DNA of 64,000 nt from sequence record PP358550; one strand, given 5' to 3'. The DNA comes from Escherichia phage FL04. Numbering within the stretch: the first letter of the stretch is position 1; each line of letters opens with the position of its first letter. Below the pieces are notes generated by a model, which was not told the origin of the DNA, did no database searches, and worked only from the letters and a program-made list of their open reading frames with translations. Both the position numbers and the translations under genes were made by a program. Positions 1 through 64,000 of this stretch are shown here, piece after piece.

Positions 1-216
1 GAACGCATTTTATCTAAACTCTATAAACGCTGTGACCGTGGAGTATCAGCAAAGAAATTAGAAACTTTCAAAGAATTGTCTTTCATCGAAGCTAAAAAGG
101 ATGGATTAATTTATCAGTTGACAGATGGTTATTGGTGCTATGATAATACTCGCTATGACGCCGCGACTGATGCATTAAAAACATGTAATGACCATCTTCG
201 CAAAACCAGTATTTGA
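1..216 (+). CDS. hypothetical protein, C-terminal fragment (gene starts upstream of window)
   Basis: Frame 1 open from window edge to TGA at 214-216, immediately followed by RBS and ATG of next gene. Confidence 0.4.
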   Translation, partial: ERILSKLYKRCDRGVSAKKLETFKELSFIEAKKDGLIYQLTDGYWCYDNTRYDAATDALKTCNDHLRKTSI

Positions 217-226
217 GGATTATATT

Positions 227-424
227 ATGAAGGTTAAAACATTGGCTGATATGGATGAGATCGAGACTCAAGTACACGCGGCGTTAGTCGGTTATGAGTT
301 CGGGCGATTCCTTAATAAGTTCCATGATTATAAATGCTTAAATTGTGGTGCTCATAACGTAATTGGTGCTTGCTGTATTAATCCTGTTATAGTACCATAT
401 AAAAGAAATGAAACAGAAGAGTGA
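227..424 (+). CDS. hypothetical small Cys-rich protein
   Basis: Track ORF 188..424 trimmed to ATG 227 preceded by GAGGATTATATT; CxxC-containing product. Confidence 0.55.
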   Translation: MKVKTLADMDEIETQVHAALVGYEFGRFLNKFHDYKCLNCGAHNVIGACCINPVIVPYKRNETEE

Positions 425-434
425 GGAATACAAG

Positions 435-869
435 ATGAAAAAGTTGATGGCTACATTTCATGATATGCGAGATCTACCAGGTTTAAAACATGTCGATTTT
501 CCTGTTACTATGGAAGTGTCGGAATATGACGGTTATCATGATATTCTGTTCATTAAAAATACTGAGTTTATCCGCTTAGGCGCTAAACCTGCTGTGCTAT
601 ACCCAGAAGGAAACCGGACAGCGGTCAGAAAAACAAATTCTGTTAAATTGTCATTTAGTTCAGATGTTGGCTTGGAACCCGCTTTCGGATATACTCCGGT
701 CGAGATCACAAAATCGAATACTTCTTTCGTGAAAGTTGGAGAGAAAACGCATATTTCAACTATGCCGAACGGTGCACAATATCTATGGTCCGATTTCTGC
801 CAGCGTTATGAGCGTTTATCATGGGCTACCCGCTTATGGTGTGTTGAGTATAAGGAGATCACAAAATGA
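435..869 (+). CDS. hypothetical protein
   Basis: Track ORF 408..869 trimmed to ATG 435 after GAGGAA RBS. Confidence 0.55.
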   Translation: MKKLMATFHDMRDLPGLKHVDFPVTMEVSEYDGYHDILFIKNTEFIRLGAKPAVLYPEGNRTAVRKTNSVKLSFSSDVGLEPAFGYTPVEITKSNTSFVKVGEKTHISTMPNGAQYLWSDFCQRYERLSWATRLWCVEYKEITK

Positions 870-1114
870 TCACCGGATATATTCCATATTCAACGACAAA
901 ACACATTATCGGATTTGAAAACATAGAAAAGTCTTGCTTTCCTCTCAAGGTTGAAGTAGACTTTATTACAGCGAACGGGTGGGCTTACGTTACCGTAGAA
1001 GAAATGAAGCGCATTGGTTGGGAAAATTGCATACACCTACCGCATCTTATCCTAGATGTTCGCGCTGGTGAAATTGATATTGATGGAAAGATCTATGGAG
1101 ATAATGTAAAATGA
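866..1114 (+). CDS. hypothetical protein
   Basis: ORF with AAGGAG RBS; stop/start overlap with neighbours typical of phage early operons. Confidence 0.5.
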   Translation: MITGYIPYSTTKHIIGFENIEKSCFPLKVEVDFITANGWAYVTVEEMKRIGWENCIHLPHLILDVRAGEIDIDGKIYGDNVK

Positions 1115-1314
1115 AAATTAAAATTGAAATTTTTGACGATGGTGGATATTCTTTCATGAAAGGTGTTAAACTTCCTATCATCGTGGAAGGCCGACCGTAT
1201 GGGCATGATTATGTTGTTGAAACGCAGGAATTACAAAAAGCTGGAGTACCGATTAAAGGTTATTCTCCTGAGTATAAATGGTGTTTTCTTAGCAAAGAAG
1301 CCTGGGAAGTGTAA
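1111..1314 (+). CDS. hypothetical protein, small tandem paralog family member
   Basis: 67 aa; shares MKIxIEIxD..GY(S/T)FM..VKLPIIVEGRP...WCF pattern with next ORF. Confidence 0.55.
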   Translation: MKIKIEIFDDGGYSFMKGVKLPIIVEGRPYGHDYVVETQELQKAGVPIKGYSPEYKWCFLSKEAWEV

Positions 1315-1332
1315 TCAATTGAGGATTATATT

Positions 1333-1590
1333 ATGAAGATTGAAATTATTGACCGTGCTGGGTATACTTTCATGGAAAAAGTTAAACTTCCTATCATTGT
1401 TGAAGGCCGCCCCTTATGTCAAGGATTTATGATAAAGACCAGAGAACTACGAAATGCGGGTGTTCCTGTTGAATCATGTTTCAGTGATGATTATGAATGG
1501 TGTTTCAGTGGTTTGCGTGCATATAAAGTAAAAGAAGCACGAAAAGCATCATGGTTTACTCGCTTTAATAACTGGTTGAGGAAACTGTGA
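1333..1590 (+). CDS. hypothetical protein, small tandem paralog family member
   Basis: 85 aa; GAGGATTATATT-ATG start; paralog of 1111..1314. Confidence 0.6.
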   Translation: MKIEIIDRAGYTFMEKVKLPIIVEGRPLCQGFMIKTRELRNAGVPVESCFSDDYEWCFSGLRAYKVKEARKASWFTRFNNWLRKL

Positions 1591-1928
1591 TGGATGAAAT
1601 GAAAATGTATATGATCCTAAGTGATTCAGGATACACCTTCTTACAGGGTATTGATAGTGACTCGCGTCCCATTGTATATGGAAAGGAACATCCGAACATT
1701 CCTGGGATCATTCTTGTTACGACAAGATCACTTCGTCGAGTGTCGGAAAGTCCATACCTACAAAACGTAAAGCAGGACCGAGAATGGGCTTTCGAGTTAG
1801 GTAAAGACCTTGTTGAGTGGGTAAACTGTGAAGACAAGAACCAACGAAATCATGAAAGGAAGATTGCACGAATTTCACAGAGAAGAAAACTTGATGAAAT
1901 CAAAAACCGGATTCTACAATCAATGTAA
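1590..1928 (+). CDS. hypothetical protein, divergent paralog
   Basis: ATG 1590 after GAGGA; SGYTFLQG motif resembles neighbours. Confidence 0.5.
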   Translation: MDEMKMYMILSDSGYTFLQGIDSDSRPIVYGKEHPNIPGIILVTTRSLRRVSESPYLQNVKQDREWAFELGKDLVEWVNCEDKNQRNHERKIARISQRRKLDEIKNRILQSM

Positions 1929-1947
1929 TAGGGTATTCATTGTCCTG

Positions 1948-2157
1948 ATGGAGTCAGAAAACTATCCCGAACTCTCTAAAACGCGTTTTCCGTGCGTTGT
2001 TGAAGCATATAAGGTAAATGCACCTGATAAACGGTTTATCGTGTCAGCGAGCGAAATAAAGCGGTTGGGGGCGATTCCGAAACATGATGAATATGTGTTT
2101 CGTAAGGTGTGCTCTGTACATCATTTTGATGTAGTGGTTAATTCACTAAAATCATAA
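1948..2157 (+). CDS. hypothetical protein (start uncertain)
   Basis: Track ORF 1828..2157 overlaps upstream gene; trimmed to ATG 1948; weak RBS. Confidence 0.35.
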   Translation: MESENYPELSKTRFPCVVEAYKVNAPDKRFIVSASEIKRLGAIPKHDEYVFRKVCSVHHFDVVVNSLKS

Positions 2158-2165
2158 AAAAGTTG

Positions 2166-2194
2166 TTGACAGGGGATCGGTGATCCCCTATACT
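2166..2194 (+). promoter_or_regulatory. sigma70-type promoter with GGGGATCGGTGATCCCC palindrome as 17-bp spacer
   Basis: TTGACA 2166-2171, spacer 17, TATACT 2189-2194; two GATC sites in spacer. Confidence 0.6.
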
Positions 2195-2236
2195 ACACAC
2201 ATCAAAACGAAACACACTTTCTTAAGGAGAATCAAA

Positions 2237-2515
2237 ATGAGCAACCTGTCTTTCGCTAAAGTAGAAATTTCTAAAACTCGCGGTGGCTTTAAAATCAAAA
2301 CTTCCAATATCACTTCCTGCCGTGGTTGCGTCCGGTTTGCGTTCGACTTGGCAGCGAAGCTGGGTATTAAAACCTTTACCGTTGAGAGCGGATCTAACTG
2401 GACCACTCTGATTGTTACTGCCGCTTGGATTAATGGCGAGTATGTGGAAAAAGCATACTTTGACATTTTCTATGACTATGAAGAAAAATGCTTTTATGCA
2501 CTGCAAGACATGTAA
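2237..2515 (+). CDS. hypothetical protein
   Basis: ATG 2237 after AAGGAGAATCAAA RBS, downstream of promoter; track ORF 2180 start runs through promoter. Confidence 0.55.
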   Translation: MSNLSFAKVEISKTRGGFKIKTSNITSCRGCVRFAFDLAAKLGIKTFTVESGSNWTTLIVTAAWINGEYVEKAYFDIFYDYEEKCFYALQDM

Positions 2516-2525
2516 GGAGGATAAT

Positions 2526-2834
2526 GTGACAACACAAGATATTGTTAATGTGCTTTATATCTGGACTACTGGTGCAATGATCTCGTATCTAGTATTCTGC
2601 TTGTACGCCAGATTCGACAAGGACACCAAAGAGGTCGATACAGGAGCATTTTGTATTGCTGCAATCGTATGGCCTATAACGTGGACCGTGGTTGATATTG
2701 TTATGTGTTATAAGGGAATGAAATGTTTTGGTTTGATGATTGCTGGTAAACCGGAAGCGAAGCCGCGCACGCATAAAGGATTCAGTCCAAAACCAGTCGA
2801 TGACGGTCGATATAAACCGGAAGAAGATTTTTAA
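2526..2834 (+). CDS. hypothetical small membrane protein
   Basis: GTG start after AAGGAGG RBS; two hydrophobic helices in translation. Confidence 0.45.
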   Translation: MTTQDIVNVLYIWTTGAMISYLVFCLYARFDKDTKEVDTGAFCIAAIVWPITWTVVDIVMCYKGMKCFGLMIAGKPEAKPRTHKGFSPKPVDDGRYKPEEDF

Positions 2835-2840
2835 AAACTG

Positions 2841-2869
2841 TTGACATGAAAATGCGGTTATCATATAAT
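2841..2869 (+). promoter_or_regulatory. sigma70-type promoter
   Basis: TTGACA 2841-2846, 17-bp spacer, TATAAT 2864-2869; GCGGT/ACCGC dyad flanks the -10. Confidence 0.55.
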
Positions 2870-2903
2870 GACCGCATCAAATGAACGATGTGAGGATTAT
2901 ATT

Positions 2904-3212
2904 ATGTTTATCTCTTCTGCTACTCCAGTTAAAGTTTACGGCGAAACTGTGTATCTTCCGGCTGGCTATCGCTATGTTATCGTTGACCGTCACGGTGTAG
3001 TGTATGCTTTTAAAGGCCGTCCGGTTGAGATTGATTCTGAATACGGTACATGGGGATATAAAGCCGCATACATGGATATTCCTGATTTGGGAGTACGCTT
3101 AGGAAGATTTGATAACAATGTTAAACCATGCTTGATTAAGTATGCATCCTATGGTAAAACTGTTAAACCAAATAGCGTCGGCTGGATTGATGACGGCGTT
3201 AATGTGAAATAA
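2904..3212 (+). CDS. hypothetical protein
   Basis: GAGGATTATATT-ATG start at 2904. Confidence 0.55.
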   Translation: MFISSATPVKVYGETVYLPAGYRYVIVDRHGVVYAFKGRPVEIDSEYGTWGYKAAYMDIPDLGVRLGRFDNNVKPCLIKYASYGKTVKPNSVGWIDDGVNVK

Positions 3213-3226
3213 TGTGAGGTGAATTT

Positions 3227-3520
3227 ATGCTGTCTACTCGTAAAATGGTTGTTGGTGTCGCTGAAAATGCTTTAGAAATCTCTGACGAGGCTTTGACCGT
3301 AGCTTATGTTCAACGTGAAGAATTACTATTGAAACACGCGGATCTATTGGTTGAACGGAAAGAGACTATGAAAGCTGGTAAAAGCACGCTCGCGATTGCC
3401 ATTAAACTATCTGATAGTGAAGATGAGATCGTGGAGATCCACACTAAGATCAAGGAAGTAGAAAAATACTCTGAAATGCTGCGACATAATCTTGATGAAT
3501 TAGGGGTAAATCATGGCTAA
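3227..3520 (+). CDS. hypothetical protein
   Basis: ORF with GAGGTGA RBS. Confidence 0.55.
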   Translation: MLSTRKMVVGVAENALEISDEALTVAYVQREELLLKHADLLVERKETMKAGKSTLAIAIKLSDSEDEIVEIHTKIKEVEKYSEMLRHNLDELGVNHG

Positions 3521-3734
3521 GTTACGATCTGGACGAGTTTTAACGCTGGCTGAACTGAAAGAAAAAGGTTTAGACCCTGATTCTGTCGGTATTAGACCTA
3601 TTAATTACATTCTGTTTCTAGAGGGTAAACTCTTTACTAATGCTCATCCAGCATTAAATGCACCACATTTTTATAAGTGTAATGACTTTAACGGTTATAT
3701 CGTTCCAGAATATTTCTTAGAATTTGATGATTAG
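3513..3734 (+). CDS. hypothetical protein
   Basis: ORF with AGGGG RBS, overlapping upstream stop. Confidence 0.5.
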   Translation: MAKLRSGRVLTLAELKEKGLDPDSVGIRPINYILFLEGKLFTNAHPALNAPHFYKCNDFNGYIVPEYFLEFDD

Positions 3735-4020
3735 TATAAAACACTCACCGACCGGAAAGGGGTCGGTGATCTTCAATGACGATAAACCGTTAATCTTAAT
3801 TCGTAATGGTGACTGGACATTGCATGATACCCGTGTTACTATCCATTCACCGCCTAAAGAGATTCAACGGGAATTGGTTAGGATCACCCTAACTGATAGG
3901 CATAAAGAGGCGGTAGGCTATTCTCTTTTGAAATTAGGTGTTGACTTTCCTTTCGAGTATACGCTAACATTCAGAGAGCAGTCAGTGAAGCTAACAGAGA
4001 TTCTATTCTCTGAGATATGA
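3727..4020 (+). CDS. hypothetical protein
   Basis: ATG 3727 (track start 3724 is TTG). Confidence 0.5.
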   Translation: MISIKHSPTGKGSVIFNDDKPLILIRNGDWTLHDTRVTIHSPPKEIQRELVRITLTDRHKEAVGYSLLKLGVDFPFEYTLTFREQSVKLTEILFSEI

Positions 4021-4030
4021 GGATTATATA

Positions 4031-4462
4031 ATGGTTTATCCAACTCCTAGTAAGATTTACATTGACGATACTCATTTTCTTGTTGAAATTATGGGTATAA
4101 AGTTTAGTGGTAATGTTAAAATTGTAGAATGGGAATTGCACGGTCAACCTGTAACCGATTATGACCATTACATTCCTTTTTTGGGTGATGACAATTTTGT
4201 CTCGTTTGACCATGAAGGTTACATGATCTTTGAACAGTCTGACGTACCGACCTATCTAGCAATGATGCAAATTCCTACGAAGGTTTCTGTTGCTGAGGGT
4301 GATTGCGATTGTTGCGGTTGGTATACTGTAACAGATATTAAGCTGCCATCCGGTAAAGAACTCTATAACGAAGACCATTTTGGAAACTGCAATTTTCCGT
4401 GTGATTGGGATGAATTTTTCGAACTGGTAGAGATTGAGCGAACTTATTTGAGGAAGGGATAA
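4031..4462 (+). CDS. hypothetical protein
   Basis: GAGGATTATATA-ATG start; Cys cluster CDCCGW. Confidence 0.55.
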   Translation: MVYPTPSKIYIDDTHFLVEIMGIKFSGNVKIVEWELHGQPVTDYDHYIPFLGDDNFVSFDHEGYMIFEQSDVPTYLAMMQIPTKVSVAEGDCDCCGWYTVTDIKLPSGKELYNEDHFGNCNFPCDWDEFFELVEIERTYLRKG

Positions 4463-5274
4463 TGAAGAAAGCATTAGGTTTAATTCCCTATACTGGCAAT
4501 AAGGAAAAGTTATTGCCAAGTGTTAGTAAGTATTTCCCTAAGCACTATAACCGCTTTGTTGATGCCTTTTGTGGCGGCTTGAGCGTGTCTCTGTACGTCG
4601 AAGGGGATGTGCTGGCTAATGACTATGATCACCGCTTAATTGAAGCGTACAAAGCTATTGACGAGTGTCCTGATCCGGTTTTTATGATCAAGCGGATTAT
4701 TGCCGAAAATGGTTTGTCTCGCGAAGATAAAGACGCTTACATGACATTCCGTAAGAAGTATAACGAGAATCCAGATCCGCTATCTCTGTTTGTTCTGATT
4801 CAGCACAGTTTTAGCAACATTAACCGACATAACCGGAAGGGCGAATTTAATGCTAATTTTGGTCGCCGGACTTTTAACGAAAACGCGGTAGAGCGTGTCC
4901 TGAATTTTAAAGAAGAAAACAAAGACGGTCGAATCAGTTTTACGTCTGGTCGTTATGACGAGATCGAGATCTTGCCAGGTGATTTCGTTTATTTGGACCC
5001 GCCGTACCTTATCACTTCTGCGGAATATAATAAGTTCTGGAGTGACGAGGAAGAGATTAAATTCTATCAGTGGGTAGAATCTATTATGGCGCGTGGTTTT
5101 CAGTTTGGTATAAGTAATGTCACGCATCATAAGGGAAAGGCAAATGATCATCTTCTTGACTTTATCAAGCGGAATGATTTAAACTGCGTCTTGTTGAATA
5201 AGACCTATTGCCTAGATCGTTCAGGTGGCAAGTCTTCTGATACGCAAGAAGTTTATGTAACTAACGTAGATTGA
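4462..5274 (+). CDS. dam: DNA adenine (GATC) methyltransferase Dam
   Basis: Translation closely matches T4 Dam (as recalled) end to end, including DPPY catalytic motif and FCGG SAM-binding motif. Confidence 0.9.
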   Translation: MKKALGLIPYTGNKEKLLPSVSKYFPKHYNRFVDAFCGGLSVSLYVEGDVLANDYDHRLIEAYKAIDECPDPVFMIKRIIAENGLSREDKDAYMTFRKKYNENPDPLSLFVLIQHSFSNINRHNRKGEFNANFGRRTFNENAVERVLNFKEENKDGRISFTSGRYDEIEILPGDFVYLDPPYLITSAEYNKFWSDEEEIKFYQWVESIMARGFQFGISNVTHHKGKANDHLLDFIKRNDLNCVLLNKTYCLDRSGGKSSDTQEVYVTNVD

Positions 5275-5282
5275 GGTATAAC

Positions 5283-5564
5283 ATGGTAGAAATTTTTGGT
5301 TTTGAAGGTTACAACTGTAAGTATTGCCAGAATGCAAAGCGCCTTTGTGAATCGCGTAAGATCCCTTACATCTACATTCCGGTTAATGATGGTGTTGACG
5401 AAAACGGTCGCCCTGTAAAGATTGATTCTGTCATTGCCGATATTCAGGATCGAGCAGGGGTAGAAGTTATTGCCACCATGCCGCAGATTTTCTATAATGG
5501 TGATTATATTGGTGGCTTTGATGAGTTCCGATCCTTTGTAGTCAAAAACAAGATTAATGGTTAA
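5283..5564 (+). CDS. nrdC: NrdC-like glutaredoxin/thioredoxin
   Basis: CKYCQNAKRL redox motif and TMPQIF..GGFD match T4 NrdC; sits upstream of gene 49 as in T4. Confidence 0.8.
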   Translation: MVEIFGFEGYNCKYCQNAKRLCESRKIPYIYIPVNDGVDENGRPVKIDSVIADIQDRAGVEVIATMPQIFYNGDYIGGFDEFRSFVVKNKING

Positions 5565-5588
5565 ATACCTTCTTTGGAGGGTGAATTT

Positions 5589-6062
5589 ATGTTACTGACT
5601 GCTAAGAGTGCTAAAGAGTACAAACAAGAACTATTCGAAAAACAGGGGGGCATTTGCCCCCTTTGTCAATTGCCACTTTTTGAGGATATGAGCAAAAACC
5701 ATCTTGACCATGATCATGATCTAGATGGGAAAGGGCAAGGCCGAGTAAGGGGATTGCTTCATTCGTGTTGCAACCGCCTAGAAGGATCGTTGACCGGAGA
5801 CTTTAAACGGTTTGGTGTTGGTGCTTTAGGTGCTGATTTCGTTGTTTGGGCTACAAACTATGTTAATTACATCAAAGGAGACTACACCAACAATCATTTA
5901 CATCCTCAATATGCTGTTGATAAAGTAAAACGATTTTCACGCTTGACACGCGCGGAGATGGTTGCTATTATGGACGCAGAGGGTTTCGATTACTGCGACG
6001 CTGATACACGAGAAGAAATCACGAAGAAGTATAAGAAACAATTCATACAAAGATTAAGATAG
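5589..6062 (+). CDS. 49: endonuclease VII (Holliday junction resolvase)
   Basis: HLDHDHD..G.VRGLLH.CCN motif and overall similarity to T4 gp49. Confidence 0.9.
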   Translation: MLLTAKSAKEYKQELFEKQGGICPLCQLPLFEDMSKNHLDHDHDLDGKGQGRVRGLLHSCCNRLEGSLTGDFKRFGVGALGADFVVWATNYVNYIKGDYTNNHLHPQYAVDKVKRFSRLTRAEMVAIMDAEGFDYCDADTREEITKKYKKQFIQRLR

Positions 6063-6065
6063 TAG

Positions 6066-6094
6066 TTGACAATAAGAAATGGGAGTAGTAAAAT
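6066..6094 (+). promoter_or_regulatory. sigma70-type promoter with GGGAGTA/TACTCCC dyad around -10
   Basis: TTGACA 6066-6071, spacer 17, TAAAAT 6089-6094; palindrome 6081-6100. Confidence 0.6.
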
Positions 6095-6125
6095 ACTCCC
6101 ATCTAATCAAGAAGGAGAATCAACA

Positions 6126-6398
6126 ATGCGTAAGATGTTTAAATCCGGTGTGGCCTATGTTTTTAAATCTGAGCAAGCACATAAAGACTTCTTAGATGAT
6201 GAATACGAAGGGGTGAAAGATACCTACGAAGTCATCAAGAATGGGTTTACTGTTCTTAAAGTGTCACCTGTTGGTTATGTAAGTGAAATAGCGGTTGATG
6301 GGAAAACATACACCGCTAAAGACTTTGACCCGCGTTGGGAATTTATGCTGCTTCCGTGTGAGCGCATTCTGTTCCGTGCTGTTCAATTAGTGAAATGA
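6126..6398 (+). CDS. hypothetical protein, multi-copy ~90-aa domain family (single domain)
   Basis: ATG 6126 after AAGGAGAATCAACA; shares G.YxF.......F...V..GF.VL.V...G.V..I..DG..YT pattern with at least 8 other genes. Confidence 0.6.
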   Translation: MRKMFKSGVAYVFKSEQAHKDFLDDEYEGVKDTYEVIKNGFTVLKVSPVGYVSEIAVDGKTYTAKDFDPRWEFMLLPCERILFRAVQLVK

Positions 6399-6412
6399 TA
6401 GAGGATTATATT

Positions 6413-6973
6413 ATGGTACAGAAAACGTATAAATTGTATCCGGCTAAGTCTTCAAATGATGCTGTTTTTGAACGAGGTCGTTATTACACTTTCCGTAGTG
6501 CAGAAACAGCCGCAGAATTTATCAAACGATGTCCGCAACATAATAAGTTCTTGTATGACGTGCTTTGTAACGGCTTTAAAGTTCTCACTGTTGATGCGAT
6601 GGGGCGTGTGTATCTGGTAGAAACTCATGGGTATGAAGGTGCATCTGTTCTGATTGCTGCAAACGAGCGCAAATACTTTAAACGCATCACTAAAAAGCAG
6701 TTTGAAGAAATGAAACCAGTTAAGAAAGAAGAATCTCTGGAAGATCTGATTAACTTGTTTGGTAAAGTTCGCTCTATCTCCTTTGCGATTGAAGATGACA
6801 TTACCGACAATAAAATCTTTATCAAGAACGCGGAAGACCTGAAAGAGTTCCTTATTGAAAATAGATCTCGACTGGAAACCTTTCTTGAAAGTGAAATTAT
6901 TCGACATGATACCTACGCTAAATTCAGCGCCGAGAAAGTGGAAGAACTGAAAGAGATTAAAAAGTCACTTTAA
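6413..6973 (+). CDS. hypothetical protein, multi-copy domain family (domain plus helical C-terminal tail)
   Basis: GAGGATTATATT-ATG start; contains NERKYFKRI motif. Confidence 0.6.
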   Translation: MVQKTYKLYPAKSSNDAVFERGRYYTFRSAETAAEFIKRCPQHNKFLYDVLCNGFKVLTVDAMGRVYLVETHGYEGASVLIAANERKYFKRITKKQFEEMKPVKKEESLEDLINLFGKVRSISFAIEDDITDNKIFIKNAEDLKEFLIENRSRLETFLESEIIRHDTYAKFSAEKVEELKEIKKSL

Positions 6974-6976
6974 CGC

Positions 6977-7005
6977 TTGACATGATGAAACGGGAGTAGT
7001 AAGAT
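6977..7005 (+). promoter_or_regulatory. sigma70-type promoter with GGGAGTA/TACTCCC dyad
   Basis: TTGACA 6977-6982, spacer 17, TAAGAT 7000-7005; palindrome 6992-7011. Confidence 0.6.
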
Positions 7006-7036
7006 ACTCCCATCTAAACAACGAGAGGATTATATT

Positions 7037-8215
7037 ATGGCTAAATTCTTTGAAGGTCATTACTATGCATTCCGTGAAGGCGGAAAAGATGAGTTTCTAG
7101 ACTTTTCTCGCTATTCAATTATTCTGACCGATGCTTCGCGCCGTGGTCATATTCGGGTTGCTGAAATCGTAGAAAAGGGCTTTAAAGTATTAGAAAAAGA
7201 TGACCACGGTCATGTTATTACTATTGAAGCTGGAGATGTAGTTTATTCCGCTAATGATATTGTTGATTATTGGGCTACTATGATTATGCACAATGAGCGT
7301 AAATACTTTAAACGCATCTCAAAAGAGGCATACGAAGCGATGAACAAGAAAGAGGATGCAATGCCGACTTACTTTGAAAAAGGTAAATGTTATTCGTTTA
7401 CCCCAGAAGGTTTGCAAGAATTTAAGCGATTCTGGGGAGAGCATGATCCAGATCACAAAGAAGCTATGAAACTTGTTGATTTTGTCGAATATGGCTTTTT
7501 AGTTGAAGAAGAATTGCACGGATCAGCTACCATGATCACCGCGAAAGGTGAAACTGTTAAGGCAGATCGTTTTTGTGATCAATGGAATTGCTTGTTTGAC
7601 GGTAGCGAATTTGAATACTTCGCGGAAATCACGAAACAACAATTTCATTCTATGCAAGCGGATGGTCAGAGATTTAAAGTAGGTGAACGCTACAAGCCAA
7701 ATCAGCATAATTTGCCATATTGGTTTACCGCTGAAACTGTATCAAGTCATGTTGTTGAAATTGTTCAAAAGCTGGGACAAGGATTTAAGGTGACTAAAGT
7801 AGATGATTATGGAAGTGTTGACGCGGTTGAAATTGATGGTGTAGAATATACACCGAAATCATTCGGGCTTTGCTGGTATCACCTGATCAGCAATGATGAA
7901 CGTTATAACTTTGTTGAACTGCCATCTGAACCGGAAGAAGCACTAGAAGATCATGATCATCTGTCTGAACTGGTTAAGCTGTTTGGTGATCTGCCGGATG
8001 GTGTAGGCGTGGCGGTAATGGGTGAAGGTGCTGTTATTCGAAACCTGAAAGACTTTAAAAAGTTCTTGATTGACATGCTGCCTAAACTTGATGATAATCT
8101 CGATACAGATATTCAGAATCGCAAAGAAATTGTTAAAGAGACTGAAAAAGAGATTGAAGAGATTCGAGCAATTCGCCAGAAGGTGAAAGCAGTAAAGAAA
8201 AAAGTTAGTGCTTGA
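7037..8215 (+). CDS. hypothetical protein, multi-copy domain family (three tandem domains plus C-terminal tail)
   Basis: 392 aa; internal repeats with HNERKYFKRI / EYFAEITKQQF / ERYNFVEL motifs. Confidence 0.65.
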   Translation: MAKFFEGHYYAFREGGKDEFLDFSRYSIILTDASRRGHIRVAEIVEKGFKVLEKDDHGHVITIEAGDVVYSANDIVDYWATMIMHNERKYFKRISKEAYEAMNKKEDAMPTYFEKGKCYSFTPEGLQEFKRFWGEHDPDHKEAMKLVDFVEYGFLVEEELHGSATMITAKGETVKADRFCDQWNCLFDGSEFEYFAEITKQQFHSMQADGQRFKVGERYKPNQHNLPYWFTAETVSSHVVEIVQKLGQGFKVTKVDDYGSVDAVEIDGVEYTPKSFGLCWYHLISNDERYNFVELPSEPEEALEDHDHLSELVKLFGDLPDGVGVAVMGEGAVIRNLKDFKKFLIDMLPKLDDNLDTDIQNRKEIVKETEKEIEEIRAIRQKVKAVKKKVSA

Positions 8216-8239
8216 CATGCGAAGGGAGTATGCTATAAT
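8212..8239 (+). promoter_or_regulatory. sigma70-type promoter with GGGAGTA/TACTCCC dyad
   Basis: TTGACA 8212-8217, spacer 16, TATAAT 8234-8239; palindrome 8224-8245. Confidence 0.6.
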
Positions 8240-8269
8240 ACTCCCACTTAACAACGAGAGGATTATATT

Positions 8270-8764
8270 ATGTGGGTACAAGATGTTTGGTATACTGTAA
8301 CTAAAGAAAACCTTGACGCATTCAGCGACCAATCTTGCGCTAATAGCTCAATTGCTGGTATACTTACTGATGTGTTTGGTGGTGTAGATAAAATTCGTTT
8401 TAAAGTTGTTGTTAATTCTATGGGGTGTGTAAAAGACCTATACACCGAAGATAAAGACCTTGATCTTGAACTTCGTCTTCGTATTGATAATGCAAGTCTA
8501 GGTTATTGGTTTGAAGATAACGAATATGAATACTTCACACCAGCAATTAAAGTTTTTGCGACTAAACTGGAAGCTGTACTGAATCTCCGACCAATTAATG
8601 TTGACGGTTACATTATCAAAAATATTCAGGATTGGGAGTTGTATCTAGATCAGGTTATCCGAAATAGTAAGCAGGATGCCGCTAATAAGAAGCGACAAGA
8701 GATTAAACAGCTTAAAGCTGAACTAGAAGCTAAAGAAAAAGAATTAGCAGAACTGGTAAAATAA
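8270..8764 (+). CDS. hypothetical protein with C-terminal coiled coil
   Basis: GAGGATTATATT-ATG start; KQLKAELEAKEKELAEL tail. Confidence 0.55.
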   Translation: MWVQDVWYTVTKENLDAFSDQSCANSSIAGILTDVFGGVDKIRFKVVVNSMGCVKDLYTEDKDLDLELRLRIDNASLGYWFEDNEYEYFTPAIKVFATKLEAVLNLRPINVDGYIIKNIQDWELYLDQVIRNSKQDAANKKRQEIKQLKAELEAKEKELAELVK

Positions 8765-8773
8765 CTATCAACG

Positions 8774-8796
8774 AGCGGGAGAAATCCCGCTTTTTC
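8774..8796 (+). terminator. rho-independent terminator
   Basis: GCGGGA-GAAA-TCCCGC hairpin followed by TTTTT. Confidence 0.6.
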
Positions 8797-8808
8797 ATAG
8801 GTGATACA

Positions 8809-10671
8809 ATGGAAAAACTAATCAAAGACATTACAGAGATCGCAACGGGTAAAGAAAACGAAGTGAGCAAAGAGAACGCGAACAAAGACGCGCGAACATT
8901 CCCGACACGTCGAGATCTGATTGCTGGCGCTGTGTCTAAACAGATTGCTAAAACCGTGTTACCTGAGCACATCTATAAAGCGCATGTAGACGGTGATATT
9001 CATTATCATGATATGGATTATGCACCAGCTATGCCGTTTACTAACTGCTGTCTTGTTAATCTCAAAGACATGTTAGAGAATGGTTTTAAATTGGGTAGCG
9101 CACAAATCGAAAGTCCGAAATCAATCGGCGTTGCTTGTGCTGTAACCGCTCAAATTATCGCACAGGTGGCAAGTCATCAATATGGCGGGACCACAATTGC
9201 AAACATCGATCAGGTTTTAGCGCCATACGTTGAGAAAACATATCATAAACACCTTGCTGATGCCGAAACCTACGGAATCAAAGCTGATACTCTCTATGCA
9301 CAAGAGAAGACAGAAAAAGAAACGCTAGACGGGTATCAAGCGTTGGAATATGAAATCAACACTTTGTTCTCCACCAACGGTCAAACGCCTTTTGTGACTT
9401 TAACCTTTGGTATGGGTACTAGCTGGGAAGAAAAACTGATTCAGAAAGCGATCCTGAAAGTTCGAACTAAAGGTTTAGGTAAAGATGGTATAACTCCGGT
9501 GTTTCCTAAGCTGGTGATGTTCTTAGAAGAAGGATTAAACCTTAAACCGGAAGATCCGAACTACGACATTAAGCAACTTGCATTGGAATGTTCTAGTAAG
9601 CGTCTTTACCCTGATTATATCTCTGCGAAGAATAACCGTAGTATCACTGGATCTAGTGTTCCGGTTAGCCCGATGGGTTGTCGTAGCTTCCTGGGTGTGT
9701 GGCATAATGAGAAAGGCGAAGAAGTATTAGACGGACGTAATAACTTAGGTGTTGTGACTCTGAATCTTCCGCGTATTGCCCTTATTGCCGCGCGTCGTGC
9801 TGGTAAAGCGTCTGTAATGCGCAGAATTGAGCTATTCGAACAAGAGCTAGCTAATCGTATGCCTATTTGCTTTGATGCGCTCATGAGTCGCGTAGACGCT
9901 TTAAAAGGGGCTAAAGCCAATGTTGCTCCGGTGCTGTATACAGAAGGTGCATTTTTCCGTATTCATCAAAACGATGAAATTTTGGAAGTGCTGAAAGATG
10001 GTCGCGCTAGTATCTCTCTTGGATATATTGGTTTACATGAGGTATTGAGCGTCCTGTTTGGTGTTCATCCGTTTGATTCGGAAGATGCGCAGCGATACGG
10101 TAAACATATTCTTAAGATCTTGCGTCATTATACTGAAAAATGGAAGGACGAAACCGGACTTGGGTTTAGTCTTTACGGTACGCCAGCCGAGAGCCTTTGC
10201 TATCGATTTAATCGACTGGACCGAGAGCAATTTGGTATTGTTAAGGGTGCTACCGATAAAGACTGGTACACCAACTCATTCCACCTTGACGTAGACCGGA
10301 AAGTCACTCCATTTGAGAAAATCGACTTTGAGAAAGATTATCACTGGCTGGCGTCCGGTGGCATGATCTCTTATGTTGAGTTCCCAGACATGAAAAACAA
10401 CCTGAAAGGTCTTGAAACTGTAGTGGACTATGCAATGGATAAATTGCACTACTTCGGTGTTAATACTCCTTCTGATGTGTGTCATGTATGCGGGTCTACT
10501 AAGGAAATGAGAGCGACCGAGTTTGGTTTTGTTTGTCCTGATTGCGGAAATGATAATCTGGAAAAGATGAATGTTATCCGTCGCGTTAGTGGATATCTTG
10601 GATCTGTTGATCTGCGTCCATTTAACCACGGGAAACATTCCGAGATGGTAAACCGCGTTAAGCACATGTAA
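8809..10671 (+). CDS. nrdD: anaerobic ribonucleoside-triphosphate reductase
   Basis: 620 aa; C-terminal Zn ribbon (CHVCGS...CPDCG) and glycyl-radical motif RVSGYLG. Confidence 0.95.
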   Translation: MEKLIKDITEIATGKENEVSKENANKDARTFPTRRDLIAGAVSKQIAKTVLPEHIYKAHVDGDIHYHDMDYAPAMPFTNCCLVNLKDMLENGFKLGSAQIESPKSIGVACAVTAQIIAQVASHQYGGTTIANIDQVLAPYVEKTYHKHLADAETYGIKADTLYAQEKTEKETLDGYQALEYEINTLFSTNGQTPFVTLTFGMGTSWEEKLIQKAILKVRTKGLGKDGITPVFPKLVMFLEEGLNLKPEDPNYDIKQLALECSSKRLYPDYISAKNNRSITGSSVPVSPMGCRSFLGVWHNEKGEEVLDGRNNLGVVTLNLPRIALIAARRAGKASVMRRIELFEQELANRMPICFDALMSRVDALKGAKANVAPVLYTEGAFFRIHQNDEILEVLKDGRASISLGYIGLHEVLSVLFGVHPFDSEDAQRYGKHILKILRHYTEKWKDETGLGFSLYGTPAESLCYRFNRLDREQFGIVKGATDKDWYTNSFHLDVDRKVTPFEKIDFEKDYHWLASGGMISYVEFPDMKNNLKGLETVVDYAMDKLHYFGVNTPSDVCHVCGSTKEMRATEFGFVCPDCGNDNLEKMNVIRRVSGYLGSVDLRPFNHGKHSEMVNRVKHM

Positions 10672-10676
10672 TTTTC

Positions 10677-10705
10677 AGCCGATCCGAAAGGGTCGGCTTT
10701 TTCGT
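10677..10705 (+). terminator. rho-independent terminator
   Basis: AGCCGATCC-GAAA-GGGTCGGCT hairpin plus T-run. Confidence 0.6.
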
Positions 10706-10714
10706 TTTGGGGTG

Positions 10715-10742
10715 TTGACAACCTGATTAGCTAATGTATAAT
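10715..10742 (+). promoter_or_regulatory. sigma70-type promoter (extended -10)
   Basis: TTGACA 10715-10720, spacer 16, TGTATAAT ending 10742. Confidence 0.55.
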
Positions 10743-10771
10743 GCTCACATCGAAAACAACGAGAGGACAAC

Positions 10772-11314
10772 ATGATGATGATGTTTTGTGTACTGAGCAA
10801 AGAAGTTAAACTTCGTAAACTGGAAATTGGCGATGGTGTTGTTGTTAAAATGCACGCTAGCACATTGGCTAGTTTTAATTTAAAGGAAAGTTTTTTTATT
10901 AGAGGAACGGTGGTTAATATCTGCTGGAGTCAATGCGAAGGAATCCGTAGCTTTTGCGTAATTGACGATGATAATAACCTGTATGTGATTCGCTATCATA
11001 ATAATTCTGTATTGGTCTATACCGACAATTCACGAGAATTATATACTCTTGAATTTGTTAAGCGTACTGATTGCGACCTATTTGTTCGTGCTTATGAAGA
11101 AGATGGCTGTTTTGCGACTGAAACAGAAACAAATGAATATGTTCCTATGGAAGTAGGGGCAGAAATTAAACACAAGATCACGGATCGTATTTTTAAGGTT
11201 GTGGCGGTTGCTCATACTCAATTTGTAGCGCAAGCGCCGGATGAAGAATTTATTATCTACAATATTGGTAATGCAAGTTCTCATTTTCATAATGTACTAT
11301 ATCGCGACCTTTGA
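10772..11314 (+). CDS. hypothetical protein
   Basis: ORF after AGAGGA RBS, in the nrdD-nrdG gap. Confidence 0.5.
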   Translation: MMMMFCVLSKEVKLRKLEIGDGVVVKMHASTLASFNLKESFFIRGTVVNICWSQCEGIRSFCVIDDDNNLYVIRYHNNSVLVYTDNSRELYTLEFVKRTDCDLFVRAYEEDGCFATETETNEYVPMEVGAEIKHKITDRIFKVVAVAHTQFVAQAPDEEFIIYNIGNASSHFHNVLYRDL

Positions 11315-11331
11315 TAATGTGTGAGGTGAAT

Positions 11332-11859
11332 ATGAAATCATTAAACCGTAAGCGTAAAGCACAACGACACAAAGAACGAGCTAAAAAGATTGCTATTGAA
11401 CTCTGTGAGCGTGAGGATAGCTATTTGTCTACTGGTCGTTTGTATACATTCCATGCATTGATTGATGGTAAGCCAGTGTTGCATAATCATGATTGCTTGG
11501 CACTGTTTCACGAGATCGAACCAATCCATCGTGAATGGGATGACAACAAAGCAAAAGGTCAATATTTCCTTACGTGTTCGTGTGGTCATGCTGGTTGTGC
11601 TGGATATTGGGAACCTGTTACTATCCGTGAGAAAAATGATGCCATTCAATGGGTCTCCCGTACCCGCGATGGTTATGATAAAGGGGTTGATGGTACTGGC
11701 GATAACGTAGTTTACTTTAATCGTGATTGGTATTATATGGCGCGATGTATGATCCTGTTTTATCTTGACTCGATGCCGTATGAATATTTCAGTTTCCAGA
11801 ATGGGACCGAACTGACAGGGAAGGAATGGTCTGAATACATTCGAAAAAATTTAAAATAA
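11332..11859 (+). CDS. hypothetical Cys/His-rich protein
   Basis: ATG 11332 after GAGGTGA; CSCGHAGCAGYW cluster. Confidence 0.5.
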   Translation: MKSLNRKRKAQRHKERAKKIAIELCEREDSYLSTGRLYTFHALIDGKPVLHNHDCLALFHEIEPIHREWDDNKAKGQYFLTCSCGHAGCAGYWEPVTIREKNDAIQWVSRTRDGYDKGVDGTGDNVVYFNRDWYYMARCMILFYLDSMPYEYFSFQNGTELTGKEWSEYIRKNLK

Positions 11860-11863
11860 ATGC

Positions 11864-11892
11864 TTGACGGGGATCGCGAGATCCCCTATACT
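11864..11892 (+). promoter_or_regulatory. sigma70-type promoter with GGGGATCGCGAGATCCCC palindrome in spacer
   Basis: TTGACG 11864-11869, spacer 17, TATACT 11887-11892; two GATC sites. Confidence 0.6.
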
Positions 11893-11934
11893 ATATTCAT
11901 CAAGACGAGATACAACTTTACAGGAGAATCAAAT

Positions 11935-12087
11935 ATGTGGACTTTACTGATTTGGGAAACTGAAAACGCACAAGTAGAAATCCGTGAATACGAATACCTA
12001 AGCCCAGCTTATCTATTGGCATCTCGCGGTGGTTACTATAAAGCGCAGATTGTAAACGAGTTCGGGGTAATTGAATATGAGTTCTGA
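11935..12087 (+). CDS. hypothetical small protein
   Basis: ATG 11935 after CAGGAGAATCAAAT RBS; overlaps nrdG start. Confidence 0.35.
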   Translation: MWTLLIWETENAQVEIREYEYLSPAYLLASRGGYYKAQIVNEFGVIEYEF

Positions 12088-12580
12088 TACATACGGCAAA
12101 CTACGCTATGCCGATATTAAAGATTGTGATATGGTTAACGGTGAGGGAGTGAGAGTCTCCCTTTACGTTACCGGATGTTCACACGCATGTGATGGTTGCT
12201 TTAATGCTAGCCTACTCAATCCTAAGAACGGGGAACCATTCACCGATGATACAATGGGATTGATTCTGGATCTGCTTAGACCTGGTTTTATTCAGGGGCT
12301 AACATTCTTAGGTGGCGATCCATTGTATAAACGCAATTTAAAGGGTGTACAGCGGATCATCGATGAAGTAAAATCATGGATGCCAAATAAAGATATTTGG
12401 CTATGGTCTGGTTATACCCTTGACCAATTGAATGATGAGCAAAGAAAAATTGTAGAATCAGTTGACATGTTCATCGATGGGCGTTATATTAAAGATATGC
12501 CGACGAAGAAGCCGTGGCGGGGGTCTGACAATCAAGTACAATACAAGATTGTTAATAGTATTCCAGTAAAAATTATTTGA
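12071..12580 (+). CDS. nrdG: anaerobic ribonucleotide reductase activating protein (radical SAM)
   Basis: CSHACDGC radical-SAM cysteine motif; size and context match T4 NrdG. Confidence 0.9.
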   Translation: MNMSSDTYGKLRYADIKDCDMVNGEGVRVSLYVTGCSHACDGCFNASLLNPKNGEPFTDDTMGLILDLLRPGFIQGLTFLGGDPLYKRNLKGVQRIIDEVKSWMPNKDIWLWSGYTLDQLNDEQRKIVESVDMFIDGRYIKDMPTKKPWRGSDNQVQYKIVNSIPVKII

Positions 12581-12590
12581 GGTGATTGCT

Positions 12591-13079
12591 ATGAAATGGG
12601 AATTGGGTAAGATGTACACTCTTGATGGTGATGAGAAGAAAGCAGAATTTACCAAATCTGAACTGTCAATCAACCGTCAAGTTGCTGAGTTTCTTGATGG
12701 ACGTCCTTTTACAGTCGAGGTTATGAGTAATGAGGGTCATGTTCTTGAAATCTCGTTAAGTGATGGTAAATGTATTTCTGTTCGAGACACTCCAATTGGT
12801 GCGCACGGTGCATGGTTTTGGGCTGGTGAACGTCGATTCTTTAAAGAAGTTAAAGAACCAGATCTAACTTTAGAACGTCTGGGTCTGCTTATGGAAGCCT
12901 ACGACATTCAGTTAATCGATAAGACGGGGTTACAACATAGTATTGCCAAAATTACTACCCTAGAAGGTATTAAGAGCGTTCTAAATGGTATGCCTAGCCG
13001 GATTGGTGCTATCCGCGAATACAAGCAAACGCGAGACCGTATGATCCAATTAGAATCACGTATCAAAAATGAGAGATAA
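12591..13079 (+). CDS. hypothetical protein, multi-copy domain family (domain plus helical tail)
   Basis: MKWELGKMYT...WFWAGERRFFKEV; first of four tandem family genes. Confidence 0.6.
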   Translation: MKWELGKMYTLDGDEKKAEFTKSELSINRQVAEFLDGRPFTVEVMSNEGHVLEISLSDGKCISVRDTPIGAHGAWFWAGERRFFKEVKEPDLTLERLGLLMEAYDIQLIDKTGLQHSIAKITTLEGIKSVLNGMPSRIGAIREYKQTRDRMIQLESRIKNER

Positions 13080-13083
13080 TATT

Positions 13084-13569
13084 ATGAAATGGGAAGAAGG
13101 TAAGACCTATGCGTTGGTTGGCGAATACGAAAAGCGTATTTTGCGTGATTGTTGGAGTTACGAACAAAGACCTAATATTGATGGTATGTTTACATATCTA
13201 GATAAACCATTTACTGTCGCTACGGTAGACCGTTGGGGTAATGTGCGTTCAATCTATAATCACGAAGGGGATTATATTAGTTCTATCGATATTGGTGATA
13301 ATATATGGTTTTCCGATGGTGACCGAGCGTGCTTCAAAGAAGTTTTATTACCTGGTCATGAATATGATCTAATAGACCTTCTCAAATTGGCGATGGATAA
13401 TTATAAAATTCGCTTTGAATGCAAATCACATGCGGCTATCGGTGCTAACGCCTTGCGTCATATCTCCAGTTTTGAAGAGTTGAAAGATTTTCTTGACAAA
13501 ATGCCGGAAAGAGTGCAAGCTATACAGGAAGCCGAGAAAGCATTAAACGAACTTGATAAAATCGGTTAA
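13084..13569 (+). CDS. hypothetical protein, multi-copy domain family
   Basis: MKWEEGKTY...DRACFKEV; tandem paralog. Confidence 0.6.
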   Translation: MKWEEGKTYALVGEYEKRILRDCWSYEQRPNIDGMFTYLDKPFTVATVDRWGNVRSIYNHEGDYISSIDIGDNIWFSDGDRACFKEVLLPGHEYDLIDLLKLAMDNYKIRFECKSHAAIGANALRHISSFEELKDFLDKMPERVQAIQEAEKALNELDKIG

Positions 13570-13581
13570 GGGGAATATATT

Positions 13582-14415
13582 ATGAAATGGGAAATTGGTA
13601 AAACTTACACCTGGAAAGATGAAAACGCTAAAACTGAGTTTATTACTAACGGAGAAGGTGTTCTTTCTCCACTTAACAGCGATATTAGTGCAGCTATTGG
13701 TGACAAGCCATTTACCATCATCGAGATCGAGGGTAACGGTTGGATTGATGCAATAGAGCTAGACGGTGTTTATCATACGGCGAAAACTGCTACAGGAAAA
13801 GACATTTGGACTGCAACATATTTCTTTAGTCCATTCGATAGAAAATTCTTTCGTGAAGTTGAAGAAGTTCCTCCTAAATGGGAAGTTGGTAAAACTTATA
13901 CTTGGAAAGATGAAGACGCAAAAGTGATGTTTTCTAGTATTGGTCATATTACCAATCGTAAAATTGCTGAGTGGATAGGAGATGATACTTTTACGGTATC
14001 TTCCGTTGATTCTGTTGGCATCGTTACTATGATCGACGTCAATAATGAGAGTGCTTGCGGAACATTTAATCCTCATTCAGCGGGTGTTGATGATGTTGAT
14101 GCTGTGTGGTTTGTTGAGCGTGAACGAAAATTCTTTCGTGAAGTTGAAGCAGTGAAAGAACCAGAAGAAAAGGTGAACGATGATTCTAAGATCGTTGGAC
14201 AGTTGAAACGTCTGTTTAGTAGTCGTTACGGCCTGACAATGGTTAAATTTGGCGAAGCAAATGAAGGTAAAACCTTTGAACGTTTCGATGATTTCATCGC
14301 AGCACTTGACAAGATGGACGAAATAATGCAAGATCGCCAGAAGATTAAAGACCTTCAAGAAGACATTAAACGTCGTGAAGTTGAATTTTTGATTGGTAAA
14401 GAGCGAGGATGGTAA
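13582..14415 (+). CDS. hypothetical protein, multi-copy domain family (two tandem domains plus tail)
   Basis: Two internal copies: KWE(I/V)GKTYTWKDE...RKFFREVE. Confidence 0.65.
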   Translation: MKWEIGKTYTWKDENAKTEFITNGEGVLSPLNSDISAAIGDKPFTIIEIEGNGWIDAIELDGVYHTAKTATGKDIWTATYFFSPFDRKFFREVEEVPPKWEVGKTYTWKDEDAKVMFSSIGHITNRKIAEWIGDDTFTVSSVDSVGIVTMIDVNNESACGTFNPHSAGVDDVDAVWFVERERKFFREVEAVKEPEEKVNDDSKIVGQLKRLFSSRYGLTMVKFGEANEGKTFERFDDFIAALDKMDEIMQDRQKIKDLQEDIKRREVEFLIGKERGW

Positions 14416-14416
14416 T

Positions 14417-14896
14417 ATGTTTGTTGTTGGTATGACCTATCAGTGGAAAAACGAGCGAGCGCGGAAAGTCTTTGCAACCAGTGTTGCAAATGATGCAATA
14501 GCAGACTTTATCGGTGACCGTACATTTAAAGTTATCGCTTTTGAAAAAATTGCGTCAGATATCGAATATGTTTCTGCGATTGAAATTGATGGAAAAACAT
14601 ACACCTGTCGAGATGTTGATGATGTACGGGAATACGCGCACAACTGGTTTTTGCAATCAGAAGAACGTTATTTTAAAGTGGTGTCGTCAGAACTGACTAC
14701 TGATGCAATGTTGGAACAATTCTTCAATAACTACGAAGTTTCTGTACGTCGCTATGGCGAAGAAGAAGTGTTTAAAATCGATGATTACAATCAGTTTAAA
14801 CGAGTATTCGCCACTAAGTTGCAGCGTGACTTTGAACGTGACCAACGGATCAAGGAACTGGAAGAAGAACTAGAAAGATTAAAGGCTGAGAAATGA
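14417..14896 (+). CDS. hypothetical protein, multi-copy domain family
   Basis: ATG 14417 after GAGGATGG; EERYFKVV motif; coiled-coil tail. Confidence 0.55.
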   Translation: MFVVGMTYQWKNERARKVFATSVANDAIADFIGDRTFKVIAFEKIASDIEYVSAIEIDGKTYTCRDVDDVREYAHNWFLQSEERYFKVVSSELTTDAMLEQFFNNYEVSVRRYGEEEVFKIDDYNQFKRVFATKLQRDFERDQRIKELEEELERLKAEK

Positions 14897-15162
14897 TCGA
14901 GATATACGGCATACCGAAAGAGGCTTATCATTGTTATGGTTGTATTAGTGCAATGAAGCTACTGGATGACCTGGGTATTCCGTATACACTTAAACCAGTA
15001 TTCAAGCAGGTCGGGGTTGACATTATTCCCGACCGTGATATGATTGAAGAACTGGCGTGGAGGCTGAACTCAAAGAGCCTCCGATTTGTATACCCCCAGA
15101 TATTCATTGACAACGAGCACATTGGAGGCTATAAAGAACTGAGGGCGATTTATGATTATTGA
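14893..15162 (+). CDS. nrdH: glutaredoxin-like protein
   Basis: CYGC redox motif, PQIF..GGY glutaredoxin signature; position after nrdG. Confidence 0.75.
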   Translation: MIEIYGIPKEAYHCYGCISAMKLLDDLGIPYTLKPVFKQVGVDIIPDRDMIEELAWRLNSKSLRFVYPQIFIDNEHIGGYKELRAIYDY

Positions 15163-15310
15163 GAATTTAGTTTCGGTATTCATTATTGCTTTATTTGCTA
15201 TAATGGCTTTACCGTTTAAGAAGTGTAAACACTGTAACGGAACAGGATTGCGTGGTGATGGGTGTTGCGCTCATTGTCACGGATCTGGTAAAGTAAGTAT
15301 CATTAAGTAA
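15152..15310 (+). CDS. small membrane-anchored protein with two CxxCxGxG zinc-finger motifs
   Basis: Not in ORF track (52 aa); GAGGG RBS 6 nt upstream; N-terminal hydrophobic helix then CKHCNGTG...CAHCHGSG. Confidence 0.4.
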   Translation: MIIENLVSVFIIALFAIMALPFKKCKHCNGTGLRGDGCCAHCHGSGKVSIIK

Positions 15311-15331
15311 TTCTTGAGTGAGGAATATATT

Positions 15332-15619
15332 ATGTTAGTACACAATGCAATCGCACACATGGTTTACTCTCGATTTGGGTGCATGGAAGAAATCAATATT
15401 ACCGACGCGGATTTAGATCTGATGCAAGTCGAAGGTCAGACATATCTGAAAAATAACGGCGTGAATATCGGTAAAGCGCGTGTGCGTGAATTGTTGGTTG
15501 AATATATTCTCTCTGAATTTGGCATTAGTGCTTTCGGTGTGAAAGAAATTGCACCTAAGCGCGAAATTTCTGATAAAATGATCAAGAAATGCCAGAAAGC
15601 ACGACGTAAGGGTTTCTAA
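15332..15619 (+). CDS. hypothetical protein
   Basis: ATG 15332 after GAGGAATATATT. Confidence 0.5.
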   Translation: MLVHNAIAHMVYSRFGCMEEINITDADLDLMQVEGQTYLKNNGVNIGKARVRELLVEYILSEFGISAFGVKEIAPKREISDKMIKKCQKARRKGF

Positions 15620-17088
15620 TGAAGATTGAAACATTAATCGCATTGCCAGCGGCGGGGAAAACTGATGCTATACTTTCCCACGTCCTAGAGACAAAAGAAA
15701 AAGCGGTTATTGCTTCGCCATCTCGTGTTTTAAGTGAACAATCTTACAATAAGTTTAAAAGAATGGGCGGTCGTGCTGTCTTGATTGATAGCACAAGACT
15801 AAGAAGCCTTAAGACAGTGCAAGCGTCGATAATGCAATCAGTTAAAGATGGTGCTGATGTGATATTCATTACACACACCGCGTTATCTAATATGGAACGT
15901 TCAAAAATGTTTGGTGAATATGCCCTTTACATTGATGAAGTTCCTCAACTGGTTGAATTTAATGAGTATCCGTTTAAGTCTAATCTTGAACTTATCACGA
16001 AGCATTGCGAACCAATCGCCGACGAATCGGAATGCCTACAGAACTTAGTTCTAAAAGACTCTGAGAAGTCCGCTATCAAAGAAAAGATAGAAAGTGCAAA
16101 GGATGGTACTGATATGATCGATTCTTCTCTTAGAGGGCTTTATGAGGCGTTATTAGAGAAGAAAATCAACGTTATGGTAAAACATAACGAAGGACACCGG
16201 AAGAATGGGTCGAAAATTGTTTTCTTGAACGATAACAAACACGGTACGTGGGGAGACTTTAAAAAGGTTACGATAGCATGTGCAAATCTCTTTGATACAT
16301 ATAGCGGGAAGTATCTACGATACTATGCAAATTGCGATTTTGTTCCGAGTGCGCTAGAATCCAGACTATATTTCAAAGAGTATAAAAATACAGATAGAGT
16401 TAATATCATCCTTATGACGGACTCCGAACGATGGTCGCGTCACCAGTCAGAAACAAACAATACCTTTGAACGTCTTGTTGATATGGTTAAAAATGAATGT
16501 GGTGATGACTTCATTTATACCGTGAATCGGGACCGTGAAGCGTGCACAAATGGTATTGGTGAGCGGATACCTTACGGGTCTTATGGTCTTAACTCTTACA
16601 TTCATCATAAAAATGTTGCTGTGATGTTCAGCTTTAACCCTCAACGATGGGAGATTGATATTTTAAAAGGTCTTGCTAATAGTTGTGATCTCCCAACAAA
16701 TGAGTTTTTGAAAGCGCGTCATGTGTCTGATTATCTGGAACCAGCATTTCAATTATGTTTGCGTTGTAACTTGAGAGACAACGAGAGCAAGGAGAATGTT
16801 AATCTATATGTTCCTGATTGGGCGTTGGTAGATTATCTAAAAACGTTTCTGCCTAATGCCAATGTAATAACAGATCGGATGATTTCGCTAGAATGTGGTG
16901 AGCGTAAAGGGCGAAAATCATTTAAAAAGATGTTCGATTTTAACGAGCAAGAGAATGCAAGATTTAACGGATTTAAGTACCGCATGAAGAAAAAAGGAAA
17001 AACTCTTGATCCGTCTGACGGTGAATCTGTAGAGATGGTTAGAGTGTGGATAACTAAGCAAAGAAAGTATAATGGTAATGGGGAATAG
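15619..17088 (+). CDS. P-loop NTPase of unknown function (possibly helicase-like)
   Basis: 489 aa; N-terminal Walker A-like ALPAAGKT and Walker B-like ALYIDEV; no confident T4 counterpart recalled. Confidence 0.65.
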   Translation: MKIETLIALPAAGKTDAILSHVLETKEKAVIASPSRVLSEQSYNKFKRMGGRAVLIDSTRLRSLKTVQASIMQSVKDGADVIFITHTALSNMERSKMFGEYALYIDEVPQLVEFNEYPFKSNLELITKHCEPIADESECLQNLVLKDSEKSAIKEKIESAKDGTDMIDSSLRGLYEALLEKKINVMVKHNEGHRKNGSKIVFLNDNKHGTWGDFKKVTIACANLFDTYSGKYLRYYANCDFVPSALESRLYFKEYKNTDRVNIILMTDSERWSRHQSETNNTFERLVDMVKNECGDDFIYTVNRDREACTNGIGERIPYGSYGLNSYIHHKNVAVMFSFNPQRWEIDILKGLANSCDLPTNEFLKARHVSDYLEPAFQLCLRCNLRDNESKENVNLYVPDWALVDYLKTFLPNANVITDRMISLECGERKGRKSFKKMFDFNEQENARFNGFKYRMKKKGKTLDPSDGESVEMVRVWITKQRKYNGNGE

Positions 17089-17128
17089 CCCGAAAGGGTT
17101 ATTTCCTAAATAATAGCGAGGGTGCGAA

Positions 17129-17662
17129 GTGTCTGATTATGTAAACAATAAAGAGCTTTACGAAGAAATTTGCCGTTGGAAACAACGAATTGCGGCAGAA
17201 GGTCGACAAGTGCCAATGAGCGATCAAATCGGCCTGGCAATTATGCAAATCTCTAAAAATCTATCACGGCGTTTTAACTTTTCTGGTTATAGTCAAACAT
17301 GGCGCGAAGAAATGATCGACGATGGAATCGAAGCGGCGGTCAAGGGTTTGATTAATTTTGACGAGACAAAGTATAAAAATCCTCATGCTTACATCACGCA
17401 AGCGTGCTTTAATGCTTTTGTACAGCGCATTAAAAAAGAGAGAACAGCGACAGCCGCAAAATACAAATATTTTGTGCATCATGTATATGACGAACGCGAC
17501 GCTGATATGTGCCAGATTGCTGATGAGGCATTCATACAGGACATTTACGATAAAATCAACAACTACGAGGAATCGGTCAATAAACCGAAAGCGCCAAAGG
17601 TTGAAGATGTATTGACCGAGGAATTGCCTAGCTTGGACCAATTTTATGAGATTGAAAATTAA
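17129..17662 (+). CDS. 55: late-transcription sigma factor gp55
   Basis: GTG start; translation closely matches T4 gp55 (YVNNKEL..., [50 protein letters not shown]). Confidence 0.9.
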
Positions 17663-17879
17663 CATTTCCCGTTTGCTGGAAGAAGCAGAGTTTGAAACTG
17701 ACCTTGTGCCGTATTTCGCCAAATTATTTTTGAGAGATTGCGGCGTTCCGGTGATTATCGATCCGTGCAATATCAAATCACCGGATCTTGAGGTCTTGAC
17801 GGGTACAATCTCACATAGCTATAATGTATCAGAAGATGAATTTTCTTTAATCATCGACTATATCCCAGAAGGAAAATAA
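17646..17879 (+). CDS. hypothetical protein
   Basis: ORF overlapping end of gene 55. Confidence 0.45.
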
Positions 17880-17880
17880 C

Positions 17881-18168
17881 ATGACTTACGATGAACAGCA
17901 TGACCAGATTGCAGTGAATGAAGTAGACAAAGTACAAGCAGAACTAGAGGCTAAAGCCGCTAAGAAAGCGGAAAAGATCTTGCGTAAGAACTCGCGAGAG
18001 ATTGCACGCCTTAAGCGGTGGGCTGAACAAGCTATCATCGATGATAATCGTGATGCGTATATCTACGCTATCGGAAAGTTACGTGATATCTACAAACAGC
18101 CACACACGCCAGAACTGCTTTCTGCTATGTGGATTAGTACACGGCAAACGGTATTAAGTATGCTGTAA
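17881..18168 (+). CDS. hypothetical protein
   Basis: ORF, start abuts upstream stop. Confidence 0.5.
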   Translation: MTYDEQHDQIAVNEVDKVQAELEAKAAKKAEKILRKNSREIARLKRWAEQAIIDDNRDAYIYAIGKLRDIYKQPHTPELLSAMWISTRQTVLSML

Positions 18169-18258
18169 TGGCTTTATAAGGGAGACTCTGAAAGGGGTTT
18201 CCTTTTTTATTTTTCTGTGATATAGTGAGAGCATCGAAAACGAAGAGAGGAAGAGACT

Positions 18259-19284
18259 ATGAAAATTTTGCTTTTAGGTGATCTGCATACTGGTATCGGT
18301 GGCGATGATCCGTGGGTGCATGAGTATATTCTTGATACCATCAAGAAAGCGGTTGAATACTCCAAAGAGCATAATATTAAGACATGGATTCAAACAGGGG
18401 ATTGGTTTGATTGCCGAAAAGCAATTACCCATGAAACCATGAAATTTAACCGCACTAAGGTCATCCCGTTACTGGAAGAGGCTGGTATTACTTGTTATAT
18501 AACGGTCGGGAATCATGATATGTTTAAACGAAACAAGATCCAGCCTAACGCACCGCGTGAAGTGTTAAGCCAGTATGATTGCATTAAGGTTATCGATAAA
18601 CCGGAAACAGTCACCTTTGATGGTGTATCATTTGATCTGTTCCCGTGGTTTTGTGATGACAATAAATCAGAGATTTTAGAGTTTATTCAAAACTCATTCA
18701 GCGAATATTGTGTAGGCCATTGGGAATTGTCCGGTTACTATTTCTATAAAGGGCTAAAATCCGAAGGTTATAGCGCGGACTTCCTAAAGAAATACCGTGA
18801 AGTGTTTTCTGGTCACTTTCATACTATCAGCGATGGCGGTAATGTAACATATATTGGTACACCATACACACTAACGGCGGGTGACGAAAACGATCCGCGT
18901 GGGTTTTGGGTATTCGATACCGATACACACAAAAAAGAGTTTATCCAGAATGACAAAACTTATCATGTGCGTATCACTTACCCGTCAGATGATAAAATCG
19001 ATGTAGAACGCTTTAAGGGGCTTAGTGTGCGTCTTATTGCAACGGTTGCTGATAATGGGTTAACTAAGTTAGAAAGCGCGTTAGAGGCCGTTGTACACAA
19101 GCTAAAAGTGGTCCATAAACTGGAGAGTAGCGCATCACAGGAAACAGGTGTTATTGAAGTTAAAAGCACTATTCAGATGGTATATGAATATCTGGAAGAA
19201 CAAAACCTAGAACCGGAAGAACTTGCGGCGGTCAAGCGTATTTCTGATGAACTTTTAGCCGAAGTAAATAGCGCAAAAAGTTAG
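18259..19284 (+). CDS. 47: recombination endonuclease subunit gp47 (Mre11-like)
   Basis: Phosphoesterase motifs (GDLH, GNHD, GHFH) and strong similarity to T4 gp47. Confidence 0.95.
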   Translation: MKILLLGDLHTGIGGDDPWVHEYILDTIKKAVEYSKEHNIKTWIQTGDWFDCRKAITHETMKFNRTKVIPLLEEAGITCYITVGNHDMFKRNKIQPNAPREVLSQYDCIKVIDKPETVTFDGVSFDLFPWFCDDNKSEILEFIQNSFSEYCVGHWELSGYYFYKGLKSEGYSADFLKKYREVFSGHFHTISDGGNVTYIGTPYTLTAGDENDPRGFWVFDTDTHKKEFIQNDKTYHVRITYPSDDKIDVERFKGLSVRLIATVADNGLTKLESALEAVVHKLKVVHKLESSASQETGVIEVKSTIQMVYEYLEEQNLEPEELAAVKRISDELLAEVNSAKS

Positions 19285-19313
19285 TTGACGCGGGGAGAAA
19301 TCCCCGTTATACT
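19285..19313 (+). promoter_or_regulatory. sigma70-type promoter with CGGGGA-GAAA-TCCCCG palindrome in spacer
   Basis: TTGACG 19285-19290, spacer 17, TATACT 19308-19313. Confidence 0.55.
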
Positions 19314-19338
19314 CTCTAAAAATTGATTGGAGGTTGTT

Positions 19339-19590
19339 ATGATTACTAATGCACTGAAAGAAATCAACGAAGGTTTATCGAAATTCACTACGATCCATGT
19401 ATTTGAGGTTGTGCGAGATGGTCAGTATATGCTATCATTTCGATCTAACTATGGTTTGTGGACTCATGACGAAATCCCATTTGATCGTGAAAATATCACC
19501 AAAGAGGGGCTAACAAACATCGTATCCCGTAAGGTTGCTGATATTACCCAGAATGTTATTGCGCGTGGATCTATGGGGTCTGTACGATGA
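19339..19590 (+). CDS. hypothetical protein
   Basis: ATG 19339 after GGAGG. Confidence 0.5.
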   Translation: MITNALKEINEGLSKFTTIHVFEVVRDGQYMLSFRSNYGLWTHDEIPFDRENITKEGLTNIVSRKVADITQNVIARGSMGSVR

Positions 19591-19904
19591 AAACACTTGC
19601 ACAAAAGGTAATGGAATTTAATGAGGCATTGCCTATGTTTGCTCGACGTAAGGGGATCTCCGTTGATGTATGGTATTCCAAAGAGCATGAAGAAGTTCGG
19701 ATGATGGTCGAAAAGCGACTCACTGATACTACTGTTAAGTGTAAGTTTCGTTCTATTCCTCGCGCGGAAATAGAATTTGATGAAAGCTATTACTTTACGC
19801 TGCGTCATGTGCTGAAACAAGCAGTGGATGAACTTTTAGAAGACCTGAAACAATATGAGATTGAACGAGGAACATATTATGAATACGACTATGGTCGCGG
19901 CTGA
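19587..19904 (+). CDS. hypothetical protein
   Basis: ORF with stop/start overlap. Confidence 0.5.
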   Translation: MKTLAQKVMEFNEALPMFARRKGISVDVWYSKEHEEVRMMVEKRLTDTTVKCKFRSIPRAEIEFDESYYFTLRHVLKQAVDELLEDLKQYEIERGTYYEYDYGRG

Positions 19905-20439
19905 TTCTGATTTGTTGGTAATGGAACATTTTATTAAATTGGTGCACACATACACACTAAAACAATCATATTACAAGAATCCGATCTATGGCTATCTGAA
20001 AGCGAATATTGATCGGACAGTTGTTAAGATGTGGTATGATGACGGCTACCGTCGTTACCTTAAAATCATTAATCCAAAAGAGTTGATGATAACTATGGAT
20101 ATTGGCGACTTTGTAAAAGACAAAGTAGAATCCATTATTAAGAGTGTGGTTGGTGAATATAATCCGATTGTATATGGTGCTTTCGTCCAGTGGAAACAAT
20201 CCAGCAAATATTATTTTCCTAATACTCCATTGACGCTAACAGGTTGGGTCTCTGTCATGCATAGCGGGGTATTCCTGGAAGCGTCAGAGACGATGTATAA
20301 AGGGTATATTCTCCCACATCGACTGGTGAAGTGTGATTACCGCTTGACTGTAGGTGAATTTCGCGATATTCTGGAACAACAAGCGGAAGACCTGCAAGGT
20401 GAAATTGAAGAATTTTTAGAGGAACATAAACTAAAATGA
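19879..20439 (+). CDS. hypothetical protein
   Basis: ATG 19879 after GAGGAACATATT. Confidence 0.5.
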   Translation: MNTTMVAADSDLLVMEHFIKLVHTYTLKQSYYKNPIYGYLKANIDRTVVKMWYDDGYRRYLKIINPKELMITMDIGDFVKDKVESIIKSVVGEYNPIVYGAFVQWKQSSKYYFPNTPLTLTGWVSVMHSGVFLEASETMYKGYILPHRLVKCDYRLTVGEFRDILEQQAEDLQGEIEEFLEEHKLK

Positions 20440-20699
20440 TTCTATCGATGACCTACCTTAGACACAGGGTTATAGAAGGTCTTCGCGAATATCTGGCATT
20501 GAATAAAGGGATTTACATTGATCCCTTTATGACATATGATCCGGCGACACTGGATTATGTGATCATGTTGCCAGATCGCAGAGACACATTAGTTAAAGTG
20601 AAGGCGGCAAGTGTTTACAACATTGATGAAGATGTGTTAGCATTTAATATTATGGAATGTGTGATTGCGGAGTGGATTAATGGCAAAGTTAAATTTTAA
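20436..20699 (+). CDS. hypothetical protein
   Basis: ORF; overlaps gene 46 start. Confidence 0.45.
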   Translation: MILSMTYLRHRVIEGLREYLALNKGIYIDPFMTYDPATLDYVIMLPDRRDTLVKVKAASVYNIDEDVLAFNIMECVIAEWINGKVKF

Positions 20700-22362
20700 A
20701 ACCTTGCGCTATCAAAATATAATGAGCGTGGGTGCTGAACCTGTTGAGATTCAGCTAGACGGATTCAAAAAGACGCTAATCACTGGTGTTAACGGTGCTG
20801 GTAAATCAACAATGATCGAGGCGCTTTGCTTTGTGTTGTTCGGTAAACCGTTTCGTAGTATCAAGAAAGGCCAATTGATTAACAGCGTCAACAAAAAGAA
20901 ACTGTTAGTCGAAGTCTGGTTTGAACTGGACGGGAAAGAGTTTTATATCAAACGTGGTCAAAAGCCGGAAGTATTCGAAGTGCATCGCGACGGTCAAAAG
21001 ATCGACGAGAGCGCAAGCACCAAAGACTTTCAGGAATATTTTGAAGGTATCATAGGCATGAATCTAGCCAGCTTCAAACAGATCGTTGTTTTAGGCACTG
21101 CTGGTTATGTTCCGTTTATGAGTCTTCCGGCAGCGGGTCGCCGTAAACTGGTCGAGGATTTGCTTGATATTGCTACGCTAGGCGAAATGGATAAACTGAA
21201 TAAAGCGTATGTGCGAGAGATTACCCAGAATATCCAAATGCAGGAAATGAAAGCTAATCACGTTCAGCAACAAATCAACACTCATAAAAAGTACATAGAA
21301 GACGCTAGCAAGGCGAGTGCCGAGAATCTCCAGCGTTTACAGAATATGTATGATAAAGAGGTGGAATCGGCTAAAGCATTTAAAGCCGAAGAAACTCGCT
21401 TGACCGATGAGCTATTGGCTGTTGTTATGCCGGAAGATCCTAGCGCAGCATTGGCTAAAATTAATACTGCTATCGCACAGATTGGTGCGCAGATCCAGAA
21501 CTTTGACCGTGTTATCCATATGCACGAGAAAGGCGGGATCTGTCCTACGTGCACACAACCGATCATTCAGGGTAATGATCAGACTGTACGCGAACAAAAA
21601 GCACAAGCGGAACATAAACTGTCTCTGATTGACGAGAAACGCGTAGAATACGCCGAGAAAGCAAATTCTTTCCAGGCAGCACAAACTAAGGTCTTGGAAA
21701 TTAAACGCGCTATAGAGTCACAGAGAGCGAATTTAACGGCATCTGTAGGTCGGGCTAAACAGATCCAGAAAGCAATTCAGGAATTACAAAAAGAAAGGGT
21801 TGACAATTCCGAAGAACTTGCTAAACTGGAACACGAACTGGTAGAGATTACTAATGAAAAATCAAAGCTAGTTCTTGAAAAATATCACCGTGGATTTGTA
21901 ACAGAAATGTTGAAGGATTCCGGTGTTAAGGCGTCTATCGTCAAGAAATATATTCCATATTTCAATGATCGGATTGCGTATTATCTTGATATTATGGAAG
22001 CGGATTATATCTTTACGCTAGATGAAGAGTTTAACGAAACAATCAAATCACGGGGGCGTGAATCGTTTTCGTATACATCATTCAGTCAAGGCGAAAAGGC
22101 ACGTATTGACCTTGCGATGCTCTTTACATGGCGTGATGTTGCTGGTAAAGTATCTGGTACTAATATTTCTTTGTTGGTACTCGACGAAATTTATGATGGG
22201 GCTACGGACGTTCAGGGCGTAAAAGCACTTGATTCCATCATTGACAAGTTAGATGATAACGTGTATATTATCAGCCATCGTGACCATAACCCTGATGATT
22301 TTAGCCGTCATCTCAAGATGGTTAAACGTGGGCGATTCACTGAAATGAATGTTAACATTTGA
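20680..22362 (+). CDS. 46: recombination endonuclease subunit gp46 (Rad50/SbcC-like ATPase)
   Basis: Walker A GVNGAGKST, central coiled coil, C-terminal signature/Walker B; strong match to T4 gp46. Confidence 0.95.
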   Translation: MAKLNFKTLRYQNIMSVGAEPVEIQLDGFKKTLITGVNGAGKSTMIEALCFVLFGKPFRSIKKGQLINSVNKKKLLVEVWFELDGKEFYIKRGQKPEVFEVHRDGQKIDESASTKDFQEYFEGIIGMNLASFKQIVVLGTAGYVPFMSLPAAGRRKLVEDLLDIATLGEMDKLNKAYVREITQNIQMQEMKANHVQQQINTHKKYIEDASKASAENLQRLQNMYDKEVESAKAFKAEETRLTDELLAVVMPEDPSAALAKINTAIAQIGAQIQNFDRVIHMHEKGGICPTCTQPIIQGNDQTVREQKAQAEHKLSLIDEKRVEYAEKANSFQAAQTKVLEIKRAIESQRANLTASVGRAKQIQKAIQELQKERVDNSEELAKLEHELVEITNEKSKLVLEKYHRGFVTEMLKDSGVKASIVKKYIPYFNDRIAYYLDIMEADYIFTLDEEFNETIKSRGRESFSYTSFSQGEKARIDLAMLFTWRDVAGKVSGTNISLLVLDEIYDGATDVQGVKALDSIIDKLDDNVYIISHRDHNPDDFSRHLKMVKRGRFTEMNVNI

Positions 22363-22579
22363 CAGAGTAACGCAGCCGGAGTTAGAATTGTATACCTTAA
22401 TCAATCTATATTCCGGTGAAGAATATGTAGTTAGTATGGGGGACATGAAAAACAGCATATACAGCGATGCAGACATAACAAAAATGTTGTCTTGTCGTCA
22501 TCATGAGTTTATGCTGGTCCCCAAATTTGATAAACTTGATTACCCTGATGCTGGGGTTGCAACAAACTTTAGAACGTGA
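22349..22579 (+). CDS. hypothetical protein
   Basis: ORF overlapping gene 46 stop. Confidence 0.4.
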   Translation: MLTFDRVTQPELELYTLINLYSGEEYVVSMGDMKNSIYSDADITKMLSCRHHEFMLVPKFDKLDYPDAGVATNFRT

Positions 22580-22585
22580 TATACT
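22556..22585 (+). promoter_or_regulatory. candidate sigma70-type promoter
   Basis: TTGCAA 22556-22561, spacer 18, TGATATACT ending 22585. Confidence 0.35.
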
Positions 22586-22609
22586 GATTTTATTTTGGAG
22601 ATTAATATT

Positions 22610-22987
22610 ATGACTACTTCCGCAAACCTGGCTAAAATTACTGTAGCAGACATTCAGAACAAGAAAACCAGTCTCGAATTTGACCGAGCAATGAACAAGA
22701 TCCGTAAAGCGTGGGTACTACAAATGCCGGAAAGCGAGAAAGCTAAAATGAAGGTTATCCCGCAGCAAGCACGCTTTGAACTGTACGCGCATATTGATGA
22801 TATGGTGCAAAAAGAATGGATCGCGGCAATGCGCAAGTATTACGATGATTCAATTGCTAAAGGCGCTAAAACTATTCGAGGTAAAGATATTCTCGAAAAG
22901 GGTTATCAGATTGACACTGATGAACTGCTGATTGAAGCCGCTAGCGTAGTAGTAACTCGTCTGATCGCAATTGCTGATGGGAAGTGA
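22610..22987 (+). CDS. hypothetical protein (positional equivalent of T4 rpbA region)
   Basis: ATG 22610 after GGAG; lies between genes 46 and 45. Confidence 0.5.
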   Translation: MTTSANLAKITVADIQNKKTSLEFDRAMNKIRKAWVLQMPESEKAKMKVIPQQARFELYAHIDDMVQKEWIAAMRKYYDDSIAKGAKTIRGKDILEKGYQIDTDELLIEAASVVVTRLIAIADGK

Positions 22988-22991
22988 TAGA

Positions 22992-23369
22992 ATGAAACGT
23001 ATGAGCTTAAAAGAACAAATGCTATTCATCCTACAAAATCGTAAATTATGTCATATTCCGTTTGACTATATCAAAGATAATGATGTAATGAACTACCGTC
23101 ACGGGATAGAATGTATTGAGTGGTATTTTGTCCTAGATAAATTTGTTGATGATGTAATTCGTCGTAAACTTGCGTTTGATGTTCGTGGTGATCTGGTATA
23201 TCTCGACGGCAAAAAGACCGCAAAGAATCCTGTTACTGTCTATGCTCTGCAACAATACTTGACAGCTTACATTGGATTGAAGTATACTCACTCTTCCGAC
23301 AAGGAAGCCGAGAAAAAATTTATCGAAAGAATGCTAAAGATTCAAAACGAGCACGAAGTAAACCCATAA
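22992..23369 (+). CDS. hypothetical protein
   Basis: ATG 22992; between genes 46 and 45. Confidence 0.5.
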   Translation: MKRMSLKEQMLFILQNRKLCHIPFDYIKDNDVMNYRHGIECIEWYFVLDKFVDDVIRRKLAFDVRGDLVYLDGKKTAKNPVTVYALQQYLTAYIGLKYTHSSDKEAEKKFIERMLKIQNEHEVNP

Positions 23370-23399
23370 TTAATTGATTAACATGATAAAGGTGATTTG

Positions 23400-24086
23400 A
23401 TGAAACTGACTAAAGAAACCATTGCTACCCTGAAAAACTTTTCCGCTATTAACCCAGGTATCATCCTGAAAAAAGGAAACGTCCTGATCACCAAAAACAT
23501 GACAAACGTTGTATATGGTGAAGCGACTCTGAATCAAGAACTGGAACACGAAATTGGGATCTATGATCTTAACTCTTTCTTGGGTATTCTGAATCTGGTA
23601 GGCGATGAAGCAGATATTACGGTTGATAACCGCACCGGAAACATTCGTGTGTCTAATGATCGTCTGAAAATTAATTATCCTGGTGCTAGTGCTGCCGCTA
23701 TCGTATCACCGAAAGGCCGAGTTACTCCACCTGCAAGCGATGTAGATTACGAACTGAGCAACGACGATCTGAAACAGCTTATGAAAATGAGCAATCAGCT
23801 TAAAGTGGATCGCCTTGAATTTCTTCCGATTGATGGTCGTCTGATGATCAAAGGCTGGGAAGAGATTGACAAAAATAATCCGAATGAGATGTTTTGTCTT
23901 GATATGGGCGAATATACCGGAACCGCAGACTTCCATTTCTTTATTCGTAAAGATAACATGAAACTGGTTGCTACTGACTTCGGAGATTACAAACTGAGCT
24001 TCACTCGCCGTAAGGCTGTATGGCTGGCAAGTGAAACCGTATCTTATATGATCGCGTGTGACCTTGACTCCAGCTACACCGACTAA
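23400..24086 (+). CDS. 45: sliding clamp gp45
   Basis: Translation matches T4 gp45 (MKL.K.T.A.LKNF..IN.GI.LK...). Confidence 0.9.
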   Translation: MKLTKETIATLKNFSAINPGIILKKGNVLITKNMTNVVYGEATLNQELEHEIGIYDLNSFLGILNLVGDEADITVDNRTGNIRVSNDRLKINYPGASAAAIVSPKGRVTPPASDVDYELSNDDLKQLMKMSNQLKVDRLEFLPIDGRLMIKGWEEIDKNNPNEMFCLDMGEYTGTADFHFFIRKDNMKLVATDFGDYKLSFTRRKAVWLASETVSYMIACDLDSSYTD

Positions 24087-24092
24087 TATAAT
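24064..24092 (+). promoter_or_regulatory. sigma70-type promoter for gene 44, within the 3' end of gene 45
   Basis: TTGACT 24064-24069, spacer 17, TATAAT 24087-24092; followed by leader palindrome GGGGAGT-N6-ACTCCCC 24099-24118. Confidence 0.45.
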
Positions 24093-24151
24093 GTTTGTGG
24101 GGAGTGTAAATACTCCCCGTTTTAATGATGTAATTTGTGAGAGGTGATTAT

Positions 24152-25126
24152 ATGCTGAGTGTTAATGAAAATGAGTTTCAGTGGGAACAGAAATACCGTC
24201 CGAAATCAATTTCTGAATGTATTCTGCCGGAAGCAGATAAAAAGATCTTCGCGCAGATTGTTAAGCAAGGCCGAATCCCTTCTATGATCCTGCATAGCCC
24301 ATCGCCGGGTACTGGTAAAACAACCGTTGCTAAGGCGCTTTGCGAAGATGTGGGTGTTGATTATCTGTTTGTTAACGGCGCAGATTGTAAGATTGATTTT
24401 ATCCGCGATGAGATTACACGCTTTGCGCAGAGTGTATCACTCGATGAAGAAAAACGAGAAAAAGGCAAAGTTGTTATTATCGATGAGTATGACCGAGCGG
24501 GGCTAGCTGATGCTCAAAGACACTTGCGTAGTTTCTCTGAGGCATACTCAAACAACGTGACATTCATTATCACAGCAAACGATCTAGAAGGTATTATCCC
24601 AGCGTTACGATCTCGATTTGATCCCATCACGTTTGGATCTCCGACTAAAGATGATCAGCTTCGCATGATGAAAGAAATGATCGTCCGGTGTAAAGCAATT
24701 CTTGATAAAGAAGGTGTACCAGTAGAAGAAATGCGCGTATTAGCGGAACTGGTTAAACAGAACTTCCCAGACTTCCGACGCGTAATGAAACTTTTGGACC
24801 GCTACGCTAAACATGGTAAAATTGATGCTGGCGTATTGAGCATGGTTATCGAAAGTAGCAATACCGAAGTAACCGATGTGGTGGAAGCACTTAAAACTAA
24901 ACAGTTTGCTAATGTGCGTAAACTTGCACCGCGATATACCAATACATACGCTCAATTTGTCAAGAAACTTTATAATGAGTTGTATACTCAAGTTAAGCCA
25001 GCTTCTATTATTCGTCTGACCGAGATTATCGGTGAAAATAATCAGATGTTTGCGCACGCGGCTGATAAAGAGATTCACATTGTCTTTTTGTTAATGCAAT
25101 TAATGGTTGAATTGGAGTTCGTATAA
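24152..25126 (+). CDS. 44: clamp loader large subunit gp44 (AAA+ ATPase)
   Basis: Walker A SPSPGTGKTT, DEYD box; strong match to T4 gp44. Confidence 0.95.
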   Translation: MLSVNENEFQWEQKYRPKSISECILPEADKKIFAQIVKQGRIPSMILHSPSPGTGKTTVAKALCEDVGVDYLFVNGADCKIDFIRDEITRFAQSVSLDEEKREKGKVVIIDEYDRAGLADAQRHLRSFSEAYSNNVTFIITANDLEGIIPALRSRFDPITFGSPTKDDQLRMMKEMIVRCKAILDKEGVPVEEMRVLAELVKQNFPDFRRVMKLLDRYAKHGKIDAGVLSMVIESSNTEVTDVVEALKTKQFANVRKLAPRYTNTYAQFVKKLYNELYTQVKPASIIRLTEIIGENNQMFAHAADKEIHIVFLLMQLMVELEFV

Positions 25127-25704
25127 TGTTAGGTCAATTTTTCGGTGAAGATGATACACAATTAAACGAGCATGAAATTGCATGGCGCTCTCGTGATTGG
25201 GAAAAGGTGTCTGAATTAGCTGACACATTCACCGAGAAAACCGACAATGCATTATTTGCTCTGATGGATCATATCACCTTAGATAAACAGCGCGTTAATG
25301 TTGGGAACAATTCTGCATATAACCAGAGATGGATTAATACCGCTCTTTCCCAGCACGCAGATTGCCTATATAGCGCGTATGTGATGAATTTAATCGGTCA
25401 TGGCCTCCCAGATCAAATGCATTTTGATTATCTCTTACAGAGTATTTCTAAGGGGAAACGATACGGTAAATGGGCTAAACTAACAGAAGAATTGGACCAA
25501 AAATTGGTTTTAATGGCAGTGGCGAAAGCATATTGTGTAAATATGGATGACGCCCGGTTTTATCTCGATTTGGCTAATGAAAAGGGATATATGGACAAGT
25601 TATTGAAGCACATTAAACCGTATGCGACCGATGAACTTTTGGCGGGTGTTACTAAGAATCAGACAGAAAGGAAACGACTTAAAAAGATTATAGAAAGGTG
25701 GTAA
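25126..25704 (+). CDS. 62: clamp loader small subunit gp62
   Basis: Similarity to T4 gp62; ATG overlaps gp44 stop (TAATG). Confidence 0.9.
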   Translation: MLGQFFGEDDTQLNEHEIAWRSRDWEKVSELADTFTEKTDNALFALMDHITLDKQRVNVGNNSAYNQRWINTALSQHADCLYSAYVMNLIGHGLPDQMHFDYLLQSISKGKRYGKWAKLTEELDQKLVLMAVAKAYCVNMDDARFYLDLANEKGYMDKLLKHIKPYATDELLAGVTKNQTERKRLKKIIERW

Positions 25705-25705
25705 A

Positions 25706-26068
25706 ATGATTGAAATTAATTTGATTAGTCCTGAAAACTTCCTTAAAATTAAGGAGACTTTAACCCGCTGCGGCATTGCCAACAATCGAGACAAGACGCT
25801 GTATCAGTCTTGTCATATTCTCCAGAAGAAAGGGCGCTATTACATCGTTCATTTCAAGGAGTTGTTGAAATTAGATGGTCGTAGTGTTAAAATGACGTGG
25901 GAAGATGAATTACGCCGTAATAACATTGCAAAACTTCTGGCGCAGTGGAATCTGTGTACCCTGATTGATAGTGATTTTGAAACTACCGAAGTTAATAATT
26001 TCCGTGTATTGTCTTTCAAACAGAAAGAAGAGTGGACGCTGATCGAGAAATATCAGATCGGACGATAA
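25706..26068 (+). CDS. regA: translational repressor RegA
   Basis: Near-identical stretches to T4 RegA (LYQSCHILQKKG.YYIVHFKE). Confidence 0.9.
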   Translation: MIEINLISPENFLKIKETLTRCGIANNRDKTLYQSCHILQKKGRYYIVHFKELLKLDGRSVKMTWEDELRRNNIAKLLAQWNLCTLIDSDFETTEVNNFRVLSFKQKEEWTLIEKYQIGR

Positions 26069-26089
26069 GATACTGATGGGATAGGGGTA

Positions 26090-26118
26090 TTGACAAACTA
26101 AGTCGATTCCCCTATAAT
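26090..26118 (+). promoter_or_regulatory. sigma70-type promoter upstream of gene 43
   Basis: TTGACA 26090-26095, spacer 17, TATAAT 26113-26118. Confidence 0.6.
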
Positions 26119-26150
26119 GAGTGTCTTTCGTAAGTGAAGGAGTTTATATT

Positions 26151-28829
26151 ATGTATTTTCTGTCATGTGAGCGAGTGGGTGATAAGATCTACGAGCGTTA
26201 TATTGATGATGCTGGACAAGAACAAGAGCGTTACGTTGAATATACGCCAACTTTATTTCATCATGCCGCGCCCGGTATGGTTACGAATTATAAAGATATC
26301 TATGGCAAGCCTTGCATTGCTAAAAAATTCCCATCTATGAACGAGGCCAACAAATGGCGTAAAAAGATGGGAGAAATGGGGCAGGAGGCACTAGGGATGG
26401 ATGATTTTATCATCTCCTATCTGTCCGATACATATAAAGGCGAGATTCGATATGACCGAAATAAAATCCGTGTAGCCTGGGTTGATATTGAGGTCACTGC
26501 ACCGGAATTTCCTAAACCAGAAGAAGCGAAATATCCTATCGATGCTATTACGCATTATGATTCCGTACATGATCGTTTCTTTGTATTTGATTTGAAAGGA
26601 AAAAACGGTGAAATCTGGGAAGCAAGCAAGTCTATTCTTCGACCTGATATTGTAGAGCGCGTTGTTTATAACGTCTATGACACAGAAGATGAATTGCTGT
26701 TAGAATACATCCGATTCTTTGAGGAAAACCGACCCGTTGGTTTCACTGGCTGGAACACAGAAACATTCGATATTCCATATATCATTAAACGTATCAGTAA
26801 TAAGTTCGGAAGTAGAACCGCTAACCGTCTAAGCCCATGCGGTAAGATTAAATCCCGAATCTCGCAGGATGATTTTGGCAACGAGCGTGAAGCATTTACG
26901 ATCATGGGGATCGAAAGCCTTGATTATATTGACCTGTACAAGAAATTTAGCTTTACGACTCAACCAACATATGCATTAGATTATGTTGCTGAATACGAGA
27001 CAGGAATCGGTAAGGTTGATTATGATGGTCCGTTAAAGAAATTGCGTGATGACAACCATCAACTTTACATCGATTATAACATCGGCGACGTTGATCGTGT
27101 GCTGGCGATTGATAAAAAGCGTGGATTTATCGATCTTGTGTATAGTCTATGTTTCTATGCAAAGATTAAATTTAACCATGTTTATAACCCGATGAAAGTA
27201 TGGGATGCTATTATCTTCGGATCTCTGAAAGCAGAGGGTAAAGTAGTACCGGAAAATAAGATACAGCCTAAGCAGACTTATCCTGGCGCATTCGTAAAAG
27301 AACCTGTACCGAATGCTTACCGTTGGATGATGAGCTTTGACTTAACAAGTCTGTACCCATCTATTATTCGACAGGTTAATATTTCTCCTGAAACAATCGC
27401 TGGATCTTTTGATGCTGCACCGATGCACGAGTATATCAATAAAACTGCACCACGTCCGAGTGATGAGTATTCTTGCTCGCCTAACGGATGGATGTATAGA
27501 AAAGATATTCACGGTATCGTACCGATTGAGATTAAAAAGGTATTCGATCAGCGTAAGCAGTACAAAAACATGATGTTGGCATGTGATCGCAATGCTGAAC
27601 TCTGTAAAGCGATTCTACACGATGAAAATCATGTTTATGGGGGAACCATTAGCTATAGCGTTGAAGTGCGTCACGACTTCGATGAAGCGTTTAAATCGAT
27701 GCTTTCTGAATTGAGCAAAGATGCCTTAGAGAAATTGCTGGAAGAATGTAAAGACGAGTCGATCTTGTGCAATACAAACCAGCTTTCTCGAAAAGTTTTG
27801 ATCAACTCCCTTTATGGTGCGTTGGGGAATCCTAAATTCCGTTTTTATGATCTCCGTAACGCTAGTGCGATCACACTGTTCGGTCAGCTTGCAATTCAGT
27901 GGATTGAGCGTAAGATTAACGAATACTTAAACGAGCTTTGCGGAACGACTGATTTTGCATATGTTCGTTATTGTGATACTGACTCCGTTTATGTGCTGGT
28001 TAACAATGTTATTGATAAGGTTGGCGGGGAAGACCGTTTCGACGATACCGAAAAACTTGTTGACTTCCTTGATAATTTCGGTAAACATCGAATGGAACCT
28101 ATTATCGACAAGGGATATCGCGAGTTATGCGAGTATATGAACAACTATGAGCACTTGATGTTTATGGACCGTGAGGCAATTGCTGGTCCTCCGTTGAAAT
28201 CTGCGGGTATCGGTGGATTCTGGACTGGTAAAAAGCGTTATGCTCTTAATGTTTGGGATATGGAAGGAACGCGCTTTGCTGAACCTAAGCTAAAAATCAT
28301 GGGCTTGGAAACGCAACGTAGCTCCACCCCTAAAGCATGTCAGAAATCACTGAAAGAATGTATTCGCCGTATGTTGCAGGAAGGTGAAGAGTCATTGCAG
28401 GAATACTACGGTATTTTTGAGCAAGAATTTAGAAAACTTGACTATCTTGATGTTGCTGCGGTATCATCTGCAAACAACCTACAGAAATACAGCGATTCAA
28501 ACGGGTATCCGATTAAGGGTTGTCCGTATGCGGTTAAGAGTGTATTGTGTTATAATCGTAATGCTCGAAAATTCGGACTAGACCCGATTCGTGAGGGTGA
28601 GAAGGTTATGATTGTACCGCTTAAAGACCGAAATCCGTTTGGAGAAATCTGTTTTGGTTGGTTGTCTGGTACTCGTATTCCACCAGAAATTGAATCAGAG
28701 GTGTTGAAGTGGTTGGACTGGCCTTTGTTGTTTAATAAGACTTTCGTCAAACCACTGGAGAACATTACCACGGCTGCAAAGCTGCAATATGAAAAAGTTG
28801 CTTCACTGACTGACCTGTTTGACATTTAA
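26151..28829 (+). CDS. 43: DNA polymerase (family B) gp43
   Basis: ATG 26151; exonuclease and polymerase motifs (FDIE, SLYPSIIRQVNISPET, YCDTDS) and end-to-end similarity to T4 gp43. Confidence 0.97.
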   Translation: MYFLSCERVGDKIYERYIDDAGQEQERYVEYTPTLFHHAAPGMVTNYKDIYGKPCIAKKFPSMNEANKWRKKMGEMGQEALGMDDFIISYLSDTYKGEIRYDRNKIRVAWVDIEVTAPEFPKPEEAKYPIDAITHYDSVHDRFFVFDLKGKNGEIWEASKSILRPDIVERVVYNVYDTEDELLLEYIRFFEENRPVGFTGWNTETFDIPYIIKRISNKFGSRTANRLSPCGKIKSRISQDDFGNEREAFTIMGIESLDYIDLYKKFSFTTQPTYALDYVAEYETGIGKVDYDGPLKKLRDDNHQLYIDYNIGDVDRVLAIDKKRGFIDLVYSLCFYAKIKFNHVYNPMKVWDAIIFGSLKAEGKVVPENKIQPKQTYPGAFVKEPVPNAYRWMMSFDLTSLYPSIIRQVNISPETIAGSFDAAPMHEYINKTAPRPSDEYSCSPNGWMYRKDIHGIVPIEIKKVFDQRKQYKNMMLACDRNAELCKAILHDENHVYGGTISYSVEVRHDFDEAFKSMLSELSKDALEKLLEECKDESILCNTNQLSRKVLINSLYGALGNPKFRFYDLRNASAITLFGQLAIQWIERKINEYLNELCGTTDFAYVRYCDTDSVYVLVNNVIDKVGGEDRFDDTEKLVDFLDNFGKHRMEPIIDKGYRELCEYMNNYEHLMFMDREAIAGPPLKSAGIGGFWTGKKRYALNVWDMEGTRFAEPKLKIMGLETQRSSTPKACQKSLKECIRRMLQEGEESLQEYYGIFEQEFRKLDYLDVAAVSSANNLQKYSDSNGYPIKGCPYAVKSVLCYNRNARKFGLDPIREGEKVMIVPLKDRNPFGEICFGWLSGTRIPPEIESEVLKWLDWPLLFNKTFVKPLENITTAAKLQYEKVASLTDLFDI

Positions 28830-28846
28830 GATAAAGTGTGTATAAT
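28819..28846 (+). promoter_or_regulatory. sigma70-type promoter (extended -10), inside 3' end of gene 43
   Basis: TTGACA 28819-28824, spacer 16, TGTGTATAAT ending 28846; GC-rich leader hairpin 28847-28873. Confidence 0.5.
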
Positions 28847-28890
28847 GGCGGGTGTTGGGTGACGATACCCGCCAATGTGAGAAATATATT

Positions 28891-29079
28891 ATGAGAGACA
28901 TTGAAAAGATTAAACGTGAACGTGAGGAAGGCATAGAGCACTTCAAGAAAGTTCATGGAAATCACAGCAACGAAGTATTTGTGACGATCGATGTTGATGC
29001 GATGAAAAAGTTAATTCAAGAGCACTACAAAGATCGAATAACAATGAAGCAATTAAAGTATTACGGATTAACTGAATAG
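28891..29079 (+). CDS. hypothetical protein
   Basis: ATG 28891 after GAGAAATATATT; occupies the slot where T4 has imm/42/beta-gt. Confidence 0.5.
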   Translation: MRDIEKIKREREEGIEHFKKVHGNHSNEVFVTIDVDAMKKLIQEHYKDRITMKQLKYYGLTE

Positions 29080-29090
29080 AGGTATTAATA

Positions 29091-30161
29091 ATGTCTGTAC
29101 TGGAAAAACTGAAAAAGAACTCTACCCTGAAAACTACTGCGGTACTGTCTAAATCCAGCTTCTTTAACGAAAAAACAAATACTCGCACTAAGATCCCGAT
29201 GCTGAATATTGCGTTTTCAGGTGATCTTAAAAAGGGCTTTCAATCTGGTCTGATTTTCTTTGCTGGTCCGTCTAAGCACTTTAAATCAAACATGGGATTA
29301 ACTTGTGTTAGTGCATACATGAAACAGAATCCTGATGCGGCGTGTTTGTTCTTTGATTCTGAGTTCGGTATTACACCCGCTTATCTTGAATCTATGGGTG
29401 TAGATCCTGATCGCGTGGTGCATGTTCCAATCAAGAACATCGAAGAACTTAAATTTGAAATCATGAACCAGCTTGAGCAAATTACCCGTGAAGATAAAGT
29501 GATCATCTTTATTGACTCAATCGGTAACTTAGCAAGTAAAAAAGAAGTTGAAGACGCGATTAATGAGAAATCCGCACAGGATATGACGCGAGCTAAAGCA
29601 CTTAAAGGCTTGTTCCGTATGGTGACGCCATATCTGACTATGAATGATATCCCGTGCATCGCTATTAACCACACTTACGAAACGCAAGAAATGTTTAGTA
29701 AGACCGTTATGTCCGGCGGTACGGGCGCGATGTATTCAGCCAATGAAGTTTTCATTATTGGTCGTCGTCAGCAGAAAGAAGGAACCGAAATTACTGGTTA
29801 TGATTTTATCCTGAATGCGGAAAAATCACGAACCGTTAAAGAAAAATCGAAGTTCCCGATTAGCGTAACATTTAGCGGTGGCATCGATCCTTATTCCGGC
29901 TTGCTGGAATTGGCTGTAGAGTTAGGCTGGGTAGTGAAACCGTCAAACGGCTGGTATTCCCGTTCAATCCTAAATACCGAGACCGGAGAGATGGAAACCG
30001 AAGAACGCAAGTTCCGTGCTAAAGAAACCAATAGCATTGAGTTCTGGAAACCACTTCTGACAAACGATAAGTTTAACGAAGCAATCAACGATCATTATAA
30101 GCTGGGGCAAGTGATCAGCGACGAAGCAGTTGACAAAGAAATCGAAGATATGTTAGCATAA
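29091..30161 (+). CDS. uvsX: recombinase UvsX (RecA-like)
   Basis: Strong similarity to T4 UvsX throughout (KIPMLNIAFSG, GPSKHFKSN, INHTYETQEMFSKTVM). Confidence 0.95.
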   Translation: MSVLEKLKKNSTLKTTAVLSKSSFFNEKTNTRTKIPMLNIAFSGDLKKGFQSGLIFFAGPSKHFKSNMGLTCVSAYMKQNPDAACLFFDSEFGITPAYLESMGVDPDRVVHVPIKNIEELKFEIMNQLEQITREDKVIIFIDSIGNLASKKEVEDAINEKSAQDMTRAKALKGLFRMVTPYLTMNDIPCIAINHTYETQEMFSKTVMSGGTGAMYSANEVFIIGRRQQKEGTEITGYDFILNAEKSRTVKEKSKFPISVTFSGGIDPYSGLLELAVELGWVVKPSNGWYSRSILNTETGEMETEERKFRAKETNSIEFWKPLLTNDKFNEAINDHYKLGQVISDEAVDKEIEDMLA

Positions 30162-30173
30162 CAATGGTAGTAA

Positions 30174-30195
30174 AGGGGCTACGTGCCCCTTTTTC
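30174..30195 (+). terminator. rho-independent terminator
   Basis: AGGGGC-TACGT-GCCCCT hairpin plus TTTTT. Confidence 0.6.
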
Positions 30196-30216
30196 ATATC
30201 TAGAGAGGATTATATT

Positions 30217-30534
30217 ATGGATAAGAAACCAACAAGTTTAGAAGAAGCACACAGCTTGATTCAAGAAGCAATGAAGACAGTTATCCAGGAACTGATAATT
30301 GTTGATGAAGAGGGAGAACATCATATTGTCTATATTCATAATGTTGAATACGATCCAGACACTAAAGGTATTGTGGTCGACTACTCCACGCCGTCAGATC
30401 GTGATGTGGTATATCCACACGTCATTAAGGCGTTAACCGCGCAGATCAAAGAAGCAGAAGAAAAGTTGAAAAAAGAAACTTTCTGGTATAAACTCAAGAC
30501 CTTTGTTATGCGTGTAGTTGGGGGCTATGTATGA
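30217..30534 (+). CDS. hypothetical protein (positional equivalent of T4 gene 40)
   Basis: GAGGATTATATT-ATG; hydrophobic C-terminus; lies between uvsX and 41. Confidence 0.5.
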   Translation: MDKKPTSLEEAHSLIQEAMKTVIQELIIVDEEGEHHIVYIHNVEYDPDTKGIVVDYSTPSDRDVVYPHVIKALTAQIKEAEEKLKKETFWYKLKTFVMRVVGGYV

Positions 30535-31943
30535 TTAAAACTATCTTTTCACAGTTGATTTACAATGGCGCATTCTTTACGAATGTATGGCCTCACCTTA
30601 AAGCGGACTACTTCACCGAAGACGAAGAAAAACTGATTTATAAGCTGATTAAAAAGCACGTAGACGAATATTCCAATATTCCTACGCCAACAGCATTACA
30701 GATTGCTTTAGACAAGGAGAGAGGCAATCAGACAACATATGAAGGGGCGAAAACTCTTCTTGATTCGCTTGAGAATACACCGGAAGACCTTGATTGGTTA
30801 ATGAAGGAAACCGAAAAATTTATTCGTGACCGTGCTATGTACAATGCAATGTCACGGGCGCTAGAGATTCAGGCGAACGCACAACTACCAAAAGAGAAAC
30901 AGAATAAGAAATTGCCGAGTGAGGGTGCTATTCCTGAGATCATGCAGGAAGCACTATCCATTACGTTTGATTCTGATGTAGGTCATGACTGGTTTAATGA
31001 CTTTGAAAAACGATTCTTGCTATATCAGACTAAGGCGAATAAGATCCCGTTTAAGCTGCCGATGTTGAATAAAATCACGAAAGGAGGGGCGGAAAGAAAA
31101 ACGCTAAATGTGTTGCTTGCTGGTGTAAACGTTGGTAAATCGCTTGGCTTGTGTTCTCTTGCTGCGGATTATATGGAATGTGGTTATGATGTATTGTATA
31201 TCTCAATGGAGATGGCAGAGCATGTAGTAGCAAAACGTATCGACGCAAACTTGCTTGACATTACATTAGATGAATTGGATAATGGTAATGTTTCTTTTGC
31301 GGAATATTCCGCACGTATGAAGCGTGTTAAGAATAAGAAGATCGGAGATCGTCCGGTTGGAAAATTGATGATCAAGCAGTATCCGACTGGTGGCGCGAAC
31401 TCCAATCACTTTGAGGCGTTAATGAATGAATTGCGACTCAAGAAACAGTTTAAACCTGATGTTGTGATTGTTGACTATCTGGGGATTTGCGCATCGTCTC
31501 GCTTGCGTGTATACTCTGAAAATAGTTACACACTAGTTAAGGCGATTGCGGAAGAACTGCGAGGTTTTTTTGTTAAGTGGGATGTTGTTGGTTGGACTGC
31601 GGCACAGACTACCCGTGCTGGTTGGGATGCTTCCGACCTTAACATGAGTGATACCGCTGAATCAGCAGGTCTTCCGGCTACAGCAGATTTTATGTTGGGT
31701 GTTATTGAAACCGAAGACCTGGCTAAAATGGGCGTCCAACTCATGAAGCAGATCAAGTCTCGTTACGGTGATAAGAACTATTATTCACGGTTTAACGTTG
31801 GTGTGAAAAAAGGCAATCAGCGTTGGTATGAAGTACCAAACCAGATCGCAGATCAGGAGAATGCACAAGTTAAACCACAAAGCGCACAGCAAGCCGAGAA
31901 ACGAGAAAAACTCGACGAGCTAGCAAATAACATGACTTTCTAA
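30531..31943 (+). CDS. 41: replicative DNA helicase gp41 (DnaB-like)
   Basis: Walker A GVNVGKSLGLCSLAADY and extensive similarity to T4 gp41. Confidence 0.95.
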   Translation: MIKTIFSQLIYNGAFFTNVWPHLKADYFTEDEEKLIYKLIKKHVDEYSNIPTPTALQIALDKERGNQTTYEGAKTLLDSLENTPEDLDWLMKETEKFIRDRAMYNAMSRALEIQANAQLPKEKQNKKLPSEGAIPEIMQEALSITFDSDVGHDWFNDFEKRFLLYQTKANKIPFKLPMLNKITKGGAERKTLNVLLAGVNVGKSLGLCSLAADYMECGYDVLYISMEMAEHVVAKRIDANLLDITLDELDNGNVSFAEYSARMKRVKNKKIGDRPVGKLMIKQYPTGGANSNHFEALMNELRLKKQFKPDVVIVDYLGICASSRLRVYSENSYTLVKAIAEELRGFFVKWDVVGWTAAQTTRAGWDASDLNMSDTAESAGLPATADFMLGVIETEDLAKMGVQLMKQIKSRYGDKNYYSRFNVGVKKGNQRWYEVPNQIADQENAQVKPQSAQQAEKREKLDELANNMTF

Positions 31944-31949
31944 TAAAAT

Positions 31950-31965
31950 GCGCCCTGCGGGGCGC
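31950..31965 (+). other. GC-rich tetraloop hairpin (weak terminator or RNA stability element)
   Basis: GCGCCC-TGCG-GGGCGC directly after gene 41 stop; no U-tract. Confidence 0.35.
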
Positions 31966-31993
31966 TGGTGAATGATTTGATAGGAGATATAAC

Positions 31994-32629
31994 ATGATCG
32001 CTAATGCTTTACCGCCAAAATGGATCGTAAGTCGCTTTTATACTCTCAAGGAAGGTAACGCACCTGATGGTCGTCCGATCCGAGATCTGTTTCTGGAGAT
32101 GACTACAGCCGAAGCACAGTTTTATAATGATCTGACAGACGATAAGCCATTTCTCGTAAATTCGGTGGACCTTGATGGCAATGTCACATCAATCATCACA
32201 CATGGTGGGGGAGTGAAAAATATTACTTCTCTGCGTGATCACGGTTGGGAAATTGCTTGTGTATTTCCTGCGGATGTACGCGGATTCTTTGATGAGGTAT
32301 CTGATATTAAAGTAAATGCACTGGAACCATATGACGAGATCCCACCACTGAAAGAAGAAAAAGAGTTGACACCAGAAGATGTAGATAGTACACTACACCC
32401 AGACCTATTTAAGAAGATTAGCGGTTTATGGACTGTTACCCTGTATCCAACCGCATTAGGTCTAGAATTGGGTATGCCAACTTATTCTGATATTGATAAC
32501 TGGAATAAGAGCATTGATAAAGAGGTTACAAGAGAGCGAAATAATGCTAAAATGCAACTTAAAGAGAAACGCAAAAATCTTGAACGACAACTGAAAGAAA
32601 CAAAACATTTGCTTTCTACATTCGATTGA
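31994..32629 (+). CDS. hypothetical protein, multi-copy domain family plus coiled-coil tail
   Basis: PKWIVSRFYTLKEG...VRGFFDEV shares family motifs. Confidence 0.55.
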   Translation: MIANALPPKWIVSRFYTLKEGNAPDGRPIRDLFLEMTTAEAQFYNDLTDDKPFLVNSVDLDGNVTSIITHGGGVKNITSLRDHGWEIACVFPADVRGFFDEVSDIKVNALEPYDEIPPLKEEKELTPEDVDSTLHPDLFKKISGLWTVTLYPTALGLELGMPTYSDIDNWNKSIDKEVTRERNNAKMQLKEKRKNLERQLKETKHLLSTFD

Positions 32630-32659
32630 TCTATAATGAAACTCTAAGGAGACTATATT

Positions 32660-33037
32660 ATGAAAAATATGATTACGCCGGAAGATGTAGCATTCAAAAC
32701 CGCATTCAACGGAGATATTCTTATTTTTATCGACGGTAAACACGCCGGAATGATTGAACCGGAAGGTCGCTGGGGTGTTGCTGAACTATATAACGTGGCG
32801 GGTGTAGAAGGTCATAAAACAGCACTTGTTTTCTTGTCAGATAAAGATCAAATGCGTCGAAAAATTGCTGCGCTCTATAATGAAGCAGTATATTTCTACG
32901 AACCGTTTCATCGTATTAAAACGATCTCCCGCGTGACTCGAAAAGATGTTAATGCTTGTGTTATCAAGATTGTAGAGAATCAGGATAAACTGACGAAAGA
33001 CCAGATTGTTGACTTACTGAAAGAGATTATTCTATGA
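32660..33037 (+). CDS. hypothetical protein
   Basis: AAGGAGACTATATT-ATG. Confidence 0.55.
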   Translation: MKNMITPEDVAFKTAFNGDILIFIDGKHAGMIEPEGRWGVAELYNVAGVEGHKTALVFLSDKDQMRRKIAALYNEAVYFYEPFHRIKTISRVTRKDVNACVIKIVENQDKLTKDQIVDLLKEIIL

Positions 33038-33210
33038 TTGGATTTAAACAGTTTGTTGAAGAAAATAAACTCAAAGAAGATATGACCGCTGGCGATGCTG
33101 GCGGCAATCCTGAGAAGATCGCAGCAGGGGAAACGAGCGGATCTATTACCAATCGTGGACCTAGTGTAGCGGGTAAAGAAAAACGCAAAAAGGAGAAAGA
33201 CGGTGCTTAG
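33034..33210 (+). CDS. hypothetical small protein
   Basis: 58-aa ORF (below track cutoff), ATGA overlap with upstream stop. Confidence 0.3.
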   Translation: MIGFKQFVEENKLKEDMTAGDAGGNPEKIAAGETSGSITNRGPSVAGKEKRKKEKDGA

Positions 33211-33361
33211 TATCATCATGTTTATCGTTGGCTTGCTGTCCGCTATTGTCGGTGTTGTTGTTTTCGGATTATCTGGACACAAAACAAAAACAGAAAAGTT
33301 ATCCGAGATCACAATGTATGTTGGTGTAGTTCTCATTCTGTTGTCGGTGGCGCTTAAATGA
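33203..33361 (+). CDS. hypothetical small hydrophobic (two-helix) peptide
   Basis: GTG start after AGGAG; 52 aa with two hydrophobic stretches. Confidence 0.35.
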   Translation: MLSIIMFIVGLLSAIVGVVVFGLSGHKTKTEKLSEITMYVGVVLILLSVALK

Positions 33362-33561
33362 TTACGATGAAATGTCTTAAAAGCACATATGCACTTTTTG
33401 AAGCCGGAAAAGAATATGAATTTACAGAACTTGATTCGGTAGGCCGTTTTCGTGTATTCTCTTACACATCGCCAGATGGTAGTGTCTACAAATTTGGCTT
33501 AGATGAGAACGGAGAGAATGAAAATGAAAGTGTGGGAACTTTCATGAAATTTGAGCTATAA
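33358..33561 (+). CDS. hypothetical protein
   Basis: 67-aa ORF between 41 and 61. Confidence 0.45.
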   Translation: MITMKCLKSTYALFEAGKEYEFTELDSVGRFRVFSYTSPDGSVYKFGLDENGENENESVGTFMKFEL

Positions 33562-33570
33562 GAGGTTAAT

Positions 33571-34599
33571 ATGATTTACTACGCAGATTATGAAATAGCG
33601 GAAAAAGCCATATACGGCGAACGAAATTTTAAACGGTTGCATACTAGCTCATTTACGCTGGTCTGTAGTTGTCCGATCTGCGGTGACTCAAAGAAAAATC
33701 ATACTCAAGCGCGATTCCGTATCTATACCTATAAGGATAGTTTGCGTTGCGGCTGTTTCAACTGTAACTACAATCAGCCGTTAGGTGAATTTCTCAAACA
33801 GTATAAGCCGGACCTATTCAGGGAATGGCTTATGGAACGACGGAAGGAACAAGGCGACCACAAGAACACCACGTTCAAGCCACTGAAAAAGGTAGAAAAG
33901 CCGGAGATTAAGAAAGTGCAAACATTGCCTTTCTGCGAGAGATTAGATACTCTTCCGGCTAATCATCCTATAATAAAGTATGTCAGTGATCGCTGTATTC
34001 CTCACGATAAATGGGATCTTCTGTATTTCACTAGAGAATGGCAAAAGGTAGCAAATCACATTAAGGCTGATACTTTCAAGAATCCACAACCTGAACCGCG
34101 TTTAGTGATTCCTATCTTTAACCGCGAGAACAAGATAGAATCCATTCAGGGGCGAGCATTGAGAAAGGATTACGGAAAGACCAAATATATGACGATTAAA
34201 ACTCATGAGTTAGCGAGTAAGGTCTATGGTCTTGAACGCGCCGATCCGAGTAAACCAGTGTATTTCTTAGAAGGTCCGATCGATTCATTGTTTATTGATA
34301 ACGGGTGTGCAATTACTGGCGGTACTTTGGGATTAGATGAAATCCCTTTCCCAGACCAGCGAGTGTTTGTACTTGATGCGGAACCACGGTCTGCCGATAC
34401 AATGCACCGACTGGAAAAGTTTATCAATGCAGGTGAAAAGATTGTATTGTGGGACCGTTGCCCGTGGCATTCTAAAGACGTTAACGCCATGATTCAGGAC
34501 GAGGGCGCTACACGCGACCAGATCATGGAATATATCAAAGAGAACACCGTACAAGGTCTGATGGCTAAAATGCGGTTTATGAAATATTGTAAATTTTAA
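33571..34599 (+). CDS. 61: DNA primase gp61
   Basis: N-terminal zinc ribbon CPICGDSKKN...C..C; Toprim-like region; 342 aa as in T4. Confidence 0.9.
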   Translation: MIYYADYEIAEKAIYGERNFKRLHTSSFTLVCSCPICGDSKKNHTQARFRIYTYKDSLRCGCFNCNYNQPLGEFLKQYKPDLFREWLMERRKEQGDHKNTTFKPLKKVEKPEIKKVQTLPFCERLDTLPANHPIIKYVSDRCIPHDKWDLLYFTREWQKVANHIKADTFKNPQPEPRLVIPIFNRENKIESIQGRALRKDYGKTKYMTIKTHELASKVYGLERADPSKPVYFLEGPIDSLFIDNGCAITGGTLGLDEIPFPDQRVFVLDAEPRSADTMHRLEKFINAGEKIVLWDRCPWHSKDVNAMIQDEGATRDQIMEYIKENTVQGLMAKMRFMKYCKF

Positions 34600-34613
34600 T
34601 TAATGAGGTGAAT

Positions 34614-35132
34614 ATGTCAGAATTTAATTCTTGTGCTGGTCTGGTTAACGAAAAAGATATTAACGCGGCTATCGCCGCATATCATCACGCTATTGCAGAA
34701 GGTAAAGATCCGTTTCAGGTGATGCTAGAAATGCAAACTGGTTTGCAGGTTGCATTATCAGAAAAATTTGATTGGGTCCCAAATCCAACTAAGCTAGAGA
34801 CTTGCGGTGAAATGCTGGATTGGATGCAGCGGATGGATGACGCTATCGCAGACGAAACACGAGAGCTTTACACATCGCTGGGTGGAATGTCCAATGGTAA
34901 AGATGCAAGTGCAATCTGGAAAATGTGGAAAAAGAACCACGGGGAAGCGCGAGCGCGTAAATTCTCTGAACTGTCACCGGAAGATCAGCTTGAAGTGAAA
35001 TTTGAATTTGTGGATGCGATCCACTTCATTCTGTCAAAGATGATCCCGCTGGGTATTGACGCTCAAGAACTCTTTATTCTGTACTATCTGAAAAATGCTG
35101 AAAACTTCGCCCGTCAAGAACGCGGCTACTAA
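34614..35132 (+). CDS. 56: dCTP pyrophosphatase (MazG-like) gp56
   Basis: ATG 34614; all-alpha NTP-PPase pattern (E..E..D, LYYLKNAENFARQ); position after 61 as in T4. Confidence 0.7.
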   Translation: MSEFNSCAGLVNEKDINAAIAAYHHAIAEGKDPFQVMLEMQTGLQVALSEKFDWVPNPTKLETCGEMLDWMQRMDDAIADETRELYTSLGGMSNGKDASAIWKMWKKNHGEARARKFSELSPEDQLEVKFEFVDAIHFILSKMIPLGIDAQELFILYYLKNAENFARQERGY

Positions 35133-35139
35133 AAATTAG

Positions 35140-35168
35140 TTGACACTACTCTATAATGGTTTTATTAT
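35140..35168 (+). promoter_or_regulatory. sigma70-type promoter
   Basis: TTGACA 35140-35145, spacer 17, TATTAT 35163-35168. Confidence 0.45.
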
Positions 35169-35201
35169 GCCTCCCGTCGAAAGATTGGAGGCTTTTTTAT
35201 T
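35169..35201 (+). terminator. hairpin plus T-tract that also contains the RBS of the downstream gene
   Basis: GCCTCC-N12-GGAGGC followed by TTTTTTATT; GGAGG lies in the 3' arm. Confidence 0.5.
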
Positions 35202-35705
35202 ATGCAATTTACACCAGAAGAACTTAACATCATTGATGAATTGATGAACTCTAAAGAAAATATCGATATGTCGATCCTTAATGGATTGATCGAAAAGACT
35301 GAACGGTTAGTGCATCATGAAGCCTTGTATCGCGGTGTGAGCAAAAGAGAAGGCCGTAAGCTGGATACCTTAATTGTAGGTGATTCTTTCGTTGTAGATC
35401 GTCCTATGAGCTTTACGCCACTGCAATCAACAGCAGAGGACTTTGCAACCGATGTTTATGCAACAGGAAAGATTATTGCAATAAAACCTACCAAGCCTTG
35501 CATGAATTATTACGAACATGCTATTGACCGAGTGGTGTCTAAAGAGTATGACAATCCGACTACTCGACTGTCTTTGTATGCTATGTTGGCAGATGAGCGC
35601 GAGTGCATATACAAGACAGGGACGACCATGATCCTTGATGAGATCGAGGAAGTTTACGCGTGTAATGGCGATCTGATAGAGATTTACAAATTTTCTTTAA
35701 TTTAA
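35202..35705 (+). CDS. hypothetical protein, candidate ADP-ribosyltransferase (ModA/ModB-like)
   Basis: 167 aa; R (LYRGVS), S-T (QSTAED) and E-x-E (DEIEEV) motifs in ART-like order; lies in the 56-dda interval where T4 encodes modA/modB. Confidence 0.5.
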   Translation: MQFTPEELNIIDELMNSKENIDMSILNGLIEKTERLVHHEALYRGVSKREGRKLDTLIVGDSFVVDRPMSFTPLQSTAEDFATDVYATGKIIAIKPTKPCMNYYEHAIDRVVSKEYDNPTTRLSLYAMLADERECIYKTGTTMILDEIEEVYACNGDLIEIYKFSLI

Positions 35706-35708
35706 GTG

Positions 35709-35737
35709 TTGACAGCACAAACCAGATAGACAATAAT
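35709..35737 (+). promoter_or_regulatory. candidate sigma70-type promoter
   Basis: TTGACA 35709-35714, spacer 17, weak -10 AATAAT. Confidence 0.35.
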
Positions 35738-35766
35738 ACACACATACCAACTAAGGAGAATCAATT

Positions 35767-36522
35767 ATGAAACTGTTTGCTTTTAAATCTAACGAAGAAT
35801 TGGCGCTGGTTGTTTTCCGGCTGAACTCTATCATGGCTGGCGCTTCACGTCGCAACAAAGACTTCTCTATGAGCTTAGTCACTGTTCGTAACATTTACCG
35901 TCAGACTCATTGTGTCTATTCAGGTGAGGCTTTCGGTGAAGGTGATGACGGACTCTCCTTAGAGCGCATTGATTGCAATCTGGGATATGTTGATGGCAAT
36001 GTAATTCCGGTTAAACTGAAATACAATTCTTTCCGTGGCAATCACACTATCGAATCTCTTAAAGAGATCCAAGAACTAGGAACTAACGGTAAACTTTCTG
36101 ATGATGAAATTGCCCTACGTGCGAAGTACATCGAGTGGATCGAACTTAACGAGAATCGCATCAAAAATCAGGAAATGGCAATCGAAGAAAAGAAATTAGC
36201 AATCGAGCGCCACAAAAAGCACAACGAACCGGAGAAAGCAGAGGCAGCCGAGCGAGCGATTAAAAATACTCTCTTCCGTATGGAAGAACGTTATCAGAAA
36301 ATTGCAGATCTCAAGCAAGCCCTTAGCGAAATCAACAAGAAAGAAGAAAAACTTAAGGCTATTGCAAACAATACCGAAATCGTGCTAAAATATACCAGCG
36401 TTTTGATTGAATCTCTTTCTAAGTATGAGAACTTAACGCCAGCACAAAAAGAACGCGTGAAATACGGGCTTCCGATTGATGCGTCGTGGATTGAATTGAT
36501 GAAAGCGAAGGTAGGTTTATAA
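35767..36522 (+). CDS. hypothetical protein (position and size comparable to T4 srd)
   Basis: 251 aa; C-terminal half predicted coiled coil. Confidence 0.5.
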   Translation: MKLFAFKSNEELALVVFRLNSIMAGASRRNKDFSMSLVTVRNIYRQTHCVYSGEAFGEGDDGLSLERIDCNLGYVDGNVIPVKLKYNSFRGNHTIESLKEIQELGTNGKLSDDEIALRAKYIEWIELNENRIKNQEMAIEEKKLAIERHKKHNEPEKAEAAERAIKNTLFRMEERYQKIADLKQALSEINKKEEKLKAIANNTEIVLKYTSVLIESLSKYENLTPAQKERVKYGLPIDASWIELMKAKVGL

Positions 36523-36836
36523 TGCATGTATTTGCTGTATGTTATCGTGATAAAGACGGATTCTTTCAATACTCAGTGGACGCGAAAGGTCGCGTCCTAA
36601 CTTGCGAAACACATGATGCTGCGTTAGCGTCAATGTGTGATCAGATAGATTATTGTGAGAGTCTATTGGCGGGTGAACCGAAATACAAGGTTGTACCTAA
36701 ACGAAAATTTGGCATAATCCGGTCTTCTGAAATTGTTCGGGATGGTATAGAATATAAAATTCCTGAATATGAAAAAGAACGGGTACGGCGAGAACTCAAT
36801 ACTATCTGTGTTCGCAAGGTGAGGATTTTAGGATAA
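36522..36836 (+). CDS. hypothetical protein
   Basis: ORF immediately upstream of dda. Confidence 0.5.
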   Translation: MHVFAVCYRDKDGFFQYSVDAKGRVLTCETHDAALASMCDQIDYCESLLAGEPKYKVVPKRKFGIIRSSEIVRDGIEYKIPEYEKERVRRELNTICVRKVRILG

Positions 36837-38227
36837 TGAGCAGAGTATTAACTTTCGATATGTTAACAGACGGGCAAAAACATGCTTTTGATGTTCTAAT
36901 GAAACGCATTGAACAAAAGAAGCATACAACTGTCCGGGGTGCGGCGGGTACTGGTAAAACCGCAATGATGAAATTCATTGTTCAGGAAATGGTCCGCCGT
37001 GGTGTAACTGGTGTGGTTTTGGCAACGCCTACCCACCAGGCTAAAAAAGTTTTGAGTAAAGCGGTAGGTCGTCAAGCATTTACTTTACATGCACTACTGC
37101 GACTAAACCCGACCAACTATGAAGATACTCAAGTATTTGAGCAAAAAGATACTCCTAAGCTAGATGATGTTCAGATCATCATTGTTGATGAAGCGAGTAT
37201 GGTCGATAAGAAACTATTTGATATTCTCATGAAGAGTATCAACGGTCGAATTGTTATTATTGCCGTGGGTGATCTGTACCAGTTACGACCAGTTGATCCG
37301 AGCGGTGCAACGTCGATCTCTCCTTTCTTCACCGATGAAAGGTTTCAGAATGTAGAACTTACAGAGATTAAACGATCTAATGCGCCAATAATTGATGTGG
37401 CGACCGCTGTCCGTAATGGTAAATGGGTATTCGAAAAGCAGTGCGGTAACGAGGGTGTATTCCATAGCTCAACTCTGCCGGAGTTTATGAAGCATTATTT
37501 CGAAACCGTTAAAACGCCGGAAGACCTTCTAGAAAACCGTATTCTGGCCTACACTAACAAGAGCGTCGAAAAACTCAATGAAATTGTGCGTAAGCGCGTT
37601 TATAACACCGATGAACCAGTGATTGTAGATGAAATTCTGGTTACTCAGGAACCATTGATCGAATATCTGCGAGATGAACGCGGGAAGAAGATTCCCAATG
37701 TTATTTTTAACAATGGTGAGATGATCCGAGTTAAAGAGGTCATCCCGCGTGAATTTACATTACGTTGCACGGGTGTAGATCCGCAACCAGTTTTAGGATA
37801 TACTCTGAAAGTGGAAAGCGTCGATGATGACGAAGACAAAGAAATCCTAAATCAGAAAGTCGGTTTAGATGCAGTCGGAATAACTACAGATAAACCAGAT
37901 TTAGTAGAAATCAACATTCTGACAGAACAACGTCAGAAGAACATTTTCTCTATCTATCTGAATACGGTCGCCGGACAATATCGCGAAATGAAGAAAGAGA
38001 ATCCGAATTTTAAACCGGATTGGGATTCTTTCTGGACGATGAAGCGTATGTTCTTGAATGTAAAAGCATTACCAGCTTGCACTATTCATAAGTCACAAGG
38101 AATCAGCGTAGACCGCGTGTTCCTGTATACCCCTTGCATGTGTACAGATAATGTTGACTTTGAATTGGCAATGCAGTTATTATATGTGGGTGTTACCCGT
38201 GCACGGTATCGTGTAGACTATATTTGA
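36836..38227 (+). CDS. dda: SF1 DNA helicase Dda
   Basis: Walker A GAAGTGKT, strong similarity to T4 Dda across the length. Confidence 0.95.
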   Translation: MSRVLTFDMLTDGQKHAFDVLMKRIEQKKHTTVRGAAGTGKTAMMKFIVQEMVRRGVTGVVLATPTHQAKKVLSKAVGRQAFTLHALLRLNPTNYEDTQVFEQKDTPKLDDVQIIIVDEASMVDKKLFDILMKSINGRIVIIAVGDLYQLRPVDPSGATSISPFFTDERFQNVELTEIKRSNAPIIDVATAVRNGKWVFEKQCGNEGVFHSSTLPEFMKHYFETVKTPEDLLENRILAYTNKSVEKLNEIVRKRVYNTDEPVIVDEILVTQEPLIEYLRDERGKKIPNVIFNNGEMIRVKEVIPREFTLRCTGVDPQPVLGYTLKVESVDDDEDKEILNQKVGLDAVGITTDKPDLVEINILTEQRQKNIFSIYLNTVAGQYREMKKENPNFKPDWDSFWTMKRMFLNVKALPACTIHKSQGISVDRVFLYTPCMCTDNVDFELAMQLLYVGVTRARYRVDYI

Positions 38228-38238
38228 GGAATATTATT

Positions 38239-38406
38239 ATGATTATGCGAAGTATCCCAGAATTTGACGAAGTGAAAGTATCGTATCATGGCGAATGTGT
38301 ATACATGCATTTCAGGTGGGGTAACTACGGATGGGGTATATCTGGAATCAGCGAGGCCGATTGTATTAATTCCATGATAGATCACTTCACTAAGCGGGGT
38401 TACTGA
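38239..38406 (+). CDS. hypothetical small protein
   Basis: ATG 38239 after GAGGAATATTATT. Confidence 0.4.
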   Translation: MIMRSIPEFDEVKVSYHGECVYMHFRWGNYGWGISGISEADCINSMIDHFTKRGY

Positions 38407-38407
38407 T

Positions 38408-38647
38408 ATGATGATTATTGATGAACTTGATAAACTGTTATGTTTAGATGCCATCGTAACATTCCATCGTGATAAAATTCACGCTGATTATGCACAACAT
38501 GTAATGTCTTTTCGACATAAAGTACAGTCGGTACAGGCGATGGAAAGTTTACTGATTAATGTTTGCAATTATCGGTCAACCAAATGCAATCTAGTGTTAG
38601 ATAAAAACGATCTGGAGTTATTCCGGCACATCGCGGAGGATATTTAA
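38408..38647 (+). CDS. hypothetical protein
   Basis: ORF. Confidence 0.5.
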   Translation: MMIIDELDKLLCLDAIVTFHRDKIHADYAQHVMSFRHKVQSVQAMESLLINVCNYRSTKCNLVLDKNDLELFRHIAEDI

Positions 38648-38648
38648 A

Positions 38649-39317
38649 ATGCTTCCAGTGGATTTAATGATTGACTTTGAAAGTTTAGGTTATCCGCCTG
38701 ATGGGGCGGTTATCAATATGGCGGCAATCGGATTTAAAGAAGATCCGCACAATCCACCTACATTTAAAGAACTGGTCGACAATTCCTTTCTGGTAAAATT
38801 TGATATTCCTTCCCAGAAAGGTGTAAGGGTGTTTGATCATGGTGTGGTTGAATGGTGGAAGAATACCGCCTCAGAAGGCATGAGAAAGCAATTAATCACA
38901 AATGGTACGGAAGTATCAACTAAAGAAGGTTTAGCGCGTTTTAACGCATTCTGTGAAGCCGTAGGAGTAGATCCGGTTAAATCCGTAATGTGGTCACGCG
39001 GTAATGCGTTTGATATTCCGTTACTAGTTGATATGATCCGCCGTGCACACAATACACGAGAGACGTTCAGCCTTGAACCTGTGCGATTCTGGAATATCCG
39101 AGATGTTCGCACCGCCATTGAGCGTACATTGATGCATCGCGGGATGTGTGAGTGTCCGTTACCAATGGGTACGCTAGATGGTTTTATCGCACATGATGCA
39201 ATTCATGATTGCGCTCGCGATATTCTTATGCTAATCTATGCACAACGTTATGCTATGGGTCTGGAAGACCTACCAGAAAATCCAGATCCAAATTCAGTTA
39301 AGAAACAAAGGGGATAA
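38649..39317 (+). CDS. dexA: exonuclease A (DnaQ-like 3'-5' exonuclease)
   Basis: Strong similarity to T4 DexA (IDFE..G, KFD..SQKG, EWWKN, TLDGF.AHD.IHDCA.DILM..YA.RYAMGLED). Confidence 0.9.
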   Translation: MLPVDLMIDFESLGYPPDGAVINMAAIGFKEDPHNPPTFKELVDNSFLVKFDIPSQKGVRVFDHGVVEWWKNTASEGMRKQLITNGTEVSTKEGLARFNAFCEAVGVDPVKSVMWSRGNAFDIPLLVDMIRRAHNTRETFSLEPVRFWNIRDVRTAIERTLMHRGMCECPLPMGTLDGFIAHDAIHDCARDILMLIYAQRYAMGLEDLPENPDPNSVKKQRG

Positions 39318-39318
39318 T

Positions 39319-39492
39319 ATGCCATTATACGATTATTCTTGTGAAGAACACGGTCAATTTCAGAAAATCCGCAAAATTTCCGAACGTGAAAAGGCAGAAT
39401 GCCCTGAATGTGGTAAAGAATGCAAACAGGGATTAACTGCCCCGCGCGGTATTAATGGCGGGTACTATGATAAAAATGTGCGCGTGTCATGA
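39319..39492 (+). CDS. small zinc-ribbon protein
   Basis: ATG 39319 after GGGGATAAT; C..H ... CPEC arrangement. Confidence 0.5.
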   Translation: MPLYDYSCEEHGQFQKIRKISEREKAECPECGKECKQGLTAPRGINGGYYDKNVRVS

Positions 39493-39595
39493 GTCATATA
39501 CTTGACAATCACTCAATTTTTAATATGATTGTTGCAGCCGTCTTTGTGGCGGTTGCAGTAAGTTATGGTTATGTTATGTATTGGAGAGAGAAAAA

Positions 39596-40324
39596 GTGAA
39601 CATCAAAAAGTTTATTGTTGATGTTCTGGAGGCGAAAAGCGGAAATAGACTAAACTCAAATCTTTTTAAAGAAAATAAAATTCCAGAAATGGAAAAATTG
39701 TATCCTGCGGAATTTCAGATTATAAGGAATGAGTTTAAGTTCTGTAATGGAGGTCTCAGAAATCAACAACCATATAACGAGGCTGTTTATAGATTGCGCC
39801 ACGGAATAACAGGAAGAGTTAAATGTGCAAGATGCCCAAATCCTGTAAATTATCATACATACTCTAGAGGCTATCATAAATTTTGCTGTTCTCGTTGCGC
39901 ATCGTTGGACCAGGCACAAAACATAAAGATTGAACGAGAATGCGCTAAATGTGGTAAACCATTTGTTGCAATAAACGTATCTCAAAAGTATTGTTCTGAT
40001 GAGTGTCGATTGTTCGAGAAGCGAGAGCGAGAACTAGATAGGCCATATCATCATGCCGAAAATGGTATAAAAATATCAAAAAGAGAAGCGTTAGAAATTT
40101 TAGGCAGAGTTGACAATTGCGAGATATGCGGTGTAAAATTCATAAATGAACGATGCGGCGTGAGAAAACGCCAAAAGTGGAAACATCTTGACCATAATCA
40201 TAAGACTGGTAAGATAAGAGGTGTTCTTTGTGGAAAATGTAATGCCGGATTAGGGATGTTCAAAGACGATCCTCAAAGATTATATGCGGCATTGGAATAC
40301 CTGAAACGAACTGACGGAGAATGA
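39596..40324 (+). CDS. HNH-type endonuclease with Endonuclease VII-like catalytic domain and N-terminal multi-CxxC region
   Basis: GTG start after GGAGAGAG; C-terminal HLDHNHKTGKIRGVLCGKCN matches EndoVII motif; several CxxC pairs; visibly AT-richer than flanks. Confidence 0.7.
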   Translation: MNIKKFIVDVLEAKSGNRLNSNLFKENKIPEMEKLYPAEFQIIRNEFKFCNGGLRNQQPYNEAVYRLRHGITGRVKCARCPNPVNYHTYSRGYHKFCCSRCASLDQAQNIKIERECAKCGKPFVAINVSQKYCSDECRLFEKRERELDRPYHHAENGIKISKREALEILGRVDNCEICGVKFINERCGVRKRQKWKHLDHNHKTGKIRGVLCGKCNAGLGMFKDDPQRLYAALEYLKRTDGE

Positions 40325-40330
40325 TATAAT

Positions 40331-42154
40331 ATGTCTGAATTTTTGCTGTTAGATGATCGCGCTCACTGTCTTAAGAGACCTTCAATGTACATCGGGTCAA
40401 CGACTTATGAATCACACAATCGTTTCCTATTTGGAAAATGGACCAAAGTTTCATACGTTCCTGGTCTAGTTAAAATTATTGATGAAATTATCGACAATTC
40501 TGTAGACGAGGCGATCCGCACTAATTTTGAGTACGCTAATGTTATTAGTGTGGATATAAAAGATAACATTGTGTCAGTAACAGATAATGGTCGCGGTATT
40601 CCGCAACATATTGTTACGACGCCAGAAGGGAAACAGATTCCACAACCAGTTGCTGCATGGACACGAGCTAAAGCAGGGTCTAACTTTGATGATACAAATC
40701 GTGTTACTATGGGTATGAATGGGATCGGAAGCGCGCTCACATCATTTTTCTCGTCCTGGTTTACTGGTGTGACGTGTGACGGAGAGAATGAACTGACCGT
40801 TCAATGTACCAATGGTGCAGAAAATATTAGCTGGTCATCTAAGCCGTCAAAACTGAAAGGAACTAAGGTTACGTTCTGCCCCGATTTCGATCATTTTGAA
40901 GGTATGATCATGTCACAAGAAATTTCAGATGTAATTTGTGACCGTATGTATTCCTTAAGTGTAATCTTTCCTAAGATCACGTTTAAGTTTAATGGCAAAA
41001 AGATAACCAGCAAATTCAAGGATTATGCTAAACTATACAATGATGATCCGTTTGTCATTGAAGATAAAAACTTTTCACTTGCCCTAGTTCCTGCGGTTGA
41101 AGGTGAAGGTTTTAAATCAGTATCATTTGCTAATGGTCTGTTTACCAAAAACGGGGGAACACACGTTGATTATGTGACAGATGATCTTTGTGAAGAGATT
41201 GTAAAACGAATCAAGAAAGAATATAAGGTTGATGTTACTAAAGCTGCGGTTAAGTCTGGATTGACCTGTATTCTTATTGTTCGTGAATTGCCAAACCTCC
41301 GTTTTGATTCACAGACAAAAGAACGATTGACTAATCCAACTGGTGATATCAAGCGTCATATTGATCTTGATTTTAAAAAACTGGCTAAAGTCATTGCGAA
41401 GAAAGAAAACATTATCATGCCTATTATTGCTGTAGTCCTGGCACGCAAAGAGGCAGCAGATAAAGCGGCAGCGACTAAGGCAGCAAAGGCAGCGAAACGG
41501 GCTAAGGTGGCAAAACACGTTAAAGCTAACCTTATTGGAACTGACGCAGAAACTACCCTGTTTTTGACGGAAGGTGATTCCGCGATCAACTATCTGATCT
41601 CTGTACGTGATCAAGATTTACATGGCGGTTTCCCGTTGCGAGGCAAAACTCTTACAACGTGGGAACAACCGGAGGCAAAGATCGTTAAGAACGCCGAAAT
41701 TTTTAACATCATGGCGATCACTGGCTTGCAATTTGGTGTTGATGCATTGGAAGTTATGCAATACAAAAATATTGCGATTATGACAGACGCTGATACTGAC
41801 GGGATTGGGTCTATTAAGCCTAGTCTGATCTCTTTCTTTGCACGTTGGCCTGAATTGTTCGAAGATGGACGAATCCGGTTTATCAAAACACCTATTATCA
41901 TTGCGGAACCAAAGAAAGGTGATGATGTTCGATGGTATTATGACCTAGAAGATTTTGAGAACGACCGAGATAATATCAAAGGTTATAGCATTCGATATAT
42001 CAAAGGGTTAGCATCGCTTACAGAATCAGATTATCATCGCGTGATCAACGATCCTGTAATGGAAATCATCACGTTACCGGAAAACTATAAAGAGCTATTC
42101 GATTTGCTCTATAGTGAAGATGCAGATCAGCGCAAAATTTGGATGCAATCATAA
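40331..42154 (+). CDS. 39: DNA topoisomerase II large subunit (GyrB-like), fused 39+60 type
   Basis: 607 aa; ATPase motifs (IDNSVDE, GRGIP, GLHG); continuous ORF without the T4 gene 60 split. Confidence 0.95.
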   Translation: MSEFLLLDDRAHCLKRPSMYIGSTTYESHNRFLFGKWTKVSYVPGLVKIIDEIIDNSVDEAIRTNFEYANVISVDIKDNIVSVTDNGRGIPQHIVTTPEGKQIPQPVAAWTRAKAGSNFDDTNRVTMGMNGIGSALTSFFSSWFTGVTCDGENELTVQCTNGAENISWSSKPSKLKGTKVTFCPDFDHFEGMIMSQEISDVICDRMYSLSVIFPKITFKFNGKKITSKFKDYAKLYNDDPFVIEDKNFSLALVPAVEGEGFKSVSFANGLFTKNGGTHVDYVTDDLCEEIVKRIKKEYKVDVTKAAVKSGLTCILIVRELPNLRFDSQTKERLTNPTGDIKRHIDLDFKKLAKVIAKKENIIMPIIAVVLARKEAADKAAATKAAKAAKRAKVAKHVKANLIGTDAETTLFLTEGDSAINYLISVRDQDLHGGFPLRGKTLTTWEQPEAKIVKNAEIFNIMAITGLQFGVDALEVMQYKNIAIMTDADTDGIGSIKPSLISFFARWPELFEDGRIRFIKTPIIIAEPKKGDDVRWYYDLEDFENDRDNIKGYSIRYIKGLASLTESDYHRVINDPVMEIITLPENYKELFDLLYSEDADQRKIWMQS

Positions 42155-42157
42155 CAC

Positions 42158-42185
42158 TTGACATACAAGGGAGATTCTCTATAAT
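42158..42185 (+). promoter_or_regulatory. sigma70-type promoter with dyad GGGAGAtTCtC/GaGTCTCCC around -10
   Basis: TTGACA 42158-42163, spacer 16, TATAAT 42180-42185; palindrome 42169-42196. Confidence 0.55.
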
Positions 42186-42219
42186 GGGAGTCTCCCTTTT
42201 CTTTTATGAGGATTTAATA

Positions 42220-42519
42220 ATGAGCAAAAAGAATAACATGATGATGAGTATGGCAAAGTTCATGGAAGCAGACCTGATCAAAAATACAGTACAGCATGAA
42301 CGCCAGAGAGAAGCCGCAGTGATTGCAGAACAAGGTTTTCAGGTTATCCACAATCCACCTAAAGACACGGTTAAATCGAAATACAGAGACGATCTGAAAG
42401 ACCATGAAGTACGGGAACTGGTTAATGATCTGCGTGACATTGCCATCAAATATCATGGTTATCAGTGCTTACGAGAACTGATCGCAGAGCGAGTAATGGA
42501 TGCATTGAAAAAAGATTAA
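42220..42519 (+). CDS. hypothetical protein
   Basis: ATG 42220 after GAGGATTTAATA. Confidence 0.55.
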   Translation: MSKKNNMMMSMAKFMEADLIKNTVQHERQREAAVIAEQGFQVIHNPPKDTVKSKYRDDLKDHEVRELVNDLRDIAIKYHGYQCLRELIAERVMDALKKD

Positions 42520-42526
42520 AAATCTG

Positions 42527-42555
42527 TTGACACTGGATCGGGGATATATCATAAT
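42527..42555 (+). promoter_or_regulatory. sigma70-type promoter with GGGGA/TCCCC dyad
   Basis: TTGACA 42527-42532, spacer 17, CATAAT 42550-42555; GATC at 42536-42539. Confidence 0.5.
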
Positions 42556-42585
42556 GTCCCCATCGAAAACAAAAGGTTGACTTAT

Positions 42586-42780
42586 ATGAAACCGTTTAAG
42601 AATGAAGAAACTCAAAAATTTTGTGAAAAAATTGCAGAAATCTACTTGACAGGGAATAAGGAAAAAGCTAATATTATGTTCAAAGAGTCGGTTTCCATGA
42701 TGAAAGTAGCACGCTGGGAACTGATCGCAATGCAAGACCAAATTCGTTATCTAGTAACAAAGGAGAATCAAAATGCGTAA
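42586..42780 (+). CDS. hypothetical protein
   Basis: ATG 42586. Confidence 0.45.
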   Translation: MKPFKNEETQKFCEKIAEIYLTGNKEKANIMFKESVSMMKVARWELIAMQDQIRYLVTKENQNA

Positions 42781-42967
42781 CCATTACATCGAACTGGCAA
42801 GCCGTAAAGTTTCAGACCTGAAAGGCGTAATTGCTTACTATGAAGAAGTCCTGAAAAACAAAATTGCTGATTGGGAACGTAAAGAATACAGCAAGTGCTT
42901 AGAGAAAAGCCGCGCTGAACTGGTTGACGCAGAAGCCCATCTGCAATGGGTAATTGAAAATGTATAA
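42773..42967 (+). CDS. hypothetical protein
   Basis: AAGGAGAATCAAA-ATG. Confidence 0.5.
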   Translation: MRNHYIELASRKVSDLKGVIAYYEEVLKNKIADWERKEYSKCLEKSRAELVDAEAHLQWVIENV

Positions 42968-42978
42968 GGAGTAGAAAA

Positions 42979-43236
42979 ATGAGTCGAAGTTTTGATTTTA
43001 TGATCGCCAAGTGTCATCGAGAAAAGAAATCGATGGACCTGTTTATGAAATGTCTGAGGTATGAATATGCACACCTTCGTAAACACAAAATTGATCCGCA
43101 AGTTTCCTACGAAAACATCAAGAAATATGCGAAAGAAGTGATTGACAACGATTGCACCGTGACATATAATGCGTTTATTGATTTATGGGCGTGGGATGTA
43201 ATCTACGCAGAGATGGACAAAGAAGATTTTAATTAA
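42979..43236 (+). CDS. hypothetical protein
   Basis: AAGGAG RBS. Confidence 0.5.
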   Translation: MSRSFDFMIAKCHREKKSMDLFMKCLRYEYAHLRKHKIDPQVSYENIKKYAKEVIDNDCTVTYNAFIDLWAWDVIYAEMDKEDFN

Positions 43237-43250
43237 GTGAGGATTATATT

Positions 43251-45359
43251 ATGAAAATGCATATTGATAATGAAGAAGTATTTGGCAGTGACTTGAGCGG
43301 TGCGGTTGATTTTTCTCTGAAAGCAAGTAGCAAGGCTTTTATGGTGCTTTCTAAAAACACTTATCAATATTGTGAACGTGCTTGTGTCCGTGAGTATTCA
43401 TGTAATGCCACCGACACCCACAAAGAAGCCGGAACCTTAGATCGTCCGTTTGACATTCATTTACCGACTGCAATCGAACCGTATTTTTCTGTGCGCGATT
43501 ATGGTACTGGTATTCCGTCTAAGAAAGAATTAGAACAACTGTTTACGGTTTACTTTGAATCAACAAAAGACCAGACTAATGATTATATCGGATCTTTTGG
43601 TTTAGGTGCGAAGTCTGCTTATAGCTATACCGACACCTTTACAATCGTAAACTATTACAATGGTCGCGCTTATGGCTTTACGGCATTTGTGCAAAACTCT
43701 ATGCCGAAAATGGTGCAGATTTTCGACGAACCGACCTGTGAAGACAATGGTCTGAAAATCACTATTCCGGTGAAAGAAAAAGACATTCAGACATGGCATC
43801 GAGAAGCGCAATTTGTACTGCGTCATTTTGGGGAACACAAACCGAATATCAATGCAATCGAAATTAATTATTTCCCTAGCTTTGATAATTATTATGTTTG
43901 TAATGGGCGTGATAACGATTCCTATGTAGTATATGCAATCATGGGTAAGATCCAGTATCCGATCCCGTATGAATATGTTCGCGGAACATGGTTAGAAGCT
44001 GTAAACCGCCAGCACCAGACCATTTACATTAATTTTGAGTTGGGTGATCTAGACCTTATGCCATCGCGTGAAGAAGTTCACTTGTCAATTGAGACTAAAG
44101 CGAACATCGAAAAACGCATTGCAGAAATCAATGAAATGATGTTGGAAAAGGTTAAAGAAAAGATCGCCAACATTAAAACAGAGCGTAAACTTGCGCAATT
44201 TATGAGCGAGTATTCATCGACTCAACGCAATATTATTAGCAAGATGGGTAAGATCGGACAATGGGATGATCCGGTAGCAATCTATAATAAGTTTGTGAAT
44301 GCGGGTAAAGATTCGCCTAATGACGTAGAAGGTCAGGTGTATACTCTGTATCGTACTCGTCACACAATCAGTAAATTGCGCCCTGCTTTCGTTAGCAGTC
44401 AATACAACATTACGCATTTTGTATGGATGCATAAAGAAGATATTCTGTGTGTAATTGATGATACCGATAAACCGAAACTGCGTGCACTGACTCTTAACGG
44501 CATGGTCCAGGAATACGGAATCAATAAAAAGGTACTGGTGTTCCGTCAGCGCAACGAAAAACATATGGAGACTTTCGAGTACATCAAACAGTATTATGAT
44601 GATTCTGAAATGACCGTGATTAAGGTATCAGAGGCCGATGATCTGCGTGCTAAAGCAGTTAAACCGGAGAAGACCGAGCGTACACAACGTGAAGCTACTC
44701 CCAAGCTGCCTAACGTGTATATTATGGAAAAGATTGGTGACAGTTGGCATAAAACCAGCCATCACATGAAAGCGGCAGAGATTCGCGAGTTATCAGGCTT
44801 GCACATGTTCCGCGTAGGTGATGCATTCGAAAGCCGTAGTCGTAAATCGATCTATAGTGAAAATACATTACATACGGCGCTTGACTACTTCGGGGTAACA
44901 AAGTATATTATTACTCGAAACGAGACACAAAAATATCTCGTTGACGAACAATTGGAATGTGCGCTAGAATTTGTTCGCGGTAAGCTGGCTGGTCTGGCTA
45001 AGAAGGTTAAGACCAATCATCTGGGGTATGGCGAATATCTGGGTGTGATCACTATGTTGTTTCATGACGATGAACTAGAACGCTGTGTTCCAGAATTTAT
45101 TGACAGACTGTACGGTCGTCATTATAATAAAGAGGTTTCCAAGTTACTCCTTCGTACTCGTTGGATTATGGACGAAGAAACTAAAAAGATCTGTGATGAA
45201 AAATTCACGGCAGCAAACGAACGAATTAAAGCAGTTTGTGCGAAGTTTAAAGAGAATAGCCCGTTACTGTATGATATTGTAGATAACTGGTATCGTATTC
45301 TGCACAACGACAAACGCGCACAAGACTTTATGAAACTGGTTAAGAATGTTAAATTTTAA
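43251..45359 (+). CDS. rIIA: rIIA protein (membrane-associated, GHKL ATPase-like N-domain)
   Basis: 702 aa; GSFGLGAKSAYSYTDTF and IMGKIQYPI regions match T4 rIIA; lies after gene 39 as in T4. Confidence 0.85.
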   Translation: MKMHIDNEEVFGSDLSGAVDFSLKASSKAFMVLSKNTYQYCERACVREYSCNATDTHKEAGTLDRPFDIHLPTAIEPYFSVRDYGTGIPSKKELEQLFTVYFESTKDQTNDYIGSFGLGAKSAYSYTDTFTIVNYYNGRAYGFTAFVQNSMPKMVQIFDEPTCEDNGLKITIPVKEKDIQTWHREAQFVLRHFGEHKPNINAIEINYFPSFDNYYVCNGRDNDSYVVYAIMGKIQYPIPYEYVRGTWLEAVNRQHQTIYINFELGDLDLMPSREEVHLSIETKANIEKRIAEINEMMLEKVKEKIANIKTERKLAQFMSEYSSTQRNIISKMGKIGQWDDPVAIYNKFVNAGKDSPNDVEGQVYTLYRTRHTISKLRPAFVSSQYNITHFVWMHKEDILCVIDDTDKPKLRALTLNGMVQEYGINKKVLVFRQRNEKHMETFEYIKQYYDDSEMTVIKVSEADDLRAKAVKPEKTERTQREATPKLPNVYIMEKIGDSWHKTSHHMKAAEIRELSGLHMFRVGDAFESRSRKSIYSENTLHTALDYFGVTKYIITRNETQKYLVDEQLECALEFVRGKLAGLAKKVKTNHLGYGEYLGVITMLFHDDELERCVPEFIDRLYGRHYNKEVSKLLLRTRWIMDEETKKICDEKFTAANERIKAVCAKFKENSPLLYDIVDNWYRILHNDKRAQDFMKLVKNVKF

Positions 45360-45370
45360 GAGGTGATATT

Positions 45371-45502
45371 ATGACTAAACTGACCGCTATCCAGAAAGAA
45401 ACCATCCGTAAACAATACGCTCGCGGCTTGACTAAAGGCGAACTGGCACGAATCTATAATGTATCAGACCGCACAATCCGCAAGGTTGTAGAAGCAAAAT
45501 AA
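45371..45502 (+). CDS. small helix-turn-helix DNA-binding protein
   Basis: 43-aa ORF below track cutoff; AAGAGGTGATATT-ATG; GLTKGELARIYNVSDRTIRKV is a classic HTH. Confidence 0.5.
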   Translation: MTKLTAIQKETIRKQYARGLTKGELARIYNVSDRTIRKVVEAK

Positions 45503-45514
45503 TTCTGGTATAAT
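45486..45514 (+). promoter_or_regulatory. candidate promoter (extended -10) for rIIB
   Basis: TTGTAG, spacer 17, TGGTATAAT ending 45514; GC-rich dyad 45524-45542 in leader. Confidence 0.4.
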
Positions 45515-45564
45515 GATGTGAATCGGGCGGCGATAGTCGCCCAACTAATAGAGGAATGAATACT

Positions 45565-46557
45565 ATGACTAAAGCAAAAATCACCGTCTCTGACCGTAAC
45601 GTTCAATGCCTGGATTCTGCGAAACAAATCAAACTGGCTAAACAGTGGGGCGAAGGTAAGTTTACTACCCGCGAAGCACTTGCGGCAGCATTTGGTGTAT
45701 CTCGTCGCACTGCCTCCCGTGTATTACTGATTCAGAAAGACGCAGTAGCGGAAGGTCGCCAGGCACTAGAAAAACGTAAAGCACGCCGTAAAACCAGTAA
45801 AGGAAAAGGCGGTGAACGCGCAAAAAAGCCCGTGACTACTTCCTCAAAAATCGTAGCAATAGCCTCAACTAAGTTTATTACTATTACATGCGGTGACATT
45901 GTTTATACTGCTGATCCGTCGCATGTTAACTTTAATGAAGCACTGGAAGCGATTAAACATAATGATTTCATCAAAGCTATTACGCTGATTGACATTAAGA
46001 AAGCGGTTGAAGTATATTATCACGGCGCTTTCCGTATCGAAAATGGTATTGTGTATTATCATAATATTGTTCTTGATAATAATCTGACTCGTCGAGTTGT
46101 GGAGTCGATTAAAGAGAATAAGCCATATACGCACTATCTGAACTTCTTTGAGAAGTGCAAGAAAAACCCTAGCCGTAAGGCCGTAGATCGTCTATTTGAC
46201 TTCTTAGAGCACAACGACATTGAGATCGTGGAAGATGGTTGTTTCTATGCATGGAAACGTGTTGATGTTGATTATAAAGATTTCTTTACGCATACGTTTG
46301 ATAATAGCCCAGGTCGCACGGTTAAAATGAAGCGTAAAGACGTGGACCCAGATGATGATCGCACTTGCTCTAATGGACTCCACGTTGCAGCGAAACACTA
46401 TATTCCGCACTATGGCGGTGGACGAGGCCGAATCATTAAATGTAAAGTTGATCCGCGTCACGTTGTAAGTATCCCGAAAGATTATGCGAATGCCAAAATG
46501 CGCTGTCATCGTTACTATGTGGTTGAAGATGTGACCGAAGGGTTTAGCCATTACTAA
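45565..46557 (+). CDS. rIIB: rIIB protein
   Basis: Extended identity to T4 rIIB in C-terminal two-thirds (KAVDRLFDFL, TFDNSPGRTVKM, CSNGLHVA, DPRHVVSIPKDYANAKMR, VVEDVTEGF). Confidence 0.9.
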   Translation: MTKAKITVSDRNVQCLDSAKQIKLAKQWGEGKFTTREALAAAFGVSRRTASRVLLIQKDAVAEGRQALEKRKARRKTSKGKGGERAKKPVTTSSKIVAIASTKFITITCGDIVYTADPSHVNFNEALEAIKHNDFIKAITLIDIKKAVEVYYHGAFRIENGIVYYHNIVLDNNLTRRVVESIKENKPYTHYLNFFEKCKKNPSRKAVDRLFDFLEHNDIEIVEDGCFYAWKRVDVDYKDFFTHTFDNSPGRTVKMKRKDVDPDDDRTCSNGLHVAAKHYIPHYGGGRGRIIKCKVDPRHVVSIPKDYANAKMRCHRYYVVEDVTEGFSHY

Positions 46558-46571
46558 CAGAGGAATTAATT

Positions 46572-46898
46572 ATGATTGATATGAAAGTTACTTGCGAAAG
46601 TGCACATGTTGAAGTTGAAAGTAGCCAATATTCATTGCGTCCGTCCGGTCGCGTTACTGTGACTATGGATGATGTTGATTTGGTTAATAATGTTAGTGTT
46701 GAAGATATCGTTAATGAGTATGATCATAGCGAACTGCTAGACGCAATTCCTGAACATGTTGTGATCCAGCACGTAGTAAGCAATAATGATCCATCGACTT
46801 TCATTAAAGAATATGGCGCTGATGAAATGCTCGATGAAATTGGTGAAAAGATTGTTATTGCATGGCTTGAAAACAACGGTTATACTGTAGAACAATAA
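46572..46898 (+). CDS. hypothetical acidic protein
   Basis: AGAGGAATTAATT-ATG. Confidence 0.5.
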   Translation: MIDMKVTCESAHVEVESSQYSLRPSGRVTVTMDDVDLVNNVSVEDIVNEYDHSELLDAIPEHVVIQHVVSNNDPSTFIKEYGADEMLDEIGEKIVIAWLENNGYTVEQ

Positions 46899-46905
46899 TC
46901 AACAT

Positions 46906-46929
46906 AGGCCGCTTTGCGCGGCCTTTCTT
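46906..46929 (+). terminator. rho-independent terminator
   Basis: GGCCGC-loop-GCGGCC hairpin followed by TTTCTT. Confidence 0.5.
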
Positions 46930-46943
46930 AGAGGGAATACATT

Positions 46944-47237
46944 ATGACGGTCACGGTTATTACCAAATACGACGACGAAAATGTGATTTACGGTGATGTG
47001 GTTGTTGTTCACGGTCGTAGCATGAAAGTTACTGGTAATTGTAAAGATGGTGCTATTATTTGCGGTGAATTGGTGAGAACAGTCAATCCTATCACCGACG
47101 AACAAAAGCGAGTCATTATCAGAAAACTTAAAGACAGTGGATATTGTAACGTCGTGGTGATTCAAGAAAAAATTGAAGTAGGCCAGTTATACACAAATCA
47201 GAAAACAATTCCAGTATCAATGATGAAAGGCGGTTAA
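46944..47237 (+). CDS. hypothetical protein
   Basis: AGAGGGAATACATT-ATG. Confidence 0.5.
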   Translation: MTVTVITKYDDENVIYGDVVVVHGRSMKVTGNCKDGAIICGELVRTVNPITDEQKRVIIRKLKDSGYCNVVVIQEKIEVGQLYTNQKTIPVSMMKGG

Positions 47238-47239
47238 TA

Positions 47240-47602
47240 ATGCTAGGTCATTCTAAAATAGAAGATTGCTCATTCAGAGCAATGAAAGATGATTTTTCGG
47301 TCCTGTACGCGTCTATCCGAGAGTTGTTTGTAGATTTTAAGCAATTCAGGGAATACAAAGGCGTTAAGATGCGGGAGTGGGTATTCTGGCCTTTCTATAT
47401 CATTACTCTGTTTTCTATGGTATTTTGTTTTGTCGGGATCACTATCGCTAGTTTTGTCACTTGCGTTTTCCTGATTATCAGGTGTATCATGTTTGCTTTG
47501 ATTGCTGCCCCGTTTATTGTGTCAATCCTTCCGTTAAAATGGCTATTGGATTGGGCTGATAAATCTGATAAAGTAAAGAATGTGATTTGTAAGCGTGTAT
47601 GA
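47240..47602 (+). CDS. hypothetical membrane protein
   Basis: Two to three hydrophobic helices in translation. Confidence 0.5.
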   Translation: MLGHSKIEDCSFRAMKDDFSVLYASIRELFVDFKQFREYKGVKMREWVFWPFYIITLFSMVFCFVGITIASFVTCVFLIIRCIMFALIAAPFIVSILPLKWLLDWADKSDKVKNVICKRV

Positions 47603-47609
47603 GGTGAAG

Positions 47610-48956
47610 ATGAATAAATCAGTTACTTACCGCAGCCTTGAAAGCATTGTACATAATGAAGCTAAGGAATATGCGATCTATTCTGCCGAGGAACGCGGGA
47701 TTCCTCAATTAGTAGATGGGCTTAAACCAGTGCAACGCTTTGTTATGGAATGTGCTTTGCAAAAGAGTAAAGGCGACCGTAAGAAATTCCGTAAGATGGC
47801 AGATATTGGATCTGGTGTTGCTGAATTGGGGTATCACCACGGCGAAACTAATGCCGTAGAAGCCGGATCACTCATGGCGAATACATGGAGCAATAATACT
47901 CCACTGCTTGACGGTCAAGGTAACTTCGGATCTCGTTTAGTCCAGAAAGCAGGTGCAGCACGTTATATCTTTGCTCGTGTGCATGAAAACTTCTTTAAAA
48001 TCTATAAAGATATGAATTGCGCACCTAAGCACGAAGATCTGGAACACATCCCGCCAGCGTTCTACTTGCCAGTTGTGCCAATGGTATTGGCTAATGGTAT
48101 TAGTGGTATTGCTACAGGGTATAAAACTGACATTTTACCGCATTCACTGGAAAGCCTCATTGAATGCACAGAGCTAGCACTTGCCGGAAAACTGGATAAA
48201 GAACCTAGTGTTCAATTCCCGAAATTCACGGGTAAAGTTATCCCGCGAGATGATCGCGATGGTGTGATTCTTGAGGGTACATATGAACTAAACGGAAAGA
48301 CTAAGCTGACAATATCAGAAGTTCCTTATAAGTTCGACCGTGAGGAATATGTAGCGGTACTGGATGCACTGGAAGAAAAAGATCTGATTGTCTCATATAA
48401 TGACCGTTGCTCTAAGGACGGATTCAGATTTGAAGTAACACTGAAACGCGATTATTTCAAAAGCGAAGATGAATCCGCTCGACATGAGCAAATCATGAAG
48501 GATTTTAAACTAACGCAGTTAGTAGCCCAGAATATCGTAGTGGTTAATGAACGTGGTTTAGTAGAAGTATTCGAGAAAGCGAGCGATCTGATCCGTCGAT
48601 TCGTCGAAATCCGATTAGGGTATGTCGATAAACGCATTGAATTGATGCAAGCGGAAACGCTGGAAGCATACAATTATGCAATGGCTAAAGCCGAATTTAT
48701 CGATCGCGTAATTAAGGGCGAAATCGAGCTACAGGGCAAGAAAAAGGCCGAGGTAATGCAATCCATCAATGGACATGAAAAACTGCGTCCATACGCCGAT
48801 AAGCTAGTTTCTATGCCATTGTATAGCGTTACTCAAGAAGAGTATGATCGACTGGTCAAAGATGCCGATAAACATCATAGTGAATATGAGTATTGGACAA
48901 AGACGACCGCAATGAAGGAATATAAGAAAGATCTTAAAGAACTTAAGAAGGGTTGA
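47610..48956 (+). CDS. 52: DNA topoisomerase II medium subunit (GyrA-like) gp52
   Basis: ATG 47610 after GAGGTGA; strong similarity to T4 gp52 (GLKPVQRFV, LLDGQGNFGSR, ARYIFARV, HIPPAFYLP). Confidence 0.95.
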   Translation: MNKSVTYRSLESIVHNEAKEYAIYSAEERGIPQLVDGLKPVQRFVMECALQKSKGDRKKFRKMADIGSGVAELGYHHGETNAVEAGSLMANTWSNNTPLLDGQGNFGSRLVQKAGAARYIFARVHENFFKIYKDMNCAPKHEDLEHIPPAFYLPVVPMVLANGISGIATGYKTDILPHSLESLIECTELALAGKLDKEPSVQFPKFTGKVIPRDDRDGVILEGTYELNGKTKLTISEVPYKFDREEYVAVLDALEEKDLIVSYNDRCSKDGFRFEVTLKRDYFKSEDESARHEQIMKDFKLTQLVAQNIVVVNERGLVEVFEKASDLIRRFVEIRLGYVDKRIELMQAETLEAYNYAMAKAEFIDRVIKGEIELQGKKKAEVMQSINGHEKLRPYADKLVSMPLYSVTQEEYDRLVKDADKHHSEYEYWTKTTAMKEYKKDLKELKKG

Positions 48957-49156
48957 TTATGAAAGAATATCCAGAAGGCGGTTATATTGCATTTCTGTAC
49001 AACAATAAAAAGATTGTGCCAATTGTCGTTGAAACACTGGAAGAATCCAACCGGATCACCAGTGAATCTCTGAGCAAATTAGCAGAAATGACAAACACGC
49101 CAGAACACAGAGCAAAGATCGACAGCTTGATGAAAGAATTATCAGAGAGGAAATAA
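48953..49156 (+). CDS. hypothetical protein
   Basis: ORF with ATGA overlap. Confidence 0.5.
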   Translation: MIMKEYPEGGYIAFLYNNKKIVPIVVETLEESNRITSESLSKLAEMTNTPEHRAKIDSLMKELSERK

Positions 49157-49159
49157 ATT

Positions 49160-49555
49160 ATGACTGAACGACGCATCACTTCAAATGGTTTGGGTACTCA
49201 TCATGCATGGATGGTTGACCCAGACAAAAATCCTTATAAACTTTACGATACAACAATTAAACCGTGGAATAATGGTGTGTGGAAAACACCACCCACAACA
49301 GCACCTATTATGACTGATCCGAAACCGATTAGCCCGATGGCGGAACCAGTACAGATCAAGCCGTTACCTTACCAGATAACGACGAATAGCATCACCAACA
49401 AACAAGAAAATGATATTGATATGATCTACGAGATGATTAAACTTTGGCGTGATGTTTATCTGGGTGTTCTATGCAACACAGATAAAAGTGCACATGCGGC
49501 AGCGGTGCTGGCATCTCATGCAGTAGACGAAGCCAAAAAGAAATTTAGTAAGTAA
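49160..49555 (+). CDS. hypothetical protein
   Basis: ORF. Confidence 0.5.
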   Translation: MTERRITSNGLGTHHAWMVDPDKNPYKLYDTTIKPWNNGVWKTPPTTAPIMTDPKPISPMAEPVQIKPLPYQITTNSITNKQENDIDMIYEMIKLWRDVYLGVLCNTDKSAHAAAVLASHAVDEAKKKFSK

Positions 49556-49564
49556 CTGACTATT

Positions 49565-49596
49565 AAGCCGATCCTTGTGGTCGGCTTTTTTATTTG
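49565..49596 (+). terminator. rho-independent terminator
   Basis: AAGCCGATCC-TTG-TGGTCGGCTT hairpin plus TTTTTTATTT. Confidence 0.7.
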
Positions 49597-49605
49597 AAAA
49601 GTTGT

Positions 49606-49634
49606 TTGACTTCCATAATCCAGCATTGCATAAT
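49606..49634 (+). promoter_or_regulatory. sigma70-type promoter
   Basis: TTGACT 49606-49611, spacer 17, CATAAT 49629-49634. Confidence 0.5.
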
Positions 49635-49665
49635 ACACACAGTGAAACAAAAAGGAGATTCAAAA

Positions 49666-49872
49666 ATGAAAGTACGTTGCATTGAAACCGATCACATCAA
49701 TTATAGCTTTGGTGTCGGGTGTGATTATGATGTTGATGTATTCACGGACAATAGCGGAAACACATTTGATGTAGTTCATGGTGACTATATTTGGTTTTAC
49801 TTTGACAAACAACAACTTACTGCAACCAAACGAAACGGTGATCCGGTAGCAAAATTTGAAATAATCGAATAA
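49666..49872 (+). CDS. hypothetical protein
   Basis: ATG 49666 after AAAGGAGATTCAAAA. Confidence 0.5.
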   Translation: MKVRCIETDHINYSFGVGCDYDVDVFTDNSGNTFDVVHGDYIWFYFDKQQLTATKRNGDPVAKFEIIE

Positions 49873-49878
49873 AATCTA

Positions 49879-49907
49879 TTGACACTGAATAATGGGAGTA
49901 GTAATAT
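49879..49907 (+). promoter_or_regulatory. sigma70-type promoter with GGGAGTA/TACTCCC dyad
   Basis: TTGACA 49879-49884, spacer 17, TAATAT 49902-49907; palindrome 49894-49913. Confidence 0.6.
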
Positions 49908-49938
49908 ACTCCCATTCCAAACAAAAGGAGAATCAAAG

Positions 49939-50211
49939 ATGAGCAACGAAAACAGCAAAGTGTTAGCAATTGCAAATAAAGTAGGTTACTGGAAATGCTG
50001 GGATGATATGGAGAAATTAGGCGGTCGCTATCTCGATAACTTAGAGTTGCATTATTGCCAAGCGCGTAATGCAGAAGTTGCTGGAGTAGCAATTGAAGAT
50101 ATCCCGTCTAAGGTCTTCGGATTCTCTAAAGATGATACTCTAGAATATGTTTTCAAGGCTGTTATGGATCAAGCATGGGAAGACGCAGAGACACGCGCTC
50201 TTGATTGGTGA
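49939..50211 (+). CDS. hypothetical protein
   Basis: ATG 49939 after AAAGGAGAATCAAAG. Confidence 0.5.
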   Translation: MSNENSKVLAIANKVGYWKCWDDMEKLGGRYLDNLELHYCQARNAEVAGVAIEDIPSKVFGFSKDDTLEYVFKAVMDQAWEDAETRALDW

Positions 50212-50215
50212 TAAT

Positions 50216-50386
50216 ATGAACTGGTATAAAATTTGGAAAAATCAGGTGGAGGCTTATCTAGGGTATAAGCCCACCGACAAAGAATTACTTGATGCAATGT
50301 ATGAAGACGGACTAAATCCGAAAGTAGCCGCGCAAGAATACGCGGAATGGGTGAAGGTCGAAGATAACCTAAAGAGGAAACTATGA
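50216..50386 (+). CDS. hypothetical small protein
   Basis: ATG 50216; track ORF 50147 overlaps upstream gene. Confidence 0.4.
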   Translation: MNWYKIWKNQVEAYLGYKPTDKELLDAMYEDGLNPKVAAQEYAEWVKVEDNLKRKL

Positions 50387-50607
50387 AGAAAATGATTGCG
50401 ATTGCTTTGTTGGCGAGCGCATGTACTGTAAATGCTAACACCGCAGCGATGGTCGCGGCTGTAACTGCCGCAAATGCTTCCGTTATGGCATCGCAAGAGG
50501 CAGCACGCCAGCAAGCACAACAAGAAGCCAAGCGAAAAGCACATGAGGCGACGAAAAATTTTCACGAAAATAACAAAAAACTAGTTGACGCCAAAGGTCA
50601 TCGGTAG
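50383..50607 (+). CDS. small secreted protein, probable lipoprotein
   Basis: N-terminal signal peptide MKKMIAIALLASAC with lipobox-like ASAC, then Ala/Gln-rich mature part. Confidence 0.5.
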   Translation: MKKMIAIALLASACTVNANTAAMVAAVTAANASVMASQEAARQQAQQEAKRKAHEATKNFHENNKKLVDAKGHR

Positions 50608-50613
50608 TATTAT
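50585..50613 (+). promoter_or_regulatory. sigma70-type promoter with degenerate dyad
   Basis: TTGACG 50585-50590, spacer 17, TATTAT 50608-50613; right arm TACTCCC 50613-50619. Confidence 0.5.
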
Positions 50614-50647
50614 ACTCCCATACCGAAACGAACTGGAGGAAATAAAA

Positions 50648-50890
50648 ATGGTTAAAGTGAATGTTATCGAAGTTGCACTGTACGACGCTGGGATCTTCCT
50701 GAATGAAAAAGAAGCTGCCGTGCTCGATGAACTGAAAACTGTTTTTGTTCCTGTAGTCGAAGACGATGAAGCAATCAAAATCGCTTCTCGTAAACTGTCC
50801 CGCGAAGCATTCGACATGATTGATCCGGTTTTCAAAGTTATGCACGAATGCGCGGTTATGATGACCGAAGAAGAAGCGAAAAATTTCTAA
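50648..50890 (+). CDS. hypothetical acidic protein
   Basis: ATG 50648 after GGAGGAAATAAAA. Confidence 0.5.
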   Translation: MVKVNVIEVALYDAGIFLNEKEAAVLDELKTVFVPVVEDDEAIKIASRKLSREAFDMIDPVFKVMHECAVMMTEEEAKNF

Positions 50891-50897
50891 AAACTAG

Positions 50898-50926
50898 TTG
50901 ACGTAAAGATAAGGGAGTAGTAATAT
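50898..50926 (+). promoter_or_regulatory. sigma70-type promoter with GGGAGTA/TACTCCC dyad
   Basis: TTGACG 50898-50903, spacer 17, TAATAT 50921-50926; palindrome 50913-50932. Confidence 0.6.
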
Positions 50927-50955
50927 ACTCCCATACCAAACGAAAGGAGAATCAC

Positions 50956-51168
50956 ATGAAATCTATTGAGCAAGTAGTGACTGAATTTATGAGCTACGAA
51001 GGAAACCGCATCTTTGGACGTTCTCAAGTTCGCGAGATCGTAGAAGAAGTTGCGGGAGAGTTTGCGGAATCTGGTCACGTTATCACGCAAGAACGTAAAG
51101 AAGAAGCAGTAAGCCAGATCATGGCTATGCAGAAAATGCGTATTAATGCACGAGCGGGTAAAAATTAA
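50956..51168 (+). CDS. hypothetical protein
   Basis: AAAGGAGAATCAC-ATG. Confidence 0.5.
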   Translation: MKSIEQVVTEFMSYEGNRIFGRSQVREIVEEVAGEFAESGHVITQERKEEAVSQIMAMQKMRINARAGKN

Positions 51169-51178
51169 AAAATAGTTG

Positions 51179-51207
51179 TTGACAGGGGATCGCCGATCCC
51201 CTATAAT
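51179..51207 (+). promoter_or_regulatory. sigma70-type promoter with GGGGATCGCCGATCCCC palindrome as spacer
   Basis: TTGACA 51179-51184, spacer 17, TATAAT 51202-51207; two GATC sites. Confidence 0.6.
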
Positions 51208-51238
51208 GAACTCATCAAGACAACGAAGGAGAATCAAA

Positions 51239-51394
51239 ATGAAACATACTCACAAATTAATGGTTAAATTTGAAGGCGCTAAGGGATATGAACGTTACGG
51301 TGTATTCTTCTCTGAGGATGATGCATGGGATGCTGGTTTGGCGACGTTCGCCGAGCACAACAACATTGAAGACTTTACTGTAGAAGAAATTTAA
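51239..51394 (+). CDS. hypothetical small protein
   Basis: ATG 51239 after AAGGAGAATCAAA; track ORF start 51176 runs through promoter. Confidence 0.45.
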   Translation: MKHTHKLMVKFEGAKGYERYGVFFSEDDAWDAGLATFAEHNNIEDFTVEEI

Positions 51395-51401
51395 AAAGTA
51401 T

Positions 51402-51430
51402 TTGACATCGGATTAAGGGAGTAGTAAGAT
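51402..51430 (+). promoter_or_regulatory. sigma70-type promoter with GGGAGTA/TACTCCC dyad
   Basis: TTGACA 51402-51407, spacer 17, TAAGAT 51425-51430; palindrome 51417-51436. Confidence 0.6.
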
Positions 51431-51464
51431 ACTCCCATCAAGACAAAACACTGAGGAATATATT

Positions 51465-52211
51465 ATGAAAAACATTATCGCTGCTATCGTTCTTTCTGCT
51501 ACTGCTTTCGGTGCTAACGCTGCGTCCTTTGATTGCGCTAAAGCTACTACCAAATCAGAGAAGTTTATTTGTGCTAATGAGTCTATCTCCGCACTGGACT
51601 CTAAACTTCATGAGGTGTATGTTAAGGCTGTTAAGATTGATCCGTCTCTGAAACAAGAGCAACGAAACTGGAATAAAACTGTTCGTGATACAATGATCAA
51701 TATCGGGCAGATTCAGCCACTGGAGGCTGTATATAACGCTCAAATCCAAAACTTGATGAATGTATTACCTAAAGAAGAAAGCGATTCAGAGACTTCTGCG
51801 AAGGTTGAAGAAGAACAACCGAAACAGGAAGCAAAAGTGGTAGAAGAACCGAAGGTCGAAACTTTTACCTATCAATGCACCGTTCGTTATGAGTGGAGTA
51901 TGAAAGATGGAATTTCCACAAAAATTAAAGAGGCTCCACTGTATGCAAAATATGGAAACCAGCCAGGGGATCTTAAAGTAACCATTAAAAATGGGAAGAT
52001 GGTTGATTTTGTATACATTGATGAATACAACGTACACAAAGCAAACGTACAAGAAACCGTTATGACTAAAGGCGGGTTTTATAAGAATGTTGGCAAGAAA
52101 GATCTATATGAATACTCCGTTTTCGAACCAAACGACGGAACTATTCGATTTGAAAAACGTCATCCTACATTCGGTGGCGCAATTGATGTAGATCAATACG
52201 TTTGCAAGTAA
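51465..52211 (+). CDS. secreted (periplasmic) protein with possible LprI/DUF1311-like N-terminal domain
   Basis: Signal peptide MKNIIAAIVLSATAFGANA; then C..A.T..E.FIC...S...LD..L..VY pattern; GAGGAATATATT-ATG. Confidence 0.6.
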   Translation: MKNIIAAIVLSATAFGANAASFDCAKATTKSEKFICANESISALDSKLHEVYVKAVKIDPSLKQEQRNWNKTVRDTMINIGQIQPLEAVYNAQIQNLMNVLPKEESDSETSAKVEEEQPKQEAKVVEEPKVETFTYQCTVRYEWSMKDGISTKIKEAPLYAKYGNQPGDLKVTIKNGKMVDFVYIDEYNVHKANVQETVMTKGGFYKNVGKKDLYEYSVFEPNDGTIRFEKRHPTFGGAIDVDQYVCK

Positions 52212-52222
52212 GAGGTTAAATT

Positions 52223-52495
52223 ATGCAATTCAATAACATGAAGATTACAAAAGATTGGTGGAAGGCGATGCAAGATACTCCAGAAACCAAATTAAGCGAG
52301 ACAACAACCACAATACAAGTTGATTACGAAGATCCGAAAGACATATACAGAGAGCTTATAAAAGCTGGAAACTATCAAACACCAGATGGCCTTATTGACA
52401 TGATGGTTAAAGGTCTGTATAGTGGTAAAAATCCAGATATTTTACCGTGGTACGAGGGATATTTTAAAACATATCGTGACCACAACCGAAAATAA
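52223..52495 (+). CDS. hypothetical protein
   Basis: ORF after GAGG RBS. Confidence 0.45.
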   Translation: MQFNNMKITKDWWKAMQDTPETKLSETTTTIQVDYEDPKDIYRELIKAGNYQTPDGLIDMMVKGLYSGKNPDILPWYEGYFKTYRDHNRK

Positions 52496-52518
52496 TTTGT
52501 TGACGTGAGGATTATATT

Positions 52519-52710
52519 ATGGTAATTTTTAATCGTGATGGTATTATAGTTCGACAGCATCCATTCCTTGAATACTATCAGGTTGAACAATGGGGATATG
52601 GAGATTGCAACCGCTCATACGGTCAAAGCTGGGGATACCGTACAGTTTTTGAATCAACTAATATTGACAAAGTACGACAGAAAGTTTTAGAACTTCTTAA
52701 CGATAAGTGA
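52519..52710 (+). CDS. hypothetical protein
   Basis: GAGGATTATATT-ATG. Confidence 0.45.
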   Translation: MVIFNRDGIIVRQHPFLEYYQVEQWGYGDCNRSYGQSWGYRTVFESTNIDKVRQKVLELLNDK

Positions 52711-52720
52711 GGATTACATC

Positions 52721-53089
52721 ATGGAAATTCAAAACAATTACGAAAAATGTGTTATTATCAATGATCTGCAACGTCAATTGCATCATTACGAAACCGATTA
52801 TAAAACAGCAACCAAAACCGGAAAGCTGAAAGTGTGGGAAGTCTGGTATAACCGGAACTATCTGGGAAGCATCCACAAACTTGATCGCAGTGATGTTTAT
52901 ACAATGCATGTGGGCGCGTGTGGCGAATCGGATGTAGCATCTAATTTCATGGAAGCACTTGCATTCTATGTAGAATATCTGGTAGACTATATCGAGTTGG
53001 AAGAGGAAGTGGTAGAATTGCTTCCTCCACCGGAAGAAGCGCCGGAAGCAACGATCCTGAAAGCATTAAAGAAAATCTTTGTTAAGTGA
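52721..53089 (+). CDS. hypothetical protein
   Basis: GAGGATTACATC-ATG. Confidence 0.5.
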   Translation: MEIQNNYEKCVIINDLQRQLHHYETDYKTATKTGKLKVWEVWYNRNYLGSIHKLDRSDVYTMHVGACGESDVASNFMEALAFYVEYLVDYIELEEEVVELLPPPEEAPEATILKALKKIFVK

Positions 53090-53097
53090 GGTGAACT

Positions 53098-53430
53098 ATG
53101 AAAAATGTACTGATTGTGTGGGAACTGATTCCAGAAACTACTGAATTATATATGGTACAGGTTGATAATAAAGAATTTGAAATTCTGAAACGCGTCAACT
53201 GCAAATATATTAACATTGATGACATGACCCCAGAAATGGACTATGTAAACTATGCTCTCATGCAGCCTAGTTGGATTATGGATGAAACCAAAGCAGACGC
53301 CGAATCGCTGGGTGTGCCGGAAGAAGTATTAGCGAAATGGCATCAATTCAAAGTTGAAATAAAAGAGGGTGAACCGTTTATTCCTAGCGGTATGATCGAT
53401 GCGGTGATTGTAACAGGTTTTCATCTGTAA
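53098..53430 (+). CDS. hypothetical protein
   Basis: GAGGTGAACT-ATG. Confidence 0.5.
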   Translation: MKNVLIVWELIPETTELYMVQVDNKEFEILKRVNCKYINIDDMTPEMDYVNYALMQPSWIMDETKADAESLGVPEEVLAKWHQFKVEIKEGEPFIPSGMIDAVIVTGFHL

Positions 53431-53442
53431 GGACATTATACA

Positions 53443-53775
53443 ATGTTTAACTATGACAAATATGAATCATGGAAAGCGACCGAATTGAAAGAGGCAGCGC
53501 GGTTAATCACACCGCGTCTTTATCCGGTGTTGTTTAGCGCCGATAAAGTAACAAGGGAAGTAAACGAGGCTCTATCGGTTTTAGGCTATCTGATCGATAA
53601 AGTAGAGAAAACATCGGTATTCACAAATAGTGTAGAATATACCCGGTATCGAGTGTTTTTAGATTCCTTGCTCGTTGTCATTAAGGCACTAAATGATCAT
53701 AACTACACCATGAACATGACGAAAATAATCGACGAAGCAAGAATTATGACAGAGAATATTTTCGGTAAATTTTGA
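53443..53775 (+). CDS. hypothetical protein (paralog of 53890..54213)
   Basis: C-terminal DEARIMTENIFGKF matches NDARKLAENVYGKF of neighbour. Confidence 0.5.
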   Translation: MFNYDKYESWKATELKEAARLITPRLYPVLFSADKVTREVNEALSVLGYLIDKVEKTSVFTNSVEYTRYRVFLDSLLVVIKALNDHNYTMNMTKIIDEARIMTENIFGKF

Positions 53776-53889
53776 TTATGAAAGATGATGAATCATTGAA
53801 AATTGCACTGGTTATGCTATTACAAGGTATAGAATTAGCAAACCACGAAAAAATGTTGACACAACAGCGTGAAATTATGAGAGGTGATT

Positions 53890-54213
53890 ATGATCGAGTT
53901 TGAAATTGACAACTTTCACGAAAAAGCAGAAGACCTAACCAAAATTTTGATTAGTCGAGGTGCATATAATACGAAAGATATTATAAAAGAAGTTAATGTA
54001 GCGATGGACGCGATCCGAAAGGAATTTAAACATATTTCAGCGATTGGAGAAAATGGTCATCTTGAAGATGTTGAGCTGGTAGCACTGCGACGCTATTACT
54101 TCTTTGTTGATTGCATCATTGATCTAGCTAAAAATTATAGTCATTACATGAAAGATATTGTAAACGATGCACGTAAGTTGGCAGAGAATGTTTACGGGAA
54201 GTTTCCAGAATGA
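53890..54213 (+). CDS. hypothetical protein (paralog of 53443..53775)
   Basis: ATG 53890 after AGAGG; shared C-terminal motif. Confidence 0.5.
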   Translation: MIEFEIDNFHEKAEDLTKILISRGAYNTKDIIKEVNVAMDAIRKEFKHISAIGENGHLEDVELVALRRYYFFVDCIIDLAKNYSHYMKDIVNDARKLAENVYGKFPE

Positions 54214-54458
54214 AATTAGAACAAGCGATTGTATACTTTGAGATGGGCTATGATATTGCTCGTGTAGAGTGGGAAGATGGTGATTTTGTCCGATTGATTG
54301 ATCTTCCAGAAACAGCTATTGCACTGGTCAAAGTAGAAAACGGCATACAACGAAATTACGCGTTTTCTGACGAAGACAAACAAGCCGATGACTGGTACGC
54401 TACCTGTTTTCATCATACAGCGTCAAAATGTGATTCAGGGGCTTCTATGCGCCAATAA
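54210..54458 (+). CDS. hypothetical protein
   Basis: ORF, last plus-strand gene before convergent terminator. Confidence 0.45.
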   Translation: MKLEQAIVYFEMGYDIARVEWEDGDFVRLIDLPETAIALVKVENGIQRNYAFSDEDKQADDWYATCFHHTASKCDSGASMRQ

Positions 54459-54462
54459 AAAG

Positions 54463-54490
54463 AAGGGGAGGCCGAAAGGCTTCCCCTTTA
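54463..54490. terminator. bidirectional rho-independent terminator between convergent early and late units
   Basis: AAGGGGAGGCC-GAAA-GGCTTCCCCTT hairpin flanked by A-run (5') and T-run (3'). Confidence 0.7.
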
Positions 54491-54492
54491 AG

Positions 54493-55149
54493 TTATCTAA
54501 TCCTTCCGAGGATTCTGGCAGATTGATTGCAAAGAGTATCTAAATTCTCAATGTCAATATCCGGTTTATTCTTCCATGAAATGGCGATACTACCAGAATA
54601 GACATTATCGAGATTGAATATAGGACAAGAATACATGAAACCTATATCGATATTCTCTAATTTCTTTTCTCTTGATGGAATATACTGGAAATCTTTATCG
54701 GTAAAATAGGATTTACCTAAAAGATGCCTACGATATTCTTCACTCGTTTTATTGATAGGGAATCCGCCTAAATTTTTTTCATCGATTGTATGCGGTAGCT
54801 TTCCTTCATATGCCACCAAATCAACAAAATAGTTTAGGTTTTTCGGACGAAAACTAAAAACAGCAGAAAAATCGGCATCAGCCGACACATGAACTATCTG
54901 TAACTGCTCCTGTGCTGCATTATCAAAATTGCGGTCTTTCTCTACCTGGAGAACGTGAGCATAAGTCTCATAACGAGTCTCTTTATACAAGGCAAATAAC
55001 TCGTTTTTACTATAGACGACAAATGCTAATATGGACAACACGACGGCAGCAAAAACACGAAGTACGAGCAACTCCGTGCTTTTAGTTGTGAAAATAGCGC
55101 GCAGGACATTTGAGATAGCAAAGTCTTTCCCTTTTTCAGAAACTTGCAT
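54493..55149 (-). CDS. t: holin T
   Basis: 218 aa, same length as T4 T; strong similarity (LEQLQIVH.S..ADFSAV.SFRPKNLNYFVD..AYEGKLP, MYSCP.FNLDN.Y.G, ARILGR). Confidence 0.95.
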   Translation of the reverse strand: MQVSEKGKDFAISNVLRAIFTTKSTELLVLRVFAAVVLSILAFVVYSKNELFALYKETRYETYAHVLQVEKDRNFDNAAQEQLQIVHVSADADFSAVFSFRPKNLNYFVDLVAYEGKLPHTIDEKNLGGFPINKTSEEYRRHLLGKSYFTDKDFQYIPSREKKLENIDIGFMYSCPIFNLDNVYSGSIAISWKNKPDIDIENLDTLCNQSARILGRIR

Positions 55150-55182
55150 ATAATGCCCTAAGATAACTATGACAGTGTACTC

Positions 55183-55422
55183 TTATTTAGGTACTTGACT
55201 ATCACTATTTTTATTTTGCTCGTTGCTATCTTCTGACTGATCTTTATTAAACTCCTTATAAAGTTCTTCCACAAAACGATCATCAATTGGCGTATTGGTA
55301 TAAGCCGCAAGACGACGAGCGCAATAGAAGAAAATTTTAGTGAGCATCTTTTCACTAATTAACTTTGACAATAATTTCATTCCGAAATTAGACAAAGCAC
55401 CAATGACGATATTATAGACCAT
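55183..55422 (-). CDS. hypothetical late protein adjacent to holin
   Basis: 79 aa; AAGGAG RBS 8 nt upstream of ATG; amphipathic N-terminus, acidic C-terminus. Confidence 0.5.
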   Translation of the reverse strand: MVYNIVIGALSNFGMKLLSKLISEKMLTKIFFYCARRLAAYTNTPIDDRFVEELYKEFNKDQSEDSNEQNKNSDSQVPK

Positions 55423-55472
55423 AGCCGTTTCTCCTTAGTAGTTTCCCCTTCCGTGGGAGTTTTCCTTAATTC

Positions 55473-55480
55473 TTTTTATA
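55473..55480 (-). promoter_or_regulatory. candidate T4-type late promoter (TATAAAAA)
   Basis: One mismatch to TATAAATA, about 50 bp upstream of the 79-aa ORF. Confidence 0.3.
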
Positions 55481-55487
55481 ATTGCGT

Positions 55488-56270
55488 CTAAACAGCCGGT
55501 CCGTAAATAGCTCCGCGATTTTGCCACGTTGGAGAAGACCCTATAACAGCATATCCAGAATCGCCGCCATTATATTCAGATCCTTGACCACGAATATTAC
55601 ATCTACCTCCTGCGGCGCCTACCTCACCACCGCTTCCACCATTATAGATACCGTTCACGGACCCCGAACCGGGCGCATAAAGAGTACCAGCAGTTGCGCC
55701 TGATTGCATATCAATAGATCCGCCCGGCGCACCAAACGGACGCCCACCGCCACCGCCAAAGGTTAATCTCATTTGTGAAAAAGGAGAATAATACCCACCA
55801 CCGCCACCGCCACCGCCACCTGCAATAGCTCCACCATTATTAATTCTTAGTCTCCCACCAATATCATTTTGAATACAATGCCCACCGGCTGATCCAGGAC
55901 CATTGCTACCGCCATTCCCGCCACGACCATACATCGTTACGCCATGTATATTCAACTGAACATATTCATTCGGTGTATCTCCGTACATAAAGAATAAAGG
56001 AACATCTTTAGAATATGATACTAAATCTCCAGTGATATTAAACACTATAGGTGTACTACCTGCTTCAAAGCATCTATCACGGAACCACTGACCGTTGAAG
56101 TTATGGTCTGCACCAAGTGTATGAATAATTTCTCGCGAGCGACCTGCAAATTGACTCATCCAGCAAGGAACACCCAATCTTAATTGACCAGCCGCTTGAC
56201 TCATCCATCTTTGTCCTGTTTCATTTGCGGCTGAACTTCCAATCCAACCAGGAACACCAACTACTGCCAT
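55488..56270 (-). CDS. 38: long tail fiber tip adhesin gp38 (T2-type, glycine-rich motifs)
   Basis: 260 aa with multiple poly-Gly blocks ([26 protein letters not shown]) between conserved segments; position after gene 37. Confidence 0.8.
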
Positions 56271-56285
56271 AATTTATACTCCAAA

Positions 56286-56300
56286 GGGGGCGTTGCCCCC
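56286..56300 (-). other. GC-rich RNA hairpin between genes 37 and 38
   Basis: GGGGGC-AAC-GCCCCC on the mRNA strand, directly upstream of gp38 RBS. Confidence 0.4.
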
Positions 56301-56306
56301 TTGTTG

Positions 56307-59105
56307 TTAGAATTTAAAATATTTACTAATTTTGCGAGCAATTTTAGTAAAGAGAGGCGTTTTCAATTCTTTAATTTCTTCACTCATTTCCTGAATAGCC
56401 TTAATTAAAAGAGCATTCACAGCGGAGTTAGAAATTGTCAGAACATCAGATCCATCAACTTCAACTTTAGACACAGCTTCCGGTAATTCTTTTTCAAGAT
56501 CCTGAGCAATAATACCAACTTCGCGTTTAATCACGCTACGATCTTTAATAGACTTAACTTTATCGTAAGTATAAACTTTCAGTCGGCAAACTTTTTCGAC
56601 CGCTCCATATTCTAATTCTTCTTTATTAATCTTGAGACGGGAGTCAGAACGAATATACACATCGCTAAAGCTACCATTTCCTGGTGTATAAAAGAATCCA
56701 TCATGATGGAATTCAAATATAGCTTGTGGGTGTCCAGCATCAGGAGAAGCCTCCGTGGATCCGACGCGAATGATTGCTTGCCCCCACTGTGATGGAATAC
56801 GACGCATACCAAAGTCAACAGCGGTGCTATATCCTTGATTGGTTATAACGCTTCTTGCTTTAAGAATAGGATAATAACTATCTTGACCAACATAACCATG
56901 ATCAACGAATAATGGAGCTTCTACTCGCCATTGGTTGCCCCAATCACCCGGTTGTCTAGCAATCCATCCAGAACCGTTAATGTGTACACGGTCGCGGTTA
57001 ACGTTAACCATTAAGGTATTTTGCGGGTTTAACGCAATCTCACCATTGTTTGTTATATGTACTGCCGCCTGAGTAGCATAGCTATAAAATGCTAGCGAAT
57101 TATCAGCACCACCTTTACCAATATACCAGTTACCATTCCCGTCTACGTCACCGCGAATATGCAAAGCGTTGCTGGCTGTAGTCGATAATACAATAGCATC
57201 ACCCGGACGTTTAATAGTCAATCGACCAGTTGATTCAACTTCACCAAAGAATTTAGTTTTAATTGCACCAGTCGCTAAAGTACGTTCAGTGGAAAAATGA
57301 GCGCCTTTACTATCTTCTAACTGAATAATGTTATCACGAGCGTTATTGCTATCACCCCAATGATTAAACCGGAAATAATCGCGTGATTGCTTACCACCCG
57401 CTTCAAACGTCAGCGTACCTTTACTTAAATTAACATCACCGCTAAAGGTAGCAGCAAGAGAACCGCCTTTTAATACTAAAGCGTTAGCACCGCTAGTGCC
57501 ACCCAAAGTAACATCGCCAGTTTTTAATTGATAGCGGAAAGGTCTATTTGTATTAAAGTTTCCATCTTGATCATTTTCGTCGGTGGAAAGAATATAAAGA
57601 CTTTCACCATCATTACGGAAAATTGTGCCAAATTTACCGCCATACATACGGAATGCATTAGATGAGCGGAATTTAACTTCTGTTTTAAATGTGGTAGTGT
57701 TATTAAGGTTAACAGTAGAGTTAAAATTGGTAGGAGCACCGAAGTTAACAGCACCATTAAAATCTTGTTGAGCTGTCCATGTGTGGCGACCATCTTCAAG
57801 AACAACACGGCGGACTGTGTAAGTTCTATTTCCAGAATTACCGAACACACGAACGACAAAATAACGGTAGTTTGTCTGGGATACAGTACCGCGCCAAACC
57901 TGAACAGTACGCCCTGTGCTAGTGTGTTCACTAGGACCAACGGAAAACATAACCAGGTTTCCGTCAATCGTCCCCCAATCCATATTTGCTGGCATGTTCT
58001 TTATTTTGTTCAAAGGAACGCTAAACATACTACCAGGAACAAAATCAAAGGTTTGCCAATCTAACTCCGCTAATTGAGCTTTAATACCACCCATACCCAA
58101 AGTAATTGGAAGAGAATAAGATGTATATACTTCGTTCCATACACCCCACGCACCACCAGTATATGCACGCTCAAAAATACGATCGCGAGTAGTTGCACCC
58201 GTTCCGGCAGTAGTAAATTTTTGGAAAATAGCACCACCAGAAGCACGCTGTTTAACTTCCAGCAAACCAACAATAACGGCTGGTAAACCTTCACCAGTAG
58301 GACAGTTAATAACGGCATCAGTGCCTAAAATGTTATATAACCCAGGAGTTTTAAAATCATTCAGATCTCCATCATAGAAAGTCGCTGGTGTGCCATGACC
58401 AACCTGCTTCCATTCCTCCCACTTAGGTGCACTAGCATCCCATGCAGCAGCGAGACAACGAGTATAAACCATACCCATGCGGGTAGTATAACGCTGCGTT
58501 CTTGTGTAGAAACCACCTTCAAATATTTCTAAAAATCCTTGTGCGGCTGATCCTTCTTCTGGATAATGGCGATCAAATGATGCGATTGCGCTTGAACTGT
58601 TTCTCCATAAGCCACAATGTTCTAATTCTCCCAAGCTATCAAGGTCAATCGTTTGTGAAAGTGGACGAGTTGACGCTTGAACATTACGCCACACACCCCA
58701 TGGACCATCTACACCATTCCATTTCGCAGACAAAGAACGGATATAAACGTTACCAGACCGAACAGTATAACGCTGAGTGCCAGCAAATTGACCAGCCACA
58801 AATACTTCTAATACACCTACAGCATTCTCTTCTGGGAATTTATTTGCTGGCTGCGCATTTGTTGAAGTTGATTTAGACCAAACGCCAGTAAATTTACCAG
58901 TAGGTCCATAATTATCTAAATTTGCATCAGATGGCAACTCACCGCGAAAGTGTCCCAAAGTAATTACATTATTGCTGTCATCTTTTGTATATAGTTCTCG
59001 ATCCGCTAGGTTAATAGCAAGTTCACCCGGAGTTAGAATATTCGCATCCGGCTTGCGACCTGCCGTACTTGTTCTTTTAAATTGGATTCTCTGTAAATCT
59101 GCCAT
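56307..59105 (-). CDS. 37: long tail fiber distal subunit gp37 with C-terminal intramolecular chaperone domain
   Basis: 932 aa, beta-rich Gly/Asn/Thr-rich repeats; C-terminus has YIRSDSRLKINKEEL autoprocessing-type motif and helical tail. Confidence 0.85.
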   Translation of the reverse strand: MADLQRIQFKRTSTAGRKPDANILTPGELAINLADRELYTKDDSNNVITLGHFRGELPSDANLDNYGPTGKFTGVWSKSTSTNAQPANKFPEENAVGVLEVFVAGQFAGTQRYTVRSGNVYIRSLSAKWNGVDGPWGVWRNVQASTRPLSQTIDLDSLGELEHCGLWRNSSSAIASFDRHYPEEGSAAQGFLEIFEGGFYTRTQRYTTRMGMVYTRCLAAAWDASAPKWEEWKQVGHGTPATFYDGDLNDFKTPGLYNILGTDAVINCPTGEGLPAVIVGLLEVKQRASGGAIFQKFTTAGTGATTRDRIFERAYTGGAWGVWNEVYTSYSLPITLGMGGIKAQLAELDWQTFDFVPGSMFSVPLNKIKNMPANMDWGTIDGNLVMFSVGPSEHTSTGRTVQVWRGTVSQTNYRYFVVRVFGNSGNRTYTVRRVVLEDGRHTWTAQQDFNGAVNFGAPTNFNSTVNLNNTTTFKTEVKFRSSNAFRMYGGKFGTIFRNDGESLYILSTDENDQDGNFNTNRPFRYQLKTGDVTLGGTSGANALVLKGGSLAATFSGDVNLSKGTLTFEAGGKQSRDYFRFNHWGDSNNARDNIIQLEDSKGAHFSTERTLATGAIKTKFFGEVESTGRLTIKRPGDAIVLSTTASNALHIRGDVDGNGNWYIGKGGADNSLAFYSYATQAAVHITNNGEIALNPQNTLMVNVNRDRVHINGSGWIARQPGDWGNQWRVEAPLFVDHGYVGQDSYYPILKARSVITNQGYSTAVDFGMRRIPSQWGQAIIRVGSTEASPDAGHPQAIFEFHHDGFFYTPGNGSFSDVYIRSDSRLKINKEELEYGAVEKVCRLKVYTYDKVKSIKDRSVIKREVGIIAQDLEKELPEAVSKVEVDGSDVLTISNSAVNALLIKAIQEMSEEIKELKTPLFTKIARKISKYFKF

Positions 59106-59138
59106 TTTATAAAATCCTTAACGGTTGTTAGAATAATA

Positions 59139-59167
59139 TTATTTAGAAAAGCGGGGATAATCCCCGC
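59139..59167 (-). terminator. hairpin plus U-tract between genes 36 and 37
   Basis: GCGGGGA-TTA-TCCCCGC then TTTTCT on the mRNA strand. Confidence 0.5.
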
Positions 59168-59172
59168 TAGAA

Positions 59173-60663
59173 TTAGAAAGTACCAAAATCAATTACCGCA
59201 TTAAGCGGAACAGCGCCAACATCATCAGGAGTTGGTTTGTGTCCTTCGTGGTATAATTCAAATGTATCGGTGTCCTGAGTATTGTTGCGTGATTTAACGA
59301 AAATAATTTTAGAATCATGTGTGATGCCTAGTTTCTCGTGCGCTTTAATATCACTAACACGATGAATCATTGCTGTGCCATCTAAGCTATTAAGTCCAGC
59401 GTAGCAATTATCACCATTATAGTTAGCTTTTGCGGTACGAACGCCGTTTGCCGCCGGAACAGTTAACGGTCCTGTCATGGTATCGCCAGTTACGTTAACA
59501 TAGCGAATATCAGCCAATTTACGGTGATCTACATAGTTCCATGCAGTCCATGATTCATTAGAACACGAACGCCAGCACATCGGATGGTCAATAGATTCAG
59601 GATAATACACCTGAACAATTCGACGAGTACCGACCGCATCTTCTGGGCGATATACCATCAAAACGCCGTTATAATAGCTATCAGACGGTTTATTAGTACC
59701 TGATCCAGCATTTTCCACACGATAGATACCGCGATTAATAAGAGTGTTCCAATCAACGTTTCCAATGATTGTTGGATTTGCTACCATTGATTTTTTCTCA
59801 AAGTAGCTCAAACGAACCAATTCATTCGGACCAGCAGGATCGTTTGTCGCCAACATTCTAGGCGCTTGCAAGTTACCTTCCATAATATCACCAGCACGTT
59901 TAACCTGTGCATCATTGGTGACATTACCTAGTCCAACATCGGCTTTAGTTGGTTTATTGTTGGTGTGATAAAAACGACCTTCTTTGCCATTAACAAAAAT
60001 GGTAGGCTCATCTTTGCTACGGAATACCAACGTATCAAGAACGTTACCATAATAGATCTTAGTCGCATCAAAATTAATTAAATCACGTTCCCTTGCAATT
60101 AATTTCGAATCAACCGATAGTTTAACAGTGACAGTGTTTAAATTATATGTTCCTGTGAGAGTATCACCGCGACGAGACACCAAATCTAAATCATTATTCG
60201 TTGGTTTATTAACAGGGCTATAGACGCGTTGACCTGTGTCTTTAATGGTTGTCCCTTCGATAGTCCCTTTAGACTTAAATTCGCCCGTTGTGGTGTCAAT
60301 ATACGCCATAATAACGCCATCACGGGCATTAACAAAGCCTATTGACTTCCATGAATGCAAACCCCAGCTTACGCCGTCAAAATTAGCAGCGTCGCTCTGA
60401 CCTTTAAAGATACCATTCTTTTTGGTTTCCCCAGCCGATGCGCTACCTACGCTTAAACCTTCCTCGAAATGAACTTGCTTTTGAAATGTGCCACCTTCGG
60501 ATGCACTAACAGCATCAAAATCGGTAGCCGAAGGTCTATCAAAAGCGGTATAGATTTTATGACCTTTGTAGAAAAGCTGATCCCCCGCTGGCTGGATCGT
60601 CAAGTTTCCTTGCGTCCAAATGGGAGATCCACCTACAGTAGATCCATATTTCAAATCTGCCAT
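59173..60663 (-). CDS. 36: long tail fiber protein (gp36-position)
   Basis: 496-aa ORF in the slot between gp35 and gp37 homologs; GAGG RBS; larger than T4 gp36. Confidence 0.55.
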   Translation of the reverse strand: MADLKYGSTVGGSPIWTQGNLTIQPAGDQLFYKGHKIYTAFDRPSATDFDAVSASEGGTFQKQVHFEEGLSVGSASAGETKKNGIFKGQSDAANFDGVSWGLHSWKSIGFVNARDGVIMAYIDTTTGEFKSKGTIEGTTIKDTGQRVYSPVNKPTNNDLDLVSRRGDTLTGTYNLNTVTVKLSVDSKLIARERDLINFDATKIYYGNVLDTLVFRSKDEPTIFVNGKEGRFYHTNNKPTKADVGLGNVTNDAQVKRAGDIMEGNLQAPRMLATNDPAGPNELVRLSYFEKKSMVANPTIIGNVDWNTLINRGIYRVENAGSGTNKPSDSYYNGVLMVYRPEDAVGTRRIVQVYYPESIDHPMCWRSCSNESWTAWNYVDHRKLADIRYVNVTGDTMTGPLTVPAANGVRTAKANYNGDNCYAGLNSLDGTAMIHRVSDIKAHEKLGITHDSKIIFVKSRNNTQDTDTFELYHEGHKPTPDDVGAVPLNAVIDFGTF

Positions 60664-60696
60664 AAAGTAACCTCAAAAATTAGTTATAGTTCCGAG

Positions 60697-60704
60697 TATT
60701 TATA
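60697..60704 (-). promoter_or_regulatory. T4-type late promoter TATAAATA
   Basis: Exact TATAAATA on minus strand about 34 bp upstream of gp36 ATG. Confidence 0.6.
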
Positions 60705-60821
60705 GAATGTTAACAAAATATCGCTTCGCGACGTGCCGTAGGCACTGACTAATTTTTAACCGAAACAAATTTCTATTATTCTAAAGATCTTTCTTCGTTT
60801 TGGTTACATTTTAACCAACTG

Positions 60822-60854
60822 TATAAAAATAAAGCCGACCACATGGATCGGCTT
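60822..60854 (-). terminator. rho-independent terminator after gene 35
   Basis: AAGCCGATCC-ATG-TGGTCGGCTT hairpin then TATTTTTATA on the mRNA strand. Confidence 0.7.
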
Positions 60855-60864
60855 GTTAAAAATG

Positions 60865-62004
60865 TTAATCAACATCGAACTCTTTAAAGTTGTTGGATGT
60901 GATGTGTTTATTATCTCTAGGCAGTTTAAGAAGACTCATTACAGGGTTAGTAAAATCACCGTTATCCTGAATATGAGTTGTTCTAACACCATTAACACCA
61001 AATGAAGTAGGACCAGTAGTTTTGACGACTCCACTGATCGGCGTTATTAGTATGTTTCTAATTTTAACAATACCTTCATTGGAGTTGGTTGGATATCTGA
61101 TACAACCAGTTACTACACTATCAACTCCTTCCGGTACGGTATAGACGGCTTCAAACTTTTCCCATTGGTCTTTTTTGCTGGCATTGTATCGAACACCAGT
61201 TTGATATTGTCCATCGGTGAAGTAGTTGTGATAGAAACGCGCTGTTACGTTGGCTGCGGCTGCGGCACTATCACGGAACAATTCAAAGGATATTGATAGT
61301 TTGTCACCTGCCTTTATGTTAAAATCCTCAAGTGGGGCGCTGGTCTCATCATGAGGCCATTGTATTAGCTCGAAATGTTCGGCATCTTCGCTAACATACT
61401 CAACCGGATAATCTAAAAATCGTTGTGGTGTTCCTGTTATAGCAAGATCATCTATAGTATCATAGACTTTCTCAATTTGTATAGATGAATCTTGTCCTTC
61501 CCCGTTGGTCGCTTGCATCCCTTCACACACAATTTTACCCATTTTAGTAGAATAAATTGCTGCATAGGATACACGAGGCATTTGCTGTAGCAAAATGTGA
61601 TTCGGGAATGATACAGATCCCATCTTAGAAAATACAACATCACTTATCGGATCTGCAAACAATTCTCCATGCGTTGCCATCGCAATGATATAGTCACCTT
61701 TCAGCAAAGAAAGATAATCACGCATTGCCAAAACAGCACCGCGACCATAGAATACCTTTTCTTCGTGTAGTTGTCCAGTTGGAGTAAGAACTTTAAAATT
61801 TAGGCCATTTTCATAGCCAGTGCCAACGATCTCCACTCCATTAAATCTAATCCTTGCTGGTTTGGTAGAATCCGCATTAGATCCGCGTACTTCCAGCTTA
61901 TACATCACAGAGTTATTTTCTGAAATGCTGGTAAATGTCGCAGAGTCTTCGTCGAAATGCGCAAACCTAATTCCAGTGTTGCGTAATTCTATATCTTGTG
62001 TCAT
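60865..62004 (-). CDS. 35: long tail fiber hinge protein (gp35-position)
   Basis: 379 aa (T4 gp35 is 372 aa), located between gp34 and gp36 positions. Confidence 0.55.
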   Translation of the reverse strand: MTQDIELRNTGIRFAHFDEDSATFTSISENNSVMYKLEVRGSNADSTKPARIRFNGVEIVGTGYENGLNFKVLTPTGQLHEEKVFYGRGAVLAMRDYLSLLKGDYIIAMATHGELFADPISDVVFSKMGSVSFPNHILLQQMPRVSYAAIYSTKMGKIVCEGMQATNGEGQDSSIQIEKVYDTIDDLAITGTPQRFLDYPVEYVSEDAEHFELIQWPHDETSAPLEDFNIKAGDKLSISFELFRDSAAAAANVTARFYHNYFTDGQYQTGVRYNASKKDQWEKFEAVYTVPEGVDSVVTGCIRYPTNSNEGIVKIRNILITPISGVVKTTGPTSFGVNGVRTTHIQDNGDFTNPVMSLLKLPRDNKHITSNNFKEFDVD

Positions 62005-62016
62005 AATAACCCCATA

Positions 62017-62032
62017 GGGGGCTTTCGCCCCC
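62017..62032 (-). other. GC-rich GNRA-tetraloop hairpin between genes 34 and 35
   Basis: GGGGGC-GAAA-GCCCCC on the mRNA strand, between gp34 stop and gp35 start. Confidence 0.4.
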
Positions 62033-62038
62033 CTTTAA

Positions 62039-64000
62039 TTAGTCTTCCCAGATAAAGTCTACGGTACGAGTCAGATTATTGGCGATGATTTTAACATTAC
62101 CAACTTTGATCCAATCACGAACCGTCATAGAGTTCATTAAACCACCTTCTGCAACTACTGCCCCGATTTCCTGAGCGGTAGGCTTATTCTGTTTGGTGTA
62201 AATTTCACCCCATGCGGTCCATTGACCACCAGTACCGGAACGGATATAATGTTTATGAGTACCATCAGGGGACCAAAGCTGGGTAAGCCCGTCCTCGTCA
62301 GTACCCCATTGCATCAGAGTACCGTTTTTCTTCTCTGGATAAGTTTCTTTGATGTTCTGGGTAGTAACTCGCATATTCCAGAAACCGATGTTACCGATTG
62401 CCGGAGCGGTTGCCGCGCTAGCTTCATGCTTAACAGAAACAATAGGCGCATTATCCATAGTCAGCTTACCGACCATTGTATCGCCAGCATTCTTAACAAA
62501 CTGACGGTTAAGAACTTCGTCAGCGTTTCCTGCGTGTACGATCTGATATTTCTGTCCGGAGATCTCTGTAGTTAACGTTTGAGAACCTGCCTTGATGTTA
62601 ACACTTCCACCGTGACCGATATTCAGCATACCATCTGGGGAACGAGTCATTGCCGGATTAGACTGGTCAACAATGTATAAACCGCCTTGTTTCGCATACA
62701 GGTTACGACCTGCAATAAAGTCTCTATATGCTGTCGCGTCGCCATTGTGTTCCATAGCAAAGGCGTAATGCTCGACGACTCCACCATCATTGATTTTACC
62801 GAAAGCAATAGCATCACTATCAACAACTTGCGCTGTTCCAGTACCACCAACGATAATAGACCAAGAGTTTTTCATGCCTTCCGATGCGGTTGTGCCATGC
62901 AGAGTAATTCCGGTGTGACCGTCAACTCCACGCTCCCCCAACACCAGATGACCATTACTCGGAACATCGGTCGAGTTCTTAGTCACAGACAGAGTTTCAA
63001 AGGAACCTGATTTTAAGCACTCTAAATCGCCCTTCACGTTAACGTTTTTATTAAACGTGTAATTGCTCTCTATGATCTGGTCAATGTCTCTACGCGCCCA
63101 TTTAGCGGCCTCTACGTTACCCAATTTCAAACTATTCTGAGCGGTTGCCATCTTAGGTAAGAAATTAGCAAGTGCGTAGTTTAATCCTTTCGGAGTTACC
63201 GCAATCCCGTCATGCTGGTAGTTTCCTAGCTCTTGAGTAGAACCTTGCAGATTATCACCAACAAAACAGTTTTCCTGAGTAGCAACTTTCAAGAAACCAC
63301 GACGCGCTTCGGTTGCTTTCCATGTATCCTCTGTCTGAACAACATATTTGAAGTTCTTCGGAGAAATTGCTACATTAGCCAGTGCACCAGCCACGGTTTC
63401 GGCTTGAGTACCAACTCGGATAATACCTTCTTTACCTTCGGTGGCCTTTTTGCCTTGCAGCTTTTTAGGAGTGATGATTGTAGTATCATCTTGACCAGCA
63501 TCCGTAAGCTGAGTAGTAGCAACTTTAGCGACACCTTTTGTGTCTTCGGTTGCATCCAGACCGCTGATCATGATACCTTGCCACAAATCACCAGTAAGGT
63601 TAAGCCCCTGAGTCGGATCTACTTTCAAACGCTGTGCATTCTCAAAGAAGGTTTTAATCTTCAATGGGGTAGAAATGCGAGCATCGTCACGACCTGCGTC
63701 AAATTCCGACTGAGTTGCAATTTCTGCTAAACCGTGTAAAGTTTCCGTAGCACGGCGAGTATGCAGTTTTTTAGGTGTGATAATATGGTTATCACTTTGG
63801 CCTAAGTTAGTTTCTTCCTGCGTAGCAATTTCAGCGATACCAGTACGGGATTCGGTAGCAGTACGCTTGGTTAACGTGCGAGTAGTGATCAGCAATGCAT
63901 CTTGCGGGGTTGATTCAGTAGCCCCTTGCACTTCCGCGTCAGTTGCCAGATACCCAACACCACGAGAAGTTTCAGTAGCTTTAACTTCGTTGATGTTTTG
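62039..64000 (-). CDS. 34: long tail fiber proximal subunit gp34, C-terminal part (5' end beyond window)
   Basis: Frame stays open to window edge; repeated T(E/R)..G.AEIATQ-type motifs; first gene of the 34-38 operon. Confidence 0.8.
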   Translation of the reverse strand, partial: QNINEVKATETSRGVGYLATDAEVQGATESTPQDALLITTRTLTKRTATESRTGIAEIATQEETNLGQSDNHIITPKKLHTRRATETLHGLAEIATQSEFDAGRDDARISTPLKIKTFFENAQRLKVDPTQGLNLTGDLWQGIMISGLDATEDTKGVAKVATTQLTDAGQDDTTIITPKKLQGKKATEGKEGIIRVGTQAETVAGALANVAISPKNFKYVVQTEDTWKATEARRGFLKVATQENCFVGDNLQGSTQELGNYQHDGIAVTPKGLNYALANFLPKMATAQNSLKLGNVEAAKWARRDIDQIIESNYTFNKNVNVKGDLECLKSGSFETLSVTKNSTDVPSNGHLVLGERGVDGHTGITLHGTTASEGMKNSWSIIVGGTGTAQVVDSDAIAFGKINDGGVVEHYAFAMEHNGDATAYRDFIAGRNLYAKQGGLYIVDQSNPAMTRSPDGMLNIGHGGSVNIKAGSQTLTTEISGQKYQIVHAGNADEVLNRQFVKNAGDTMVGKLTMDNAPIVSVKHEASAATAPAIGNIGFWNMRVTTQNIKETYPEKKNGTLMQWGTDEDGLTQLWSPDGTHKHYIRSGTGGQWTAWGEIYTKQNKPTAQEIGAVVAEGGLMNSMTVRDWIKVGNVKIIANNLTRTVDFIWED

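Follow-up and report, generated by a model that had tools for sequence, protein, structure and literature searches.

Many early genes in the DNA studied here, a window of 64,000 nucleotides from an Escherichia phage, begin with almost the same 15 nucleotides, ending in the start codon. Is this sequence a shared operator that is read by a regulatory protein such as RegA, as a preliminary description of the window had suggested, or is it the form that an ordinary ribosome-binding site takes in these phages? The window belongs to the genus Krischvirus (95-97% identity to RB49), and its positions 1-9000 are 95-97% identical to RB49, MIZ4, JSE and about 55 more Krischvirus genomes. Window 1-45359 is collinear with RB49 45190-1 and window 45360-64000 with RB49 164018-146818; the early genes of the RB49 minus strand lie on the plus strand of the window. 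Gene names and gene starts were taken from the annotated, assembled complete RB49 genome. The gp37 distal tail-fibre and adhesin region (window 55478-58978) is 73-79% identical to RB49 or unalignable, between flanks of 95-97%, and represents the replacement of a host-range cassette. Inserted upstream of topoisomerase gene 39 (window 39581-40324) is an ORF of 247 aa with an Endonuclease_7 (HNH-type) domain; this ORF is not present in RB49 and is probably a mobile homing endonuclease, and the RB49 HNH endonuclease ORF040 is missing from the window at ~18258, directly before gene 47.

The first question is how often the sequence recurs. The claim that it is reused at many early-gene starts was confirmed by a motif search for GAGGATTATATTATG with up to two mismatches, which returned 16 matches in the window, all on the plus strand and all at gene ATGs (9 exact, 3 with one mismatch and 4 with two), whereas shuffled sequences gave a mean of 0.23 matches and a maximum of 1. 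The final ATG of each of the 16 copies is the first codon of an ORF and an annotated RB49 start on the coding strand. Five copies have a near-consensus sigma70 promoter with a stem-loop 30-44 nt upstream, the promoter-early stem-loop (PeSL) arrangement. The copies are as follows.

215-229, plus strand: exact copy, start of ORF 227-424 (RB49 ORF077); the upstream TGA stop overlaps GAGG
1321-1335, plus strand: exact copy, start of ORF 1333-1590 (RB49 ORF073), tandem paralogue of 1111-1314; upstream stop 7 nt before
2892-2906, plus strand: exact copy, start of ORF 2904-3212 (RB49 ORF068); consensus PeSL promoter 2841-2869, 34 nt upstream
4019-4033, plus strand: one mismatch (GAGGATTATATAATG), start of ORF 4031-4462 (RB49 ORF064); upstream TGA overlaps the motif
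6401-6415, plus strand: exact copy, start of ORF 6413-6973 (RB49 ORF059); upstream stop 3 nt before
7025-7039, plus strand: exact copy, start of frd.2 7037-8215; PeSL promoter and stem-loop 6977-7005, 31 nt upstream
8258-8272, plus strand: exact copy, start of ORF 8270-8764 (RB49 ORF057); PeSL promoter 8212-8239, 30 nt upstream
13570-13584, plus strand: two mismatches (GGGGAATATATTATG), start of ORF 13582-14415 (RB49 ORF049); upstream stop 1 nt before
15320-15334, plus strand: one mismatch (GAGGAATATATTATG), start of gene 55.2 15332-15619; upstream stop 10 nt before
19867-19881, plus strand: two mismatches (GAGGAACATATTATG), start of ORF 19879-20439 (RB49 ORF036); within the 3' end of the upstream gene
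28879-28893, plus strand: two mismatches (GAGAAATATATTATG), start of ORF 28891-29079 (RB49 ORF025); consensus promoter 28819-28846, 44 nt upstream
30205-30219, plus strand: exact copy, start of gene 40 30217-30534; directly behind the uvsX terminator-like hairpin
43239-43253, plus strand: exact copy, start of rIIA 43251-45359; upstream stop 3 nt before
51453-51467, plus strand: one mismatch (GAGGAATATATTATG), start of ORF 51465-52211 (RB49 ORF260); PeSL promoter 51402-51430, 34 nt upstream
52507-52521, plus strand: exact copy, start of ORF 52519-52710 (RB49 ORF258); upstream stop 12 nt before
52709-52723, plus strand: two mismatches (GAGGATTACATCATG), start of ORF 52721-53089 (RB49 ORF257); upstream TGA overlaps the motif

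The conserved stretch runs from the base before GAGG exactly to the ATG, and the second codons differ. As described earlier, the base preceding GAGG is T or A (15 of 16 copies). The GAGG core lies 8 nt ahead of the ATG, and GAGG spacing across RB49 peaks at 7-8 nt. Nine of the 16 copies are at -1 to 12 nt from an upstream stop codon, with a TGA overlapping GAGG at three of them (215, 4019 and 52709), and the copy at 19867, inside the upstream gene, is a tenth; a single copy sits behind a hairpin (uvsX). The earlier list of copies needs three small corrections. The one at start 19879 had been overlooked. Start 52721, entered there as a one-mismatch variant, has two mismatches, and start 38239, entered as a looser copy, does have a version of the motif, but a shifted one with a 9-nt spacer (GAGGAATATTATTATG).

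Is this repetition more than a Shine-Dalgarno sequence and its spacer would produce? In RB49, 25 of the 276 annotated starts carry the 15-mer (11 exact, 9 with one mismatch and 5 with two), and the numbers of genes at Hamming distances 0 to 4 from it (11, 9, 5, 12 and 20) form a continuum. Taking the commonest base in each column of the 218 early RB49 initiation regions also gives exactly the motif (GGGGATTATATT-ATG), and the consensus of the late genes nearly equals it. Among the ribosome-binding sites of the phage, the 15-mer is the modal form. However, information per spacer column in the early initiation regions is only 0.1-0.5 bit, and a position-independent profile therefore predicts no more than 0.03 exact 12-mers in the early starts, against 11 seen (Poisson P about 1e-24), and 3.0 copies within two mismatches, against 24 seen. 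These counts support the statement of the preliminary description that the sequence is more conserved than a Shine-Dalgarno sequence plus spacer requires. Gene-content-matched regions of T4 (80 genes) and of Kanagawavirus IME523 (77 genes), both of which encode RegA, served as controls. In each, the commonest 10-mer ahead of an ATG occurs only twice, and at most two mismatches over 14 nt separate 5 of the 3160 pairs of initiation regions in T4 and 3 of the 2926 in IME523, compared with 50 of the 3081 in RB49, so that near-identical pairs are 10-16 times fewer in the controls. As the excess over expectation in RB49 is accompanied by a rarity of near-identical pairs in both controls, the stereotypy is real and lineage-specific, and the repeated 15-mer is unusual among T4-type phages. 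A scan of IMG/VR for exact occurrences of the 15-mer found, among the matches listed, only single chance-level ones in unrelated contigs, and a search of the running text of papers for both motif strings found unrelated primer sequences only.

The carriers were described as early genes, and this is what the RB49 annotation indicates: 24 of the 25 are in the early region and one is late (Fisher P=0.036). Those in the early region comprise 16 ORFan-named and 8 T4-named genes, the same ratio as among the other early genes (99 and 65), and the preference for ORFans in hyperplastic regions that marks PeSL cassettes is not seen among them. The T4-named carriers are rIIA, 40, cd, frd, frd.2, 55.2, tk.4 and 1. 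The most highly expressed genes, 32, 45 and 23, do not use the 15-mer.

Constraint across strains was measured as the share of variable columns in an alignment of window 200-9000 and eight further Krischvirus genomes (nine in total). None of the 28 columns of the motif's GAGG varied, and 3 of the 56 columns of its spacer did (5.4%), as compared with 19.5% of third codon positions (P=0.005 versus the motif spacer), 7.6% of the columns in spacers of other genes and 8.6% of those in other intergenic DNA, neither of the last two differing significantly from the motif spacer. Hence, the constraint on the motif is that of any functional ribosome-binding site, with no hyper-conservation. The spacer variants tolerated among the nine genomes are ATTATACT, ATTATAAT, AATATATT and ATTGTATT, and natural point variants of the spacer include AUUAUACU and AAUAUAUU; three single-base spacer variants all occur in phage E26 alone. 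There is also no sign of a superior ribosome-binding site, because the predicted RNA accessibility of motif-bearing initiation regions is no different from that of other classes, and the notion of a specially unstructured ribosome-binding site was rejected on these grounds. A role of TATATT as a -10 element or late promoter was also rejected, since transcription would begin inside the coding region and there is neither a -35 partner nor TATAAATA.

The explanation that we consider best, and whose chances we put at about even, is that the 15-mer is a Krischvirus-specific, standardised translation initiation region that works as an ordinary ribosome-binding site and has been multiplied through duplication and recombination. 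Pairing of the Shine-Dalgarno sequence with the 3' end of 16S rRNA is an established rule; at these sites the 4-nt GAGG core would pair with CCUC of the rRNA, with a fixed 8-nt A/U spacer, AUUAUAUU, between the core and the AUG. Most copies serve internal cistrons, right behind or overlapping the upstream stop, while a minority are the 3' ends of PeSL cassettes. As a result of the stop-adjacent or overlapping position, ribosomes could load or re-initiate at the junctions of early polycistronic mRNAs. The module may have spread by tandem duplication and by recombination between short conserved regulatory sequences, as in the ORF shuffling of these phages, and ordinary purifying selection on working ribosome-binding sites may have kept the copies alike. 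A dedicated trans-acting repressor would be unnecessary. Several observations speak against this explanation: the early bias of the carriers, their lack of ORFan enrichment, the ordinary predicted accessibility and the absence of the 15-mer from genes 32, 45 and 23.

How, then, did so many genes come to share the sequence? Within the aligned set, a 229-bp extra ORF is found only in E26 (708-953) and G2494 (735-953), at window ~412, and is bracketed by the initiation-region direct repeat ACAGAAGAGTGAGGAAnAnAnAATGAA; this layout is direct evidence of ORF gain or loss via recombination between initiation regions. The tandem paralogues at 1111-1314 and 1333-1590 (MKIKIEIF... and MKIEIID...) have the motif on the second gene only, and the PeSL-driven neighbours frd.2 and ORF057, both with the motif, share the pVOG family VOG4723 (phage kaaroe annotation). 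JSE and G2494 are without 221 bp (window 1112-1333) and have thereby lost one gene and one motif copy. The motif was considered as the breakpoint of this deletion and rejected, as recombination joined the paralogous 5' coding ends. No indel junction turned up within the 15-mer, and none of the breakpoints between the window and RB49 lies on it.

PeSL cassettes account for part of the distribution. The copies at 2892, 7025, 8258, 28879 and 51453 are the 3' extremity (Shine-Dalgarno sequence and start codon) of such a cassette. A promoter lies 28-49 nt upstream of these 5 of 16 window copies and of about 8 of the 24 early-region copies in RB49, so that the promoter which characterizes PeSLs is missing from most copies. 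We conclude that the module is related to the published PeSL cassettes, yet largely independent of them, at internal junctions. In the PeSL promoters at 6977-7024, 8212-8257 and 51402-51452, a G/C stem-loop (GGGAGTA...TACTCCC) spans the -10 hexamer, so promoter and attenuator hairpin occupy the same bases. In W115, aligned at window ~2170, there is a 41-bp tandem duplication within a PeSL promoter and stem-loop (AGGGGATCGGTGATCCCCTATACTACACACATCAAAACGA).

Mobility of cassettes is not sufficient by itself, because the core, vertically inherited genes rIIA, 40, cd, frd and 1 carry the motif in RB49, and gene 40 lacks it in both T4 and IME523. Old genes must therefore have acquired the sequence, through gene conversion or convergence toward a single form, an outcome that a shared binding factor would also give.

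One such factor would be RegA. The preliminary description had placed its gene at 25706-26068, correctly so (plus strand; Pfam PF01818, E=1.6e-54; PDB 1REG, E=4e-48), and the RNA-contact residues K14, T18, R21, W81 and F106 are all five conserved in comparison with 1REG. Under this explanation, the Shine-Dalgarno sequence, spacer and AUG (GAGGAUUAUAUUAUG as RNA) would form a RegA binding site at which RegA competes with the 30S subunit and shuts off about 25 early genes together. The intact contact residues fit, and so does the motif in several respects: it is rich in A and U, lies directly against the AUG and has the AUUAUG ending of the T4 operators of rIIB and gene 44, it shares the 8-mer GATTATAT with gene 44 of RB49, and it is found on core genes with a bias toward early ones. 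Genes cd and 1, which are RegA-sensitive in T4, bear the motif or a close variant. The initiation region of T4 rIIA equals the T4 gene 44 operator (AATGAGGAAATTATG), and rIIA is a carrier here. The two T4 copies of this identical region, AATGAGGAAATTATGATTA, are at 2189 and 31866 on the minus strand; as the gene 44 copy is a classic RegA operator, T4 rIIA should bind RegA equally well.

The RegA explanation is nevertheless weakened, because the RB49 orthologues of the classic T4 targets 44, 45, 62, regA, rIIB, dexA and 56 are without the motif, their starts having AGGTGA-type or other Shine-Dalgarno sequences. In addition, the motif has neither the 5' A tract of T4 sites nor the UAA repeats of the RB69 type. 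The roughly 30 natural RegA sites of T4 share no strict common sequence (review PMC3014915), so a RegA regulon neither requires nor predicts near-identical sites; a literature search for verified T4 targets added nothing to this review. T4 and IME523 themselves encode RegA but have diverse initiation regions. A further argument comes from the initiation region of regA itself, GGTAAAATGATTGAA, which is kept in T4, IME523 and RB49, that is, in three genera; this conservation argues for a T4-like preference, with an A tract beside the AUG, which is absent from the motif (UAUAUUAUG). The region, GGTAA[A/C]-ATG-ATTGAA, is near-identical at window 25690-25720, at 30340 in T4 and at 18515 in a Kanagawavirus genome, and its near-identity would be consistent with a conserved autoregulatory site. 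Finally, conservation of the 15-mer stops at the ATG, with nothing kept 3' of the AUG, and its spacer is under no tighter constraint than the spacers of other genes. The suggestion of a shared translational operator has therefore fared unevenly: the uniform early initiation region and the regA gene are both present, but the operator role drew no support from the tests run and was weakened by them, and we regard a RegA operator as unlikely.

Unbiased clustering of the RB49 initiation regions gave two large families, the 15-mer and a second one, (A)GGAGAATCAAA, which is followed by 0-2 nt and the ATG and is present at about 30 RB49 genes. Its nine copies in the window are as follows.

2226-2236: copy 1
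6114-6124: copy 2
11923-11933: copy 3
35755-35765: copy 4
42762-42772: copy 5
49654-49664: copy 6
49927-49937: copy 7
50946-50956: copy 8
51228-51238: copy 9

In RB49, 29 of 30 genes of this family have a near-consensus sigma70 promoter (PeSL) 29-46 nt upstream, and 28 are ORFan-named and 2 T4-named. This promoter association makes GGAGAATCAAA the typical PeSL tail and sets the 15-mer apart as a largely independent module of internal junctions.

The second family bears on another possible reader, the endoribonuclease RegB acting with ribosomal protein S1. The T4 site of RegB/S1 is the 11-nt GGAGRAYARAA, in which A6, A8 and A11 are most conserved and position 7 is a pyrimidine (Durand et al. 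2006, PMC1702504). Under this explanation, the motif from GGA onward (GGAUUAUAUUA) would be a substrate of RegB and S1, and cutting in the Shine-Dalgarno sequence would inactivate the early mRNAs. The motif does match GGA, A6, U7, A8 and A11 of the T4 site, and cutting at GGAU sites is possible. The gene regB is encoded in RB49 outside the window, with an initiation region of the T4 type (GGATAATAAAATG), and its GGAU Shine-Dalgarno sequence has been reported as cleaved (review PMC3014915). Moreover, T4 orf 55.2 has a GGAU RegB site and 55.2 carries a motif variant here. However, position 4 of the motif is U, which is rarely tolerated and then only with a strict A-rich tail, and positions 5, 9 and 10 are U rather than A/R, so that, of G4 and the tail RAYARAA, only A6, U7, A8 and A11 fit. 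The exact copies have the GGA triplet, but several close variants have lost it (GAGGTTT, GAGGCTT, GAGATTT and GAGAAAT), and such losses are seen ahead of tk.4, gene 1, frd and ORF025; the conserved core is TATATT-ATG rather than GGA. The other stereotyped region, GGAGAATCAAA, comes much closer to the RegB consensus, with 10 of 11 positions matching GGAGRAYARAA, and the immediate-early first cistrons that carry it are therefore a candidate RegB regulon; on this match it is a better RegB candidate than the 15-mer, and RegB cuts would be expected in GGAGAAUCAAA. RegB/S1 as the reader of the 15-mer is, in our view, quite improbable.

It is also conceivable that a Krischvirus-specific RNA- or DNA-binding factor of another kind, or host RNase E acting at RN/WUU-like AU-rich sites, reads the motif. 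The lineage-specific stereotypy, absent from T4 and Kanagawavirus, and the strong over-representation of exact copies are what such a reader would produce. However, no candidate factor was found, nothing is conserved outside the Shine-Dalgarno sequence, spacer and ATG, the constraint across strains is ordinary, and AU-rich sequences fit the preferences of RNase E trivially. We judge this explanation highly improbable.

Taken further, the two families could be read as a two-code system, Krischvirus-specific and post-transcriptional, in which early mRNAs are sorted by their ribosome-binding sites. One nearly invariant 12-nt Shine-Dalgarno sequence and spacer, the 15-mer, would be the operator for about 25 early genes (among them rIIA, cd, 40, frd and gene 1), read by a RegA of narrowed specificity or by another factor, and GGAGAATCAAA would define a second regulon under RegB/S1. 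We think it unlikely that the system exists in this form.

What is at stake differs between the explanations. If the 15-mer is only a standard start signal, the early regions of RB49-like phages are built from very few interchangeable regulatory parts, namely a consensus promoter, a stem-loop and two stereotyped ribosome-binding sites; the published PeSL picture would then be widened from promoters to internal gene junctions, and the 15-mer would be a simple marker of gene starts in these genomes. If instead a factor reads it, the motif would define an unusually clean translational regulon, made up of a single sequence and about 25 genes, with a candidate protein already known, and the specificity of RegA or RegB beyond T4 and RB69 would be directly testable.

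The 15-mer can finally be compared with known systems. Like a generic Shine-Dalgarno region of E. coli or its phages, it has a GAGG core within the usual spacing range of 5-9 nt, an A at -3 and an AUG, and is specific to the coding strand; it differs in a spacer that is nearly fixed over about 25 unrelated genes, a fixity not found in the T4 and Kanagawavirus controls. The T4 RegA operators of gene 44 (AAUGAGGAAAUUAUG) and rIIB (AAAAUUAUGUAC) are similarly A/U-rich, lie at or beside the AUG of early genes and combine GAGGA, A/U and AUUAUG. However, T4 sites are heterogeneous and have an A tract, whereas the motif has a longer, 8-nt spacer of alternating U and A, and orthologues of most classic T4 targets do not carry it here. 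With the RegB/S1 target of T4 it shares the character of a conserved Shine-Dalgarno-plus-spacer element over many early starts, as well as GGA, A6, Y7, A8 and A11, but it has GGAU in place of GGAG, U at 5, 9 and 10, and variants without GGA. The PeSLs (Arbiol et al. 2010, PMC2839356; Comeau et al. 2014, PMC4122927) are mobile cassettes of RB49 and phi1, the motif's own lineage, and are also repeated, near-identical regulatory elements with a Shine-Dalgarno sequence and ATG at their end; recombination between such repeats gains or loses ORFs. In contrast to PeSLs, whose typical tail is GGAGAATCAAA, 10 of the 16 window copies of the 15-mer (about two thirds in RB49) are at internal junctions without promoter or stem-loop, and its carriers include conserved core genes.

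Follow-up and report, generated by a model that had tools for sequence, protein, structure and literature searches.

What is the role of the inverted repeat GGGAGTA-N6-TACTCCC that is wrapped around the -10 hexamer of several early promoters in Escherichia phage FL04 (PP358550)? A sequence-only reading of the window, which here means the whole 64,000-nucleotide stretch analyzed, had proposed an operator for a dimeric DNA-binding regulator or, alternatively, an RNA hairpin formed in transcripts that read through from upstream promoters. Our analysis favors the hairpin. The palindromic sites are, by their sequence, promoter-early stem-loop (PeSL) cassettes, an already known family, and belong to the subclass in which the stem overlaps the -10. 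PeSL identity, an early promoter for the host RNA polymerase (RNAP), a hairpin in read-through RNA and a patch for recombination can be combined in one explanation, to which we give a probability of about 0.7.

The GGGAGTA sites and their setting

The window is, judged by its relatives, a Krischvirus (RB49-like) genome. Its segments 5500-9500 and 49000-52500 match 58 records in a phage collection, all of them Krischvirus at 90-98% identity and including RB49, phi1, JSE, GEC-3S and kvi; no match to either segment was found outside Krischvirus in that collection. The window shares 96-98% identity with Krischvirus genomes. The window is oriented antiparallel to the RB49 reference and is equivalent to approximately 145-164 kb plus 1-45 kb of RB49. 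In the GEC-3S record, the homologs of the 6066 and 8212 sites are already annotated as promoters with identical -35 and -10 boxes.

The perfect dyad occurs five times in the window, compared to a chance expectation of 0.07, and none of 100 dinucleotide-preserving shuffles reached five. The heptamer GGGAGTA alone is found 16 times, with 3.6 expected. A sixth copy, GGGAGTA-N8-TACTCCC, is better seen as an 8-bp stem with a 6-nt loop. The six promoters with a common -35, dyad and -10 architecture that the sequence-only reading had listed are thus all present, and so is the half-degenerate copy, which retains the right arm only. The sites are as follows.

6066-6100, plus strand: PeSL promoter; -35 TTGACA at 6066-6071, -10 TAAAAT at 6089-6094, predicted +1 at 6101
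6081-6100, extendable to 6079-6102, plus strand: hairpin GGGAGTA/TACTCCC of the 6066 site, predicted energy -13.8 kcal/mol
6126-6398: ORF downstream of the 6066 site, a goF-like small paralog
6977-7011, plus strand: PeSL promoter; hairpin at 6992-7011, -10 TAAGAT; 5' of ORF 7037-8215 (frd.2/goF-like)
8212-8245, plus strand: PeSL promoter with a 16-bp spacer; stem GGGAGTAT/ATACTCCC at 8224-8245, -10 TATAAT; 5' of ORF 8270-8764
49879-49913, plus strand: PeSL promoter; hairpin at 49894-49913 with a stem of up to 10 bp, -10 TAATAT; 5' of ORF 49939-50211
50585-50619, plus strand: half copy with the right arm only (TATTAT ACTCCC); no left arm and no predicted stem
50898-50932, plus strand: PeSL promoter with -35 TTGACG; hairpin at 50913-50932, -10 TAATAT; 5' of ORF 50956-51168
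51402-51436, plus strand: PeSL promoter; hairpin at 51417-51436, -10 TAAGAT; 5' of ORF 51465-52211 (LprI-like, with a signal peptide)

The -35 hexamer of all copies is TTGACA or TTGACG, and the spacer to the -10 measures 17 bp except at 8212, where it is 16 bp. A consensus scan identified the -10 hexamers as TAAAAT, TAAGAT, TAATAT or TATAAT. The stems are 7-10 bp long and the 6-nt loop carries the -10, which occupies the loop plus the initial base or bases of the right arm. The final C of the right arm is the predicted -1 and is followed by a conserved A, so that the element ends, as had been noted earlier, about 1 bp before the transcription start. Predicted RNA hairpins have energies of -11.9 to -14.5 kcal/mol and are retained when folded in a 116-nt context.

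The upstream ORF stops 3-7 nt 5' of the -35, and the hairpin begins 11-22 nt past that stop codon. The stop codon of gene 49, for example, ends at 6062, just before the 6066 promoter, and at 8212 the stop TGA (8213-8215) lies within the -35 hexamer. The 30 nt upstream of the copies are 75% A+T. A GGAG or GAGG Shine-Dalgarno (SD) sequence is located 13-25 nt 3' of the stem and the ATG is positioned 59-63 nt from the start of the -35. The genes that follow encode goF-like paralogs, members of families of unknown function and one LprI-like protein; Pfam and PHROG searches detected no DNA-binding regulator among these downstream genes. The description of the sites as early sigma70-type promoters serving small early genes was correct.

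The published PeSL family

Arbiol et al. 2010 (PMC2839356) described about 100 PeSLs, 51 in RB49 and 52 in phi1. Each consists of an upstream stop codon in an AT-rich tract, a sigma70-consensus promoter with its -35 and -10 boxes 16-18 bp apart, a stable G...C-rich stem-loop, an SD sequence and a start codon. Five subclasses are distinguished by the position of the stem, which most commonly lies between the -35 and -10 or overlaps the -10, and G-T pairs were reported within the stems. PeSLs are found mostly in hyperplastic regions, 5' of small ORFs of unknown function. The stem-loop was proposed to terminate or attenuate transcription arriving from upstream, and the conserved cassette of about 100 bp was proposed to be a recombination substrate that inserts, deletes and circularizes the flanked ORFs; the crossovers of the resulting mini-circles were mapped between the -10 and the ATG (PMC2839356). 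The PeSL concept was later extended to further T4-like phages by Comeau et al. 2014 (PMC4122927).

All six GGGAGTA copies display the sequence-level features of a PeSL: promoter spacing, AT-rich 5' tract, stem, SD and ATG, genome type and association with indels. The PeSLs of RB49 and phi1 are like the window sites in genus, anatomy, stem position, G-T pairs, small-gene context and the location of indel ends, and no essential difference separates the two sets. A search of related phages for the dyad, which had been suggested along with the operator, finds nearly the same arms in two RB49 elements. PeSL193/192 has the promoter TTGAAA-N17-TAAGAT and the arms GGGAGTG...TACTCCC, reading GGGAGTG...TAAGATACTCCC, and PeSL205/204 reads TGGAGTAGTAAGATACTCCC. 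The near identity of these arms places those of FL04 in the published family. The GGGAGTA sequence is not printed in the main text of PMC2839356, which emphasizes GGGG...CCCC stems. The present finding confirms the PeSL architecture in another Krischvirus genome.

The PeSL promoters of the window are host-RNAP early promoters. Cloned PeSLs were so strong that most of the clones recovered were -35 or -10 mutants; about 13,000 Miller units were measured for one wild-type clone (PMC2839356). A PeSL stem-loop lowered lacZ expression as strongly as rrnB T1 (PMC2839356). The RB49 intergenic sequences show that PeSL206/205, which gave the ~13,000 Miller units in the promoter assay, and PeSL211/210, the sole stem-loop tested as a terminator, both belong to the GGGGATC-N3/4-GATCCCC subclass. 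The terminator activity of the 211/210 stem was measured with a lacZ reporter (PMC2839356), and an assay of that kind cannot separate termination from RNA decay. Of the GGGAGTA subclass, 193/192 was cloned for promoter measurement and only mutant clones were recovered (PMC2839356). Our literature searches found no Krischvirus transcriptome and no study of transcription start sites or 3' ends.

Early promoters elsewhere in the window carry other stems in the same place, a stem between the -35 and -10, or no stem. The GGGAGTA arms are consequently not universal to early promoters. The two related dyads that had been noticed at 24099-24118 and 42169-42196 both exist, the latter as part of a 13-bp stem. 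The principal elements with other stems are listed below.

2166-2194, plus strand: PeSL of the other common subclass, with the stem GGGGATC-N3-GATCCCC between the -35 and -10
2841-2877, plus strand: PeSL in which another stem covers the -10, ATGCGGTTAT/ATGACCGCAT at 2852-2877, one U·G pair
24099-24118, plus strand: related hairpin in the gene 44 leader, GGGGAGTGTAAATACTCCCC, that is, GGGGAGTG-TAAA-TACTCCCC
42158-42207, plus strand: PeSL in which the stem is another one, a hairpin of 13 bp at 42167-42198, AAGGGAGATTCTC/GGGAGTCTCCCTT, with TATAAT in the loop and followed by TTTTCTTTT
42527-42561, plus strand: PeSL in which another stem covers the -10, GGGGATAT/ATGTCCCC at 42540-42561, one U·G pair

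Further copies of GGGGATC-N3-GATCCCC are positioned at 11864-11892 and 51179-51207, and a CGGGGA/TCCCCG stem at 19285-19313. The gene 44 hairpin lies just 3' of the promoter TTGACT-17-TATAAT (24064-24092), so that the early transcript of gene 44 has it at its 5' end.

Elements of a similar kind flank the internal-protein (IP) loci of T-even phages. According to Arbiol et al., who cite Repoila et al. 1994, these also combine an early promoter with a stem-loop and border hypervariable small genes. Their promoters, however, are of the T4 early type and their stems are weaker and AT-rich, and the two kinds of element have been termed analogs, not homologs.

Sequence and pairing in the stems

The arms had been considered far more conserved than a promoter needs. 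Identity across the five in-register copies is 100% in the arms and 93% in the -35 hexamers, but only 39% in the 9-nt spacer between the -35 and the left arm and 38% in the 30 nt upstream. To this extent the claim stands. It does not extend to the CCC at -3 to -1. Nolan et al. 2006 found that RB49 early promoters prefer C at these positions, in agreement with mapped 5' ends, and part of the right-arm conservation is therefore at the level of the promoter. Hairpin-less promoters in Krischvirus genomes have the discriminators ACACAC or ACACCC, followed by AT.

Perfectly conserved arms beside a freely drifting spacer could also be the mark of an operator, that is, of a duplex dyad to which a dimeric protein of the phage or the host binds and, by covering the -10, represses or times the early regulon. 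The dyad spans -20 to -1, which is an ideal position for a repressor. It resembles the LexA- and lambda-cI-type operators in being centered on the -10 and in ending at the start site. The promoters of RB49-type phages are known to fall into two classes only, early and late, so that a mechanism for early shut-off would be needed. A DNA-binding protein recognizing the stem motif was also a speculation of Arbiol et al. (PMC2839356). An operator should, however, present a fixed half-site with uncompensated changes, and the collected stems give a different picture.

Stems were gathered from the window, RB49, GEC-3S, kaaroe, LF73P4, UPWr_E1, FL37, a second RB49 assembly, SAP and three IMG/VR contigs. 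This set contains at least 13 distinct 7-bp stems at the -10-overlapping register. Pair tables computed in Python show that pairing in the 13 stems is 99%, compared to 43-65% when the partner is slid. One compensatory series leads from GGGAGTA/TACTCCC through GGGGGTA/TACTCCC, which has a G·T intermediate, to GGGGGTA/TACCCCC. A second compensatory series consists of GGAGTAT/ATACTCC, GGTGTAT/ATACACC and GGGATAT/ATATCCC. Between orthologs, pairing is also retained: an A-T pair has changed to T·G at the 6066 site of GEC-3S and at the 8212 site of contig L056, and a G·T pair to A-T at the 24099 site of FL37. A T·G pair is replaced by T-A at the 2841 site of the relative L045 and in an RB49 paralog of the 42527 site. 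Single genomes hold many such stems in one place with both arms changing together, and a single protein would not track such changes. In this respect PeSLs are unlike the LexA- and cI-type operators, because their arm sequence varies within one genome and the changes are compensated. Furthermore, the same discriminator is present in promoters that have no hairpin, and the half copy at 50585 as well as the variants GGGGGTA and TGGAGTA persist in orthologs.

Wobble pairs were tallied by a rule symmetric for G·T and A·C, in which at least six of the seven pairs had to be Watson-Crick and the seventh could be any pair. Read on the sense strand, G·T accounts for five of the single non-Watson-Crick pairs and transversions for two, and A·C is absent; the 13-bp stem at 42167 contributes two further U·G pairs. 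A G·T pair on the sense strand is A·C on the opposite strand, so that the bias suggests that it is the sense strand that folds, in the simplest case as RNA. The events are few, and four of the G·T events are the identical change, A to G at promoter position -6, so that selection at the level of the promoter could underlie the bias. A homodimer half-site predicts neither the compensation nor the restriction of transition-type mismatches to sense-strand G·T.

Taken with the diversity of the stems, these tests favor a stem that is conserved as a folded single strand, not as a fixed-sequence operator. The operator is unsupported by the sequence and appears improbable. The compensatory changes and the sense-strand wobble bias add modest comparative evidence to what has been published, in favor of a folded single strand over a duplex. 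Tolerance of G·T fits a hairpin of sense-strand DNA equally well as one of RNA. Arms that are 100% identical next to a 39% identical spacer nevertheless exceed what pairing alone would impose, and a protein ligand or an additional sequence-specific constraint on the GGGAGTA arms is possible.

The dyad might also have no function of its own and merely hitch-hike on one successful promoter variant, its uniformity being due to recent duplication or gene conversion and to promoter constraints only. The motif is limited to one genus, and the preference for C at -3 to -1 belongs to the promoter. The 6066, 6977 and 8212 copies precede tandem goF-like paralogs, which is consistent with duplication of a gene together with its promoter. 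Yet the flanks of the arms have diverged to near-random identity (0.38-0.39) and the arms are still at 1.0. Independent stems of other sequence also stay paired in the same place, with their changes compensated. A dyad devoid of separate function is thus quite unlikely.

Read-through RNA and exchange of cassettes

Each site is a compact cassette between genes, organized in the order stop codon, AT-rich tract, consensus sigma70 -35, spacer and a G+C-rich stem of 7-8 bp with the -10 in its loop; directly past the stem come the predicted transcription start, a short A-rich leader, a GGAG-type ribosome-binding site and the start codon. Initiation is predicted at the base right after the right arm, so that the cassette's own mRNA would be made without the hairpin, and both arms would be present only in RNA that comes from upstream promoters. 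In such RNA the hairpin would probably act on read-through, by attenuation or pausing, or else shield the upstream message at its 3' end. In this way every small early gene would be transcribed as a separate, insulated unit. The hairpin in read-through transcripts that the sequence-only reading had offered as its second option is close to the published proposal and is the best-supported reading of the dyad. Rfam covariance models gave zero matches at gathering thresholds across the whole window.

Like a Rho-independent terminator, the element would be a G+C-rich hairpin in the nascent sense RNA soon after a stop codon. Unlike one, it is nested in a promoter and hence is missing from that promoter's own transcript. 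An intrinsic terminator also has a U-rich tract after its hairpin, and the six GGGAGTA copies have none, with 1-3 T in the 9 nt after the stem. They are not canonical intrinsic terminators, and efficient termination by this subclass is doubtful. Most likely, to judge from the sequence, the GGGAGTA hairpin attenuates read-through or stabilizes the upstream 3' end. This commonest of the -10-overlapping subclasses is hereby recorded as being without a U-tract, and its terminator role is putative.

Two other -10-overlapping PeSLs do have full U-tracts. The first is the hairpin at 42167-42198, with a predicted energy of -21.3 kcal/mol and two U·G pairs. With the tract that follows it, the 42158-42207 element has the predicted shape of a canonical intrinsic terminator built around a -10. 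The second is an element of the RB49 hyperplastic region, ACGGGGACTAGT..ACTAGCCCCGT-TTTC, whose tail is TTTTCTGTT. A terminator nested in a promoter in this manner would stop the read-through RNA and leave unaffected the promoter's own RNA, which would start inside or after the right arm.

The hairpin had also been put forward as a candidate processing site, at which RegB (recognizing GGAG) or another RNase would cut the read-through RNA and separate the cistrons. GGAG is indeed contained in the left arm, and RB49 encodes a (divergent) regB. RegB cuts GG*AG in early intergenic regions, its strong sites being GG*AGRAYARAA, and secondary structure protects GGAG. The left-arm GGAG is paired, which makes its cleavage by RegB unlikely, and GGAG-UAG misfits the RegB consensus. 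The downstream SD leaders, GGAGAATCAA(A/C), fit that consensus much better and are the more plausible targets. RNase III needs a stem longer than 7 bp. Processing within the stem, as this part of the earlier proposal had it, is highly improbable.

A further component of the preferred explanation is recombination. Comparison of the 49.0-52.5 kb region with sister phages reveals four indels or replacements between 49.6 and 51.4 kb. Nucleotides 49670-49906 are missing from kaaroe, FL37, RB49-OZ and SAP, 50373-50880 from UPWr_E1 and SAP, and 51190-51387 from LF73P4; 51158-51388 is replaced in kaaroe and FL37. The ends of all four fall in PeSLs. The 49879 PeSL borders the cassette missing from four sister phages and the 51402 PeSL that missing from LF73P4. 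In four phages there is a chimeric PeSL, composed of the -35 to -10 of the 49606 promoter and the leader of the 49879 promoter. Its junction lies between the -10 and SD, where Arbiol et al. mapped the mini-circle crossovers (PMC2839356). The roughly 70-100 bp of shared cassette sequence may serve as a patch of homology, at which recombination inserts, deletes and exchanges the flanked genes.

The palindrome itself could instead be the substrate, either as a hairpin or cruciform or as a fold of single-stranded DNA during replication or recombination. Endonuclease VII, gp46/47 or another factor would target it, and these nucleases or recombination proteins would drive the shuffling of cassettes. 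Arbiol et al. raised this idea (PMC2839356). The coincidence of indel ends with PeSLs and the formation of mini-circles between PeSLs (PMC2839356) agree with it, and G·T is the best-tolerated mismatch in DNA hairpins too. However, the mapped crossovers are between the -10 and ATG, away from the stem, and hairpin-less PeSLs, such as that at 49606, join the same exchanges. Ordinary homologous recombination across the conserved cassette suffices to explain them. Arms of 7 bp with a 6-nt spacer are, moreover, short for cruciform extrusion. A function of the dyad as DNA structure is accordingly unlikely, and a homology patch within the PeSL cassette is preferred.

PeSLs are among the better documented examples of accessory-gene movement in large lytic phages. 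A promoter and an insulator accompany each small gene as it moves, and the same conserved cassette is also where recombination takes place. Arbiol et al. made the comparison to integron gene cassettes and lambdoid 'morons', which are also accessory genes carrying their own expression signals, with conserved and partly structured boundaries at the points of exchange. Unlike integron cassettes, PeSLs have no known integrase or attC-type site-specific recombination, and their exchange seems to proceed by general homologous recombination.

The GGGAGTA stem accounts for 36 of the 62 stem instances collected, a redundant set drawn from genomes that are 90-98% identical. A search of 2.9 million IMG/VR contigs with a specific pattern found the promoter form of the dyad in only three, all Krischvirus-like. 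A generic scan of IMG/VR for the dyad gave at least 120 matches, and nearly all of those listed are unrelated hairpins without promoter context. Confinement of the variant to Krischvirus-like contigs fits the proposal that one GGGAGTA cassette variant has spread through the genus and been homogenized there. In addition, the right arm, with ACTCCC at -6 to -1, is probably constrained as a promoter discriminator, and the left arm would be held complementary to it. Duplication of genes together with their promoters apparently contributed, because three of the copies stand before the tandem goF-like paralogs.

A more speculative proposal is that GGGAGTA-(G)TAANA-TACTCCC is, as duplex or hairpin, the specific target of a Krischvirus protein that shuts off a subset of early promoters or initiates cassette excision and mini-circles. 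If true, it would explain why 36 of the 62 stems keep the exact sequence while the spacer drifts, and early-promoter shut-off would matter in phages without a middle-promoter class. We regard it as a long shot. The results open no new question; they sharpen the one left by Arbiol et al., namely the role of the stem and its recognition by a protein.

The loop was also considered as a late promoter for gp55. This was rejected, since GTAANATA and the late consensus TATAAATA agree in no more than about 5 of 8 positions. In the RB49 record, the loop region of the gene 44 leader hairpin corresponds to a site annotated as '-10 of a hypothetical late promoter'.

Exchange of gene cassettes and apparent duplication of a gene with its promoter

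When FL04 is compared with its sister Krischvirus genomes, entire cassettes of small genes are seen to be present, missing or substituted, and the breakpoints of the variable cassettes fall within promoter cassettes. In kaaroe, FL37, RB49-OZ and SAP one promoter is chimeric, with the -35 and -10 of the promoter at 49606 joined to the leader of that at 49879.

Variable cassettes, and a gene with a variable 3' part
49670-49906, variable cassette
50373-50880, variable cassette
51158-51388, variable cassette
51190-51387, variable cassette
51465-52211, gene for a 248-aa protein, under the 51402 promoter

The 248-aa protein has a signal-peptide-like N-terminus and a putative LprI (lysozyme inhibitor) domain, the match to Pfam PF07007 (E = 4.9e-5) being slightly above the family cut-off. 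In UPWr_E1 another sequence takes the place of the C-terminal part. The promoter at 50585-50619 sits within the 3' end of the preceding ORF, the stop of which is at 50607.

Three adjoining genes at 6126-8215 encode proteins of 90, 192 and 392 aa that are paralogues of one another and have in common the goF/frd.2-like PHROG families 8944, 622 and 5347. A promoter with the GGGAGTA/TACTCCC hairpin over its -10 precedes two of the three (the genes at 6126 and 7037); the 90-aa gene and the 192-aa gene, at 6395, are both served by the promoter at 6066. From its sequence, the cluster looks like a tandem duplication of a gene together with its promoter. The promoter that follows has the TGA stop of the 392-aa ORF (8213-8215) within its -35 hexamer, TTGACA (8212-8217).

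Other hairpins at promoters

Hairpins of other types
2171-2189, 11869-11886 and 51184-51202, GGGGATC-N3/4-GATCCCC stem between -35 and -10
24064-24118, early promoter of gene 44, with the hairpin GGGGAGTG-TAAA-TACTCCCC right at the 5' end of its transcript
42158-42207, consensus promoter TTGACA-16-TATAAT with a 13-bp hairpin

Besides GGGAGTA, the other common stem of promoter-early stem-loop cassettes (PeSLs) is the GGGGATC type, which also occurs in many PeSLs of the hyperplastic region of RB49. Each such stem places two GATC (Dam) sites within the promoter spacer. A Dam methylase gene is present in the phage itself (ORF 4462-5274, RB49 dam).

The loop of the 13-bp hairpin at 42158-42207 is exactly the -10, and TTTTCTTTT follows. 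Judged by sequence, this element is a promoter enclosed in the canonical shape of an intrinsic terminator. Because the predicted start lies within the right arm, only read-through RNA would be terminated.

The RB49 record annotates a hypothetical late promoter whose -10 is the heptamer GTAAATA. The gene 44 leader hairpin surrounds this heptamer, so that a dyad is also found around a late-type -10. In FL37 the closing pair of this hairpin is A-T instead of G·T.

Leaders and the antisense strand

Conserved leader GGAGAATCAA(A/C) downstream of PeSLs
6113-6123
49926-49936
50941-50951

This leader is similar to the T4 consensus for strong RegB/S1 cleavage, GG*AGRAYARAA, a likeness which suggests that RegB targets the early mRNAs carrying it at the Shine-Dalgarno sequence.

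The sense-strand spacer 5' of the left arm (GGGAGTA) is A-rich, both in the copy with its hairpin at 6077-6104 and in the other GGGAGTA copies, so that on the antisense strand a T-rich tail (7, 5, 5, 5, 3 and 3 T of 9 across the copies) comes after the same hairpin. The hairpin could act as a stop for antisense transcription; 6104-6077 on the minus strand was flagged by the terminator scan.

Follow-up and report, generated by a model that had tools for sequence, protein, structure and literature searches.

Rho-suppressor genetics on the T4 protein GoF date from the 1970s and 1980s, and the suppressor changes D25Y and G84R, both of which lower the acidity of the protein, provide the only genetic link to host rho or mRNA level within its family. 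GoF (ComC-alpha, NP_049624) is an early, acidic, non-essential protein with an N-terminal barrel of ~90 aa. Its D25Y variant stabilises gene 41 mRNA post-transcriptionally, an effect that neither wild-type GoF nor MotB.1 exerts, and in the paper that defined the family as one with an 'LSm-like fold' (Kim et al. 2025, PMC12152347) no phenotype was found for wild-type GoF or MotB.1. T4 carries three barrels of this family in three genes, all of them single-barrel. A second described system is the PeSL-mediated modular shuffling in phages RB49 and phi1 (Arbiol et al. 2010, PMC2839356), where short conserved patches (<50 bp) serve as recombination sites in plastic early regions and modules are inserted, deleted or replaced. 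PeSLs are intergenic cassettes of a promoter and a stem-loop that move whole ORFans; barrel genes are not mentioned in that work.

The window, i.e., the whole 64,000-nt stretch of DNA that was analysed, derives from a Krischvirus of the RB49/GEC-3S type and contains 12 copies of a ~90-aa barrel domain in nine genes, A to I (Table 1). Eight of these form two four-gene tandem blocks, at 6126-8764 and 12591-14896, and the solo gene at 31994-32629 lies directly downstream of a gene 41-type helicase; endoVII, nrdD, nrdG and nrdH are the other neighbours of the family. The first-pass annotation had announced at least nine genes, a number that holds, but its list named eight, all of which are present at their listed positions on the + strand; gene D was missing from it, and of the two tandem blocks only the second was described as one. 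Leave-one-gene-out profiles, searched against ~634 window ORFs, recovered 11 of the 11 listed domains with E-values of 1e-16 to 1e-6, the left-out domain being the top match in every test, whereas the best score among 1100 composition-preserving shuffles was 9.1 bits. Members are connected to one another by pairwise BLASTP matches of 25-36% identity. The repeated domain reflects true homology and not composition, and the proposed paralogous family, located in a plastic and predicted early region, is borne out. Gene D reaches E=1e-3 with the window-only profile, is always second-best in the leave-one-out tests (10.8-17.2 bits) and reaches E=2.4e-9 with a second-iteration profile built without any D-like training sequence. 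The ORF at 2150-2512 gives a weak, partial match only (second-iteration profile, E=0.003) and was left out of the count.

Table 1. Family genes, predicted promoters and direct repeats in the window.
Feature	Position	Strand	Description
Gene A	6126..6398	+	Single barrel without tail, 90 aa; leave-one-out E=1.6e-16; matches phrog_16115
Gene B	6413..6973	+	Barrel ~6455-6718 and C-terminal tail
Gene C	7037..8215	+	Three tandem barrels and tail; 'frd.2' in RB49
Gene C parts	C1 7037-7336, C2 7352-7654, C3 7658-7954, tail 7955-8215	+	Three profile stretches
Gene D	8270..8764	+	Divergent barrel 8270-8557 and tail; ninth member
Gene E	12591..13079	+	Barrel 12591-12866 and tail
Gene F	13084..13569	+	Barrel 13084-13359 and tail; profile match
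Gene G	13582..14415	+	G1 13582-13872, G2 13873-14181, tail 14182-14415; two profile stretches
Gene H	14417..14896	+	Barrel 14417-14704 and tail; profile match
Gene I	31994..32629	+	Solo; barrel ~32009-32311 and longer tail; leave-one-out E=1.4e-7; matches phrog_16187
Sigma-70-like early promoter, upstream of A	6066..6094	+	TTGACA-17-TAAAAT; same site annotated as promoter in GEC-3S
Near-consensus sigma-70 promoter, upstream of C	6977-7005	+	
Sigma-70-like promoter, upstream of D	8212..8239	+	Perfect 12/12; annotated promoter in GEC-3S
Sigma-70-like promoter, upstream of E	12462..12490	+	11/12; inside end of nrdG
48-nt direct repeat, barrel 5' ends	13585..13632 (reference)	+	Copies 12594-12641, 13087-13134, 13876-13923
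28-nt direct repeat, barrel 3' ends	13841..13868 (reference)	+	Copies 12832-12859, 14126-14153

The start motif, originally given as KWE.GK.Y, generalises to [KR]-[WF]-x-x-G-x-x-Y, and the end motif occurs in full (ER[KR][FY]F[KR]EV) in about half of the barrels, only E..[YF]F.EV being conserved family-wide; the latter and the hydrophobic core are maintained across 96 family barrels. The description as W/Y/F-rich suits most members (10-14.5% aromatic residues), but not E (7.4%) or I (8.5%).

With the window-only profile, goF ranks first (E=5.6e-9, 33 bits) and frd.2 second (E=2.4e-6) among 1415 six-frame T4 ORFs, and the second-iteration profile retrieves goF (1e-18), frd.2 (4e-12) and motB.1 (9e-7) and nothing else, MotB.1 being found with the latter profile only. 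Members B, C and G match PHROGs families labelled goF. Gene B matches phrog_8944, 'goF mRNA metabolism modulator' (E=5e-97), which is also the RefSeq/PHROGs label for both B and C, and gene C was named 'frd.2' in the original annotation of RB49. The nine genes, at first thought not to be assignable to any characterised T4 family, thus constitute what Krischvirus possesses of the GoF/Frd.2/MotB.1 N-terminal barrel family, which consists of T4-type early proteins. The window barrels share with GoF the E..FF.EV end motif, those scoring best against it being G2, B, H, G1 and I; against Frd.2 the best are C3 and D, with C3 closest. Unlike the multi-barrel window proteins, GoF as well as Frd.2 and MotB.1 each have a single barrel, which in GoF is followed by a short C-terminal region without the long terminal helix. 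Furthermore, gene 39 and motB flank goF, nothing occupies this position in Krischvirus, and no window gene is a clear one-to-one GoF ortholog (pairwise scores ≤18.5 bits). Pfam returned no family at E≤1 except unrelated sub-threshold matches, NCBIfam returned nothing, and a PDB sequence search gave no meaningful solved relative, while a homologue search with the domain alignment identified at least 11 close Krischvirus-like proteins. The gene set is a new, enlarged set of members of a known family and not a new kind of protein, and its novelty is modest.

AlphaFold models of gene E (mean pLDDT 82.7, ~90 in the barrel) and gene C (pLDDT 78.5) agree on the order of secondary structure elements, b1-a-a-b2-b3-b4-b5, which form a bent five-stranded antiparallel β-sheet and are followed by a flexible linker of low confidence and a C-terminal region. 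The predicted architecture thus consists of one to three SH3/FeoA-like β-barrels per protein, each composed of strand b1, two helices and strands b2-b5. The gene C model, in which the linkers spanning residues 106-111 and 299-307 are disordered, has three barrels ahead of a helix, a hairpin and a helix of 55 aa. In eight genes, all except A, the barrels are predicted to be followed by a locus-specific C-terminal module of a helix, a β-hairpin and a long amphipathic helix, which has one common fold in the E and C models; the earlier description as a ~70-aa helical or coiled-coil tail applies to these eight, but the module, with its hairpin, is more than a divergent helix. A heptad test of the terminal helices gave no significant support for coiled-coil self-association. 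The nearest solved structures are FeoA-type SH3-like domains and the C-terminal SH3-like domains of the metal regulators DtxR, IdeR and MntR, with a likeness at the level of the fold; Foldseek gave no match against the PDB at E≤1e-3. An assignment to FeoA proper (PF04023) was rejected on the lack of a Pfam match, the genomic neighbours and a likeness at fold level only. A search of BFVD gave 74 structure matches at E≤1e-3; all 50 listed are uncharacterised proteins, every organism-named one among them comes from a phage of enterobacteria or Aeromonas, and several come from one and the same phage, e.g., ECD7 or Pectobacterium phage PM2.

Comparison of eight genomes (GEC-3S scanned outside its late structural genes at 75-110 kb) reveals that, within the genus, the barrels vary while the tails stay much the same. 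Barrels D, E, F, G2 and H exist in two or three allele classes, which in some genomes are only 48-71% identical in nucleotide sequence, whereas the tails of D, E, F, G and H, as well as nrdD, nrdG and nrdH, are 92-99% identical, with sharp boundaries between barrel and tail. Gene E and its RB49 counterpart share 47% aa identity in the barrel and 93% nt identity in the tail, and gene F has two barrel classes at ~45% aa identity on a tail of 96-99% nt identity. Within gene G, G1 is 94-99% conserved and the tail 97% nt identical, while G2 has three classes, with 36-39% and 81-83% aa identity to that of the window; the F alleles are combined with the G2 alleles in all four possible ways. Gene B departs from this pattern in part, as two allele classes exist for its tail as well. 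Pooled values of dN and dS are 0.137 and 0.36 for the barrels and 0.030 and 0.167 for the tails, so that the suggested target-binding module with a variable effector tail has its polarity reversed within the genus: the barrel varies and the tail is conserved.

Conserved patches of ~30-48 nt lie at the barrel ends (Table 1), of which the G1 and G2 copies are 90% identical in the 48-nt repeat and 96% in the 28-nt repeat. Among metagenome contigs, which are short-read assemblies, one of 46.5 kb (L017) lacks E, F and G2 through two deletions, with one crossover in the 48-nt 5'-end patch and the other in the 28-nt 3'-end patch; another (L019) has a chimera joined in mid-barrel and a frameshift in H, and copy number differs between related contigs. 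Cassette polymorphism and deletion crossovers at barrel-terminus patches are thus observed. The arrays evolve through homologous recombination at short conserved stretches coding for the ends of the barrels, by which whole barrels are swapped, deleted and presumably duplicated in frame. As barrels are swapped, lost and gained as cassettes in related phages, what the window holds is an enlarged set belonging to a family described only recently. The process resembles PeSL shuffling in occurring in the same phages and at short patches, but the patches here are coding sequence and the exchanged unit is a protein domain, in frame, which carries this type of shuffling beyond whole genes to the level of protein domains. 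The promoter upstream of gene A overlaps an inverted repeat (6081-6100). Barrel exchange between loci was sought in the eight genomes, and two pairs passed a filter of 50% identity; both were discounted as probable end-gap artefacts, so that simple conversion from sister loci does not seem to have produced the alternative alleles. Divergence separates old allele classes (dS up to ~1.1), which recombination reshuffles.

Taken as a whole, the explanation that we regard as probable is that these are GoF-type early proteins of Krischvirus which act post-transcriptionally and change by patch recombination. Near-consensus sigma-70 promoters upstream of A, C, D and E, together with the promoter annotation of GEC-3S, support the designation as early, and predict that the proteins are made from such early promoters. 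Most likely they serve as early modules of host interaction with a link to mRNA metabolism. As the arms-race or host-takeover idea of the first-pass annotation anticipated, the family behaves like a fast-evolving host-interaction module, with dN of 0.03-0.17 against ≤0.01 for endoVII, nrdD, nrdG and nrdH. Target recognition would fall to the barrel, and the tail would form a constant scaffold that may serve self-association; action would most likely be post-transcriptional, in mRNA metabolism or termination-linked RNA decay, through binding of a host macromolecule, which may more readily be a protein or ribonucleoprotein than naked RNA. The dispensability of goF and motB.1 in T4 and the absence of a known phenotype for wild-type GoF count against this explanation. 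GoF has a glycine at position 84, which aligns with the K/R of the ER[KR][FY]F motif, and six of the 12 window barrels have K or R there. The idea that the paralogs mimic D25Y was dropped, as the equivalent column, with D, R, F, E, E, S, C, N, I, gap, M and Q, is hypervariable. A bolder version is possible, though we hold it to be rather doubtful: the barrel would be a hypervariable specificity cassette, with ancient alleles that persist among Krischvirus phages and are reshuffled in frame onto constant tails by recombination at conserved coding patches, as the domain-level counterpart of PeSL shuffling, yielding combinatorial early proteins that target strain-variable host factors, and the natural K/R at the G84 position would already confer the RNA-stabilising activity of the T4 suppressor mutant. 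Either way, Krischvirus offers a richer natural experiment on wild-type GoF function, with twelve barrels in each genome, chains of several barrels, tails that stay constant and discrete barrel alleles that distinguish phages otherwise almost the same; these alleles might offer a way into what the barrel recognises and whether the K/R equivalent to G84 confers RNA stabilisation.

A direct role as LSm/Hfq-type RNA chaperones or RNA binders, in which the barrels bind and protect phage or host transcripts and the multi-barrel proteins mimic an Sm ring, appears unlikely. The Sm/LSm/Hfq fold is likewise a small, bent, five-stranded antiparallel barrel, and its name is the published label, but LSM/Hfq sequence profiles (Sm1/Sm2 motifs; Pfam, NCBIfam) do not match the window barrels, and the N-terminal α-helix followed by the barrel, with Sm or Hfq as nearest structures, is not found. 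The published AlphaFold3 multimer models are of low confidence. Plain RNA binding is further disfavoured by charge: of 11 barrels with a score (D had none of its own), 10 range from neutral to acidic (net charge 0 to -11), gene B with +4 being the only basic barrel.

Somewhat less probable still is that the proteins serve counter-defence, each barrel allele neutralising a different host protein, such as a defence sensor or nuclease, with strain-specific selection maintaining the allele classes and no link to mRNA metabolism. Discrete, reassorting alleles on constant tails, differing copy number, predicted early promoters in a plastic region, acidic surfaces, a FeoA/SH3-type protein-binding fold and the several BFVD matches from a single phage would all suit such a role. 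Gene-wide diversifying selection, which the first-pass annotation had proposed to look for, is not detected: dN/dS is below 1 throughout, at 0.23-0.52 for whole genes, 0.19-0.60 for barrels and 0.08-0.17 in five of seven tails. Two ORFs outside the family (10778-11314 and 11332-11859) undergo comparable allele replacement, so that the high turnover belongs in part to the region and not to the family alone, a point that also counts against the favoured explanation. The sole genetic evidence on the family implicates rho and mRNA levels.

It is very improbable that the genes are neutral or decaying duplicates, now functionless by-products of very active T4-type recombination in a hyperplastic region. 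The chimera and frameshifted H of L019, the three barrels missing from L017 and the dispensability of goF and motB.1 would fit, but the same eight genes are intact in two arrays in all seven isolate genomes examined, the dN/dS values of 0.19-0.60 and the still lower ones in five of the seven tails indicate that the genes are kept functional, core and end motif are conserved, and many homologues from other named phages are among the BFVD matches listed. A compositional or low-complexity artefact, which the first-pass annotation had named as an outcome that would overturn its family, can be dismissed with near certainty, given the profile scores relative to the shuffles, alignments that span the full domain and a predicted fold that agrees between models; the partial matches of the profile to long proteins such as P0073 in a representative search, which might speak for it, are false hits to RCC1-like repeat proteins.

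All eight open reading frames (ORFs) for which the first-pass annotation had proposed a shared domain of ~90 residues, hereafter the barrel, are present in the window, and the members are 25–36% identical to each other across the ~90-aa unit in an all-against-all BLASTP comparison. In a MAFFT alignment of 11 units, residues Y10, F41 and F89 are invariant and G7, F21, V43, G50 and W80 nearly so. To avoid circularity, the profile was rebuilt 11 times, each time without all domains of one gene, and the omitted domain was ranked against all other window ORFs of at least 40 aa. In every run the omitted domain is the best match (E=1.6e-16 to 9.7e-7), whereas composition-preserving shuffles (n=1100) reach at most 9.1 bits; the similarity therefore reflects homology rather than an aromatic-rich composition. 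The second rank is invariably taken by gene D (10.8–17.2 bits), which is detected with E=2.4e-9 by a second-iteration profile trained without any D relative, and which carries a C-terminal module (the tail) of the same kind as the other members. Gene D is the ninth gene to which the annotation had alluded, and the expanded paralogous family is thus confirmed and extended, to 12 barrels in nine genes. Scans of GEC-3S at 1-75 kb and 110-146 kb revealed no extra member. In ORF 2150-2512 (phrog_15990), part of the barrel profile (positions 30-85) is matched weakly (E=0.003); the ORF, which may be a truncated or very remote relative, is left out of the member count.

Barrel genes of the FL04 window and sigma-70 promoters upstream of them
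Feature	Position	Strand	Remarks
Gene A	6126-6398		array 1; no tail
Gene B	6413-6973		array 1
Gene C	7037-8215		array 1; barrels C1-C3
Gene D	8270-8764		array 1
Gene E	12591-13079		array 2
Gene F	13084-13569		array 2
Gene G	13582-14415		array 2; barrels G1, G2
Gene H	14417-14896		array 2
Gene I	31994-32629		solo gene
Promoter, near-consensus	6066-6094	coding	upstream of A; annotated in GEC-3S
Promoter, near-consensus	6977-7005	coding	upstream of C
Promoter, 12/12	8212-8239	coding	upstream of D; annotated in GEC-3S
Promoter, near-consensus	12462-12490	coding	upstream of E

Array 1 is flanked by gene 49 (endonuclease VII) and nrdD, array 2 by nrdG and nrdH, and gene I directly follows a gene 41-type helicase gene. 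Krischvirus genomes are T4-type coliphages, and the 9 kb at 6000-15000 show 93–97% identity to 58 of them, including RB49, Phi1, JSE, GEC-3S and ECD7. In RB49/phi1-like phages, sigma-70-type promoters are early promoters (PMC2839356). The promoter ahead of A overlaps an inverted repeat (GGGAGTA/TACTCCC, 6081-6100), and the entire element (6066-6100) looks like the promoter-early stem-loop (PeSL) cassette of RB49 and phi1. A terminator-promoter pair (10677-10742) precedes ORF 10778-11314, consisting of a GC-rich hairpin with T-run after nrdD and, immediately behind it, a perfect 12/12 sigma-70 promoter (10715-10742). Homing endonuclease content varies among close relatives (window 4462-5564; L001 27-782; L014 4076-4597): an HNH endonuclease gene that sits between dam and nrdC in GEC-3S is missing from the window, and nrdD of JSE is split by a homing endonuclease. 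The 489-aa ORF downstream of nrdH (15619-17088) belongs to phrog_2467, of unknown function, with only a weak DEAD-helicase Pfam match on record in related contigs.

Pfam and NCBIfam contain no model for the barrel family. In PHROGs, B and C are assigned to phrog_8944 and G in part to phrog_2980 and phrog_13003, all three labelled 'goF mRNA metabolism modulator', and the other members to unnamed families. When a profile built from the window sequences only was run over all 1415 six-frame ORFs of T4, the top two places went to goF (E=5.6e-9) and frd.2 (E=2.4e-6), in this order and both over the full domain; the family is therefore assignable to known T4 proteins, contrary to the initial assessment. 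A second-iteration profile, with metagenome representatives added, retrieves goF (1e-18), frd.2 (4e-12) and motB.1 (9e-7), and no other T4 ORF below 0.01. Precisely this trio, GoF and Frd.2 along with MotB.1, was united by Kim et al. 2025 (PMC12152347) in a phage 'LSm-like fold' family, and gene C is already called 'frd.2' in the original record of RB49. C3 is the barrel nearest to Frd.2, and GoF is the closer of the two to G2, B, H, G1 and I, but no window barrel is a clear ortholog of either, and goF is missing in Krischvirus at its T4 position (gene 39 to dexA). Compared with the twelve barrels of FL04, T4 has three single-barrel genes. RB49-type phages, paralog expansion and tandem barrels are not mentioned in PMC12152347, no further paper on the GoF/Frd.2/MotB.1 family was found in the literature, and the barrel genes receive no discussion in the comparative papers on RB49 and phi1.

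An exhaustive search with the barrel profile through 1.84 billion representatives yielded 91 matches at E<=1e-3, of which ~75 are small proteins carrying one to three barrels. The long matches, RCC1-like repeat proteins aligned in part only, are regarded as false. Foldseek against BFVD gave 74 matches at E<=1e-3; the best 50 are all uncharacterised proteins, and those that carry an organism name belong to phages infecting Escherichia, Shigella, Proteus, Aeromonas, Edwardsiella, Citrobacter, Morganella, Pectobacterium, Klebsiella, Enterobacter and Serratia, a single phage often accounting for several of the matches listed. Multi-copy and multi-barrel members are thus not confined to Krischvirus.

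In the AlphaFold2 model of gene E (mean pLDDT 82.7, barrel ~90), the barrel has the element order b1, two helices, b2, b3, b4 and b5, followed by a tail with a helix (94-103), a hairpin (106-121) and further helices (124-161). The AlphaFold model of gene C (pLDDT 78.5, pTM 0.37) comprises three E-type barrels, low-confidence linkers, and a tail with the same element order as in E, ending in a helix of 55 residues. As the C and E tails share this order, the supposedly divergent tail is predicted to adopt a single, conserved fold even though its sequences resemble each other only weakly. Foldseek against the PDB produced no match at E<=1e-3, and no solved sequence relative was found. The window barrels reproduce the structural neighbourhood published for GoF. 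Their top structural matches include neither Hfq nor Sm proteins, and the helices lie within the barrel sequence, not ahead of the barrel as in Sm/LSm proteins. The domain is consequently described more exactly as a 'FeoA/SH3-like small barrel', and its assignment to Sm/LSm proper finds no support.

The same eight array genes are kept in all seven isolate genomes examined. Relative to the window, the genes for endonuclease VII, nrdD, nrdG and nrdH are nearly invariant (dN <=0.01, dN/dS 0.004–0.17); the family genes show dN of 0.03–0.17 and dN/dS of 0.23–0.52, with bimodal identities. The divergence is carried by the barrels (pooled dN 0.137, dS 0.36), whereas the tails are conserved (pooled dN 0.030, dS 0.167; dN/dS 0.08–0.17 for C, E, F, G and H). 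In alignments with RB49 the borders are sharp, with 47% identity for the barrel and ~95% for the tail of E, 45% and 100% for those of F, and 100%, 39% and 100% for G1, G2 and the tail of G. Barrels D, E, F, G2 and H, each with two or three allele classes, fall to 48–71% nt identity in some genomes, where the tails and flanking genes retain 92–99%. Barrels A, C1, C2 and G1 are conserved, and B is exceptional in having two tail classes. Within the genus it is thus the barrel that varies and the tail that is constant, the reverse of what the first-pass annotation had envisaged, and selection, suspected to be diversifying, is purifying overall. The dS between allele classes, up to ~1.1, points to old alleles that are reshuffled and not to recent bursts of positive selection. 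All four combinations of F and G2 classes are seen, which requires recombination between F and G2. The turnover is partly a property of the whole region, since, for two non-family ORFs of unknown function, 10778-11314 (phrog_14838) and 11332-11859 (phrog_8242), some Krischvirus genomes likewise carry highly diverged alleles (64–76% nt identity in JK32 and UPWr_E1, 50% aa in JSE), between flanking genes that are ~98% identical.

Barrels E, F, G1 and G2 have a 48-nt direct repeat in common at their starts (G1 and G2 copies 90% identical), and E, G1 and G2 a 28-nt repeat at their ends (96% between G1 and G2); the barrel cores between these patches have only ~40% protein identity. Two Krischvirus-like 46.5-kb metagenome contigs (L017 and L018, 6001-6537) contain two genes between nrdG and nrdH, versus four in the window, the first being a chimera of the E start, G1 and the G tail. 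Both deletion crossovers fall in 32–34-nt overlaps (BLASTN against RB49) that coincide exactly with the 48-nt and 28-nt patches. In another such contig, L019 (5941-6878), E and G2 are joined in mid-barrel into one chimeric gene, and H is frameshifted. As T4-type recombination is cited in PMC2839356 as needing <50 bp of homology, the conserved coding patches are plausible exchange sites, and the arrays probably evolve through in-frame recombination at conserved barrel termini. PeSL shuffling in RB49 and phi1 is intergenic; barrel exchange is its domain-level analogue.

All functional knowledge of the GoF family comes from T4, in which the goF and MotB.1 genes are both dispensable. With the goF mutations D25Y or G84R, T4 regains growth on rho mutants, and GoF(D25Y) increases gene 41 mRNA through a longer half-life, a rise not observed with wild-type GoF or MotB.1. 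In the profile alignment, G84 corresponds to the third residue of the E-R-[KR]-[FY]-F motif, which is K or R in six of the 12 window barrels and G in I only, so that the T4 suppressor brings back the residue found most often in the Krischvirus barrels. The D25-equivalent column was discarded as a functional clue, being merely hypervariable. Family-wide conservation concerns mostly the hydrophobic core, plus G6, N28, G49, G59, E80 and E86 (E numbering). Like GoF, 10 of the 11 scored barrels are neutral to acidic (net charge 0 to -11), that of B being the only basic one, and both suppressor changes lower the negative charge. Combined with the protein-binding character of the FeoA, SH3 and Tudor neighbours, these charges would favour a protein or ribonucleoprotein over naked RNA as the target. 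Of the original interpretation, the modular host-interaction reading stands, stripped of the unassignable family, the variable tail and diversifying selection: the barrel proteins would be GoF-family members, made early and of modular build, that interact with the host, and their barrels would confer target specificity, with targets probably within host RNA metabolism.

In the gap (31944-31993) that separates gene I from the stop codon of the preceding gene 41-type helicase, a hairpin without T-run is located at 31950-31965, with a 6-bp all-GC stem (GCGCCC-TGCG-GGGCGC). Since the mRNA affected by the T4 GoF mutants is that of gene 41, the adjacency of I and gene 41 is curious, but may be a coincidence.
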